Source: an uncultured bacterium (lineage in GTDB: Bacteria; Fidelibacterota; Marinisomatia; Marinisomatales; UBA1611). Taken from it: DNA of 50,218 nt. The position numbers were made by a program, and so were the translations under genes. Below, in pieces: positions 1 through 50,218 of the stretch (the stretch's first letter is position 1; every line of letters starts with the position of its first letter). The DNA lies in assembly GCA_964646455.1 (NCBI GenBank), contig CAZYDX010000004.1:1-50218 (forward strand), read 5' to 3'. The notes under the pieces are model-generated. The model made no database searches. It was not told the DNA's origin and saw only the letters and a program-made list of their open reading frames with translations.

Positions 1-148
1 GCCAATATCTTGATAGTAACTGCACTTCTTCAGTCCCCTCATTATATATTTCAATGTTATAAGAGAATAAATATATAGGAACAGCGGCTGAGGATCTTTC
101 TTTGATAAAATCTGATTCAACCTTAATATTTATATTATTGTTTTTCAT
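1..148 (-). CDS. apaG: ApaG protein, 5' part (runs off the left edge; not in the supplied ORF track)
   Basis: Manual minus-strand translation from ATG at 148: MKNNNINIKVESDFIKERSSAAVPIYLFSYNIEIYNEGTEEVQLLSRYW, matching the ApaG N-terminal pattern Y.F.Y.I.I.N.G...VQLLSR(H/Y)W. Confidence 0.85.
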   Translation of the reverse strand, partial: MKNNNINIKVESDFIKERSSAAVPIYLFSYNIEIYNEGTEEVQLLSRYW

Positions 149-193
149 AGAGGTATATTTTAACGTGTTAAATTAATTTAATAAAATTGTATC

Positions 194-2005
194 ATGACAG
201 ATAACAAAAGATTACTATCAACAATATCAATTATTATCGCTGTTGGGCTTTGTTTTTATTGGTTCCGACAGATAGGCCCTGGAGATATCGGCTCTCCAGA
301 GATTACAGAGTCTGATATTATGAAACATATCCGTTTTTTATCACATGATGACAGAGCTGGTAGATACCCGGGTACTAGAGAATCAAGAGATGTTATATCA
401 TACCTAATAAATAATCTGAAATCTTTTGGGGTTCAGCCTGGCGGAGAAAATGGATCATTTAAACAAACTTTTAGCCTTCTTGATAGTGTAAAACTTGGTC
501 GAAATAATTCTCTATCTGTAAATGAAAAACCCCTAAATATAGAGCAAGACTATATACCTCTTTGGTTTTCTGGAAACGCAACCCTATCTAGTGAAATCAT
601 TTTTGCTGGGTACGGTATAAATATGATTACTGATTCTTTAGTCTGGAATGATTATAAAGATTTAAATGTTGAAGGAAAGTGGGTTATGGTCATGAGGCAT
701 AGCCCTGAAAGAGAAAATCCTCATTCGGTTTATGCTCCTCACTCTGATCTACATAAAAAAATGATTGAGGCAAGAGACAGAGGTGCTGCAGGGATATTAT
801 TTATTTCTCAAATAGAAGATACAACCTTGATCCCGTTTAAATATATCTCTGGCTATTCAAAATCAGGAATTCCGGCTATTCATTTGAGTAACAATACTGC
901 TGATGATATTCTTCAAACAGTAGGAACATCAAGAAAAATAATTCAAAATAAGATGAACAGAACACTTCAATCAGTGTCTTTTGGTATCCCAAGCATTACA
1001 GTCTCTGCAAGTGTAGAACTGAAAAATATTTACTCTAGAGCCGCAAATGTGATAGGCCAAATAGTAAGCAGAAACCACAGGTATCGAGATGAATATATTG
1101 TTATTGGTGCCCACTTTGATCACCTTGGCTACGGAGGACCCGGGTCAGGATCTCTAAAGCCAGATACTACCGCAATACATAATGGAGCGAACGACAATGC
1201 TTCAGGAACATCTGGATTATTAGAACTTGCCCACAAACTACAATCTAATAGGCAGCTTTTAAAAAGAAGTGTTTTGCTAATTGGGTTTGATGCTGAAGAA
1301 AAAGGATTGCTTGGCTCTAAATATTTTGTAGCAAACCCAACTATAGAAAAAAATAATATTGTCACTATGATAAATATGGATATGATCGGAAAAATGAAAG
1401 ACTCTACTGCAATGATTGGTGGCATAGGAACTTCACCAAGATTTGAATCCTTGTTAGATAGTTTGTCAAAAATTTCTAGTTTAAAATTAGAATATGATAA
1501 GGCTGGGTATGGGCCTAGCGACCATGCCAGTTTTTATTCTGAGAACATCCCTGTTTTATTCTTTTTCACGGGTGACTTCAGTAGTAATTACCACCTACCT
1601 GAAGATGATTGGCAGGGCATTAACGCATCCGGAGAAAGACAAATCCTTGATATAATATATAGAATAGTGATAGATCTAAGCAGAGATATGTCAAAGCCTT
1701 CTTTTACAATTGCGGGACCTAAAAAAAGACCAACACAAAGAAGTAATCAAAAAGTCAAACTGGGAATAATGCCGTATTATGGAGGTACAATTGAGGGTCT
1801 AAAAATTGACAAAATCTATGACTCAAATGGTCCTGCCGCAAAAGCTGGTATTAGATCTGGAGATATAATTAAATCTATAAATAAAAAATCAATAAAAGAT
1901 ATCTATGAATATATGAAGCGCATGGAAGAGATAAAGCCTGGTCAAAGTATCCCATTTGATATAAAAAGAGATGGTAAAATAATTATGCTTACGGTCAGAT
2001 TTTAG
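194..2005 (+). CDS. M28 family metallopeptidase with PA domain and C-terminal PDZ domain
   Basis: N-terminal membrane anchor; GAHFDHLG, GANDNASG, AEEKGLLGS, NMDMIG, SDH and YH..D motifs; C-terminal KLGIMP…GPAAKAGIRSGDII PDZ. Confidence 0.9.
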   Translation: MTDNKRLLSTISIIIAVGLCFYWFRQIGPGDIGSPEITESDIMKHIRFLSHDDRAGRYPGTRESRDVISYLINNLKSFGVQPGGENGSFKQTFSLLDSVKLGRNNSLSVNEKPLNIEQDYIPLWFSGNATLSSEIIFAGYGINMITDSLVWNDYKDLNVEGKWVMVMRHSPERENPHSVYAPHSDLHKKMIEARDRGAAGILFISQIEDTTLIPFKYISGYSKSGIPAIHLSNNTADDILQTVGTSRKIIQNKMNRTLQSVSFGIPSITVSASVELKNIYSRAANVIGQIVSRNHRYRDEYIVIGAHFDHLGYGGPGSGSLKPDTTAIHNGANDNASGTSGLLELAHKLQSNRQLLKRSVLLIGFDAEEKGLLGSKYFVANPTIEKNNIVTMINMDMIGKMKDSTAMIGGIGTSPRFESLLDSLSKISSLKLEYDKAGYGPSDHASFYSENIPVLFFFTGDFSSNYHLPEDDWQGINASGERQILDIIYRIVIDLSRDMSKPSFTIAGPKKRPTQRSNQKVKLGIMPYYGGTIEGLKIDKIYDSNGPAAKAGIRSGDIIKSINKKSIKDIYEYMKRMEEIKPGQSIPFDIKRDGKIIMLTVRF

Positions 2006-2065
2006 ACCAACTTATGGCTGTCGTTTAATTTCTTCAGAAGTTTCACTTTTTGTAACCTCTTATAT

Positions 2066-3076
2066 TTAATTTACCTCATCGCGATTCCCTTGTGCATCTC
2101 GGACTGCGTCTAAAGTATTGTTGCCGAATCTTCCATCTACTTCTAAATCGTAGCCACTAGCATTTAATGCTTTTTGCAAACTGGTGACAGACTTACTGTC
2201 CAAAGGGTCAAAGTTTTCTATAATATAGTTTAATCTATTACCAACTTCTGAAAAAAGGGTGGAACATCTTCCTCTAATTTTTTCAGTAAGGCCAAGAACC
2301 GCCATAACGTAATTATCTGAGTGATTATATGCCCAAACTGATTTCCAAATATCTCCATCCTTTTTATAATTTTTACTACCCGGGTTGTATCCATTTTTTA
2401 TCAAATAATTAGCAATACTACCTAATACATCTGGCCAATCATGAGGCCTTCTGACTCCATCACCATCAAAATCAACGGAAAAACGATTAAAGCTTGATGG
2501 GATAAACTGACCAAAACCAAAAGCTCCTGCGTAAGATCCTTCAATACTCTGAGGGTCAACCCCATCTTTATAACAATATTCTAAATATGAGGCTAATTCT
2601 TTTGAGGCCCATTTTGCTCGCTTTGGCATATCATGTATCTGAGTATACAAAGAATTGAAAACCGTAAACCCTTTGTAGTGTTTGCCATAATTACTTTCTA
2701 TTCCTGCTATGCTTAGGATAATAAATGGGTCTACATCATATGTTTTTGACACCTTTAATATTAGGTCTTTGTTCTCACTGTAAAATTCAGTTCCCGCAGC
2801 AATACGAGATTCTTTGATAAATAATTTTTTATATTGCTCCCATGATTTTTTTTCATAAGGCCTAGCAAAACTATCCGGTATTTTTTTATGTCTCTCAATT
2901 TTTTCATTTTTAAAAACCTCATCTATATATGCCATTGGTACAATTTTTTTATTTATTATTTCGACAACCAACTGATATGCTAAATCATTCGAGACAGAAT
3001 CATTGGAGTAAGATATAGATAAAAAAAATATTAGTAAAAAAATAGATTTGGGCATTTGTGATTTATTACTTAACAA
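2066..3076 (-). CDS. mltB: Lytic murein transglycosylase, MltB family, with C-terminal peptidoglycan-binding domain
   Basis: GIESNYG (catalytic Glu), GSYAGAFGFGQFIPSS, VDFDGDG Ca loop, SIANYL, YNHS..Y; LQKALNASGY…VDGRFGNNT PG-binding module. Confidence 0.85.
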   Translation of the reverse strand: MLSNKSQMPKSIFLLIFFLSISYSNDSVSNDLAYQLVVEIINKKIVPMAYIDEVFKNEKIERHKKIPDSFARPYEKKSWEQYKKLFIKESRIAAGTEFYSENKDLILKVSKTYDVDPFIILSIAGIESNYGKHYKGFTVFNSLYTQIHDMPKRAKWASKELASYLEYCYKDGVDPQSIEGSYAGAFGFGQFIPSSFNRFSVDFDGDGVRRPHDWPDVLGSIANYLIKNGYNPGSKNYKKDGDIWKSVWAYNHSDNYVMAVLGLTEKIRGRCSTLFSEVGNRLNYIIENFDPLDSKSVTSLQKALNASGYDLEVDGRFGNNTLDAVRDAQGNRDEVN

Positions 3077-6000
3077 GAAGTAGCTTTATGCTTTCATTGT
3101 AATTTTTTGTTTTTAACCTACATAAATATACGCCTGTACTTAAATCAAGTCCGTTGTCATTTTTGCCATCCCACATTAATGTGTTTATCCCCGGGCTATA
3201 CTGACTGTTAACTAGTGTCCGCACAGTCTCTCCAAGAATATTTAAAATTGAAATCTCAATATTCTGATGACTAGGAATGTTAAACTTAATTTGCACCCTT
3301 GAATTAAACGGATTTGGAAATGCCGAATGTAATAAATGCGTTATTGGCACAGTATTGTTTCCATCAGACTGTAAAGGGTTTATCACACTATTAATATATC
3401 CGGGCGTGCCATTTCCTTCTGAAAAAGACCAAGAACTAGCGACTCCATTAGAAGAGTCCGGAGAAAGAAGCTCTAGAGTTGGCCCATTTCCATCAGGCTC
3501 AGTTGGCCAAGGTGAACTATCATCATATTCTACTTGATCTATAAGTCCGCCTGATAGATCATATAGACTGATCTCTTCACCACCGCCACTTAGACCAAAG
3601 CCAAAAGACCCATATACGCCCACTGTTTCTGGAAAATAAATAGAAAAAGAATTGGTGTCTTGGGCTAACACTATATAAGAATCAGTACCTACAATTGAAT
3701 TCTCTGGGAAGGTATACCTGTGGTCTTCATTCTCATCAGTAAAATACCAGCCAGAAATATCAACACTATCTGTTCCATTATTATATATCTCTATCCAATC
3801 ACCCGGGTTGAACTCATCCGAGCTATTATAGTTTATTTCATTAATTACTAAGTCTATGGTGTCACCACCTAGAAACGGTTCAAATATAGCAGTTAAATTT
3901 AGACCATCGGAGACCTGTATTTTCATTGTCTCGCTAGAGTCTGGAAACTGAGCCCATCTGGAAAAAACATATCCAGCATCAGGAACAGCTCTAACATCAA
4001 TAGGTATGCCTGGATAGTAGTATCCACCCCAAGGATAATCATCTGGTGTAATAGTATTTATTTGAATTTTACCACCACCAGTAGAGAGAACATTAAACAA
4101 TAAGTATACCGGACTGGATAAATCAAAAAATGCGCTTAAATGCTGCCTCATATAAAGATATCTGTTGTCAGCAAAGTTATCAAGAATTTGGATATGGTTG
4201 CCCCAGTCTTGAGCAGAATTCGGCCATCTATTCTGGTGCATTGGTATTATATCTTGGATATATGAGGCTAAAGAATCTAGCCTGGTGACTAAATGTTGTG
4301 GCTTAAAAATTGTGTTAAACCTATCAGAAAATATATTTATAAACCTCTCGCGATAATTGGGGTTTTCAAGCAATTTTCTGAGCAAATAGGTAGACCAGGG
4401 CGGGTTTGGCCATCCCGGGCCATTTTCTTCAGTAGCAAACTCCAAAGTATTATAATCATAACCAAGCCCCATCCAAGGAATACCAAAACCAAAGTCAGTG
4501 TCATATAAAATCCATCTCCATAATCCACCTTGAGCCTGAGGCCTCCAGTACTTAATGTTATTCCCTGGCCAGTCACGATTATCTATAAATATTTGGGCGA
4601 TGTTATAATCAATATGGTTATCTATATCAATCCAATTTGAAAGGGAGTCGTATACATCAGAGTTTTCCATATCAGAATTTTCCACATAATTAATTAAAGC
4701 ATTATAATTATCAATTGTCCCTTCGTTAGCATACTGTACCTCTATTAGGTCGAGCTCATCAGGATCAACAGGATGATGACTAGCAATGAAATGTTCATTA
4801 ACTTTTTCACGAAGATTATATAGCCCCCAAAATTCTCCATTTAGATAAACCAGCATTGGTCTATAGGCTTGTATCTCTAAATCAATATTCTCAAATATCC
4901 CGGTCATATACCCATCTCTTAGCATTGTGAAATTCCAATCATTGCCAGAGTTTCTAAGTACAAAACTTTGATAGGAGTCTACATTGAGATTAGGAAAAAG
5001 TGGATAGGCAAACTCATTTGCACCATATTCACCTCTTGCAAAAATAGAAAATGATTTTTGGTCTTGCCCCCTGCTCCAGCCTCCAAAAATCTTTACTCCT
5101 GCTGGAGATGAAAAATAATCATCGTTTGTTTCTAAAAGCTCAATGTAAATAGGTCTTTCCCAATCTTCCCAAAAATTGGCCCCAAAATGAGGATATTCTG
5201 ATGAGGCATTTGGGCCCATTACATATATACCTGTATTATAATCAAAAAAGTTTTCTGGAGCAGTCGACAAAAATAAAGTTGGAAAATTATGGCTCTCATC
5301 ATCCAATATATATGTAGAGGTTTTTATGGGAGATGTCAGCCAGCCACTTTTATAGCTGGTCGCCCTTATTACTTTGTTTTCAGTTATCGGTATGCCACTA
5401 GAGTATAAATACGAGTTTTCATCTGGCTCTGAACCATCAAGCGTATAATAAATATTCACATCGGTTTCATTACTATAAATCTCTATATACATTAGTTGAT
5501 TATTATAAAATCCAGTTGGGGATGAAAAACTCAGCTCACCTAATACCCCCAAAACAGATTCTTCACCATTTGGTTCCCCGGGAGTCGGAGAAATAAACAT
5601 ACCTATATTATTTTCATCATTCACTCTGCCAATGGAAACATCTGGCAAAAGATTTTGAGTATATAAAGAATCAACAAATGTGCTATCTAAGTTTGTTAGT
5701 ATGATAGTTTCACCACTAGAACTTATTTTAAAATTTGTGTGGAGCATTGACCCTGGTAGGTCAATCTCCTCTGCCACACTGGGATTATTATCTAGCAGTA
5801 TATTTCTCCCAATGGTAAGGAAAGGTATGCAAGACATATCAGATGAGTTACTATCAAAATTATGAACCTGAATTGCCAATACATTTTGTCCGCTATTAAT
5901 CCAGGTTTCAATTGAATCCACCCAAAAAAGTGAAGGGCTACCACCATTATACATCTGTGCCTCTATCCAGCCCTCGGTTCCTTGATCGTGGCTCGGTGGA

Positions 6001-6602
6001 GTCCCTAAAACATTAGACCTGGCAAATTCAGACCCGTTTAGATATGCAACAAAACCATCATCATAATCTATATGTAGTGCAATTTTCTTCACTTGTTGGG
6101 GATTATCTATAAAAAATGGTTTAATTATATATATAGAGGTGACTGAGTTGATTATTGTGTTATCGTCATTATCACCATAGCCAAACCCACTAGGGCCCGT
6201 GCTCCAATTATTAGCGTTAAATCCTAACTGATTCCAGCTTGTTGGTGGCTCTTGATTCCCCACAAAATAACTCCACTCATCACCCCAATCGATAATGGTC
6301 TCCCAGTGAGAAATAATATCTATACGGTCTTTATCAGAGGCCATCACCATTAAATATTGTTCAGGCCCAATTGAAACATCTGGAAACCTCCACTGAAAAG
6401 GGCTATCTAAATCATCTGATAATCCCCAATTAAAAAGTGAAACGCTAACCGGAGTGGGGTTATATAATTCAATCCAGTCTGGTGTGTCCCCATCTTCATC
6501 ATAGTAACTACTCTGGTTTGATGAAACGACTTCATTAATTTGTATAGACTGTGCTACAATAATAGAAAAAAGTAAACTAACAAAAAAACAGGTTTTAATC
6601 AT
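3066..6602 (-). CDS. Secreted CotH-family kinase with lamin-tail domains and C-terminal sorting domain
   Basis: Signal peptide; two LTD motifs (INEV…DWIELYN; INEINY…DWIEIYN); IYYTLDGSEP; CotH core KIFGGWSR…LRNSGND…YLNGEFWGLYNLRE…NRDWPGNN…YDTDFGF; AFPNPFN…KLLLVK. Confidence 0.85.
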   Translation of the reverse strand: MIKTCFFVSLLFSIIVAQSIQINEVVSSNQSSYYDEDGDTPDWIELYNPTPVSVSLFNWGLSDDLDSPFQWRFPDVSIGPEQYLMVMASDKDRIDIISHWETIIDWGDEWSYFVGNQEPPTSWNQLGFNANNWSTGPSGFGYGDNDDNTIINSVTSIYIIKPFFIDNPQQVKKIALHIDYDDGFVAYLNGSEFARSNVLGTPPSHDQGTEGWIEAQMYNGGSPSLFWVDSIETWINSGQNVLAIQVHNFDSNSSDMSCIPFLTIGRNILLDNNPSVAEEIDLPGSMLHTNFKISSSGETIILTNLDSTFVDSLYTQNLLPDVSIGRVNDENNIGMFISPTPGEPNGEESVLGVLGELSFSSPTGFYNNQLMYIEIYSNETDVNIYYTLDGSEPDENSYLYSSGIPITENKVIRATSYKSGWLTSPIKTSTYILDDESHNFPTLFLSTAPENFFDYNTGIYVMGPNASSEYPHFGANFWEDWERPIYIELLETNDDYFSSPAGVKIFGGWSRGQDQKSFSIFARGEYGANEFAYPLFPNLNVDSYQSFVLRNSGNDWNFTMLRDGYMTGIFENIDLEIQAYRPMLVYLNGEFWGLYNLREKVNEHFIASHHPVDPDELDLIEVQYANEGTIDNYNALINYVENSDMENSDVYDSLSNWIDIDNHIDYNIAQIFIDNRDWPGNNIKYWRPQAQGGLWRWILYDTDFGFGIPWMGLGYDYNTLEFATEENGPGWPNPPWSTYLLRKLLENPNYRERFINIFSDRFNTIFKPQHLVTRLDSLASYIQDIIPMHQNRWPNSAQDWGNHIQILDNFADNRYLYMRQHLSAFFDLSSPVYLLFNVLSTGGGKIQINTITPDDYPWGGYYYPGIPIDVRAVPDAGYVFSRWAQFPDSSETMKIQVSDGLNLTAIFEPFLGGDTIDLVINEINYNSSDEFNPGDWIEIYNNGTDSVDISGWYFTDENEDHRYTFPENSIVGTDSYIVLAQDTNSFSIYFPETVGVYGSFGFGLSGGGEEISLYDLSGGLIDQVEYDDSSPWPTEPDGNGPTLELLSPDSSNGVASSWSFSEGNGTPGYINSVINPLQSDGNNTVPITHLLHSAFPNPFNSRVQIKFNIPSHQNIEISILNILGETVRTLVNSQYSPGINTLMWDGKNDNGLDLSTGVYLCRLKTKNYNESIKLLLVK

Positions 6603-8430
6603 CTTTATAAGTTAGACCATATCCAAATCTAAATAGTGGGTCATAATTTTGATCGCCAAAGTTGATCGGAATCTGTTTCATTGATCTTGGCCACGTCATA
6701 GACAGTTTACCTGTTGGTTCATAGTCCCCAAAAACAACATCCGCAATTCCAGAGCCTTCGCTACCAGGTAGCCATGCTGCTATAAAAGCATCACAATCTT
6801 TAAGCTCTTTCTCTATTAGCATTGGTCGCCCTGAGATCAGTATTATCAGGTAAGGAATATTTTTCTTTTTGATTTTCTTTAACAACGCAATGTCTTCTTT
6901 AGAAAGATCAAGAGACTCGCGATCTCCCCACCCTTCCGAATAAGGTTTTTCACCTACCACAGCAATTATTAAATCAGCATTAGAAATATCATCACCATTC
7001 TTTGAATATGAAATATCATTTGTATCTGTTACTGTAGCTTTAAAAGCCTCAAGGATTGATGTCCCGGGTGTTATATCTCCTGACTCACCTTGCCATGTAA
7101 TTGTCCAACCGCCACACTGGTAACCAATATTATCGGCGTGCTCTCCAACAAAAGTAATTTTTTTTCCAGACCTTTCTATTGGCAAAAGGTTATTATCATT
7201 TTTTAAAAGCACTATTGATTTTCGTACGCTCTTCCTCGCTAATTCTCTGTGTTTTTTTGACCCGACCACACTAGCGTTTTTAGGATTTTTTAGGGCTTTA
7301 TCAAAAAGACCAATTTTCTTTTTTATCTTTAATATCCTTGTTACAGCATCATCAATACGATCCATCGATATCGCACCCTCTTTAACAGCCTCTATCGCTA
7401 AACGGATAAAATCATCATAAGAGTCATCGTCTGGATTAAGGCTTCCAGGCACCATAACCATATCTATCCCGGCATTTAATGACACAATTATTGAGGTTTT
7501 AAAATCTTTATCAATCTCGTTAATACCCGCCCAATCAGACACAACAAATCCCTTAAAACCGAGTTCCTGCTTTAAAACATCATTAATTAAATATTTATGC
7601 CCGTGAAGCTTTTTTCCATGCCAGCTATTATAGGAGATCATAATGCTTCCCACGCCTTGCTTTACTGATTCTTCAAATGGTTTGATATATTTGTTTCTTA
7701 ACTCAATTTCATTGAGTACTACATCTCCTCTGTCGATTTTATAATTGTTGCTACCTGTACCGAAAACCGTATTTCCATCACCAACATAATGTTTAGCACA
7801 AGCTAAAACTGATTTTTTGCTGAGCGATTTTCCCATTTGGTATCCTTCAACAGTTGCAACTCCAAGCCTTGTTACAATATCAGAATCCTCTGAATAGCTT
7901 TCGTATGTTCTGCCCCACCTTTCATCCTGAGCCACAGCAAGACAGGGGGCAAATGTCCAGTCTAAACCAGTGGCTTGTATTTCTTCAGCTGTTGCAACAG
8001 CAATTTTTTTAATTAATTTTTCATCATTGGCACATCCCAAACCAATATTGTGTGGAAAAATTGTGGCACCAACAACATTATTATGCCCATGAACAGCATC
8101 AATGCCGTAAATAAGTGGTATTTTTAGCCTGGTGCTCAGCGCTTGTTCTTGAAATCCATTATAAAGATCAACCCAAGAAGAAGGCTGATTCGTTGGTGGC
8201 GTTGAACCACCACCACTTAAAATAGAACCAAGAAAATATTTATTAATATCTTTTTTGTCTTGAAGATATCTATAATCTACTTGGGTCATTTGGCCAATCT
8301 TCTCCTCAAGGGTCATAGATGAAACAAGACCACTTATGTCATTATTTATTGAACAAGAAACCAAATGAATAAAAACTAGCAGAGCTAAGGATTTAGAAAA
8401 CAATCTATTTAAGAAACATAACCTTATCAT
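6595..8430 (-). CDS. GH3 beta-glucosidase / exo-beta-glucanase, probable lipoprotein (true start may be TTG at 8403)
   Basis: MTLEEKIGQMTQ, YGIDAVHGH, RWGRTYESYSED, CAKHYVGDG, VVSDW nucleophile, VVGEKPYSE, GKLSMTWP; LVSC lipobox-like. Confidence 0.92.
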   Translation of the reverse strand: MIRLCFLNRLFSKSLALLVFIHLVSCSINNDISGLVSSMTLEEKIGQMTQVDYRYLQDKKDINKYFLGSILSGGGSTPPTNQPSSWVDLYNGFQEQALSTRLKIPLIYGIDAVHGHNNVVGATIFPHNIGLGCANDEKLIKKIAVATAEEIQATGLDWTFAPCLAVAQDERWGRTYESYSEDSDIVTRLGVATVEGYQMGKSLSKKSVLACAKHYVGDGNTVFGTGSNNYKIDRGDVVLNEIELRNKYIKPFEESVKQGVGSIMISYNSWHGKKLHGHKYLINDVLKQELGFKGFVVSDWAGINEIDKDFKTSIIVSLNAGIDMVMVPGSLNPDDDSYDDFIRLAIEAVKEGAISMDRIDDAVTRILKIKKKIGLFDKALKNPKNASVVGSKKHRELARKSVRKSIVLLKNDNNLLPIERSGKKITFVGEHADNIGYQCGGWTITWQGESGDITPGTSILEAFKATVTDTNDISYSKNGDDISNADLIIAVVGEKPYSEGWGDRESLDLSKEDIALLKKIKKKNIPYLIILISGRPMLIEKELKDCDAFIAAWLPGSEGSGIADVVFGDYEPTGKLSMTWPRSMKQIPINFGDQNYDPLFRFGYGLTYKDD

Positions 8431-10195
8431 AATATCTTTTCCCGTTAATCATTGACTGAATTATATAAATGCCGTTTGCAGTTATATTCGCATCCCAAAT
8501 AAAAGATTTTTTACCCGGGGGGATAGTACCTTTAAACACAGTATCAACCTTTCTCCCAACCAAGTCAAAAACTTTTATAGATATATCACTTTTTTGACTG
8601 GTAATAATAGGGATAGAAATTCTATTATTAAAAGGATTTGGAAATGGTTTTTCAAGTCTAAATGAATTTGGAGTGTTTAAAGCATTCGACAATGAACTCT
8701 CTAGATAGATTTCAAGACCATTAATAAAAGGTCCTGCCGCAGCATACCCCGTGCCATATATATCTGCAGAAAAATAGATATCTAATACCCCATCCAAAAC
8801 CTCAATATTGTTTAGTGTTATATCAAAAGGTGTATTGACCGAGACATGTGATAATACGTCTAGATCATCAACAACTAAATCATCCTCGACTGTTATATCA
8901 AAAACTCTGTCAGCTGTAGCATTATAGTGGTTTTCAGAAAATAACATCTTTAAGGTGAATATTCCCGGATCTAGCCTAACCTTATAAGCTGCGACTCTAT
9001 TAAGCGATGATCTGTACAAAATATCATTGTCCGTGTTTTGGATATCAATATTATTATTTATTATTTGAAAATTACCAGCAATAAAACCATATTCTTTATC
9101 TGATCCCCAAATCTGATCCGCATAATAACCACCAGCTATATCTCCACCAGCATTAATCTTAATTGTGTCTCCAAGGTGCTCTGGTATATCTATCCAAACC
9201 ACATTAGATACCATAGTATTTTGAGAGTCATCCTGAATATTAAAAACCCCCATCACACTCATACTAAGATGGTCAGTGTCCATTATTAGTTTTACGCTCC
9301 TATGGTCACTAAGTAGAGATGCGTCTAAAAAAGATATACCTGCTAAGCTATAGTTTGATATTTCTGTTGCGCTTTGGGTGTCAAGCTCCTCACTAAATTT
9401 AACATTTAAAGAATTATTATGTTGCCTTGACCATAGTACTTTGGGTTCAGAATGATCAACATAGCCAATGTCTGATGTTGTAGTAAGACATAATATCATA
9501 TTCCCATTTTCATAGTGTATGTTATCATCAATAAATAGAGCTTGGTTCCCCCCCCAGGTATGATCATCACTCTTTTCCCACCTATTATAATCGAAAGCGT
9601 CAAAATCATCTTTCCACATAAAAGTAAAATTCGAATCACTTCCTGTATCACCTTCGCCCGGGGTATAGGCAGCATAGCTCACATAATCATAATATGAAAA
9701 TCTTGGTAATATTTCAGGATTCCATGCTCCTACCCAATCATCATAGACTGGATTCCAAATATTCATCATTATTTTTTGCGAATAGTGCAGAGAGTCAATA
9801 TGTGCGCCAACCTGCCTGTACACCTCTTCTCCATCGATAAACCAGGAAACATACTCAGGCGTCCACTCAAATCCATATGTATGATAATCCTCATGAGGAT
9901 TGAACGATACATAGTGCTGCCTTATATGAGAATCTTGCCCCCATGTAATTGTGTTGAAATCAATAACATGGTCATATACGCCCAATATTTCTATATCAAT
10001 CTCTGCCCAGGGAGTGTTTGGGTTGTCATCATTATATGTAAAAAATGAAGAGACCAGACCGTCACCCTGCGCTGGTTTATATCTTGCCTCAAATCTTCCA
10101 TATAGGTATGACTCGTGGGTCCGAAGTTCAGCACCTCTATAGATTTGTCCCACCAACAAACTTGTAAATAAATATATAAAAATCAGGTTTTTCAT
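8405..10195 (-). CDS. Secreted GH16 lichenase-type glucanase (circularly permuted) + Ig-like + malectin-like domain + sorting domain
   Basis: Start refined to MKNLIFIYLF at 10195; WAEIDIE catalytic motif; KINAGG…FSE…RVFDITVE…LDV malectin pattern; PFPNPFN…KVMFLK. Confidence 0.85.
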   Translation of the reverse strand: MKNLIFIYLFTSLLVGQIYRGAELRTHESYLYGRFEARYKPAQGDGLVSSFFTYNDDNPNTPWAEIDIEILGVYDHVIDFNTITWGQDSHIRQHYVSFNPHEDYHTYGFEWTPEYVSWFIDGEEVYRQVGAHIDSLHYSQKIMMNIWNPVYDDWVGAWNPEILPRFSYYDYVSYAAYTPGEGDTGSDSNFTFMWKDDFDAFDYNRWEKSDDHTWGGNQALFIDDNIHYENGNMILCLTTTSDIGYVDHSEPKVLWSRQHNNSLNVKFSEELDTQSATEISNYSLAGISFLDASLLSDHRSVKLIMDTDHLSMSVMGVFNIQDDSQNTMVSNVVWIDIPEHLGDTIKINAGGDIAGGYYADQIWGSDKEYGFIAGNFQIINNNIDIQNTDNDILYRSSLNRVAAYKVRLDPGIFTLKMLFSENHYNATADRVFDITVEDDLVVDDLDVLSHVSVNTPFDITLNNIEVLDGVLDIYFSADIYGTGYAAAGPFINGLEIYLESSLSNALNTPNSFRLEKPFPNPFNNRISIPIITSQKSDISIKVFDLVGRKVDTVFKGTIPPGKKSFIWDANITANGIYIIQSMINGKRYYDKVMFLK

Positions 10196-10221
10196 GTTCT
10201 CAGTACATGTTGGTTGTCTTT

Positions 10222-11685
10222 TCAATTAATTTTTGAACCATAATTAAGTTGGTCATCAGATGTAAGAATGGGAAATGAAGGCACAATGATTGGATATGCT
10301 AGGCCCCTTTGTGTGACAATCATATCGGTAGAGGTGAGTTCTGTTTTTTCAAAAATATCTGTGTTTATCTTTATTTTATTTGAATATTTATTTTGTAGAG
10401 AATCTATCAGATCATTATACAAAACATTTTCGCTATTATTAGAATCTTTATTGAAAATTGATATAAATCGTTTGCTTGCGTATGCATCATGCCACATGCT
10501 TACATTAGACTTTACTCTCCAATCTTTTTCCAATCCTTTTTTATAACACTCTTTATTTATTGATTGATCTCTCAATAAATCTGCCAAAGATAATTTTAGC
10601 TGATTACGAAACTGACTTTTACCTATTTCCCTTTTCCTAAAAACTAAGGGGTGTGACTGAATCAATTGATTGATGTCTTTTACTGTCCATTGTTTGTTAT
10701 CATATTTTAGAATTACATCATCTGGTAAAAGTTTGGTATTATTTTTTAGTGTAATTGTTTTCGGATTCTCTATTTCTTCCCATAATGCTTTATTTATAGC
10801 ACTCTTTTTAGAGTCTGTATCTTGAAGATAAACCTTAGATGCTTCATAAGCATATTGATTAAAAATTTTTGGATTAAAATCAATTTTTTTACCGGACATT
10901 ATTTTTTTTACATGCTTGAGATATTTTTTTTTAGCTGTTTTTTCTTTGATCATATCTTTTATATCATTCCATTGAATTTTCTGTTCATTCGCAGTAATAG
11001 AAACTTTATCTGTCCAACCTTCAATATTCATAACAAGATAACTTCCATCGTCATTAGTAAAAGGACCTATTAGTTGACCTTTTTTTATATTCTTACTAAA
11101 TAACTTCTCATGGATAAAATCAGGTTCTTTATCAAAAAAACCAATTATTCTTTTTGGTATTCCCCCTCCCCATACATTATTATATATATAAGATAAAGAA
11201 AAATTCTGTTTTAATAATTCCTGAATTTTGTTTAATGCCTCTTTATTTGGTAGGTTGATATAGTTCACCTCAATTGATCGCCCAGAGATATGTATTAAGT
11301 TTTCAATTGTACTATCGGGGACAACAGTTTTACTAAAAAAATCATCATTGTAAAAGACTTGCCGCATTGCCTGTTCTTTCCTACCCGTTAAATAATTGTT
11401 AAAATATTGGCTTTGTAGTAGGTCATCCTTTTTTTCTGACATTTCTATAGCTGTGAGTTTTTCAGCGATTAATGAGTTTAAAACAATTTTTTTATGAATA
11501 TAGTTTGACTGCCTACAATAGTCAGGTCTGATCGTATACTCCGATCTACGAATAAAATCTTGAACTGTAATGATTCTGTCCTCTACTATAGCAAGAACAT
11601 CGGTGCTTAATGGTAACTGGTTTTTGTCAGAACAGTCTAATGAAATGAAAAATATAAATATAGCACAAGGTAGAGACCTGGGCAT
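10222..11685 (-). CDS. SurA/PrsA-like periplasmic chaperone (degenerate PPIase), probable lipoprotein
   Basis: SLDC lipobox-like; VLAIVEDRIITVQDF, LNSLIAEKL, KKGQLIGPF…GSYLVM and LQNKYSNKIKIN resemble foldase frame elements; rotamase active site not recognisable. Confidence 0.55.
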   Translation of the reverse strand: MPRSLPCAIFIFFISLDCSDKNQLPLSTDVLAIVEDRIITVQDFIRRSEYTIRPDYCRQSNYIHKKIVLNSLIAEKLTAIEMSEKKDDLLQSQYFNNYLTGRKEQAMRQVFYNDDFFSKTVVPDSTIENLIHISGRSIEVNYINLPNKEALNKIQELLKQNFSLSYIYNNVWGGGIPKRIIGFFDKEPDFIHEKLFSKNIKKGQLIGPFTNDDGSYLVMNIEGWTDKVSITANEQKIQWNDIKDMIKEKTAKKKYLKHVKKIMSGKKIDFNPKIFNQYAYEASKVYLQDTDSKKSAINKALWEEIENPKTITLKNNTKLLPDDVILKYDNKQWTVKDINQLIQSHPLVFRKREIGKSQFRNQLKLSLADLLRDQSINKECYKKGLEKDWRVKSNVSMWHDAYASKRFISIFNKDSNNSENVLYNDLIDSLQNKYSNKIKINTDIFEKTELTSTDMIVTQRGLAYPIIVPSFPILTSDDQLNYGSKIN

Positions 11686-11691
11686 ATCAAA

Positions 11692-12747
11692 CTAAAATGA
11701 AAAACCAAGAGTGTAAACATGTACATTGCCCAGTATACCAACTGCTTTATAGGCATAGTCAATAGACACAAACTTGTTCCCTAAAACAAACAGCTTTATT
11801 CCTACACCTCCAGCATAACCATATTCTGGGCTGTCCATGAAAAGAGCTTTCATTCCACCCCGAAGGCTAAAGGTGCCAACGCCCGGAATTGTGTTGTCAA
11901 GCGCACACCCGATGTTAATGGATTCAGAATTGTTGTTTGGGTGAAGAGCATCCGCGGATATTGTAAGCTGAGAAATATTATTAACAATTGGCTTAAGAGC
12001 AACACCTATTCTAAATATTAAAGGAAGCTCCCACTCTGATGGTCTAAACTGACCTGGAACATCACCGTAGTTACCTTCTTCATATTCAGAAATATCAATA
12101 GGCTGATAAATATCTATGCCATCAAATCTCATTCTAGTTCCATAGTTGGAAATGCTCATTCCAATATTTAGCCCATCCTCATCTTTCCCGGTAAATGAAA
12201 AGAAATCAGTATTCACAAGAACACCAAGGTCAACGGCAACCGCACTAGCAGAGCTGTGCCATATATTAGAACGAACGTATTTTATTGTAGAGCCAAATGA
12301 AAACCAGGGAACTAGTTTTCTTGAAAAAGTAAGTGATGCAGCAATATCAGATGCTGTAAAATTTTCTCCTGTACCTTCTTGATATTCAAGCGTGGTCACT
12401 GCCATCTCTCCGTAATTCATTTGGGTTAGACCAAAACCAATATTTCCTATCCTGGGTATGATTAAAGCACCTGCTGTAAAAGACATGTTAATCCCGGCCA
12501 GCCAAGGTTGACTCATAAAAGAAAGTTTGGGCATATCCAAACTTGCAAGACCTGCTGGATTCCAATATATTGATGATATATCATCAGACACAGCAACAAA
12601 AGCATCTCCCATAGAGCTCCCCTCACTGTCAACTCCAATCTCAAGAAAATTTCCAGTTGTTGTACCATATCTGTGAATCATCTGAGCGTGGATGCTTGCA
12701 CAAAAGAATAGGCAGCTTATAATTATATATTTTCTAATACTTATCAT
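11692..12747 (-). CDS. PorV/PorQ-like (UPF0164, FadL-type) outer-membrane beta-barrel
   Basis: Signal peptide; FLEIGV…SMGDAFVAVSDDISSIYWNPAGL; LPLIFRIG; terminal aromatic YTLGFSF. Confidence 0.85.
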   Translation of the reverse strand: MISIRKYIIISCLFFCASIHAQMIHRYGTTTGNFLEIGVDSEGSSMGDAFVAVSDDISSIYWNPAGLASLDMPKLSFMSQPWLAGINMSFTAGALIIPRIGNIGFGLTQMNYGEMAVTTLEYQEGTGENFTASDIAASLTFSRKLVPWFSFGSTIKYVRSNIWHSSASAVAVDLGVLVNTDFFSFTGKDEDGLNIGMSISNYGTRMRFDGIDIYQPIDISEYEEGNYGDVPGQFRPSEWELPLIFRIGVALKPIVNNISQLTISADALHPNNNSESINIGCALDNTIPGVGTFSLRGGMKALFMDSPEYGYAGGVGIKLFVLGNKFVSIDYAYKAVGILGNVHVYTLGFSF

Positions 12748-15700
12748 TTAATTACTGCAAATTTTCCAATTTTCGTGTCGCCTGTGTTTGTAGACTCAAC
12801 ATGGTAAATATACATCCCAGCTGCTATTTCTAAACTTTCTCTTGTTAACATGTCCCAATGAACAAGCCCCTTTTCAGGGGGGTTTTGCACGATTATCTCA
12901 TCAACTAAAACACCACTGACCGTGAATATTTTAATCGTGCACTGTGCAGGTATATGAGTAAAAATAATTCTTCTTCTTTGGTTTAGATAAGGATTTGTTA
13001 CCGCCTCTTCCATCATGTTTGACATTACATAAGGATTCGGAACCACCATTATATTATCCATAGAGTTTGATAGTGCCTGTGTATCTAGGTTATCATCATA
13101 GTCAATTGAAAAGTGTATTGAGTCCGTTATATAAAAAGGTCTTTTCCAATCCACCTGATACACATCACCAGGGTTTGGCATCGTTATTTCTGTAGATAGT
13201 TGAAAGTCTAAAATGAATGCCGTAGCTCTCCACCTACTTCCAACAGTTGCTCCAACAAAAATACGGTCTTCATAAATATCAAAAACATTATTATTATTAA
13301 CATCGTGGATGACCACATCCATTAAATCATAGCCACCAGCCTCATTTATGAAGGATGTATTCTGTACATAAAAATTAACGGCGGGGTTTGTTATTTTAGC
13401 TGAACCAATTGAGACTCCATTTTCATCGCGAACTGTGCCAGAAGAGGCAATCCCAACATAGGTTGAATCATTGTCCATAAAAACAATTTTATATGTCCAT
13501 GGTATTTTAATACCCTCTGATAAAGAAGGCGTTACCCTCATAATACCACTGCCATTGATCCATTCTGAATTTTCATAGCTATATTCAGGTATTTCAACAT
13601 AGTCATCTACCTCTACCTGGAGACCATCAAAAATATCAGATGAGATTGAGGTGTTTGGATTAAGCGTCCAATAGTCCACAGTGTCTCTATAGATTAGATT
13701 GTTGCCAATATATTTTGTTGGGGTCTCACTATACGCTAGTAAACTATCTGTTAAGTCATAGATCTTTATCTCATTAGTGGTGTACTGGATTCCTCTTTCA
13801 TAACCACTTACCGTTGCAACTGTATCAATACCAAAAGTTATTGCATAATTATGCCCTTTTTTCAAACTCCCCTGTGCTCTGATTATTGGAGAAACAGTGC
13901 CTGAACCAACAATATTATTTTCAGCTATATCAACCTCTGGGGGTATGTATCCTGCGGCCCTTTGATGGGGCGTCACAATCGCTATATTTTTCCCAATTGA
14001 TCTAATGTTCTCATACTCATCTAGTTCAATAACTGTGTTGTTTTCTGATGGTGAAATACCAGGCCCAATATCAGGGGCGCCAAAGTCATATGCTACAACA
14101 GCATAGTAATATGTCCTACCATTTTGAACTGTATTATCTACAAAAATATGGGTGATCCCCGAATTATTTCCCAGGTTATATCCAGAGCCATTAATTAAAC
14201 CAAAATCTGTAAAACCACTACACTGGTGAATCATACCGGTTTTAGGATTTGGATTGTGACCGACATCGTCCACCATATCACACTGGTATATTGGTTTTTT
14301 AAAAGTTGGTGTGCCATAGCCATCTGTAATTATCTCAGGGTCTGCCATATACTTATCTGTTGACCGGTACACCTTATAACCTTCAAAATCATTAATATTT
14401 CCTACAAATGGGTCTCTGGTTTTTGTGTCGGCGGCATCATCCCAGGTAAGAATAACCTCACCATCAGCAGCAGTTGCAGAAATAGTTGGCATTCTAGGCG
14501 GCTGCGCAAAACGGTAATCTTTTTCATAAATAACCTGAACAATTCTTTTTAATTCATACAAGGCTGGTGCTCCATGCTCAGGACTATTTAATCCTGCCAG
14601 TGGGTCATAAGAATGAAGTTCGGACATTGATATCCTCTCGACCCTACCTTGATATAGTGGAAATGATCCAGAGGCAAACACCTCTACAAGGTTGGAAATA
14701 TTGCCCTCGAACTCTTCAAGTGTATCCCCACCTACTAAATCCCACATAACCTGATCATTCTTAAACCACTGTGTTTCATTTGACGCTGAGTGGCTTGGGA
14801 TTGGAAACATCCGGAAAGATGTTAGCCCAACCATATCCGACTCTGATACATCTGTTGTATTAAAATTAGGCTCACAGCCAACACCCTCAACAAAATCAGG
14901 CCTATGATTGCACTCTGATCCATCATCATCAGGACCATTATAGTTTATTTCTCCTGGTCCGACACCATCAATTCCTATATCATCACCATAAAAGTATGCC
15001 ACTTCTAAATCATCCAAATTTTCTCCGTTACAAGCACCTTCGTCTGAATCTTGCCAGTCTTGGTCCTCATCAGCATCCCAATGCGGCTTTAAATCTTCTG
15101 CATCGAGCTTGTAGTATTCTAAAAATGCGCTTAGATCATTGATTCCTTCTGTAGCACCAACTATAGCTGTTGGTTCATTATCTCTTTTTTCATCAATTAG
15201 GCCATCAAAGTCATTATCTATATTGTCATAGGCTAGCCCAGGACTCTCAAGATATGCAAAACCCATTACCCCTGTAGGAAGACCACCAGAACCAACTCCA
15301 TTTATATCCCATGAGTATGACATATCGATATCTATATCAAAAAAACCAATGTCATCTGAAGCATCATTACCGATACCATTATCAACCCAATATCCAAAGG
15401 CAACATCCCTTATATCATAGTCAGATACATTGGCTATAGAATACTCCCAAAAAATAGCATCTCTAGCTTGAGGGTTGTTCCACTGAAAACCACGAACTTC
15501 TACTCGAAGACCAAGTCCACCCCACGATTCACCGCGTTGTTTTGTAACATCTGGCTTTATATCACCAATTTTCATTCCAGGCCTTGGATAATATTTAACA
15601 AAGTCTTCAGGGCCAATATATTCTAGGTCCTGGGCATCATTAACAACGTAATAACTTTCTTGATCAGCATATTTAACACCACGCCCAAATCTACCGTTCC

Positions 15701-16244
15701 ACTCTCCTGGCCACTTTTTCTCAAACCCAGTAGATGGCCACCCGCCAATTGGCCATGAATTTTCTATATTAGAAACAGAAGGATACTCATTGGACTCATT
15801 AAAATAGCCAAACACAGGATAGAACCCCCACTCTACCGTGCCTGTTGGGTCTCTGTCCATTTCTTCTCTGTAGCTTGTTTGTAAATAATGAAGCGTGTGT
15901 TTTGTTTGACTATAAATATCTATCGGGTTGGTGAGCGGTATAGTATCAACTGTAGAGGCATCTCCATCATCTTTGATATAAACCTTTGCCCCCACTAAAA
16001 GACCAATGCCGTCAACCATTTTTACCCCGTCATTATTGTTTGGCCACCTGGAAGCATTGGTCGCAGGCCAATCAGATAGTTCAGTAGTATTTTTAAAATA
16101 TAATAAAACGCGATTCCCCGTCATGTATCCTTCTCTCTCTGCAGCAGGGTCACCAGCAGGATCCTCAGGGCCCGCATAGGGCTTACCCTGAGATAAAACA
16201 AAAGAGCACAGAACAGATAGTACTATAATAAAACCTTTAATCAT
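12744..16244 (-). CDS. Large secreted protein of unknown function with Asp-rich Ca-binding loops, FN3-like domain and variant C-terminal sorting domain
   Basis: Signal peptide; DNIDNDFDGLIDE and DDIGIDGVGP…GPDDDG; VILTWDD…FEGYKVYRS…NGRTYYYAVVAYD; VVPNPY…TIKIFTVSG…WDM…AAGMYIY…KFAVIK. Confidence 0.7.
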   Translation of the reverse strand: MIKGFIIVLSVLCSFVLSQGKPYAGPEDPAGDPAAEREGYMTGNRVLLYFKNTTELSDWPATNASRWPNNNDGVKMVDGIGLLVGAKVYIKDDGDASTVDTIPLTNPIDIYSQTKHTLHYLQTSYREEMDRDPTGTVEWGFYPVFGYFNESNEYPSVSNIENSWPIGGWPSTGFEKKWPGEWNGRFGRGVKYADQESYYVVNDAQDLEYIGPEDFVKYYPRPGMKIGDIKPDVTKQRGESWGGLGLRVEVRGFQWNNPQARDAIFWEYSIANVSDYDIRDVAFGYWVDNGIGNDASDDIGFFDIDIDMSYSWDINGVGSGGLPTGVMGFAYLESPGLAYDNIDNDFDGLIDEKRDNEPTAIVGATEGINDLSAFLEYYKLDAEDLKPHWDADEDQDWQDSDEGACNGENLDDLEVAYFYGDDIGIDGVGPGEINYNGPDDDGSECNHRPDFVEGVGCEPNFNTTDVSESDMVGLTSFRMFPIPSHSASNETQWFKNDQVMWDLVGGDTLEEFEGNISNLVEVFASGSFPLYQGRVERISMSELHSYDPLAGLNSPEHGAPALYELKRIVQVIYEKDYRFAQPPRMPTISATAADGEVILTWDDAADTKTRDPFVGNINDFEGYKVYRSTDKYMADPEIITDGYGTPTFKKPIYQCDMVDDVGHNPNPKTGMIHQCSGFTDFGLINGSGYNLGNNSGITHIFVDNTVQNGRTYYYAVVAYDFGAPDIGPGISPSENNTVIELDEYENIRSIGKNIAIVTPHQRAAGYIPPEVDIAENNIVGSGTVSPIIRAQGSLKKGHNYAITFGIDTVATVSGYERGIQYTTNEIKIYDLTDSLLAYSETPTKYIGNNLIYRDTVDYWTLNPNTSISSDIFDGLQVEVDDYVEIPEYSYENSEWINGSGIMRVTPSLSEGIKIPWTYKIVFMDNDSTYVGIASSGTVRDENGVSIGSAKITNPAVNFYVQNTSFINEAGGYDLMDVVIHDVNNNNVFDIYEDRIFVGATVGSRWRATAFILDFQLSTEITMPNPGDVYQVDWKRPFYITDSIHFSIDYDDNLDTQALSNSMDNIMVVPNPYVMSNMMEEAVTNPYLNQRRRIIFTHIPAQCTIKIFTVSGVLVDEIIVQNPPEKGLVHWDMLTRESLEIAAGMYIYHVESTNTGDTKIGKFAVIK

Positions 16245-18898
16245 TAGAAATAGATCCCGATACCTATCTTAACCATCCTGGGAGAAGAAAACATTGAGGG
16301 GTTTTTTATACGATCTTCGTAATCATTAAAGTCACTACGGTGACCTGCGATATCTGTCTCTTTGATGATGGCGGTATATGCTCGTCCTGTCTGATCGTTT
16401 ACCCACTCTTCATTGAGCCTGTCAAATAAATTATATATGCTCACATCTAAATTAGCATTGTACCCACCAGGAAGCTTAAATCGATAATAAAACGAGCAAT
16501 CAACTGAATATTTCTCAGGCCTGTAATCATTATTTGGATAGAGGTTGATTCTAGATAATATACTCTCACTCTGCGGAGAAAATGTATAGGGAGATCCAGA
16601 GTTATAGTACGCTGTCATAGAACCACCAAATTTTTCAGAGCCATATATAAGTGACCCGTTAAGAGTATGGCGCTGGTCCCAACTCATTGGAATAAATCTA
16701 TTCACCGGGTCTTGATTATTACCAGCCCTGTCAAACGTTTGTCCGGGAGAATCTGCATTACCCCTAGTGTATTGAAGTGTATAGTTAACCATTCCCTTTA
16801 TTTGACCCAGAGCAAGATCTAGCTTTAGCTCCAACCCTCGAACATTTCCGTAGTCTTTATTGGAGTATAATCCATATTTGACTTGGTTATAGGTTGAAAT
16901 TGTTTTAGTCGTTAACAAATTATATATATCTCTATAAAACAGTGCTACATCCAGTGCCATCATTTGATTTAATTCCTGCCAAAGACCTATCTCATAAGTA
17001 ATGGTTTTTTCTGGCTCCAATAATGTATTACCCATTCTAGTAACAAAATTATTTGGATCAACTAAAAAGCTGTTGTTCTGGTACATCGCATACATAGGAG
17101 GCATCTGGAAAAAATGCCCATAACTAAAATGTAAAACTGCCTGGTTCCCAAGCTGATAGGCAAATCCAACTCTAGGGCTCATTTGCGAAATAACCGGCGC
17201 CTGTGGGTAATCACTCATCATTGAATCTGGAAGAATAAGCTGGTTGGCTGGATTTCTTCTGTCTGACGGGTAGACACTCTCTGGATCAAATTGGTCGTAA
17301 CGAAGGCCAATATTGATAACCATGTCATCAAACTCCATTTTATCTTGTATGTAAAAAGCCACCTCTTTAGGTGAAACCTTGTACACGTCAGCATAGGCTG
17401 AAGAATCACCAAATATCTCTGGGACATAGACTGAATCACTCGCGGTGTTGTGAAATTTGTTTCTAATTTGATGCCACCTGTTATCTAGCTCATGGCTGAA
17501 ATAATGGAGGCCTGTTTTTATGCTGTGGGTGTGATTCGCCTGCCAGGTTACATCCAATTTATAGGTTTGATCAACCATCCAGCGATCTAAATGATCCTTT
17601 GATTGACCGCCCGTTAAAAACCCCGGACCATAACTATCAAAGTATCGATCATGAACATACCTACTATCAAGTGGATCCTCATAGACATAAGTTCCAAAGT
17701 CATTATCAACAATAGAATATTTAAACTCATAAAATAATTTCTGAGAAAACATTTGGTTTAATTGGAAAGCAAAATAAGTGGTAGCTTTCCTCGATATTGA
17801 TCTCCCCTCTGGATTGTATTTGAAGGAATGATCATAACCCATCCAGCTATCATCACTGTGTGATAAAAGTGTAGAAAAACGTACTCCATTAAAAAGATTA
17901 AAACTAAGCTTGATAAGAGCTGAAAAATTATTGCTCGTATTCATTGGAACATATGAACTATCACCAGTTTTTTCTGAAACCCAAAGCGTTGAATCATCGT
18001 AATAAAAATTGGAAAAATTATCTACCTCGAAAAGTCTTAATCCATTCAGATGTCCGTTGTTTTCTTGAACTCTAACGTTTGTGAAAAAAGTGACCTTATT
18101 ACCAATAACAGGACCACCAAGACTAAATTTAATATCTTGGCTCTTATTTAAACTGGGATCCAAACCTATAAAAATATCTGTGTTATCTGTATAGTATGAT
18201 GAACCGCCATAAGATACAGACCCTTCATATTTTGGTCCACCATCTCTGGTTACCACATTTACAACGCCGCTCATTGCTCTACCATATTCAGCATTAAATG
18301 TCCCTGTGACAACCTCAAGATCTTGTACTGCCTCCGGCTGTATATCAACCGTGGCGCTCGACCCACCAAATGTTTCATCCACCTGAATGCCATCTACCAT
18401 GTAAGTCACTTCCGTACTTCTCCCCCCCCTAAAGTGCCCATTGACCACCCCAGCCTGCATATTTACGACGGCGCCAACATTTTCAACAGGAAGAGCATTA
18501 ATCTCGTCGCCAGAAATATTCTTTATTGTTCCCGTTTGGTCTTTTTTCTGAGCAAATCTAGCTACCTCAACAGTGACAACTTCTCCCTCTATTACAGTCT
18601 GTTCTAGCTCTGCCTCAAGAAAGAATGTTCTGTTTATCGATACAGTAATATTTTCCATTTTGATGGACCTATAACCAATCATATCAATTTTTAGATTATA
18701 TTTACCAGGTGGAATATTTATCAAAGTAAACCTACCCTGATTATCTGACGCAGACCCAAATGAAGTGTTTTCTAGGTAAACATTTGCGCCAGGTAAAGGT
18801 GATGAAGCTGATTTATCTTTTACTACACCAGATATTTTCCCTGTCGTCTGCGCAAAAATATTACAAGTAAGTAAAAAGCATACTATATATCTATACAT
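16244..18898 (-). CDS. TonB-dependent receptor with N-terminal carboxypeptidase-regulatory-like domain
   Basis: Start refined to MYRYIVCF at 18898; QTTGKISGVV…LPGANV…IPPGKY; plug HFRGGR…TGTFNAEYG.AMSGVVN; GLRYD, LEPEKT..YEIG, NLFD, terminal Phe. Confidence 0.9.
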   Translation of the reverse strand: MYRYIVCFLLTCNIFAQTTGKISGVVKDKSASSPLPGANVYLENTSFGSASDNQGRFTLINIPPGKYNLKIDMIGYRSIKMENITVSINRTFFLEAELEQTVIEGEVVTVEVARFAQKKDQTGTIKNISGDEINALPVENVGAVVNMQAGVVNGHFRGGRSTEVTYMVDGIQVDETFGGSSATVDIQPEAVQDLEVVTGTFNAEYGRAMSGVVNVVTRDGGPKYEGSVSYGGSSYYTDNTDIFIGLDPSLNKSQDIKFSLGGPVIGNKVTFFTNVRVQENNGHLNGLRLFEVDNFSNFYYDDSTLWVSEKTGDSSYVPMNTSNNFSALIKLSFNLFNGVRFSTLLSHSDDSWMGYDHSFKYNPEGRSISRKATTYFAFQLNQMFSQKLFYEFKYSIVDNDFGTYVYEDPLDSRYVHDRYFDSYGPGFLTGGQSKDHLDRWMVDQTYKLDVTWQANHTHSIKTGLHYFSHELDNRWHQIRNKFHNTASDSVYVPEIFGDSSAYADVYKVSPKEVAFYIQDKMEFDDMVINIGLRYDQFDPESVYPSDRRNPANQLILPDSMMSDYPQAPVISQMSPRVGFAYQLGNQAVLHFSYGHFFQMPPMYAMYQNNSFLVDPNNFVTRMGNTLLEPEKTITYEIGLWQELNQMMALDVALFYRDIYNLLTTKTISTYNQVKYGLYSNKDYGNVRGLELKLDLALGQIKGMVNYTLQYTRGNADSPGQTFDRAGNNQDPVNRFIPMSWDQRHTLNGSLIYGSEKFGGSMTAYYNSGSPYTFSPQSESILSRINLYPNNDYRPEKYSVDCSFYYRFKLPGGYNANLDVSIYNLFDRLNEEWVNDQTGRAYTAIIKETDIAGHRSDFNDYEDRIKNPSMFSSPRMVKIGIGIYF

Positions 18899-18952
18899 GA
18901 ATTTATTTAGAAGTAAGTATATATAATTTAGTGATAGTTCCACATTCTGAAA

Positions 18953-18986
18953 AAAAGAAAGGCAGGAATAAACCCGCCTTTCTTTT
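18953..18986 (-). terminator. Intrinsic terminator between the glycan-binding protein gene and the TBDR gene
   Basis: Minus strand reads GAAAGGCGGG-TTTATT-CCTGCCTTTC followed by a T run, starting about 16 nt after the stop at 19003. Confidence 0.8.
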
Positions 18987-19002
18987 CAAATGTTAAATGA
19001 TG

Positions 19003-22000
19003 TTATTTTAATAATATCATTTTTTGCGTCATGGACTTCGTTCCTGAATCTAATCGGTAGAAGTACACCCCTGACGCGTATCTGCCGGCGTTCCACTGTA
19101 CCATGTGAAAGCCAGCAGCTCTGTTCTCATTGACCAGTGTTTCTACAAGTCGCCCTGTAACACTATATATACCAAGGTATACTTTTTGATTCTCTGGTAG
19201 TGAGAACTTGATGTTTGTTACTGGATTAAACGGGTTCGGGTAGTTTGGAAACAAAGCAAAAACCTCAGGAGTAACCGGGGTTTCATTATCATTGCCTAGT
19301 ATTGTTGCCTGATCTCCGATCCAGGTAAAAGACCACTCTCCAGGGTTGTTCCACTGCTGATCAGTTGCAATGGTTGAGTAACCCACATTCCCCTCCCAGG
19401 TTCCATTATCATTATCATGAAAATAAATATCTAGTGGAATTCTCATTCCATTCACAGGATGAAACCTTTGGTCTCCTCCTAACGCTGAAAGAGTATCCAA
19501 AGATATTTTTCCTTCAACGACATAGTCAGGGTCAAACATCTCAAAATGATAATGATCCTGATCAGAGTTTCCGATACTTGAATTGGTTGGATTATCTAAC
19601 TGAAGGGTGTTTTCGTTCGCATAAACAATATAGTCCGGCTCATCGCCACGCTTGATTGAAGTATGCTTTGGGCCTCTCCAGTCGTACAGACCAAAGAATA
19701 TCTGTAACGCATCCTGATCCCACCAGTTACCTTCTCCAAAATGATAGTCATCATCAATAACATCTGCAGCAAAATATAGATAGTCATCATCGATTGCGAG
19801 ATACACTGTTCCGCTTAAATCCTGATCATCATCAACATTAGACCAGACACCCCCAGTAGTAGGATTAATAACAAATGGCATAATACCACTATCTGACCAC
19901 TCAGATATGTTTCCATCTGCGGCAAAGTTTGAAGGGACGTTAAGTGAGATTGTTGGTATACCTTTTGCCTCGTTTGTAATAGGTGCATCTGTTGCCCCTG
20001 GAGCACCAATGTTGCCAGCAGCATCAACACAAACAACAGCATAGTAGTAGCTCACGTTTATATTTTGAAGTGGAGCATATAGATAATGGGTGGCTGTCTG
20101 TGCGCCTTCAATCACATTTGACGCAATAAGCTCAACCCCATCAGCTCCAACATCGGTGATTGCACTTGTGCTAGCATACGCATGATAAAGCTCACCCTCT
20201 TCCCCATCAATATCTGTCCAGGTAACCAAGTTAAAATTGGCCCCAGGAATTGCTCCAACATTTCCAGGTGCAACCGGAGCTACAACATCTATGTCTGGAT
20301 TTCCTGTCCAAAAATTGTCAAAGTGGAATATTCTTTCAGGCACACCATTGCCCTCAGCAAGTACCTGAAAAACAGTAACCGCACTTGTGTCAAAGTTTGT
20401 GGTGTTATCCATTTCTGTAAAGTCTTTTAGAGCAAACATATAATGATTCCACCCACCAGCTGCCACAGGAGTAAATGTTTCCCCGACCTTACCATCATCA
20501 CCAGATTCCAACTGCAAACGAATCGCAGGCGCATCTGCCTCTGAGTGCATCCAGAAAGAGATTGAATCACTTAGCCATTCACCACCACTCGCTAGATCAA
20601 CAGCAGGAGCAATATTAAAACCAGCCCCTGACCATGCGTCTTGCTGAATAAAAGTAAGAGCGTTTGTCCCAGCTATATATCCACCACCATCAGTGACAAA
20701 CATCTGAGCGCCACCCCATTGAAATGGATTTCCCCATCCAGGTGGTGTACCCATACCATTAAATATAACTAGATCGACACCTTTGTATCCGGTCAGAGTA
20801 AAATTATCTAAGACAACGGTTCCACCAACTGCATCACCTTCACCGCCGCCACCTATAGAAAACTCCAGGTGGAAACCTCCAATAGCATAGGTGTCTAGCT
20901 CACCATTATCAGTATCTCCTGCCCAACCTGTAAGATTAAAACCTGCACCATCCCATGAATCATTTCTGACCAATGGTAGCGTAACAGTATTCCAGCCCGC
21001 TTCAGCATCTAAAATATAATGAAAAGAATAATAATACTCTCCTAAACCAGCATAGTCATCAGATACCCCAGCATAATCACTGAGATTTAGTCTGAGGTGT
21101 ATCCTATTTGCCTCAGAAGCGGCAATGGAGTTATAGTATGAAAATGATATACTATCATATGCAGACCAATCCCAAACTTCACCATGTTCACGTTGCATAG
21201 AAAAGATCGCTGTTCCGTTCTTATTAAATGTTGACGCCCTCCCTTCTTGAATTGAAAAATCCAAATTCTGATGAACCTGTACTAGCGATGCTGCAGGGCT
21301 AACATGAACGTTAACGCTTGTAAGCGTAACTGGAGCATCTAGCGTGGACACATATAAAAGAAAAGAACTAAAAGTATTTTCTCCCTGTGCTGGAATATCC
21401 ACACTGTATTGTGTTGGATCTGTTCCAGAGACTGTCACAGCAGCTGTGTTGTAGCTAGGATCAACATCTGGGTATGGATTGTATTCAAAACGAAAATAAA
21501 CTTCGGCATCTGTTCCGGCTGTCGAACCCATAAAAGAAATCGATCCCCCATTTGGAAAAGAGAATGGATACACAGACACATCCTCATTGGCAAATCCTGC
21601 CCAACCTTCAGCTCCAGTTGGGTTAGTATAGGTCATTGTTGTCGTATCAACTACAGCACCGCCAAATGGACCAGAAAAAACGATATCTGGCATTGGTGGA
21701 ACATTTTTATGAACATGGACATGTGTCAATGTAACTGGAGCATCTAGCGTGGACACATATAAAAGAAAAGAACTAAAAGTATTTTCTCCCTGTGCTGGAA
21801 TATCCACACTGTATTGTGTTGGATCTGTTCCAGAGACTGTCACAGCAGCTGTGTTGTAGCTAGGATCAACATCTGGGTATGGATTGTATTCAAAACGAAA
21901 ATAAACTTCGGCATCTGTTCCGGCTGTCGAACCCATAAAAGAAATCGATCCCCCATTTGGAAAAGAGAATGGATACACAGACACATCCTCATTGGCAAAT

Positions 22001-22809
22001 CCTGCCCAACCTTCAGCTCCAGTTGGGTTAGTATAGGTCATTGTTGTCGTATCAACTACAGCGCCACCAAACTCACCAGAAAAAACTACTCCTTCATGAA
22101 CCATTACATTTTTAAGCGTAACAGGGGCATCCAGTGTATTTACATACAACAAGAATGAACTAAAAGTATTTTCTCCCTGTGCTGGAATATCCACACTGTA
22201 TTGTGTTGGATCTGTTCCAGAGACTGTCACAGCAGCTGTGTTGTAGCTAGGATCAACATCTGGGTATGGATTGTATTCAAAACGAAAGTGAATATTTACA
22301 TCCGCTCCAGCTGTTGAACCAGTGAAAGAGATTGTTCCTCCACCAGGAAAACTAAATGGATACAATGTAGTATCCTCATTAGCGAAACCAGCCCAACTTT
22401 CAGAACCTGTAGGATTAGTATAGGTCATTGTTGCGGTATCAACTTCAGCGCCACCAAATGGACCAGAAAAAACAATAGAAGATCCTTCCATAACGCCTGG
22501 ACCATCAGGTCCACCTCCAGTCGTATCGGGAGGAAGAGGAGCACGAGAATAATGGTAAATTTTTGCATAACCTCCCCAAGACTCAATATTGTGACCACTA
22601 TATTCAAGCTTCATCGCGCCTGCCCCCTCAGAAATAGGATCTGTCACATAGCTAACATTCACAAAGCTTAGTGTGCTATCAGCGTTTTCAGAAATTTCAT
22701 GACCCCAGTATGTGGAATCAGTTGGTTCAGAATCGTAATTATTTATCATCTGAGCAGATGATATTATTGGTATAAAAAATAAAGTGAAAATGGTTAACAT
22801 TTTTTTCAT
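19003..22809 (-). CDS. Secreted multimodular non-catalytic glycan-binding protein (split CBM11-like, 3 tandem repeats, further CBM-like and CBM9/DOMON-like domains, sorting domain)
   Basis: AGGAG RBS; signal peptide; DWSAYDSISF…GWNTVTLPL…LDNF; DGNISEW…DDDYLYFAADVIDD…WDQDALQIF CBM9-like; NYPNPFNP…KMILLK; no GH catalytic motif recognised. Confidence 0.7.
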   Translation of the reverse strand: MKKMLTIFTLFFIPIISSAQMINNYDSEPTDSTYWGHEISENADSTLSFVNVSYVTDPISEGAGAMKLEYSGHNIESWGGYAKIYHYSRAPLPPDTTGGGPDGPGVMEGSSIVFSGPFGGAEVDTATMTYTNPTGSESWAGFANEDTTLYPFSFPGGGTISFTGSTAGADVNIHFRFEYNPYPDVDPSYNTAAVTVSGTDPTQYSVDIPAQGENTFSSFLLYVNTLDAPVTLKNVMVHEGVVFSGEFGGAVVDTTTMTYTNPTGAEGWAGFANEDVSVYPFSFPNGGSISFMGSTAGTDAEVYFRFEYNPYPDVDPSYNTAAVTVSGTDPTQYSVDIPAQGENTFSSFLLYVSTLDAPVTLTHVHVHKNVPPMPDIVFSGPFGGAVVDTTTMTYTNPTGAEGWAGFANEDVSVYPFSFPNGGSISFMGSTAGTDAEVYFRFEYNPYPDVDPSYNTAAVTVSGTDPTQYSVDIPAQGENTFSSFLLYVSTLDAPVTLTSVNVHVSPAASLVQVHQNLDFSIQEGRASTFNKNGTAIFSMQREHGEVWDWSAYDSISFSYYNSIAASEANRIHLRLNLSDYAGVSDDYAGLGEYYYSFHYILDAEAGWNTVTLPLVRNDSWDGAGFNLTGWAGDTDNGELDTYAIGGFHLEFSIGGGGEGDAVGGTVVLDNFTLTGYKGVDLVIFNGMGTPPGWGNPFQWGGAQMFVTDGGGYIAGTNALTFIQQDAWSGAGFNIAPAVDLASGGEWLSDSISFWMHSEADAPAIRLQLESGDDGKVGETFTPVAAGGWNHYMFALKDFTEMDNTTNFDTSAVTVFQVLAEGNGVPERIFHFDNFWTGNPDIDVVAPVAPGNVGAIPGANFNLVTWTDIDGEEGELYHAYASTSAITDVGADGVELIASNVIEGAQTATHYLYAPLQNINVSYYYAVVCVDAAGNIGAPGATDAPITNEAKGIPTISLNVPSNFAADGNISEWSDSGIMPFVINPTTGGVWSNVDDDQDLSGTVYLAIDDDYLYFAADVIDDDYHFGEGNWWDQDALQIFFGLYDWRGPKHTSIKRGDEPDYIVYANENTLQLDNPTNSSIGNSDQDHYHFEMFDPDYVVEGKISLDTLSALGGDQRFHPVNGMRIPLDIYFHDNDNGTWEGNVGYSTIATDQQWNNPGEWSFTWIGDQATILGNDNETPVTPEVFALFPNYPNPFNPVTNIKFSLPENQKVYLGIYSVTGRLVETLVNENRAAGFHMVQWNAGRYASGVYFYRLDSGTKSMTQKMILLK
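21326..22470. repeat. Three in-frame tandem repeats (periods 405 and 387 bp) inside the 1268-aa gene
   Basis: 21326-21657 reads identical to 21731-22062 (332 bp); a 131-bp core is also identical at 22157-22287; protein unit VFSG.FGGA…W AGFANED…FRFEYNPYPDVDP…FSSFLLYV. Confidence 0.95.
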
Positions 22810-22894
22810 TTTACTCTCCTTATTTTGATATTTTCTTTAATGTATGGTATGATAGTGATTGTCTATATCTATACCAGCGATGTAAAACTAAGCC

Positions 22895-22917
22895 ATATTG
22901 CAACAGAAATGCAATAT
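22895..22917. promoter_or_regulatory. Candidate operator ATATTGCA-N7-TGCAATAT in the divergent promoter region
   Basis: Perfect 8-bp inverted repeat in the 201-bp intergenic region between the two arms, next to the lacI-family gene. Confidence 0.5.
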
Positions 22918-23010
22918 TTTTTCATATTTATGAAAAAAATTTGCAAAATAGATTATTATTTAATACTTTAAGGATAATTAATTCATCAGTATTAATTATA
23001 ACTTAAAAAA

Positions 23011-24000
23011 ATGAGAGCAACACTAAAACAGGTTGCAGAAGAAACAGGCCTATCTATTGCAACTGTTTCGAGGGCACTGCGAAGAAAAAAAAGAAATTAT
23101 TCTCTAAATGAAGAAAAAATATATGCCTCAGCTAGGAAGCTGGGATATCCTTTTATTGGAGACCTGACAAAACCAGAGACACCTTCCATTGCTCTTTTGA
23201 CTGAAGTCCGAGAGGGCGAATTTTACTCTTCTTTGTTCTATGGATTCTATGAGGCAAGTAGAAAAGCAAACTCCGATATCGTCTTTGAAAACCTTGGTAA
23301 TCATATGGATGACCCGGTCAGCCATATAATAAATTTGAGTAAAAAATATAGTGGGATATGCCTCTTCCTACCCAGTTTAGATAAAATCAATTACCAAAAA
23401 ATAAAAGAGGCTGTCGGGAAATATCCAATAGTTTCTCTTATTCCAGAAAAAAACATTAAAATTGATACAGTGTCTTTTGACTCATACAGCGGTGGCTATA
23501 TGGTAGCAAAACACTTTCAGGAACAGGGGTATACTGACTTTGGTATTATTACTGGACCCAGGAAGGTTATGGATGCTTCCTTTAGAAAAAATGGGTTTAT
23601 AGACCACATAAATGAAACTGCTGGGCTAAGGCTTTTTTGGGCTTTTGAAGGAGATTTTTCCAGCCACTCTGGAAACCTTGCCTTTCAAGACTTTAAGGAT
23701 AAAGGCTTAAAAAATATTGCTATATTTGGTTGTAATGATCACAGTTGTATTGGTTTTATAAAAGCCGCTTCAGAAAACAATTTTAAAATAAAAACAGATT
23801 TTATAATTGCCGGATTTGACAACCTGTCTTTTTGCGAGCTAATGACCCCAGAGCTCACATCTGTTTCAACAGACTTTGGAGCATTAGGAGAGCGAGCAAT
23901 TCGCACTATTGAAAACATGATAAATGACGACAGTAATATTGTTGGACAGTTTACGATGATCCCCGTAAAAATAATAATTAGACAAAGCACTCAAGTCTAA
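23011..24000 (+). CDS. LacI/GalR family transcriptional regulator
   Basis: TLKQVAEETGLSIATVSRAL HTH; AIFGCND, IAGFDN, PELTSV, IIRQST sugar-binding domain motifs. Confidence 0.93.
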   Translation: MRATLKQVAEETGLSIATVSRALRRKKRNYSLNEEKIYASARKLGYPFIGDLTKPETPSIALLTEVREGEFYSSLFYGFYEASRKANSDIVFENLGNHMDDPVSHIINLSKKYSGICLFLPSLDKINYQKIKEAVGKYPIVSLIPEKNIKIDTVSFDSYSGGYMVAKHFQEQGYTDFGIITGPRKVMDASFRKNGFIDHINETAGLRLFWAFEGDFSSHSGNLAFQDFKDKGLKNIAIFGCNDHSCIGFIKAASENNFKIKTDFIIAGFDNLSFCELMTPELTSVSTDFGALGERAIRTIENMINDDSNIVGQFTMIPVKIIIRQSTQV

Positions 24001-24019
24001 GTCACAAATAAACACGAAA

Positions 24020-25291
24020 ATGAAAAACAATATTTTTAATTATCTGTGCATAATTTATTTTTTCTTTTTTTCGTGCTCAAAAACGAATAAGAATATTGAA
24101 GGGTGGGAGCTGGTCTGGAGCGATGAGTTCGATAAAAACAAAATTGATCTTGAAAAGTGGACATTTGACATTGGCACCGGAGCGCCCGTATTTGAAGACT
24201 TTCCCCTTAGCTCATCAATCTTTACCCCGCAAAATTTCTCTAAAGATAATTTTAGTGTAAGGTGGACCGGAACGCTAACCACAGATCATGCCTGCAAATA
24301 CACCTTATATATAATAGCAGATGATGGCGTAAAGGTATACCTAGATAATAAATGTGTAATTGATGGGTGGAAACCTCAGCCTCCGACTGAGTATTCTTTT
24401 ACAAATCAGCTGCTTGGGAAAGCATATAAACTAAAAATTGAGTATTTTGAGTCTGGCGGCGGTGAGGCAGCAATACTAGGCTGGGAATGTGCCCACCGAG
24501 CAAAATCAACTATAGGAAAAAAGTATCTAACCACAGAAAGTGGAGATCTGGGACTAATGGGGGAATACTTCTCTTCAAAAAACTTTAAAAATAATGATAT
24601 CCCCGGTTTTACCCGCATCGATACATCAATTAACTGGGTAACCGGAGGTGATGGCTGGGGAAATAGAGAACTACAGTACTATACCAATAGACAAGAAAAT
24701 GTTAGGACCGAAAAGGGCAAACTTATAATTGAAGCAAAAAAAGAATATTTTCAAGGGTCTAACTATACATCCTCAAGAATAAAAACAAAACAAAGCTGGA
24801 AATATGGAAGGTTTGAAATGCGAGCAAAACTACCACGGGGCGTAGGAACTTGGGCCGCTTTCTGGGGCCTTCCGACAGACTGGGAATATGGTGTCTGGCC
24901 AAGAAGTGGAGAAATAGATATTCTTGAACATGTAGGCCATAGTGAGGGGCACATTGTTTGCTCTGTACACAATATTGCACACTCTGGAGATCTTTCAAGA
25001 TCTGACCAACAACGATCAACAATCGTAAAGAATGCTTGTACAGATTTTAATAAATATGTTTTAGAGTGGGACGAGCATGAAATTAAAACATTTGTAAACA
25101 ATAAAAGGGTTTTTACCTATGTAAAAAACAACCAGCCCTGGGAAAGGTGGCCGTTTGACAAAAGATTTCACCTAATAACGAATATTGCAGTTGGAGGATA
25201 CTGGGGTGGGGAAAAAGGAATAAATGATAACGATTTCCCAGCTAAAATGGAAATAGACTATGTTAGGGTCTATAAAAAGGCCGAAAGTTGA
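24020..25291 (+). CDS. GH16 laminarinase-type lipoprotein with inserted PA14 domain
   Basis: FFSC lipobox; LVWSDEF, GWGNRELQYYT, YGRFEMRAKLP, WP.SGEIDILE, NIAVGG; insert with DNFSVRWTG, ADDGV, KIEYFE. Confidence 0.9.
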   Translation: MKNNIFNYLCIIYFFFFSCSKTNKNIEGWELVWSDEFDKNKIDLEKWTFDIGTGAPVFEDFPLSSSIFTPQNFSKDNFSVRWTGTLTTDHACKYTLYIIADDGVKVYLDNKCVIDGWKPQPPTEYSFTNQLLGKAYKLKIEYFESGGGEAAILGWECAHRAKSTIGKKYLTTESGDLGLMGEYFSSKNFKNNDIPGFTRIDTSINWVTGGDGWGNRELQYYTNRQENVRTEKGKLIIEAKKEYFQGSNYTSSRIKTKQSWKYGRFEMRAKLPRGVGTWAAFWGLPTDWEYGVWPRSGEIDILEHVGHSEGHIVCSVHNIAHSGDLSRSDQQRSTIVKNACTDFNKYVLEWDEHEIKTFVNNKRVFTYVKNNQPWERWPFDKRFHLITNIAVGGYWGGEKGINDNDFPAKMEIDYVRVYKKAES

Positions 25292-26937
25292 AATTATATT
25301 ATTCTACAATGATAGCATGTTTTTTTACCTTGGTCATATTAGGCTGTGGTAATAAAAATGTTAAACATCGAGATGGGTTAATTGTTTACCAAGAAGCACA
25401 AATCTCATGGGCTAGAAATTTTAACCCACTTAGTCCAGCTGGATCAACAAGGTGGCCTACTAAGTGCGGTATCTATGAGCCCTTATTTATTTATAACTCT
25501 ATGAAAGCAGAATGGGTCCCTTGGCTTGCTATTGCTTTTCATTGGAAACAGAATAATAGAATTCTAGAAATGAAAATTCGTAATAATGTATTTTGGTCAG
25601 ATGGTGCTCCGTTTACTGCTCATGATGTTGTTTTTACATCACAAATTAAAAAACAGTTCAGGGCCCTAGACACAAGAAACTCTTGGGAATATCTCGATGA
25701 GGTTATCGCAACAACTGACAGCACTATACAATATAAATTTAACAGAGTTAATGTCCCCGGTTTTGACGCCCTAGCCACTCAGGCAATTGTTCCTAAACAC
25801 ATTTGGGGGGAAATAGATGACCCAGTTAAATATTTAAACCCCGACCCTGTTGGCACTGGGCCTTTTACAGAAATTTTAAGATTTGATAATCAACTGTGGG
25901 AATTGGGTAAAAACAAAAACTATTGGCAGAAAGGCAAGCCCCATATTAACAAACTCGTATTTCCAACTTTTCCAAGTAATGAGCAGGTTACTCTCGCGCT
26001 AAATAGTGGAATGCTTGACTGGGCTGGCGCTTTTATTCCAGCGGTTGAACGTGTTTTTGTCGAAAAAAATCCGGAACATCATAAGTATTGGTTTCCGCTT
26101 ACTGGTCACACAACTTTTCTCTATACGAACACAAAAAATTCTTTGCTAGAGGATGTAAAAATAAGAAAAGCATTAAGCTATGCAATAGACAGAGAATTGG
26201 TTGTGAAGGTTGGGATGTATAATTATACAGAACCAGCAAATGTGACCGGCATCTCAGGCCCAATGTCTGTCTGGCACTCTCCTGATATTGATAAGCTAGA
26301 GGACTGGACGAAATACTCCCCAGAAATTGCAGAAGAAATACTAAATGCATCTGGTTTTCTCGCCGGGAAAGATGGTTATAGAAAACATTCAAATGGTAAG
26401 CCTCTTGAGCTAGAAATAATTATAGTCTCAGGCTGGAGTGATTGGATCAGATCTGCTCAGGTTGTAAGTCAAAACCTTAAAAAGGTTGGGATTAAAACTA
26501 AAGTAAAAACGTATGACTTTGGCGCATGGATAAGTAGAATGCAAAAAGGAGAATTTCAGCTAGCAATTGGGTGGGCCGAAAAAGGAAGCACACCATATAA
26601 TTTATATAAGGGAATGATGTCACCTGATTATATTAAACCGGTCGGTGAAATTGCAGACGTTAACTGGCATAGGTTTAGCTCTGCTGATGCTGACTCGCTA
26701 CTTAAACAGTATGAAAAAACATCAAACGAAAAAGAAATAAAAGATATCATTTATAAGCTTCAACAAATATTTGTAGAAAATGCTCCCTCTCTTCCGCTAT
26801 TTGCTGAACCATCTTGGGCTGAGTGTAACACAACTTACTTCACAAATTTTCCTAGTGCAGAAAACCCTTATGGAACATTGTCTCCTAATTACGAACCTGA
26901 AAATCTTTTTCTGATGTTGAATGTGAGGCCAAGATGA
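25288..26937 (+). CDS. ABC transporter substrate-binding protein, family 5, probably oligosaccharide-binding
   Basis: ILGC lipobox; RNFNP, IYEPL, WSDGAPFTAHDVVFT, PVGTGPF, RKALSYAIDR, GWSDW; glycoside hydrolase context. Confidence 0.88.
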   Translation: MKLYYSTMIACFFTLVILGCGNKNVKHRDGLIVYQEAQISWARNFNPLSPAGSTRWPTKCGIYEPLFIYNSMKAEWVPWLAIAFHWKQNNRILEMKIRNNVFWSDGAPFTAHDVVFTSQIKKQFRALDTRNSWEYLDEVIATTDSTIQYKFNRVNVPGFDALATQAIVPKHIWGEIDDPVKYLNPDPVGTGPFTEILRFDNQLWELGKNKNYWQKGKPHINKLVFPTFPSNEQVTLALNSGMLDWAGAFIPAVERVFVEKNPEHHKYWFPLTGHTTFLYTNTKNSLLEDVKIRKALSYAIDRELVVKVGMYNYTEPANVTGISGPMSVWHSPDIDKLEDWTKYSPEIAEEILNASGFLAGKDGYRKHSNGKPLELEIIIVSGWSDWIRSAQVVSQNLKKVGIKTKVKTYDFGAWISRMQKGEFQLAIGWAEKGSTPYNLYKGMMSPDYIKPVGEIADVNWHRFSSADADSLLKQYEKTSNEKEIKDIIYKLQQIFVENAPSLPLFAEPSWAECNTTYFTNFPSAENPYGTLSPNYEPENLFLMLNVRPR

Positions 26938-27920
26938 ACAGGTCTGTTTTATTTCTTTTTAGGAGGCTTGGTTTTTATATAATAGCTGCTTGGGCAGCTC
27001 TAACTCTAAATTTTTTTATACCTCGCTTAATGCCTGGAGACCCTGCCACAATTATTTTTGCTAGGTTTCGTGGAAAAATTAAACCAGAGGCATTAAGCGC
27101 ACTTCGTGAAACATTTGGTTTAAACGATGGCCCACTTCTTGAACAATATTTTACCTATTTAAAAAGTATTTTAAGTGGTGACTTAGGAATTTCTATAGCA
27201 TATTTTCCCCAGAAAGTTTCATCAGTAATCTCTGGTGCTTTATTTTGGACAATTTTTTTAGCTGGAATATCACTGTTGATTTCTTTTTCTATCGGTACTC
27301 TTTTAGGAACAATCATCGGTTGGAATAGAAACTCAAAGCTAGACTCTATTCTTCCGCCTGTACTTGCTTTTTTAGGAGCATTCCCCTATTTCTGGCTAGC
27401 AATGCTTATGCTATATGTGTTTGGTTTTCAATATAATTTGTTCCCCCTTGGGCATGCATATGGCCCTGAGGTTTCCCCTGGTTTGAATATTAGCTATATA
27501 ATAAGCGTAATACATCATGCGTTTTTACCTGCTCTTACAATGGTTTTTGTGAGCCTTGGAGGTTGGATGCTTTCTATGAGAAACACTCTGATTTCTACCC
27601 TTGGTTCAGACTATATCACTTTCGCTCATGCTAAAGGACTACCTAAAAAAACGATTATGCTAAAGTACGCTGCTAGAAATGCTATTCTCCCAAACCTGAC
27701 TGGCTTTGGGATGGCTCTTGGATTTGTTCTTAGCGGCGCACTATTAACTGAAATTATTTTTTCTTACCCCGGGCAGGGCTATCTTTTGTTACAATCGGTT
27801 AAGTCTCAAGATTTTCCCCTCATGCAAGGGCTCTTTATGACGATCACACTTGCGGTCCTACTAGCAAACTGGTTGGTTGATGTTGCTATATTATTTTTTG
27901 ACCCTAGGACGAGAAAATAA
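26934..27920 (+). CDS. ABC transporter permease (OppB/DppB type)
   Basis: PRLMPGDP, GDLGIS, DYITFAHAKGL EAA-loop, EIIFSYPG, DPR end. Confidence 0.92.
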   Translation: MNRSVLFLFRRLGFYIIAAWAALTLNFFIPRLMPGDPATIIFARFRGKIKPEALSALRETFGLNDGPLLEQYFTYLKSILSGDLGISIAYFPQKVSSVISGALFWTIFLAGISLLISFSIGTLLGTIIGWNRNSKLDSILPPVLAFLGAFPYFWLAMLMLYVFGFQYNLFPLGHAYGPEVSPGLNISYIISVIHHAFLPALTMVFVSLGGWMLSMRNTLISTLGSDYITFAHAKGLPKKTIMLKYAARNAILPNLTGFGMALGFVLSGALLTEIIFSYPGQGYLLLQSVKSQDFPLMQGLFMTITLAVLLANWLVDVAILFFDPRTRK

Positions 27921-27921
27921 A

Positions 27922-28854
27922 ATGATCACCAATACTAAAAACAGCATCCTTAAACGGTGGCTTAGAGGAATTCTCCGAAACAAAAAAGCACTTGTTGGTC
28001 TCTACTTAATTTTTGGGTTTTTAGCATTATCAATATTTGGGCCTTTTTTAATTCAGGACCCTATTGAGTTTATTGGAACCCCACTGTCTGCCCCTTCTTT
28101 TGAACATTTATTGGGGACAAATGGGCAGGGTCAGGATGTTTTATCTCAAACAATATCAGGAGCAAGGCAGACTCTTTTTGTTGGGTTTTCAACCGGTTTT
28201 TTGGTGGTATTAATCGGGGCATTAATAGGGGGAGCATCTGGTTATTATGGGGGAAAAATTGATGACATTCTATCTCTTTTAATTAATATTTTTCTTGTTA
28301 TGCCTGGTCTTCCTCTAATGGTTATCCTTGCTAGTTGGTTGCCGCCTGGGCCAGGAACACTGATCGGGGTTTTGGTCTTAACCGGGTGGGCCTGGAACGC
28401 ACGAGTGATAAGATCCCAAATGATGACCTATCGCAATAGAGACTTTGTCTCAGCTGCAATAGTAAGTGGAGAAACCAACCTTCGAATCATAGTAATAGAA
28501 ATTATGCCTAGGATGCTATCTCTGTTAGCCTCTTCTTTTATTGGTGCCTCAATCTACGCCATTGGAGCACAAGTGGGTTTAGAGTTTTTAGGGCTGGGAG
28601 ATGTTAGTAGCGTCACCTGGGGAACAAATCTATATTGGGCAAGCAATGACATGGCGCTTCTCACTGGTTCATGGTGGACCTTTGTACCAACGGGACTCAG
28701 TATTGCGCTGGTTAGCTTTGCACTAACTTTAATTAATTTTGGGATTGATGAGGCAACCAACCCTAGGCTTATTTCTGAAAGAAGATGGAAAAAACAGGTA
28801 CCAACCCACTTAATTGAAATAGGTGTTACACCGGTGGTGAAATCAGGTGAATAG
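27922..28854 (+). CDS. ABC transporter permease (OppC/DppC type)
   Basis: Start refined to ATG 27922; HLLGTNGQGQDV, GYYGG, ARVIRSQ…DFVSAA…GE, LEFLGLG. Confidence 0.92.
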   Translation: MITNTKNSILKRWLRGILRNKKALVGLYLIFGFLALSIFGPFLIQDPIEFIGTPLSAPSFEHLLGTNGQGQDVLSQTISGARQTLFVGFSTGFLVVLIGALIGGASGYYGGKIDDILSLLINIFLVMPGLPLMVILASWLPPGPGTLIGVLVLTGWAWNARVIRSQMMTYRNRDFVSAAIVSGETNLRIIVIEIMPRMLSLLASSFIGASIYAIGAQVGLEFLGLGDVSSVTWGTNLYWASNDMALLTGSWWTFVPTGLSIALVSFALTLINFGIDEATNPRLISERRWKKQVPTHLIEIGVTPVVKSGE

Positions 28855-30511
28855 CAGCGCTCTCAATATTAACAACCTGCGGGTAGAATATGTCCTAAAA
28901 GATGGAAGAAAGTCTGCTGTTAAGAATGTTTCGCTAAGTATAAATACGGGAGAAATTTTTGGGCTCGTTGGAGAATCTGGCAGTGGAAAAAGTACGGTAG
29001 TTCAGGCAATTATGCGCACCCTACCGCCTCCTGCTATTATTACCAAAGGTGAAGTAATAATAAACAACATTGATATTCTCTCATTGTCCAGTTCGGAGGT
29101 TTCTAAGTACCGCTGGAAACAAATCTCAATCGTAATGCAAAGTGCATTAAATGCCCTAAACCCCGTTATGTCTGTAAGAGACCAAATTAAAGATGTGCTG
29201 GAAGTACATCAAAACATAAAAGACTTAGAAGCTGATAGTAAAGTTGAAGAGCTCCTGACTCTGGTCGGTGTATCAATTGAAAATGCAGACAGTTATCCCC
29301 ATCAACTTTCAGGGGGAATGCGACAAAGAGTAGTAATCGCAATCGCAATGGCATTAACACCTCCTCTTATTATTATGGATGAGCCAACCACTGCCTTGGA
29401 CGTTATTGTAGAAAGAGAAATTTTAGAAAAGATCATTGAGCTTAGAAAAAAGTTGGGATTTACAATTTTATTTATTACTCATGATCTAAACCTTCTTTTA
29501 GAGTTCGCAGATAAAATAGCTATTATGAAAAACGGTGAATTGATTGAGTTGGATGAAACAAAAGAAATAAAAAAAGGAGGAAATCATAAATACACCGCCA
29601 AGTTAATTGATGCGTTGCCATCTTCCTCAGGGCCCAGACAAAAACACCTTCTTCCAAAGCCTGAAGTTCTAGAACTAGGTACTGACCCAATATTAGAGAT
29701 TCAAAACTTGTGTAAAAGTTTCCAAAAACCAGGCATTTTTAATCGATTAAAATCAAATGTTGTTAAAGACGTTAGTTTTAAAATATTTCCGGGTGAAATC
29801 GTTGCTCTTGTTGGTGAATCTGGAAGTGGGAAAAGCACCATCGCGAGACTAATTACGAGGCTAATTAGACCCACTTCGGGAAGTATAATATTAAATGGTA
29901 GAAATACACAAGTCTCTGAAGCAAGAAAGGTCCCTCTTGAATATAGGAAAGCAGTCCAAATGGTTTTTCAAGACCCGTTTGCATCTTTGAACTCTGTTCA
30001 TACTGTATACCATCATCTGTCTCGACCACTAATTCGGCAAGGTGTAAATGAAAAAAATAATATCTCAGATATAATTATTGAAAAACTTGAGGATGTTGGA
30101 CTAGTCCCTGGAAATATCTTTGCGAAAAAATTTCCACACGAAATGTCGGGAGGAGAACGCCAGAGAGTCGCAATAGCAAGAGCACTATGCCTAGAGCCAG
30201 ATATAATTATTGCCGATGAACCAACATCGATGCTAGATGTATCTATAAGGATGGACATTTTGGAAATATTTTCCAAGTTGCGTATTGAAAAAAACCTTAC
30301 ATTTGTTTTTATCACTCATGACTTTGCTTCTGCGCGTTATTTGGCGGATAGAATATTGGTTCTTTATGAGGGAAAAATTATTGAAGAAAACACAGCCGAA
30401 GATTTAATTAAATCTCCCAAAAATGATTATACTAAAAAACTTGTTGGTGCCGCTTCACCCGGTTGGATAAAAACCAAAAAACGAAAGAAAGTCAAAAACA
30501 ATGAACACTAA
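28847..30511 (+). CDS. ABC transporter ATP-binding protein, fused double ATPase (OppD-OppF type)
   Basis: Two Walker A GESGSGKS; LSGGMRQR and MSGGERQR; DEPT twice; ITHD twice. Confidence 0.95.
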   Translation: MNSSALNINNLRVEYVLKDGRKSAVKNVSLSINTGEIFGLVGESGSGKSTVVQAIMRTLPPPAIITKGEVIINNIDILSLSSSEVSKYRWKQISIVMQSALNALNPVMSVRDQIKDVLEVHQNIKDLEADSKVEELLTLVGVSIENADSYPHQLSGGMRQRVVIAIAMALTPPLIIMDEPTTALDVIVEREILEKIIELRKKLGFTILFITHDLNLLLEFADKIAIMKNGELIELDETKEIKKGGNHKYTAKLIDALPSSSGPRQKHLLPKPEVLELGTDPILEIQNLCKSFQKPGIFNRLKSNVVKDVSFKIFPGEIVALVGESGSGKSTIARLITRLIRPTSGSIILNGRNTQVSEARKVPLEYRKAVQMVFQDPFASLNSVHTVYHHLSRPLIRQGVNEKNNISDIIIEKLEDVGLVPGNIFAKKFPHEMSGGERQRVAIARALCLEPDIIIADEPTSMLDVSIRMDILEIFSKLRIEKNLTFVFITHDFASARYLADRILVLYEGKIIEENTAEDLIKSPKNDYTKKLVGAASPGWIKTKKRKKVKNNEH

Positions 30512-31862
30512 GATCAACACTCTGAAACCCTTTAAATGGGGAGTCGCAACGTCAAGCTATCAGATTGAAGGCGCACACAATGTAGGTGGACGAGGACCGT
30601 CTGTGTGGGATGTGTTTAGTCATACAAAAGGTAAAATTAAAAACGAAGGGCACGGAGATATTGCCTGTGACCATTACCACCAATATCAGGATGACATAAA
30701 ACTAATGAAAAACCTGGGTATTAATTCTTACAGATTTTCAATAGCATGGCCAAGAATTTTCCCAGTGGGGACTGAAAAAACTGTCAACCAAAAAGGAATA
30801 GACTTTTATGATCGGCTGGTTGACACACTGCTAGAGAATAATATTAAACCTTTTCTGACACTTAATCATTGGGATATGCCTCAAGGGTTAGAAGATTTTG
30901 GGGGTTGGACCAACAGGCAAGTGGTAGAAGAATTTGTGAAATACGGTCACTATACAAGCAAGTTCCTAGGTGATCGAGTAATTGATTGGATAACGCATAA
31001 TGAACCGTGGTGTATCAGCTTTCTTGGATATATAGAAGGTAGAAAGCCACCAGGGCTAAAAAACGAATGGGGGAAAAGCCTAGCCACAGCACATCACCTA
31101 TTACTATCACATGGAAAAGTTATTCCTGAAATAAAATCTAATGTGGAAAGCGCGAAGGTAGGTATAACACTTAATTTGAACACGGCAATCCCCGCTTCGG
31201 AAAGCGAATATGATAAAAAGGCATGCGATTTTTATGATGCCCAGTTCAACAGGCTATATCTAGACCCTCTTTATAATCAAAAATACCCGGAAATTCTTTT
31301 TAATGAATTAAAAGAAAAAGATTTGATCAAGGATGAAGATCTCAGATATATTAAAGAAGGGGACCTTCAAATTATTTCAACACCAACGGATTTCTTAGGG
31401 GTTAACTATTACAGCAGGGCAGTTATTAGAAGTGGGGAAATTGATGAATCGATGAATAGTGCCAAAAATGTGGAGATGGGACCAAAAACAGATTTTGGGT
31501 GGGAGGTCTATCCGCTGGGCATTTATGATCTAATAATGAGATTACACAAAGATTATAATGTAAATGATATTGTTATAACTGAGAACGGATGCTCTTATGG
31601 AGATAGCCCAGATAAAAATAATAAAATCAACGATATAAACAGAATTAATTATCACAGGTCACACATTAACCAAATATTAAAAGCCATAGAAAGCGGTGCG
31701 CCCTGCACCGGGTATTTTGCTTGGTCTCTAATGGATAATTTTGAATGGGCCGAAGGATATAGTCAGCGGTTTGGTCTAATCTGGGTAGACTTTAAAACAC
31801 TAGAGCGGATTCCAAAAGAAAGTTATTACTGGTATAAAAACTTTCTTTCATCAATGAAATAG
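30501..31862 (+). CDS. GH1 beta-glucosidase, cytoplasmic
   Basis: WGVATSSYQIEG, YRFSIAWPRI, HNEP acid/base, ITENG nucleophile, WSLMDNFEWAEG; no signal peptide. Confidence 0.95.
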   Translation: MNTKINTLKPFKWGVATSSYQIEGAHNVGGRGPSVWDVFSHTKGKIKNEGHGDIACDHYHQYQDDIKLMKNLGINSYRFSIAWPRIFPVGTEKTVNQKGIDFYDRLVDTLLENNIKPFLTLNHWDMPQGLEDFGGWTNRQVVEEFVKYGHYTSKFLGDRVIDWITHNEPWCISFLGYIEGRKPPGLKNEWGKSLATAHHLLLSHGKVIPEIKSNVESAKVGITLNLNTAIPASESEYDKKACDFYDAQFNRLYLDPLYNQKYPEILFNELKEKDLIKDEDLRYIKEGDLQIISTPTDFLGVNYYSRAVIRSGEIDESMNSAKNVEMGPKTDFGWEVYPLGIYDLIMRLHKDYNVNDIVITENGCSYGDSPDKNNKINDINRINYHRSHINQILKAIESGAPCTGYFAWSLMDNFEWAEGYSQRFGLIWVDFKTLERIPKESYYWYKNFLSSMK

Positions 31863-31876
31863 AAAACCAGTTTATT

Positions 31877-33223
31877 ATGAACAATAATCTGAAAATTTAT
31901 ATTAGTTCCAAAAACTCTGGGGAAAGAATTCATCCTGCCAATATTGGAAAGTTAACTGTCCCTGAAAAATATGTTAATTCAAAAATTATAATTAATAAAA
32001 AACTCGAACGACAAACACTATTAGGGTTTGGTGGTTCTTTTACAGAGGCCTCTTCTAGTATATATGCAGTTCTAGATAAAAACAAAAAAGAAGAAATCAT
32101 AGATGCTTATTTCGGTGAATCTGGAAACAAATACAGAATGGCAAGAACACACATAAACAGTTGTGATTTTTCACTAGGAAACTATGCTCATGTTGAAGCC
32201 CCCGGGGATACAGATCTTAAAACATTCTCCATTGCCAGAAACAAGGAATCGCTAATACCGCTGATTAAAGATGCTTTAAATATAACAAACAATGAAATAC
32301 GAATTATGGCATCACCCTGGAGCCCACCTGCTTGGATGAAAACAAATAACCAAATGAATTTTGGGGGAAAAATAAAGGAAGAATACAAAAAACCCTGGGC
32401 AGCTTATTACTGCAAGTTTATTGAATATTACGAAGCGGAAAAAATACCGATTTGGGGAATATCAGTCCAAAACGAACCAGCGGCAAAACAGACATGGGAC
32501 TCTTGTCTTTATACCGCCGAAGAAGAAAGAGATTTTATCAAAAATTATCTGGGCCCTGCTTTGAAAAACCATGGCCTACTAGATAAAAAACTAATCATTT
32601 GGGATCATAATCGAGATATTATGGTGGAACGGGCGAGAACTATTTTGAGCGATCCTGATGCTGCTAAATACGTTTGGGGAACGGGCTTCCACTGGTATTG
32701 TGGAGATCACTTTGATAATGTTCAAAGGGTACATGATGAATTTCCTAACAAAGAATTGATTTTTACCGAAGCGTGTCAAGAGGGTGGCCCACATATTGGA
32801 TCATGGGCCCTAGGAGAGCGATATGCTACCTCCATTATAAACGATCTCAATAGATGGACCGTTGGATGGATCGATTGGAATTTAATTTTAAATGAATTTG
32901 GGGGGCCTAATCACGTAAAGAATTATTGTAGTGCACCTATTATTGTAGATACCAAGTCTCAAGAAATTTTATACCAAAGTTCTTACTATTATATTGGACA
33001 TTTCTCTCGATTTATTAATCCGCGTGATAAGATAATAGACTCTAGCAGCAACAATGAAAGGCTTCATTCTCTGTCATCTATTAATTCCTCCAGAGACTCT
33101 ATCCAGACCGTGGTTTTGAACAAAGAAACTGAATCAATCAGCTTTCAATATGTTAGGGATAATTGTTTTTCTGATATTACGATCCCAGAAAGATCAATTA
33201 TAACCATAATAGATAAATTATAA
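31877..33223 (+). CDS. GH30 (glucosylceramidase-like) beta-glucosidase, possibly beta-1,6-debranching; cytoplasmic
   Basis: GFGGSFTEA, INSCDFS, ASPWSPPAWMKTN, VQNEP, WDHNRD, FTEAC, WIDWN, GGPNH; no signal peptide. Confidence 0.88.
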   Translation: MNNNLKIYISSKNSGERIHPANIGKLTVPEKYVNSKIIINKKLERQTLLGFGGSFTEASSSIYAVLDKNKKEEIIDAYFGESGNKYRMARTHINSCDFSLGNYAHVEAPGDTDLKTFSIARNKESLIPLIKDALNITNNEIRIMASPWSPPAWMKTNNQMNFGGKIKEEYKKPWAAYYCKFIEYYEAEKIPIWGISVQNEPAAKQTWDSCLYTAEEERDFIKNYLGPALKNHGLLDKKLIIWDHNRDIMVERARTILSDPDAAKYVWGTGFHWYCGDHFDNVQRVHDEFPNKELIFTEACQEGGPHIGSWALGERYATSIINDLNRWTVGWIDWNLILNEFGGPNHVKNYCSAPIIVDTKSQEILYQSSYYYIGHFSRFINPRDKIIDSSSNNERLHSLSSINSSRDSIQTVVLNKETESISFQYVRDNCFSDITIPERSIITIIDKL

Positions 33224-33247
33224 TAAAAATATGCATTGCTCTAAATA

Positions 33248-36200
33248 ATGAAATTACCACTATATAAAATTGAGAATGTTGATCAGATTGATCCATTTTT
33301 AATGAGCATGGCCAGTAGTGATAATCACTGGATGTTTATTTCAAGCAATGGAGCCCTCACAGCGGGTAGAGAAAAAGCAGACCACGCACTGTTCCCCTAT
33401 ATTACTGATAATTTGATTCATACGAGCCTTCATACAACAGGTCCTTATACAAAAATAAAGATAAACAAAAAAAAAGATCAGAACACCTATACCTGGAAAC
33501 CACTATCTTTTCTTCCTCAAAAACACAATGTGCAAAGAAATTTATATAAGGATGCTATTGGGGATAATATTGTTTTTGAAGAAGTAAATCAAGAACTTGG
33601 TTTAATATTCAGATACCAGTGGCTTGCTAGTAAAAAATTTGGCTTTATTAGAAAGGCCGAAATTATAAACACTTCGAATAGCAAAGTTGAAATAGACATA
33701 ATTGATGGACTTCAAAATATTTTACCTTCCGGTTTAGATGTGCAAACCCAACAAACCTTGAGCAACCTATCTAACGCATATAAACACTCAGAAATAATTA
33801 AAAAATCGAATATGGCCATTTTCTCACTCGGGTCATTGATCATGGACAGGCCTGACCCGGGTGAGGCGCTTACAGCAAACGTTGTCTGGTGTAAGGGTGA
33901 TATTGATTTTACGTGTAGTCTATCACTACCATATAATCAAAATTCTTCTGATAAAGACACCTTTGAAATAGTGCACCACTTGACAGGAACACAGGGATCT
34001 TATTTTATTAATTCAAAAAAATGGCTGGGTGCGATGGAGACGATGTCTTGGGATATTATACTAGATGTAAATCTCGACCACAGGGCTATTGTTAGTTTAA
34101 ATAATTTTATTTCAAACATAAAAAACGAAGTGGAAGAAAGTATAGAGCAAACCCACCTATCTCTTTTTAAGTATGTTGGAAGCGCTGATGGGCTTCAGGC
34201 GACAACGCACCAAAACAATAATATGCACCACACTGCGAATGTTCTTTTTAATATAATGCGTGGGGGTGTTTTTGTAGATGGCTATAAAATTAATAAAGAT
34301 GATTTTATTGACTTTTTAAAAACCAGAAACAAATATGTTTTTGAGAAACTAAAAAATAAACTCATTGGATTATCAGAAAGTTGTGCATTAAAGGATTTAA
34401 TCAAGTTTGGTGAAACATTAAACAATGTTTCTTTTTTGAGATTGTGCTATGAATACCTGCCTCTAACTTTTGGAAGAAGACACGGTGATCCAAGTAGGCC
34501 CTGGAACCAATTCAACATTAAGGTAGGCGATGGTGAATCTGGGGTTCGTTATCACCACGAAGGTAACTGGAGAGATATATTTCAAAATTGGGAGGGCCTT
34601 TCTATAAGCTACCCAAGCGCTCTAGAGTCTATGATTTGTAAATTTTTAAATGCCTGCACAAGAGATGGTTATAATCCATATAGAATTAATAGAGAGGGGA
34701 TTGACTGGGAGGTGATTGACCCCGATGATACCTGGAGTCACATTGGATATTGGAACGATCATCAAATAATATATTTATTGAAGCTACTAGAGGCTCAAAA
34801 AAAACATAATTCGGATTTTCTAATTGACAACTTAAACAAAAAAATGTTTAGCTCAGCAAACATCCCCTACAAAATAAAAGATGCTGATAAAATAATTAAA
34901 AACCCTAAGCAGACCATTGACTTTGATCACCAGCTACATAATAAAATTTTAAAACAAATCAATGACTTTGGTACCGATGCTAGATTGGTGATTAAAAAAA
35001 ATAATGTTATACACGTATCTCTAACTGAAAAGTTGTTGGTTCTTTCTCTGGCAAAAGTATCAAACTTTATTCCTGATGGCGGCATTTGGATGAACACCCA
35101 GAGACCTGAGTGGAACGATGCACATAATGCACTGGTCGGGTATGGCGTATCAATGGTTACTCTTTATTATATGAACAGGTATTTAATTTTTCTGAATGAT
35201 CTACTTATGTCAACTGACTTAAAAAGGATAAATGTATCTAAAGAGGTTTATGAATGGTTTGATACTATAGATTCAGTATATCAGAAAAATAAAATTTGTT
35301 TAGATGGTCAAAGGTTCGACCCAAAAAACAGAAAGCGTTTTGTAAAAGATCTTCAGCGTGGTTTTTCTGAATATAGAAAAAACATTTATGATAAAAACTC
35401 TGTTGGTGATACAAATCTGAGTATTAATAAAATTAAAAATTTTAATAATGTCGTTTTAAAATATTTTGAATTAACAATAATCAACAATAAAAACAACAAT
35501 CTTTACAGTGCATACAACACAATAAATTCCCCGCTCGATCAAAAACTAAAAATAAAAAGGCTTTATCCAATGCTTGAGGGTCAGGTGGCAGCATTAAGCT
35601 CCGGTAAAATAAAACCAAAGGAGGCTCTAGAGGTTTTAGATAACCTGTTTGATGGTGAAATATATCAACAAGAACAAAACACCTTTATGCTATACCCAAT
35701 TAGATCATTAAAATCATTTATGGATAAAAATATTATACCGCCAAAGATAGTTAGTGAAAGTGTGTTGTTGAATAATTTAATTTCTAAAAACAATACAGAT
35801 ATCATCTATAGAGATGATCAAAACACATACCGGTTTAATTCAACATTGATAAATGTCGGCGAACTAGAAACTGCTATGTTGATATTAAGTGAAAACAGCA
35901 CCTGGTCTGAGCTTGTTCACAATGAAAAAAAACTGCTCCTTGAACAATATATGAAAACATTTGATCATCAAAATTATGCCGGGAGATCTGGGACAATGTA
36001 TGCCTATGAAGGCATCGGATCAATTTACTGGCATATGGTATCAAAATTATTGTTAGTTACCCAAGAAATATTTTACAGTGCCGTTTATTCCAAGCAAGAA
36101 AAACTGATTATCAAAAAATTGGGAGATATGTATTATAAAATAAGATCTGGGCTAAGCGCAGATAAAACACCACAACAGTACGGAGCGTTTCCATACGACC

Positions 36201-36634
36201 CCTATTCACACACGCCGTTTAAAAAAGGAGCGCAACAACCTGGAATGACAGGACAAGTGAAAGAAGAATTAATTACAAGAATGGGTGAATTGGGTTGTCA
36301 TGTACAAGATGGGTGTCTTGTCTTTAATTTATCATTGTTGAAAAAATCAGAATTTTTAAATAGAAAAGAAAAGTTTACCTATGTTGATACCAATCAATCG
36401 TTGCAAACCATTATTATTGATAAAAACCAACTGGGGTTCACATATTGTCAGGTTCTGATTATTTATATTTTATGCAACGGGGGATGGAAACATTCAATCA
36501 CCTTTAAAAAAAATAGTAGAAAAGAATACGGGGGGAACATTGTGGGTAAAAATATAAGCAGTGATTTATTTTCACGATCAGGTAAAATCAAATTGATTGA
36601 AGTGCATTGCCCTGAGTCAGAGTTTTTATTTTAG
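33248..36634 (+). CDS. GH149-like beta-1,3-glucan phosphorylase
   Basis: 1128 aa; HWMFISSNG.LTAGR, RRHGDPSRPWN, EGNWRDIFQNWE, NTQRPEWND, YEGIGSIYWHMVSKL, DPYSHTP…QQPGMTGQVKE as recalled for GH149; no signal peptide. Confidence 0.82.
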   Translation: MKLPLYKIENVDQIDPFLMSMASSDNHWMFISSNGALTAGREKADHALFPYITDNLIHTSLHTTGPYTKIKINKKKDQNTYTWKPLSFLPQKHNVQRNLYKDAIGDNIVFEEVNQELGLIFRYQWLASKKFGFIRKAEIINTSNSKVEIDIIDGLQNILPSGLDVQTQQTLSNLSNAYKHSEIIKKSNMAIFSLGSLIMDRPDPGEALTANVVWCKGDIDFTCSLSLPYNQNSSDKDTFEIVHHLTGTQGSYFINSKKWLGAMETMSWDIILDVNLDHRAIVSLNNFISNIKNEVEESIEQTHLSLFKYVGSADGLQATTHQNNNMHHTANVLFNIMRGGVFVDGYKINKDDFIDFLKTRNKYVFEKLKNKLIGLSESCALKDLIKFGETLNNVSFLRLCYEYLPLTFGRRHGDPSRPWNQFNIKVGDGESGVRYHHEGNWRDIFQNWEGLSISYPSALESMICKFLNACTRDGYNPYRINREGIDWEVIDPDDTWSHIGYWNDHQIIYLLKLLEAQKKHNSDFLIDNLNKKMFSSANIPYKIKDADKIIKNPKQTIDFDHQLHNKILKQINDFGTDARLVIKKNNVIHVSLTEKLLVLSLAKVSNFIPDGGIWMNTQRPEWNDAHNALVGYGVSMVTLYYMNRYLIFLNDLLMSTDLKRINVSKEVYEWFDTIDSVYQKNKICLDGQRFDPKNRKRFVKDLQRGFSEYRKNIYDKNSVGDTNLSINKIKNFNNVVLKYFELTIINNKNNNLYSAYNTINSPLDQKLKIKRLYPMLEGQVAALSSGKIKPKEALEVLDNLFDGEIYQQEQNTFMLYPIRSLKSFMDKNIIPPKIVSESVLLNNLISKNNTDIIYRDDQNTYRFNSTLINVGELETAMLILSENSTWSELVHNEKKLLLEQYMKTFDHQNYAGRSGTMYAYEGIGSIYWHMVSKLLLVTQEIFYSAVYSKQEKLIIKKLGDMYYKIRSGLSADKTPQQYGAFPYDPYSHTPFKKGAQQPGMTGQVKEELITRMGELGCHVQDGCLVFNLSLLKKSEFLNRKEKFTYVDTNQSLQTIIIDKNQLGFTYCQVLIIYILCNGGWKHSITFKKNSRKEYGGNIVGKNISSDLFSRSGKIKLIEVHCPESEFLF

Positions 36635-36653
36635 GGGGAGCAGAAAAATAACC

Positions 36654-37727
36654 ATGAAAAACACTTTTTGTTTTTTTGTTTGGCTTTGTTCTTTGAGTGT
36701 CATTAACTCTGAACCATATAGAGGTGGAGAACTAAGAACTGATGATACCTTTCGTTATGGTCGTTTTGAAACCCGAATGAAAGCAGCTCCAGGAAGTGGG
36801 ATTGTTAATTCTTTTTTTCTATATAGAGATTATTGGGATGAGGGTTTAGACGGCGCAGAGCACTGGAATGAAATAGATATCGAATTACTTGGTCAGTATA
36901 ATAATCGTGTGGAAACAAATCTAATTATACAGAACCAGTGGGACCTCCCTGACCACTCTCCTGTATCATTTAACCCACAAAACGATTTTCACGATTATGC
37001 TATTGAGTGGACACCAGAATATATTGCTTTTTTTGTAGACGATATTCTTATTAGACATATTAATAATTTTTATGTTGATTCAATGTACCACCATCAAAAA
37101 ATCATGATGAATATCTGGCAACCTACCGCAGTGAACTGGGTTGGCCCCTTTGATGAAAACATTTTACCTGTATATGCTTTTTACGATTGGGTAAAATATT
37201 ATGCCTATGTTCCCGGTACTGGAAATGCCGGAACAAATAATAGTTTTATTCAACTATGGCAGGACGATTTTGATGATTATGATACCGCCAGATGGGACAA
37301 AGCCTCGCACTCTTTTAATGGCAACAATGCTGACTTTACATATGCGAATGTGGTTTTCGAGTCTGGCTATATGATACTATGCCTGACAACCCCAGGAGAT
37401 ACAGGATACAATGGTGATCCATTAGAAATATCAGGTGACCCCCTACCAGGTTCAATTACAATAGGAAGTCCGTATCCTAACCCCTTTAATGGGAGCGTAT
37501 CTATACCAATTGATATAAACAGACGATCATTGATTGATTTTTCTATTTATGATGTAGAGGGCTCGCTAGTATTTTCCTCAAAGCAAAATTATTTATCTGA
37601 AACAAAAAATTATTTTCTGTGGAATGGAAAAAATAATAGCGGGCAACACATATCATCTGGGACATATATAATAAATATCAGCAGCATTTCATCTAATAAA
37701 ACAAAGAAGGTTATTTATATAAAATAA
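36654..37727 (+). CDS. Secreted GH16 lichenase-type glucanase (circularly permuted) + sorting domain
   Basis: Start refined to MKNTFCFF at 36654; YRGGELRT, YGRFETRMK, WNEIDIE, KIMMNIW, WQDDFD; PYPNPFN…KVIYIK. Confidence 0.88.
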   Translation: MKNTFCFFVWLCSLSVINSEPYRGGELRTDDTFRYGRFETRMKAAPGSGIVNSFFLYRDYWDEGLDGAEHWNEIDIELLGQYNNRVETNLIIQNQWDLPDHSPVSFNPQNDFHDYAIEWTPEYIAFFVDDILIRHINNFYVDSMYHHQKIMMNIWQPTAVNWVGPFDENILPVYAFYDWVKYYAYVPGTGNAGTNNSFIQLWQDDFDDYDTARWDKASHSFNGNNADFTYANVVFESGYMILCLTTPGDTGYNGDPLEISGDPLPGSITIGSPYPNPFNGSVSIPIDINRRSLIDFSIYDVEGSLVFSSKQNYLSETKNYFLWNGKNNSGQHISSGTYIINISSISSNKTKKVIYIK

Positions 37728-38938
37728 TGAAGAGCATTTTTTTTAATTCAATATTCTTATTGTGTCTTTTTTATATAAACTGTGAGAATAACACAGACGC
37801 AGAAGTTTTCGATAATACTGAACCAATCACAGACGTAGATTGGGCTCTTGTCTGGGAAGAAAACTTTGATGGGCAAACACTGAATCAGAATAAGTGGAAC
37901 CTCCTAAGATGGAAACCTGGCTGGGTCAATAATGAACTCCAGGCCTATACAGATAGGGATACCAATCTATATTTTGAAGATGGTAATCTTGTTATTCGGG
38001 GACTTGTAGAGCCTGGCTATTATGATACTGACTATCAGAATAATGAATATACCGCTGACTATACCTCTGCTAGAATTAACACCGCAGGAAAATACAGCAC
38101 AACCTACGGCCGATTTGATATACGCGCAAAACTACCAAAAGGCCGAGGTTCTTGGCCAGCAATTTGGATGTTAGGGGAAAATATATCTTCTGAGGGTTGG
38201 CCAAGGTGTGGAGAAATAGATATCATGGAACACGTTGGATTTGATGATGATATTATACATGGCTCTATTCATACTGAAACATACAACCACAACCTTAATA
38301 CACAAAAATCAGGATCCACAACTATATCAACAGCGACAGATAGTTTCCACATTTATAGCCTAGAGTGGAGCCCGAATTATTTAAGGTTTTTAGTAGATAA
38401 TAAGCCATATTTTTTTGTTTATAATGGTAGTGGTGGAAATATATCGGAGTGGCCATTTGACCAGCCACATTATTTAATTCTAAACCTAGCTATTGGGGGC
38501 GACTGGGGCGGTGCACAGGGCATAGACCCGACAAAGTTTCCAATGAAAATGTTGGTAGACTATGTCAAGGTGTATAAAAAATCAGAAACCAACAATGATG
38601 TGAGGGTTACATTCTCTGTTGATATGAAAAATGTAAATACAAGCGGGACCGGCGTCTGGCTTTCTGGAGGGGATCTAGGATCTGGATCACCGGGCGGACT
38701 TTTAATGACACCTGCTTCCGATTCTTATATTTGGAGCACAACTCTATATCTTCCAAAAAACTCTAGCTTTACATATAAGTTTAGAAATGGGCACTTTCCA
38801 AATACTTGGTCAGGTGGTTGGGAAAATATCCCGAGCAGTTGCGGAACGGGCCAGTATAATGATAGATTAGTAGTTATAGAGTCTGACGACCTGGTTCTAA
38901 GTTCAGTGTGTTTTAATATGTGTGAAGAATGCGAATAA
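37727..38938 (+). CDS. GH16 laminarinase-type lipoprotein with C-terminal Cys-containing beta-sandwich module
   Basis: YINC lipobox-like; NNELQAYT, YGRFDIRAKLP, WPAIWML, GEIDIME, NLAIGG; C-terminal VTFSVDM…YKFRNG…CFNMCEEC. Confidence 0.9.
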   Translation: MKSIFFNSIFLLCLFYINCENNTDAEVFDNTEPITDVDWALVWEENFDGQTLNQNKWNLLRWKPGWVNNELQAYTDRDTNLYFEDGNLVIRGLVEPGYYDTDYQNNEYTADYTSARINTAGKYSTTYGRFDIRAKLPKGRGSWPAIWMLGENISSEGWPRCGEIDIMEHVGFDDDIIHGSIHTETYNHNLNTQKSGSTTISTATDSFHIYSLEWSPNYLRFLVDNKPYFFVYNGSGGNISEWPFDQPHYLILNLAIGGDWGGAQGIDPTKFPMKMLVDYVKVYKKSETNNDVRVTFSVDMKNVNTSGTGVWLSGGDLGSGSPGGLLMTPASDSYIWSTTLYLPKNSSFTYKFRNGHFPNTWSGGWENIPSSCGTGQYNDRLVVIESDDLVLSSVCFNMCEECE

Positions 38939-40902
38939 TATATTTTTTTATCTTCTCTTGCTTTTCATTTTCTCAGGGGTTTTTACATACTGATGGAAAA
39001 GAAATTGTAGAAGGAAATGGAGAACCAATACTGTTAAAAGGTTTCGGATTAGGTGGTTGGCTAGTTCCTGAAGGATATATGCTTATAAATAGAGGCTGGA
39101 TTGAGGGTTTTGAGTCACCAACTGAAATTGAAAATCATGTGGTGGATCTTATTGGAAACGAAAAAGCAGAAGAGTTTTGGAACAACTACAGAGATAACTA
39201 TGTGGCCAGAGAAGACATTGACCAACTGGCCGAATGGGACATTAATCACATTAGACTACCTTTTCATTACAAACAGTTTTATACTGAAGATGGTTCAACA
39301 CCAATCGGATATGAAATTGTTGACTCCCTTCTTTCTTGGTGTGAGCCTTATAATATATATATCATTTTAGATATGCATTGCGCTCCAGGAGCACAGAATA
39401 GTGGTCCAATAAGTGACAGTGATGGAACGGCAAGGCTTTGGCTCGAAGAAGAAAACAAGCAACTAACAATTCAAATATGGAGAGAAATCGCAGATTATTA
39501 CTCAGAACACCAACTTATCGGAGGATATGACCTTATTAATGAGCCGGTACTACCACAGGGAGTAACACTAGAAGAATTCAAACAACTTTTCATTGATATA
39601 ACCTCCGCTGTGAGAGAAGTAGATCAAAACCATATCGTTTTCATAGAGGGAAATTGGTACGGAACTGATTTTTCAGGACTTACACCACCCTGGGATAATA
39701 ATATGTCATATTCGTTTCATAAATATTGGGGAGAAACAGATATATCGACTATCCAGTCATACATTAATTTGAGAAACACATATAATGTTCCTTTATGGAT
39801 GGGTGAATCAGGAGAAAATTCAAATACATGGTATTATGATGCCATTATCACTCTATTAGAAGATAATAACATTGGATGGAATTTTTGGACACACAAGAAA
39901 TTTGATAAAATAACCGCACCGTTTAATGCGGTTGTTTCACCAGAACATAATAATTTACTAAATTATTTTGAGGGAACAACCTCCCCACCAACAGAAGAAG
40001 AAGCAGAGTTTGCACTATCAACACTCACAGAAAACTTAAAATTGGAAAATTGCCAAATTAATAAGGGTGTTATCGCCTCAATAACTGATCCTGAATACGG
40101 TTTCGTGTCAAAACCATATATGCCACACTCTATCCCGGGCACGATTCCAGCGGTTCATTATGATATAGGCACTTGGGGTGTTTCTTACACAGATAGTGAT
40201 TGGATTAACAATGGAGATGGTGGTTATAATGAAGGATGGGCTTATAGAAACGATGGCGTTGATGTTGAAAAAAATACGAACCCAAATGGATATCCATATA
40301 ATGTTGGCTGGACAGAGGTTGGAGAATGGCTTGGTTATACTGTAGAGAATGTAACCCCAGCAACATATAATATTAATATCTCTATTGCATCAAATGGTGA
40401 CGGCGGTATGATTTTCATTCAAATAAATGGGGTAAATGTCAGTGTGGTTAACGTTCCAATCTCTACAGGCGGCTGGTATAGTTGGGCTGATCTAACAATA
40501 CCAAATGTAGAAATCTTAGGTGGTGAACAATTTATACGGCTTCAGGTCGTTCAAGGCGGGTTTAACATAGAATCAATTACGTTTGAAACTGCCCTAAACA
40601 CATCAGATGAAAACCTTGTTTTAGGCGGGTTTAATATTAGGAAAGCCTACCCAAACCCATTTAATAATAATATAAAAATACCCTTTATTGTTGGAAAAAA
40701 GAGTGTGGTAACTGCAGAAATTTTTAATATAAATGGTCAATCTATTTTTCAGCTTTTTAATGGTAAAGCCGACACAGGAAATAATATTCTACATTGGAAA
40801 GGCATAAATCAATATGGAAAAGAAGTTACTTCTGGAACGTATTTTTTAGTAATCAAAAATGATAATATTACTCGAAAACAAAAAATATTATTATTAAAAT
40901 AA
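38929..40902 (+). CDS. Secreted GH5 glycoside hydrolase + CBM6-like module + sorting domain
   Basis: LGGWLVPEGYM, IRLPFHY, LDMHCAPG, INEP acid/base, WMGESGEN nucleophile; YRNDGVD…GEWLGYTV…TGGW CBM6; AYPNPFN…KILLLK. Confidence 0.9.
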   Translation: MRIIYFFIFSCFSFSQGFLHTDGKEIVEGNGEPILLKGFGLGGWLVPEGYMLINRGWIEGFESPTEIENHVVDLIGNEKAEEFWNNYRDNYVAREDIDQLAEWDINHIRLPFHYKQFYTEDGSTPIGYEIVDSLLSWCEPYNIYIILDMHCAPGAQNSGPISDSDGTARLWLEEENKQLTIQIWREIADYYSEHQLIGGYDLINEPVLPQGVTLEEFKQLFIDITSAVREVDQNHIVFIEGNWYGTDFSGLTPPWDNNMSYSFHKYWGETDISTIQSYINLRNTYNVPLWMGESGENSNTWYYDAIITLLEDNNIGWNFWTHKKFDKITAPFNAVVSPEHNNLLNYFEGTTSPPTEEEAEFALSTLTENLKLENCQINKGVIASITDPEYGFVSKPYMPHSIPGTIPAVHYDIGTWGVSYTDSDWINNGDGGYNEGWAYRNDGVDVEKNTNPNGYPYNVGWTEVGEWLGYTVENVTPATYNINISIASNGDGGMIFIQINGVNVSVVNVPISTGGWYSWADLTIPNVEILGGEQFIRLQVVQGGFNIESITFETALNTSDENLVLGGFNIRKAYPNPFNNNIKIPFIVGKKSVVTAEIFNINGQSIFQLFNGKADTGNNILHWKGINQYGKEVTSGTYFLVIKNDNITRKQKILLLK

Positions 40903-40908
40903 ATTGCA

Positions 40909-42309
40909 ATGAATCAAGAAACCCTAGTAAGTGGAATAAATAAATTTTGGAATGATAAAATTATTCCTGCTCTTATCGAGTATATAAAAATCCCAAATAA
41001 ATCTCCTTCTTTTGATCCTGATTGGGAAAAACATGGACACATGGACAAGGTGCTAGAGCTTGCAGTTAATTGGGCAAATGAGAATAAACCAAATGGGTCA
41101 ACCTTAACAGTTGAACGAACTAAAGGAAGAACGCCTATTATATTACTAGATGTGCCAGGTACCATTGATGGTAATGTTTTAATGTACGGACACCTAGATA
41201 AACAACCAGAGATGGAGGGCTGGGCCAAAGATCTTGGGCCTTGGGAACCTGTAATGAAAGAAGATAAGCTCTATGGTCGTGGCGGTGCGGATGACGGGTA
41301 CGCACTTTTTGCTTCCATAGCAAGTATAAATGCTTTACAAGAACAAAAAATTGAACACCCAAGAGTTTTAGTCCTAATAGAGTTTTCAGAAGAAAGTGGT
41401 TCTCCAGACCTACCGCATTATATGGATCTCTGCGCTGATATCATTGGTGCTCCAAACTTAGTGATCTGCCTAGATTCTGGGGCTGGAGACTACAAAAGAT
41501 TTTGGAGCACAACATCTCTACGGGGTTTAATAGGATTAAAAATGAAAGTAGAAGTTTTAAAGGAGGGCGTTCACTCAGGCGGAGCAAGTGGTCATGTTCC
41601 CTCCTCTTTCAGAATAGCAAGGTCATTGCTTTCAAGGTTGGAAGATGAAAACACTGGTAGAGTGTTACTTGATGAACTAAATACCAAAATACCAGATTAT
41701 AGAATTAAAGAAACAAAAAAACTTGTTTCAATTTTAAAAGATGAAGTTGTTAAAGAATTCCCATGGAAAAATGCAATGCGGCCATCGACCGATGACAATG
41801 TTGAAGGTGTTCTAAGAAGAACCTGGAAACCAGCCCTGTCTATAGTTGGCTCAGATGGAATGCCTACTGCAGCTAATGCGGGGAATGTTTTAAGACCCTA
41901 TACTACGCTTCAGATCTCTATGCGAATACCACCAATGGTCAACCCTAAAAAAGCAGTATCTGCAATGAAAAAAGTATTAAGTAAAGATATACCTTATAAT
42001 GCAACAGTTGAGCTAGACTTTGAAGAAGCAGCTGAAGGATGGAATGCACCTGAGACTAAACCTTGGCTTTTAAAGGCAATTGACAAAGCGTCAAAAAAAT
42101 ACTTTGGCCAAATGCCTTGTTCAATTGGTGAAGGAGGAACTATTCCCTTTATGGCTATGCTTGGAGAACAATTCCCAAACGCACAGTTTGTTATCACAGG
42201 TGTTCTTGGACCAGGGTCAAACGCACATGGACCAAATGAGTTTTTACACATATCCTTTGCTAAAAAAATAACCTGTTGTATCAGTAGTATATTATCTGAT
42301 TATAAATAA
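40909..42309 (+). CDS. M20 family metallopeptidase (dipeptidase/deacylase)
   Basis: YGHLDKQP, LYGRGGADDG, EESGS, VHSG, GGTIP, NAHGPNE. Confidence 0.92.
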   Translation: MNQETLVSGINKFWNDKIIPALIEYIKIPNKSPSFDPDWEKHGHMDKVLELAVNWANENKPNGSTLTVERTKGRTPIILLDVPGTIDGNVLMYGHLDKQPEMEGWAKDLGPWEPVMKEDKLYGRGGADDGYALFASIASINALQEQKIEHPRVLVLIEFSEESGSPDLPHYMDLCADIIGAPNLVICLDSGAGDYKRFWSTTSLRGLIGLKMKVEVLKEGVHSGGASGHVPSSFRIARSLLSRLEDENTGRVLLDELNTKIPDYRIKETKKLVSILKDEVVKEFPWKNAMRPSTDDNVEGVLRRTWKPALSIVGSDGMPTAANAGNVLRPYTTLQISMRIPPMVNPKKAVSAMKKVLSKDIPYNATVELDFEEAAEGWNAPETKPWLLKAIDKASKKYFGQMPCSIGEGGTIPFMAMLGEQFPNAQFVITGVLGPGSNAHGPNEFLHISFAKKITCCISSILSDYK

Positions 42310-42322
42310 TTGTGGAGTTGTA

Positions 42323-42463
42323 ATGTTTAAATGTTTTTTATTATCATTCCTATTTATTAGTATAACATATATCCAAACTAAATGGAGTAAATGCAAAATT
42401 GACAAAACAGATATTTATGAATGTTTAGATGGTGAAATAAAGAAAACGGTTATCGTAAGCTAG
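42323..42463 (+). CDS. Putative 46-aa small protein or gene remnant (below the ORF-track cut-off)
   Basis: GGAG 5 nt upstream of ATG; MFKCFLLSFLFISITYIQTKWSKCKIDKTDIYECLDGEIKKTVIVS*; fills the gap and overlaps the convergent stop by 4 nt. Confidence 0.4.
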   Translation: MFKCFLLSFLFISITYIQTKWSKCKIDKTDIYECLDGEIKKTVIVS

Positions 42464-43185
42464 ACTATATCAATTCCATTTTCATTCTGATATTCAGATA
42501 TACTTGGATCACCATAGAATTCACCATGTTTATCAGATGGAAGAAGTGCTGCAATTCTGCACATTAATTCTCTACTAGAATTTTCAAGTTTTTTGGTCTT
42601 TTCATTTTTATCGCCTTTAATATCAAAAGGTCCAAATGGTTTTCCGATATTAATATAAATCCTAGATCTTACTCCCCGAAAAATATTTTCCCAGGCCTTA
42701 CTTGCACCCCTAACAGATACTGGTAAAATGGTCGCCTTAGACATTGCAGCGAGGTATATAGCCCCTGGTTTTGCCTTAGTTAATACCGGACCGGTTATTC
42801 CCCCCTCGGGAAATATTCCTAGTATTTTTCCTTTCTTGATAGATTTAAGTGACTCTTTTACAGTTGAGGGTCCAACCTTATTTCTGTCTATCATAATAGC
42901 ACCATAAATCATTGGCGCAAATAAAAAGTACGGCTCTATGCCGAGTTCTTTTTGCATAATAAAGTCTATCGGCTTTCGAATCCCGTGGACTAATAAAAAT
43001 GGATCAAAATAACCAAAATGATTAGATGCCAAAACAATGGGGCCTTCTTTTGGAATATTCCACCTGCCTCTAACTCTAATCTTTCCCACAAAAAGACCCA
43101 ACAAAAAAATAATATAGGTCGATAAATACTGCACCCAGTATGGGCGCGGTCTAATAGACTTGGGCAGTCTGATGTTTTCCATCAA
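42460..43185 (-). CDS. plsC: 1-acyl-sn-glycerol-3-phosphate acyltransferase family protein
   Basis: NHFGYFD (HX4D), IDR, IFPEG, ILPV motifs. Confidence 0.82.
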   Translation of the reverse strand: MMENIRLPKSIRPRPYWVQYLSTYIIFLLGLFVGKIRVRGRWNIPKEGPIVLASNHFGYFDPFLLVHGIRKPIDFIMQKELGIEPYFLFAPMIYGAIMIDRNKVGPSTVKESLKSIKKGKILGIFPEGGITGPVLTKAKPGAIYLAAMSKATILPVSVRGASKAWENIFRGVRSRIYINIGKPFGPFDIKGDKNEKTKKLENSSRELMCRIAALLPSDKHGEFYGDPSISEYQNENGIDIV

Positions 43186-43219
43186 TGGGAATGTTATTTA
43201 ATTAATACTTTATTCAGTT

Positions 43220-43642
43220 TTAAAATGGAAGATCGTCATCTCCGCCTTCATCTGCCTTTGATGGTGTGTTCGCAGGGTTATTTGGATTAGAACTTTGAGT
43301 GTCTGTTCTTTTTCCTAGCATTGTGAAATTATCACATCTAATCTCAGTGGTTCGGCGCTTAATCTGATTCTGGTCTTCCCACTCGCGAGTGTGTAGACGA
43401 CCTTCAACATAAACCATCTGACCTTTTTTCATATACTCACCAGCGGTCTCGGCCATTCTTCCATACATAACAATCCTGTGCCATTCTGTTCTGTCTTGCG
43501 TATCCCCACTTTGGTCTTTCCACGATTCATTTGTAGCAACACTTAGGTTTGTTACCGCAGTACCCTGTGGTGTAAATCTTGTCTCAGGATCTTGTCCCAA
43601 GTTTCCAATAAGAATAACTTTATTTAAACTGTTTTTTTGCAT
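43220..43642 (-). CDS. ssb: Single-stranded DNA-binding protein
   Basis: [34 protein letters not shown] tail; AGGAG RBS. Confidence 0.97.
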
Positions 43643-43716
43643 TGTTGACTCCTATTCTAATATATAAGAGATTAATTTTAATATTCAATTTTACTAATTA
43701 TACCCTCCCAAGTATA

Positions 43717-43753
43717 AATAAATAAGGGGCCTTTACCGGGCCCCTTATTTATT
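43717..43753. terminator. Intrinsic terminator hairpin downstream of the giant surface protein gene
   Basis: AATAAATAAGGGGCC-tttaccg-GGCCCCTTATTTATT, 15-bp perfect arms, 24 nt after the stop at 43778. Confidence 0.85.
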
Positions 43754-43777
43754 ATTAAGCTAAGTAGAAAGATTTAA

Positions 43778-46700
43778 TTACTTCATCAGCAACAGTTTCT
43801 TCACAGAAACAAAATCTTTCGCGTGAATCTTATAGATGTACATGCCTGAAGCAACTGGCGAACCAGCGTCATTCGTAGCACTCCACTGTATCTTATATCT
43901 ACCAGGCTGATGCTGTTTAGAAACAAGAGTGCGAACTCTTTGTCCAGCCAGGTTATAGATATCTATCCTAACATCACTAACCTCAGGAATATCATATTTA
44001 ATATTCGTGATCGGATTAAATGGGTTTGGATAGTTGTTATACAGGGCAAACACCTCAGGAAGCAATTCCTCTTCTGCGCTAAGCATCCAACCCGCATCAA
44101 CAGTAAAGGTCCAAGGACCATTAGCTGATGGCGTTACATCCCAATCGTCAGAGGTTTCCACATCCCAAGAGATGTTTATAGCTGTTAGGCCGTCAACATC
44201 TGTGATGGTTTCATACAAATCACTATAAGGAATGAAAACATTTGTACCTATCAAGGTAGTGTCAACACATTCATCAAACTCTGTAATACAGAGACTTAGA
44301 GTGTATTCTACCTGATCACCATCTGCATCTGTAGAATTACCCCAGAATAGACCCAGGTCTGAGCCGGAGACATTATCCGCTGTAAGAGTGATCACTGTCT
44401 CATCTTCGGGTGTAACAAGGTTTACAGCTGTAGGTGCCGCATTTTGAAGGTCTACTGTGACTAAATTGGAACCTTCTTCACTGATATCACCTGTACCATC
44501 TACCTCATAGACAGCGCTTACGTAATAGTCAACTGCGCCATTCTCTCCAACAACATCGTAGTACATATGTTCACCCATTTCTAAAGTGTCTATAGCATTG
44601 TTATCACGATATACCTTGTAGCCTAGGAGTTCGAAAGCTTCATCCCTGTAACTATTTTCAGGAATGTTTTCAGCAAAGAGAAGTTTTAACTCTTTTCTCT
44701 CACTCCTAAAAATGCCCTCCGTCCTCTTTGGAGACATATCAGAAGATGCAATCGGCGAGATTGAGCCTTCAAGCGTTGGCATGACGGGCCTAGCAACAAA
44801 CTCATCAAAATATACCGATCCATGCTGACCATCATCAGGTTGGAAGAACTCTATACCAATGTTTACATAGGTTGCTCCATCTGGAATAATAGCCATGGTA
44901 CCAATGTGGTGCCACTCACTCGCATTGAATGTCGCATCAAACGGATTAGAATAATCAGCACCCATATATGTATATCCATTCGGATCTGACCAATATGATG
45001 CAAACACAGTTGCACTGTTTGTTCCTTGACCGATCCAATCAGCGGCGTGCGACATCATATAAGCTGATATATCAAACTCAGCTCCTGCGCCACCAAGCTC
45101 AGCAGCTGTGAATGTCTGATAAACAGATCCCCAACTATTGGTTCCTCCACCATACATGCCCCACATCTTAAGCGCGTGGCCACCATCATAAACCTCAAGG
45201 AATTCATCAGAGCCAAATATACCAGCTCCATCAGGATCCACAAACATATTACCATAAGGTGCACCATCTAAACCATCAGCATTTCCCCAACGAGTATAAT
45301 CATTAGGAAAGTTTTGCCATCCACCATTTGGATCTGGGTGCCAACCTTCAAAGCTACCGTTTGAAAGTACATTTGTAATTGGCCACGATATAAAACCGCG
45401 AATCATGAAGTTTCCATCAACGCCAAACTCATCTAACATTGATACAAACCCAACATCATAGTATGTTAGTCCATTTATTAGATTACTAAGTCCATTATGT
45501 GTTTCTCCATTATCAAGAACGACCGGATAAGACTCTGAATAACCATTTGAAATGTTCCTCAGTCCGATCCAAAGTTCTTGACCCAGTTCGATTGGAATTG
45601 GTGTCTCAAGCTCATGATAGTTCCAGTCCATCTCATTAATCTCAGAACCTGGAATAAGCTCTGATTCATAAATGAGCACAGGAGCTTGTCCGGATTCCGC
45701 AATATGGATCTGAACAGAAATCGTAACATCATTAAGGCTAGAACCACCCATAAACATAACCTCTTGCAAGTGTTTACCCTGGAACTCAATTAGATCCATT
45801 GCTGGGAAACGAACAGCTGTCTGGAAATCATAGGCGTCTTCAAGGCCCAATGCATTTCCTATCATACCGTTGTCATGTCCAACCCACTGGTCACCACCTG
45901 CAGGCGGATCCCAATGAAGGTGTGCGGCCAATCCTTCAGGTTCGACCATTAAGTTTCTTGGAGGATTCATCTGTGGAGAAGGAGCCGTGATCGTAACATC
46001 AACCGGGCCTGCAGGAGTAGACTCACCATACATAGTTACCCAGGTTGTAACAGAATAGCTGTGGGTTGCTTCTTCACTAGCAACTTCAACAAATTCTGTT
46101 TCCATTGTAACGGTGTGTGCCATACCATCTTTGTAAACCATGTATCCTTGTAGTTCCAACTCTGGTGGAACCATAACCGCAAAGTTATCTACGGCTACAC
46201 CATAGCCCCAGTTTCCTCCACAGTCGTCGTACTTAAGACCTACTTTTACTGATGTAGCAGTTGCTGGAAGATTAAGAGGTGCCTCCATCATTCTCCAACC
46301 ACCGGCAGACTCTACCATGCCTCTAGACTCCCAATCACCATTATCAATACTAACCATAACTTCAAGCTCTTCTGCGTAAGATCCTCCGCCATCACATGGT
46401 CCTGAAGGCTGGGTCCAGTATACGTCACCAACCAAAGCCAAACCAGAAATAGCATCACCAGTTAGTCCACTAACATTAACGCTAGCTGAAGTAAGCTGGG
46501 TGCGGTTATATGTATAGGTATACTCCCAAGAGTCATCATTATAAAATGCGAACTGACCACCATTTCCACCAGGAGACCAATATGTTGATGTAGCATCATC
46601 GACATTACCAACAGTCCAGACAGATGCTGGAGCCGCACCAGATAAATCTTCAGATGTCATGCTTCCTAGAGTTCCACTTTCAAAATCCTCAGAGTAAAGC

Positions 46701-49700
46701 AATTCACCACCACCAAGATCTGGTGTATCCCAATCTAGGTTAACGATCCAACCATTTGAGCTTGCTGTAAAGTTCTCTGGAACGGGAACATCAATCGGGC
46801 CAAATGGCGCTACGGTAACAGCGTCTGTTGATGTCGATGTGCCACCATGGTAAACCGACCGAACCTTATATGAATACTCTTGATTGTTATCTGCAGCAAG
46901 ACCCATATCTGCATAGTTAGTACCTGTGACAGTAGCAAGAACAGGCCAAGCTTGATTGACCAACTTAAGAACCTCATAACTAACAAGAGATCTTGAACTT
47001 TCTTCAAGGCCTAGTGTTGCTATATGTTCTTCAGCTGCAAGTGTCTTTTGTTCAAGGTCGTGATTTGGATCTGTAGTAACCACATCAAAATCCCAGCCAT
47101 CTGTGTAGGTAGTATCTCCATGCTCAAAAACCTGCAGGTTATAATATCCTGCGTCTCCACCCCAGCCATCAACAACAATAAAATAGTCATTTCCTGCTGT
47201 CATAGTTAGAGAGTCTGCGTATGAAGTGTAATACCCACAGGCATAGTAATCATAAAAACCAGCGTCCTCATTACAGGCCACCATATTATCATCGGTGTTC
47301 TCAAAGACATATACCTTTGTATCAAAAGATGAAAAACAAGTGCTTATGTCTACTGTAATGTCAGCCGCTGGAGAATATTTATATACAGCGTCTGGTGAGT
47401 CACTTATGTCTGAACAAGCATCGTAGTTATTCTCAAAACCATTTGCCGTATTACCAGAACCAGTAAATGGTACCATGTCTATCTCAAACGCAGATGCGAT
47501 AACATTCCCGGGCGATTGTGTTGGGGGCGCTTCCCAAGAAAGCCTAACCTCTTCTAACCAAGGTTGACCAACAAAATTAACCGGAGTGAAAAGCTCGTCT
47601 TCGCGAGGTGTTGATGTGACAGTAGCTGACGGACCAGACACTAGACCATCTTCATTTACAGATACAGCGTAATAGCTATACTCTGTGCCGTTGACAAGAC
47701 CAAGGTTTGTATAGTTGTATCCTAAAACACCCTGAGCAATAACAGCATCTGTACCGCCTGAATAAATATCATAACTATAGATTTCTGGATCCTCTGTTGT
47801 AATACTTAAAGAGTATTCAAACTGTGTGGTATATCCTGCTCCTGCGACCAATACTACTATCTGCGCTGGCCCCATTGAGCCATCAATACCGCCATAGTTT
47901 TGATAGCTAAAGTTAAGGGTTGTGTCCTGGGCGCTAAAGATTGCGTAGTTGCCCTGAGAAAGATCCCAGAAAAACATCTGCATCTCACCCGTGGAATCAA
48001 TATCAGATAGTTCAATATGAACCCAACCACCATATTGGAGTTCTTCAACTGTGAAAATGTCCCAATCTTGGGGGCAAATTGAAAGGTCATCATTTAGACC
48101 CCACGAAGGAACAACCGTCCACGTGTCTGAAGAGCCCAGAAAATCATTTGGCTCAAGACTATCGTTATAACAAAGTGGCTCATCTGTTGGAATTGGTGCT
48201 GTAACAACACCTTCCAAATCACCACAACTCTGCCAACAGTCATCAGACATATACCACGCTATATCAATCTCTGTTGTGTAAGTGTTCACATTAATAGATA
48301 CCTGGTGATATGTAGTGGTAAACGGACCAGAACCAGTACCGGTATTTGGATCACTGAATGTTGTTGTATCTCCTAAATAAATAGTATTTCCAACAATGTG
48401 CTCAGCATACATACCATCGCCACTAGCACCTCCCAGTTCATTTGTGTGACCATTGATCGTAATACCATCAGGAAAAGTAAAGCTTATCGCATCTGCCCAA
48501 GAAACATCAGGGCTAGCAATATTTATACCAATAATAATATCAGAGGTGCCATCAAGATTGTCCACAGCACCCACAACGCTAACAGTAGAACCCTCAAGAC
48601 TTCTATCGGCTCCTGGGTTCTCATTAACAAAGTCTAAATAGTTTTGATAGAGCTCGTCTCTATTGTCTTCTATTTTAATTGATTCATTTGGACGAATTGC
48701 AATCTGATCTCTGTTCTCTTCCATTGTGTTTTCACCTTCAGAACCACCAGAGCGAAGAGCATCAGAAAAAACATCTAATGGATATGTCCAGCTAAGATGT
48801 ACTCTCTCATGATCAGCCACCGCGGTAAGATTGTTCGGAGGCTGGTGACCAGAAGGATACTCATCCAAGGTCCATATAGAAGCTCCAGGTGAGTAATTGT
48901 TCTCCCACACAATCCTTATGGTGTCACCCGCTGAAACCACAACGGTTGATGTTGAATATAGCCAGTTATAAAAACCGCCATCATCATTATAACCAATCTC
49001 TGTCGGGGCGGCACATGTACCACCATATATCCTAAGCCTAGTGTCTCCACCAATTTGATCTTCAAGATCAGATGTGACAGTTACGTATCCATCAAGGGTG
49101 GCAACATAATAGAACCACTCATTTCTACCATATAGTCCATCTATGTTGTTCACAGCGTCAGCGCTTGCTAGAGCAGCGTTGGAACAGGTTGAAGGAACAT
49201 ATATCTCAGAGCAGTCTCCCTCTGACTGCCCAGAGGGTGTTTCACCGGCTGACGTTTGGCTTACTCTATAGCAATACTCTGTGCCAGCGACTAGGTTTGC
49301 GGTTGTACCATCTGCGTCCACTAGAGGATCGTAGTAGTAAATACCAACATAGTCATCTAAAAGAACAGCGTCGTTCCTGTATACTGTAAAAGTATAAGCG
49401 GGGAGCGGGATAACCCACCCATTGTCATCGCTATCGCCAAAAGGAGCACCACCAGATGCAACTAGTTGGCCGCTCTCGGTAGATGTAAGCACCCAGCTAA
49501 CCTCGCTCTGGTATGAGCCAGCTGTAGCAGGCGCTGTTCCAACATAAACTGAATAGTTTCCATCAGCAGGTAAACAAATTTCTTCTGCCCAAGGATAGTC
49601 ACTTCCACCGCCGGCTAAATCCGGCATGGTACCACTAGCAATCACCGCATCAGAAGCGTCTGTTATTGCATAGGTGTTTCCATTCCAGCCGTCCCCGTAA

Positions 49701-50218
49701 GAGTCATACATGGTCATAGTAAGTGTTGTTCCACCACAGATACAAGACCCATCATCGGTGTTAGCGGCTGGGTCATGGTTTGTTGCATTTGGATCTGTAC
49801 AACCAAGAACGGTTTGTTGATAGCTTATAGAAGTTGTTCTACTATACCCGTAGTCCACAATCATTCTAGACTTAATTAGAAGCGTTGTTCCTTGATATGT
49901 ATCCATCGTGTTAACACCAGAATAGTCTAGCGTTGCACTGGAAAAGTCTACCTCAACAAGTCCAGTAGAGGAAGAAGCATACGCATAATAAGCCCAACCC
50001 GTTTGATCATAATACCCATCACCATAGTCACAAGTGGTGTAGATATAGAAATAGTCATAGTAAGATGTCTCTAGAATAAGCGTTCCATCTCCACCAGCAG
50101 GAATATCAACCGTAAACCAACCCGCATCCGAGTCTGTAATGCCTGTCGTTAGATCAACCGCCAATGGCGCGCTACAAGCATCACCAGGATACAAACAGCT
50201 ACCATCATCATCGGTCGC
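43778..50218 (-). CDS. Giant acidic multidomain surface protein (>2146 aa, 5' end outside the window) with sorting domain
   Basis: Frame stays open to the edge (…ATDDDGSCLYPG, so the TTG start is artefactual); GCTDP…DDGSC motif, FN3-like halves, PPC-like, cleaved-adhesin-like and CBM-like modules; NYPNPFNP…KLLLMK. Confidence 0.85.
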   Translation of the reverse strand, partial: ATDDDGSCLYPGDACSAPLAVDLTTGITDSDAGWFTVDIPAGGDGTLILETSYYDYFYIYTTCDYGDGYYDQTGWAYYAYASSSTGLVEVDFSSATLDYSGVNTMDTYQGTTLLIKSRMIVDYGYSRTTSISYQQTVLGCTDPNATNHDPAANTDDGSCICGGTTLTMTMYDSYGDGWNGNTYAITDASDAVIASGTMPDLAGGGSDYPWAEEICLPADGNYSVYVGTAPATAGSYQSEVSWVLTSTESGQLVASGGAPFGDSDDNGWVIPLPAYTFTVYRNDAVLLDDYVGIYYYDPLVDADGTTANLVAGTEYCYRVSQTSAGETPSGQSEGDCSEIYVPSTCSNAALASADAVNNIDGLYGRNEWFYYVATLDGYVTVTSDLEDQIGGDTRLRIYGGTCAAPTEIGYNDDGGFYNWLYSTSTVVVSAGDTIRIVWENNYSPGASIWTLDEYPSGHQPPNNLTAVADHERVHLSWTYPLDVFSDALRSGGSEGENTMEENRDQIAIRPNESIKIEDNRDELYQNYLDFVNENPGADRSLEGSTVSVVGAVDNLDGTSDIIIGINIASPDVSWADAISFTFPDGITINGHTNELGGASGDGMYAEHIVGNTIYLGDTTTFSDPNTGTGSGPFTTTYHQVSINVNTYTTEIDIAWYMSDDCWQSCGDLEGVVTAPIPTDEPLCYNDSLEPNDFLGSSDTWTVVPSWGLNDDLSICPQDWDIFTVEELQYGGWVHIELSDIDSTGEMQMFFWDLSQGNYAIFSAQDTTLNFSYQNYGGIDGSMGPAQIVVLVAGAGYTTQFEYSLSITTEDPEIYSYDIYSGGTDAVIAQGVLGYNYTNLGLVNGTEYSYYAVSVNEDGLVSGPSATVTSTPREDELFTPVNFVGQPWLEEVRLSWEAPPTQSPGNVIASAFEIDMVPFTGSGNTANGFENNYDACSDISDSPDAVYKYSPAADITVDISTCFSSFDTKVYVFENTDDNMVACNEDAGFYDYYACGYYTSYADSLTMTAGNDYFIVVDGWGGDAGYYNLQVFEHGDTTYTDGWDFDVVTTDPNHDLEQKTLAAEEHIATLGLEESSRSLVSYEVLKLVNQAWPVLATVTGTNYADMGLAADNNQEYSYKVRSVYHGGTSTSTDAVTVAPFGPIDVPVPENFTASSNGWIVNLDWDTPDLGGGELLYSEDFESGTLGSMTSEDLSGAAPASVWTVGNVDDATSTYWSPGGNGGQFAFYNDDSWEYTYTYNRTQLTSASVNVSGLTGDAISGLALVGDVYWTQPSGPCDGGGSYAEELEVMVSIDNGDWESRGMVESAGGWRMMEAPLNLPATATSVKVGLKYDDCGGNWGYGVAVDNFAVMVPPELELQGYMVYKDGMAHTVTMETEFVEVASEEATHSYSVTTWVTMYGESTPAGPVDVTITAPSPQMNPPRNLMVEPEGLAAHLHWDPPAGGDQWVGHDNGMIGNALGLEDAYDFQTAVRFPAMDLIEFQGKHLQEVMFMGGSSLNDVTISVQIHIAESGQAPVLIYESELIPGSEINEMDWNYHELETPIPIELGQELWIGLRNISNGYSESYPVVLDNGETHNGLSNLINGLTYYDVGFVSMLDEFGVDGNFMIRGFISWPITNVLSNGSFEGWHPDPNGGWQNFPNDYTRWGNADGLDGAPYGNMFVDPDGAGIFGSDEFLEVYDGGHALKMWGMYGGGTNSWGSVYQTFTAAELGGAGAEFDISAYMMSHAADWIGQGTNSATVFASYWSDPNGYTYMGADYSNPFDATFNASEWHHIGTMAIIPDGATYVNIGIEFFQPDDGQHGSVYFDEFVARPVMPTLEGSISPIASSDMSPKRTEGIFRSERKELKLLFAENIPENSYRDEAFELLGYKVYRDNNAIDTLEMGEHMYYDVVGENGAVDYYVSAVYEVDGTGDISEEGSNLVTVDLQNAAPTAVNLVTPEDETVITLTADNVSGSDLGLFWGNSTDADGDQVEYTLSLCITEFDECVDTTLIGTNVFIPYSDLYETITDVDGLTAINISWDVETSDDWDVTPSANGPWTFTVDAGWMLSAEEELLPEVFALYNNYPNPFNPITNIKYDIPEVSDVRIDIYNLAGQRVRTLVSKQHQPGRYKIQWSATNDAGSPVASGMYIYKIHAKDFVSVKKLLLMK

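What the first reader, a model, noticed from the sequence alone, without database searches (positions are those of the whole stretch)
10222..22809. SusD-independent outer-membrane glycan capture cassette: binding protein, TBDR, unknown CTD protein, PorV-like barrel, chaperone
Seen: five co-oriented genes; the TBDR stop overlaps the next start (TAATG at 16244), that gene overlaps the PorV-like gene (ATGA at 12744-12747), and the chaperone follows 6 nt later. There is no SusD-like lipoprotein. Known: Bacteroidota PULs pair SusC with SusD, and PorV binds T9SS C-terminal domains. Inference: the 1166-aa protein sits in the SusD position and may be held at the surface by its own PorV paralog as a lid or receptor for the TBDR, with a dedicated foldase. 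This would be a different uptake machine from SusCD, and I know of no functional description of it.
Basis: partly seen in the sequence, partly recalled or inferred. Interest (0 to 1): 0.85.

Follow-up and report, generated by a model that had tools for sequence, protein, structure and literature searches.

The report
TonB receptor with PorV-anchored surface partner
A marine SAR406-type bacterium, and many bacteria from related phyla, pair their outer-membrane sugar importers with a large undescribed surface protein and its own small anchoring barrel instead of the SusD lid known from Bacteroides, which looks like a second, overlooked way to build a nutrient-capture machine.

Summary
Five co-oriented minus-strand genes with the stated overlaps sit in a ~40-kb beta-glucan (laminarin-type) locus of a Marinimicrobia/SAR406 MAG.

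The core is a three-gene module: TonB-dependent receptor (TBDR), a 1166-aa protein with no family match ("BIG"), and a PorV/PorQ-family barrel.
- The module recurs at least 5 times in this genome.
- BIG is found in 148 of 151 sampled genomes of the phylum.
- TBDR and barrel genes flank BIG in 60 of 60 testable loci from Marinimicrobia, Calditrichia, KSB1, Ignavibacteria and Rhodothermales.

BIG is not SusD-like. AlphaFold shows an N-terminal galactose-mutarotase-like supersandwich (Z 18-20 to N-domains of GH94/GH15 enzymes), beta domains, and a C-terminal domain like the uncleaved CTD of PorZ (Z 12.1). A complex model places this CTD on the adjacent barrel (ipSAE 0.90, best control 0.16). The "chaperone" is a SurA/PrsA-fold lipoprotein.

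Best reading: a T9SS-delivered co-receptor, tethered by a cognate PorV-family barrel, serves the TBDR. Anchoring is modelled. Contact with the TBDR rests on synteny alone.

My literature searches found no description of it. I rate it a new variant of known kinds (bipartite TBDR; cognate PorV-like barrel).

The parts
19003..22809 (-). 1268-aa secreted protein: three 135-aa tandem repeats, beta domains, a CBM9-like module (residues 992-1159) and an ordinary T9SS type-A CTD (1190-1265). Candidate surface glycan-binding protein.
   Evidence: Pfam CBM9_1 8.8e-12 and Por_Secre_tail 1.8e-10. TIGR04183 1e-10. A 405-nt tandem repeat x2.9 at 21319-22474. Homologues lie directly upstream of the TBDR in 26 of 80 related loci.
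16244..18943 (-). TonB-dependent receptor: CarboxypepD_reg-like N-domain, Plug and a 22-strand-type barrel. Probable true start is the ATG at 18898.
   Evidence: Pfam TonB_dep_Rec_b-barrel 9.3e-31, CarbopepD_reg_2 5.6e-18, Plug 3.7e-09. It is not in the SusC/RagA family: TIGR04056 matches only model positions 2-225 at 56.4 bits against a cut-off of 368. Its stop overlaps the next start, TAATG.
12744..16244 (-). BIG: 1166-aa protein of an unnamed family. Signal peptide; N-terminal galactose-mutarotase-like supersandwich (~30-580) with a long Asp-rich loop insert (~335-475); Fn3-like domain (~585-740); further beta domains (~745-1050); helix 1055-1064; PorZ-like CTD (~1066-1166).
   Evidence: No Pfam hit even at E<=10. 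TIGR04183 only 16.5 bits, E 0.0062. AF2 pLDDT 86.4, pTM 0.76. VIA-align Z 18-20 to N-domains of GH94/GH15/GH116-type enzymes, and Z 12.1 to the PorZ CTD. Family size: 3197 representative clusters at E<=1e-3.
11692..12747 (-). 351-aa PorV/PorQ-family outer-membrane barrel, the cognate partner predicted to bind the BIG CTD.
   Evidence: NF033709 194.1 bits (cut-off 90). It is below the PorV (87.7 of 250) and PorQ (92.7 of 220) equivalog cut-offs. The profile hits F. johnsoniae PorV 6h3i_F at 1.4e-25. ATGA overlap with BIG. Complex model ipSAE 0.90 against best control 0.16.
10222..11685 (-). 487-aa lipoprotein with SurA/PrsA/PpiD-like architecture: a helical chaperone scaffold plus a parvulin domain at ~123-246.
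   Evidence: No Pfam or NCBIfam hit. Cys18 is invariant in 26 homologues. AF2 pLDDT 76.6. Foldseek finds SurA, PrsA and PEB4 at probability 1.00, E 1.4e-4 and higher. VIA Z 9-10.5 for the parvulin domain. Present downstream of the triad in 20 of 63 loci with room.
8405..10225 (-). GH16 + malectin domain + T9SS CTD; secreted endo-beta-glucanase candidate.
   Evidence: Pfam Glyco_hydro_16 9.1e-27, Malectin 3.5e-13, Por_Secre_tail 8e-07. Homologues in 24 of 80 related loci.
6595..8430 (-). GH3 beta-glucosidase-type enzyme.
   Evidence: Pfam Glyco_hydro_3 3.3e-75 and Glyco_hydro_3_C 1.2e-46. Homologues in 15 of 80 related loci.
3066..6602 (-). 1178-aa CotH + lamin-tail domains + T9SS CTD protein; last co-oriented gene of the operon.
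   Evidence: Pfam CotH 1.1e-52, LTD 1.1e-31, Por_Secre_tail 5.5e-08. A homologue follows GH3 in locus L069.
23011..42309 (+). Divergent companion operon: LacI-type regulator, GH16+PA14, SBP5/Opp-type ABC importer (binding protein, two permeases, fused ATPase), GH1, GH30, a 1128-aa unknown, GH16+CTD, GH16, GH5+CBM35+CTD and an M20 peptidase.
   Evidence: Pfam scans.

Best explanation
The region is the outer-membrane half of a beta-1,3-glucan (laminarin-type) utilisation locus in a Marinimicrobia/SAR406 bacterium. Its core is a conserved three-gene module: TBDR, BIG and a PorV/PorQ-family barrel.

Proposed mechanism:
1. BIG crosses the inner membrane by Sec and the outer membrane by the type IX secretion system. 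The genome encodes the SprA translocon.
2. BIG's PorZ-like C-terminal domain is not removed. It stays bound to the dedicated PorV-family barrel encoded next to it, and this tethers BIG to the cell surface. This mirrors PorZ on PorQ, PorU on PorV, and SprB with SprF.
3. The tethered BIG works with the neighbouring TBDR as its surface co-receptor or cap, the role SusD plays for SusC. Its galactose-mutarotase-like supersandwich is the likely ligand-handling domain.
4. The CBM9/CTD protein and the GH16/CTD enzymes capture and cut the glucan at the surface. After TonB-powered import, GH3 and the other enzymes, the ABC importer and GH1 finish the job.
5. The SurA/PrsA-like lipoprotein assists folding or assembly of one of the large components in this subfamily of loci.

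What is shown: gene content, the overlaps, conservation of the triad, the folds, and a distinct CTD subclass.
What is modelled: CTD-barrel binding.
What is inferred only: retention of the CTD, contact between BIG and the TBDR, and ligand binding.

My odds: beta-glucan locus 0.85; triad is one functional module 0.9; BIG anchored by its barrel 0.7; BIG physically serves the TBDR 0.45.
For: Locus content: five GH16 genes, GH3, GH1, GH30, GH5, a CBM9 protein, LacI and an ABC importer.

Triad repeats in G000. Complete copies lie on C4, C9 and C31. Contig-cut copies lie on C24, C11 and C181. Genes abut or overlap.

Across 80 loci from genome contigs (record titles: Neomarinimicrobiota, Calditrichia, KSB1, Ignavibacteria, Rhodothermales, Stahlbacteria and others):
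- 60 of 60 with room on both sides have the TBDR and the barrel on the BIG strand.
- 53 of 60 are in strict TBDR-BIG-barrel order, within +/-300 nt of one another.
- The median intergenic gaps are a few tens of nt or less.

Five-genome census, my collation of coordinates, covering 19 BIG-family genes:
- 16 have a PorV-family match directly downstream, 1 has it directly upstream, 1 has it within 8 kb, and 1 has none.
- 18 of 19 have a TBDR in the cluster.

BIG is found in 41 of 41 relatives and in 148 of 151 genomes sampled across the phylum. SusD is found in 0 matches in G000 and in 13 of 41 relatives.

BIG fold: supersandwich with Z 18-20, about 255 residues aligned, rmsd 3.0-3.7. CTD against the PorZ CTD: Z 12.1, rmsd 2.3, 90 aligned, 23% identity. 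Foldseek's top hits are PorZ and PorU. The profile's best PDB sequence hits are the PorU and PorZ C-termini (E 0.009 and 0.011).

The BIG-type CTD is a separate subclass: 8 strong phmmer hits, all BIG-family ORFs, plus 3 weak cross-hits to ordinary-CTD ORFs (11 in all), against 66 hits for an ordinary CTD.

Barrels next to BIG genes score 340-525 bits against the triad-barrel profile. The best PorV candidate (C28) and the barrel near sprA score 105 and 76 (NCBIfam typing). SprA is present.

Complex model: ipSAE 0.90, 0.90 and 0.91 against a best control of 0.16. The runs share at least 80% of their contacts. Partner pLDDT is at least 73. The tool's mark was reached by 58 of 80 solved complexes and 2 of 110 mismatched pairs.

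Published concept: cognate PorV-like barrels may protect CTDs from cleavage, as for PorZ/PorQ and type B substrates with SprF-like proteins (PMC10202324, passages read). A FadL-like 14-strand barrel, BamG, binds a surface protein beside BamA (PMC12578637, passage read).
Against: No result here shows contact between BIG and the TBDR. The pair was too large for the complex tool, so this step rests on synteny.

PorV-CTD complexes have been solved. The profile hit lists 6h3i and the 8gl* entries as PorV-containing; that these include cargo CTD bound to PorV is my recollection. The complex pass may therefore reflect likeness to known structures, not specificity of this pair. No control with an ordinary CTD was possible.

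Conserved residues are only mildly enriched at the modelled interface, by my hand count: 11 of 22 conserved CTD positions against about 6.6 expected, and 11 of 48 barrel positions against about 7.1 expected.

Two of the 8 BIG-type-CTD genes in G000 (C193, C209) are followed by other genes, not by a barrel. One of 19 in the census is an orphan.

The supersandwich fold also occurs in true enzymes (aldose epimerases, some lyases and hydrolases), so BIG could be catalytic.

Other triads of G000 sit near non-CAZyme genes such as a sigma factor, an M1 peptidase and a Na/Pi transporter, so ligand class is not fixed by the module.

Whether the CTD is retained cannot be told from sequence.
Confidence: 0.5

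Rival explanations
1. BIG is a T9SS-displayed surface glycan-binding protein or enzyme, tethered by its barrel. It acts upstream of the TBDR without forming a complex with it (SGBP-like, not SusD-like). Co-transcription only ensures co-expression.
For: The anchoring evidence is the same as for the best explanation. The supersandwich fold is shared with carbohydrate-active enzymes and epimerases. No TBDR interface was tested.
Against: Accessory binding proteins are usually variable between loci. BIG keeps the immediate post-TBDR position in 53 of 60 loci across phyla and in paralogous triads with about 30% identity. That is the pattern of obligate partners such as SusC/SusD. The locus already has a separate CBM9 binding protein.
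Confidence: 0.25
2. The PorV-family barrel is only a dedicated secretion shuttle, like SprF for SprB. After export the CTD is cleaved, and BIG is released or linked to LPS like ordinary type-A cargo.
For: The barrel belongs to the PorV/PorQ family. PorV is described as a shuttle, and PorP/SprF-like barrels as substrate-specific (PMC10202324, passages read).
Against: The genome already has a better PorV candidate and 66 ordinary CTD hits served without private barrels. BIG's CTD resembles most closely those of PorZ and PorU, the two CTDs reported as not processed. CTD residues are among the most conserved of the whole family.
Confidence: 0.15
3. The TBDR-like barrel is not an importer. It belongs to an export or biogenesis device for BIG (an Oar-type role), or the small barrel is a FadL-type channel for hydrophobic compounds unrelated to BIG.
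For: The TBDR also matches PF25183 OMP_b-brl_4 (1.1e-10). That Oar-like receptors with the same N-domain carry this model, and that Oar is needed for protein export in Myxococcus, are my recollection and were not checked here. PorV is a FadL homologue (PMC12578637).
Against: The T9SS translocon SprA is present and BIG has a T9SS-type CTD. The locus is otherwise a textbook import-and-degradation locus with glycosidases, an ABC importer and a regulator. The complex model places the CTD on the barrel.
Confidence: 0.05

Closest known systems
SusC/SusD (RagA/RagB) pairs of Bacteroidota polysaccharide utilisation loci
   Same: A TBDR with a CarboxypepD_reg-like N-domain is followed immediately by a gene for a surface-exposed partner. 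The pair is embedded among glycosidases, binding proteins and a regulator. There are multiple paralogous copies per genome.
   Different: The partner is not SusD. It has no PF07980 or PF14322 match, it is an almost all-beta 1166-aa protein rather than a helical TPR-like lipoprotein, and it has a Sec signal with a T9SS CTD rather than a lipobox. A third obligatory gene, the PorV-family barrel, is present. The TBDR is outside the TIGR04056 family.
PorZ-PorQ and PorU-PorV pairs of the T9SS attachment complex
   Same: A T9SS cargo whose type-A-like CTD is kept and bound by a PorV/PorQ-family barrel. BIG's CTD is closest to those of PorZ and PorU. Some longer BIG-family members carry PorZ-like propeller segments.
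   Different: The pair occurs in many copies per genome, each next to a TBDR, not once per cell as part of the secretion machinery. BIG itself does not match the PorZ model at E<=0.01. Its N-terminal supersandwich has no counterpart in PorZ as described in the PDB title and hits.
SprB-SprF (type-B CTD cargo with a cognate PorP/SprF barrel encoded downstream)
   Same: The gene for a large surface protein is followed by the gene for its own PorV-like barrel (concept from PMC10202324).
   Different: The CTD class differs (type-A-like, not type B). The barrel family is PorV/PorQ NF033709. There is no motility context, and the pair is always coupled to a TBDR.
Bipartite TonB receptors with a surface co-receptor (TbpA/TbpB, HpuA/HpuB); recalled, not examined here
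   Same: A TBDR plus a surface-tethered ligand-capturing partner encoded in the same operon.
   Different: Those partners are lipoproteins anchored by lipid, not proteins anchored through a barrel. The ligands and phyla are unrelated.
BamG-BamH of the Bacteroidota BAM complex
   Same: A 14-strand FadL/PorV-like barrel packs against a larger barrel and holds an extracellular protein over it (PMC12578637, passage read). This is a structural precedent for the proposed TBDR-barrel-BIG arrangement.
   Different: The machine and function are different, and homology was not tested here.

Membership tests
SusD/RagB | Match to PF07980 or PF14322 (SusD-like) | tested here: not met
   No Pfam hit for the 1166-aa protein even at E<=10. 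PF07980 and PF14322 find nothing in the whole genome, while the B. thetaiotaomicron control rings.
SusD/RagB | Helical TPR-like fold and a lipoprotein signal | tested here: not met
   The AF2 model (pLDDT 86.4) is almost entirely beta strands. The N-terminus looks to me like a signal-peptidase-I type signal; the only Cys in it sits in no canonical lipobox (my reading; no predictor was run).
SusC/RagA TBDR (TIGR04056) | Full-length match above the curated cut-off | tested here: not met
   Only model positions 2-225 match, at 56.4 bits against a cut-off of 368.25.
TonB-dependent receptor | Plug domain plus TonB-dependent beta-barrel | tested here: met
   PF07715 3.7e-09 and PF00593 9.3e-31, both above their cut-offs.
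PorV/PorQ family (NF033709) | Full-length match above the cut-off | tested here: met
   194.1 bits against a cut-off of 90, model positions 1-326. The profile hits solved PorV 6h3i_F at 1.4e-25.
PorV proper (NF033710) or PorQ proper (NF033711) | Equivalog cut-off reached | tested here: not met
   87.7 of 250 for PorV and 92.7 of 220 for PorQ. The genome's best PorV candidate is a different gene, G000:C28, at 186.8 bits.
T9SS type-A CTD (TIGR04183 / PF18962) | Sequence match above the cut-off | tested here: not met
   TIGR04183 16.5 bits, E 0.0062, cut-off 23. No PF18962 hit.
T9SS type-A CTD (TIGR04183 / PF18962) | Ig-like beta-sandwich CTD fold at the extreme C-terminus | tested here: met
   Model residues 1054-1166 align to the PorZ CTD (5m11_A 683-776) with Z 12.1, rmsd 2.3, 90 residues, 23% identity.
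T9SS type-A CTD (TIGR04183 / PF18962) | Secretion depends on the T9SS; fate of the CTD (cleaved or kept) | not testable with these tools
   Only the presence of SprA in the genome could be shown.
PorZ (NF052228) | Match to the PorZ model, including its propellers | tested here: not met
   No hit for the 1166-aa protein at E<=0.01. Five of six longer family members examined match PorZ positions ~346-672 at 28-65 bits, far below the cut-off of 260.
SurA/PrsA/PpiD parvulin chaperones | Sequence match to rotamase or SurA_N families | tested here: not met
   No Pfam hit at E<=10. No NCBIfam hit. No PDB sequence hit with the profile at E<=1.
SurA/PrsA/PpiD parvulin chaperones | Helical chaperone scaffold with an inserted parvulin fold | tested here: met
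   Foldseek finds SurA, PrsA and PEB4 at probability 1.00. VIA Z 9-10.5 over residues ~123-246 to parvulin domains, with longer alignments to SurA and PpiD over residues 27-446.
GH94/GH15/GH65-type glycoside phosphorylases and hydrolases | Catalytic (alpha/alpha)6 barrel following the N-terminal supersandwich | tested here: not met
   Only the N-domain aligns, about 230-270 residues. In the DSSP string of the model the only helices of 10 or more residues are the signal peptide (2-17), 560-574 and 1055-1064.

The most novel reading that the evidence does not exclude
FCB-group phyla outside the classical Bacteroidia (Marinimicrobia/SAR406, Calditrichia, KSB1, Ignavibacteria, Rhodothermales) use a three-component outer-membrane uptake machine as their main TonB-dependent capture device. 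It consists of a TBDR, a T9SS-delivered cap or co-receptor of a previously unnamed family of about 1100 aa, and a dedicated PorV-family barrel. The barrel holds the cap by its uncleaved CTD beside the transporter. This would be an independent solution to the problem that SusD lipoproteins solve, and a second job for the PorV fold: permanent anchor of a transporter subunit.
Probability: 0.4. Interest if true: 0.85.

Novelty: new variant of a known kind. Interest (0 to 1): 0.72.

Why it matters
SAR406/Marinimicrobia are among the most abundant bacteria of the dark ocean (general knowledge, not checked here). How they take up polymers is poorly understood.

Tools and studies that look for polysaccharide utilisation loci key on the SusC/SusD pair. 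This genome has no SusD, only 13 of 41 relatives have any, and 148 of 151 sampled genomes of the phylum carry the BIG family, usually in several copies.

If the triad is a transporter unit, three things follow:
- It gives a simple genomic marker for nutrient-uptake loci in at least five lineages.
- It gives a large, unnamed protein family (3197 representative clusters at E<=1e-3) a role.
- It extends the "cognate PorV-like barrel" idea from secretion and motility to transport.

It also makes concrete experiments possible: laminarin uptake, retention of the CTD, and composition of the complex.

Tried and rejected

Expression. The look-up of sequencing runs listed no RNA holder. Read laying was therefore not used, and nothing can be said about expression.

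Fusions. I looked for BIG-barrel fusions among six unusually long family members (1476-1592 aa). None carries a PorV-family domain. Five carry weak PorZ-like propeller segments and one a glycosylhydrolase-like N-extension. I did not search with 'longer' or 'shorter' lengths, so split or fused forms outside 0.55-1.75x of the query length are untested.

Sequence-level family searches gave nothing for BIG or the 487-aa protein: Pfam at E<=10, NCBIfam at E<=0.01, and a PDB profile search for A2. The ESM Atlas gave only unnamed look-alike clusters for BIG.

BIG residues ~745-1050 were barely tested by the fold searches, because the N-domain filled the lists. I make no claim about their fold beyond 'beta-rich'.

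Score correlation. Bit scores of TBDR, BIG and barrel to the window's proteins correlate across 62 loci (Spearman 0.84-0.86; 0.33-0.87 within the two subgroups). I do not count this as evidence of co-evolution, because genes of one locus share their phylogeny.

Interface conservation. Enrichment is modest (hand count, see the Against line) and is not used as support.

A TBDR-BIG complex model was not attempted. The pair (899 + 1166 residues) exceeds the tool's 1000-residue limit, and I had no basis for choosing a sub-domain.

Literature. Eight keyword searches found no paper describing a TBDR/PorV-like/large-CTD-protein module. These are word searches of an open-access library. Subscription papers and different wording would be missed, and supplements were closed. 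What I saw of the papers:
- PMC10202324, PMC12578637, PMC5317091, PMC12296878: passages only, through 'find'.
- PMC12296878 characterises a GH16 laminarinase attributed to this phylum but does not mention TonB, an operon or a gene cluster (0 occurrences of each).
- PMC5317091 mentions TBDRs only for B12 and thiamine.
- All other papers: search listings only.

A last homology search with a Rhodothermales family member returned only 'hypothetical protein' names from MAGs or unnamed records. No cultivated carrier was identified.

Full report
WHAT IS THERE. The window is contig C4 of a 2.46-Mb, 87%-complete MAG. Its proteins are closest to records labelled Candidatus Marinimicrobia or Neomarinimicrobiota (SAR406).

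On the minus strand, ORF listing gives five co-oriented genes at exactly the reported coordinates. The sequence shows three junctions:
- TAATG joins the TBDR and the 1166-aa gene.
- ATGA joins the 1166-aa gene and the PorV-like gene.
- A 6-nt spacer precedes the 487-aa gene.

Three more genes follow on the same strand with overlapping longest-ORF coordinates: GH16+malectin+CTD, GH3, and CotH+LTD+CTD. A divergent operon encodes a LacI regulator, GH16+PA14, an Opp-type ABC importer, GH1, GH30, two more GH16 genes and GH5+CBM35. The setting is therefore a beta-glucan, most likely laminarin-type, utilisation locus of about 40 kb. No ORF of the window matches a SusD family, and neither does anything else in the genome.

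THE FIVE GENES.
1. The 1268-aa protein has a CBM9-like module, an ordinary type-A T9SS CTD and a 405-nt tandem repeat x2.9.
2. The TBDR has CarboxypepD_reg, Plug and barrel domains. It lies outside the SusC/RagA family: 56 bits over the first 225 model positions, against a cut-off of 368.
3. The 1166-aa protein ("BIG") matches no Pfam model even at E<=10. It matches the CTD model TIGR04183 only weakly (16.5 bits).
4. The 351-aa protein is a full-length member of the PorV/PorQ family NF033709 (194 bits). It is well below the PorV and PorQ equivalog cut-offs.
5. The 487-aa protein has no sequence family. Its Cys18 is invariant among 26 homologues, so it is probably a lipoprotein.

FOLDS. An AlphaFold2 model of BIG from a 44-sequence alignment is confident (pLDDT 86.4, pTM 0.76).
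- A full-library structural alignment finds that residues ~30-580(-740) form a galactose-mutarotase-like supersandwich. This fold is used as the N-terminal, non-catalytic domain of cellobiose and laminaribiose phosphorylases, glucoamylase, GH116 and related enzymes (Z 18-20, about 255 aligned residues, rmsd 3.0-3.7).
- In the DSSP string the only helices of 10 or more residues are the signal peptide, 560-574 and 1055-1064. The catalytic (alpha/alpha)6 barrel of those enzymes is therefore absent.
- Residues 1054-1166 superpose on the CTD of PorZ (Z 12.1, rmsd 2.3, 23% identity).
- PorZ and PorU are also Foldseek's top hits and the profile's best PDB sequence hits (E 0.011 and 0.009).
- BIG is therefore not SusD-like.
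- Residues ~745-1050 were barely tested.
- The 487-aa protein models (pLDDT 76.6) as a helical scaffold with an inserted parvulin domain. Foldseek gives SurA, PrsA and PEB4 at probability 1.00, and VIA gives Z 9-10.5 for the parvulin domain.

THE TRIAD IS A CONSERVED MODULE. Within this genome, BLAST and HMM searches of six-frame ORFs find the order TBDR-BIG-barrel four to six times:
- complete on C4, C9 and C31;
- cut by contig ends on C24, C11 and C181; the start of a PorV-family gene is visible at C11:14-148.

Scanning one genome per species with BIG motifs returned 80 loci. Their record titles name Neomarinimicrobiota, KSB1, Calditrichia, Ignavibacteria, Rhodothermales, Stahlbacteria and others.
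- Of the 60 loci with room on both sides, all 60 carry a TBDR and a PorV-family gene on the BIG strand.
- 53 of 60 are in strict order, within +/-300 nt of one another.
- The exceptions are rearrangements (TBDR-barrel-BIG), tandem BIG copies or an inserted gene.

In five further genomes of the phylum I collated all matches, covering 19 BIG-family genes.
- 16 have a PorV-family match directly downstream, one has it directly upstream, one within 8 kb, and one has none.
- 18 of 19 sit with a TBDR.
- Four of the five genomes also have one separate ~450-480-aa PorV-family open frame away from any BIG gene. It resembles G000:C28, the best PorV candidate.

BIG occurs in 41 of 41 relatives and in 148 of 151 genomes sampled across the phylum. 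The three misses lie in one genus with genomes of about 1 Mb. SusD occurs in 13 of 41 relatives. The family is large: 3197 representative clusters at E<=1e-3 and 380 at E<=1e-30.

IS BIG HELD BY ITS OWN BARREL?
- The genome has the SprA translocon. A phmmer search with an ordinary CTD finds 66 ORFs.
- The BIG CTD finds 8 strong hits, all BIG-family ORFs, plus 3 weak cross-hits to ordinary-CTD ORFs (11 in all). BIG CTDs are thus a class of their own.
- The four barrels next to BIG genes on C4, C9, C24 and C31 score 340-525 bits against a profile of triad barrels. A contig-cut barrel on C29 scores 125. The best PorV candidate (C28) scores 105, and the barrels on C39 (near sprA), C48 and C161 score 35-76.
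- A complex model of the barrel with BIG residues 1040-1166 scored ipSAE 0.90 in three runs, against 0.16 for the best of three controls. The runs share at least 80% of their contacts, and partner pLDDT is at least 73. The tool's mark was reached by 58 of 80 solved complexes and 2 of 110 mismatched pairs.
- The tool warns that likeness to solved complexes can produce such a pass. PorV-containing complexes are in the PDB. This result shows that the pair looks like a PorV-CTD pair, not that it is specific.
- The review PMC10202324 (passages) states that the PorU and PorZ CTDs are not processed and remain bound to PorV and PorQ. It proposes that cognate PorV-like barrels protect CTDs from cleavage. 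The BIG-barrel pair fits that idea closely.

DOES BIG SERVE THE TBDR? This is inference. The arguments are:
- the invariant position directly behind the TBDR;
- the overlapping stop and start codons;
- conservation of the arrangement in paralogous modules only about 30% identical and across phyla;
- a carbohydrate-enzyme-type N-domain;
- the absence of SusD.

The BAM structure paper offers a structural precedent: a FadL-like 14-strand barrel packed against a larger barrel while holding a surface protein (PMC12578637, passage). No interface was modelled, because the pair exceeds the tool's size limit.

LIMITS AND COUNTER-EVIDENCE.
- The module is not tied to glycans. GH16 or GH3 homologues lie in the fetched flanks of 29 of 80 loci, or 34 of 80 counting the CBM9-type protein.
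- The other triads of this genome have mixed neighbours: a starch-binding-module CTD protein (C24), other CTD proteins, a sigma factor and an M1 peptidase (C9), and a Na/Pi transporter (C31).
- The SurA-like gene accompanies the triad in 20 of 63 loci with room and has no paralog in this genome. It is an accessory of one subfamily.
- Two BIG-type-CTD genes on short contigs (C193, C209) are followed by other genes.
- The genome has one SusC-family TBDR at a contig end (C195), so a SusCD pair cannot be fully excluded.
- The supersandwich fold also occurs in real enzymes.

COMPARISON AND NOVELTY. The system works like a bipartite TonB receptor (SusCD; TbpAB, by recollection). It anchors its partner the way the T9SS anchors PorZ and PorU. 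It is a member of neither system. The SusD and SusC family tests fail, and so do the PorV and PorQ equivalog tests and the PorZ model. The PorV/PorQ family test, the TBDR test and the CTD fold test are met.

Eight keyword searches of the open-access library found no description of the module. Every source name seen for the family was 'hypothetical protein', apart from one automatic Atlas label, 'Lipoprotein, putative family protein'. I rate it a new variant of known kinds with an undescribed protein family at its centre. The surprising part is the combination and its breadth.

VERDICT. Conservation and anchoring are supported. The lid or co-receptor role is plausible but untested. Interest 0.72.

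Noticed in passing
window 21319-22474 (-), inside the CBM9/CTD gene: A 405-nt tandem repeat x2.9 (87% matches) encodes three ~135-aa modules of unknown family. The second and third are nearly identical at the protein level. These may be repeated glycan-binding modules.
   Followed up: partly
window 3066-6602 (-): A 1178-aa CotH kinase-like + lamin-tail-domain + T9SS CTD protein ends the glucan operon. A homologue follows GH3 in an Ignavibacteriaceae locus (L069:11748-14299). A secreted CotH-type protein in a glycan locus is unexplained.
   Followed up: partly
window 33248-36634 (+): A 1128-aa ORF with no Pfam hit at E<=1e-4 sits between GH30 and GH16 genes of the divergent operon.
   Followed up: no
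window 43778-50218 (-), continuing to G000:C4:52501: A giant ORF (2907 aa in the genome contig) with a FlgD_ig/Por_Secre_tail CTD and no other Pfam domain in the 2138 aa scanned. It runs off the window.
   Followed up: no
proteins P0187, P0202, P0208, P0212, P0235 (BIG-family members of 1476-1592 aa): Longer family members carry a segment that weakly matches the propeller region of PorZ (NF052228 positions ~346-672, 28-65 bits). This hints at shared ancestry between the BIG family and PorZ beyond the CTD.
   Followed up: partly
L024:282-12263; L088:4720-13653; L072:622-10250: Some loci have two or three tandem BIG genes but a single PorV-family gene. One barrel may serve several BIG paralogs, or they may alternate.
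   Followed up: no
G000:C195:445-2808 and relatives: One TBDR of this genome does reach the SusC/RagA cut-off (454 bits) but runs into a contig end. SusD-family matches occur in 13 of 41 related genomes, so SusCD and the triad coexist in parts of the phylum.
   Followed up: partly
G035:C4:120971-128176 and genus g26: Streamlined genomes of about 1 Mb in this order keep a single TBDR-BIG-barrel triad (6 of 9 sampled) or none (3 of 9). This suggests it is among the last uptake systems retained.
   Followed up: no
G000:C24:18387-21707 (L012:5388-8708, -) and G000:C193:1-2332: CTD proteins next to BIG genes combine a Planctomycete-type cytochrome c domain (PSCyt1) with starch-binding modules (CBM20/53-like) or a lamin-tail domain. 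This is an odd domain pairing.
   Followed up: no
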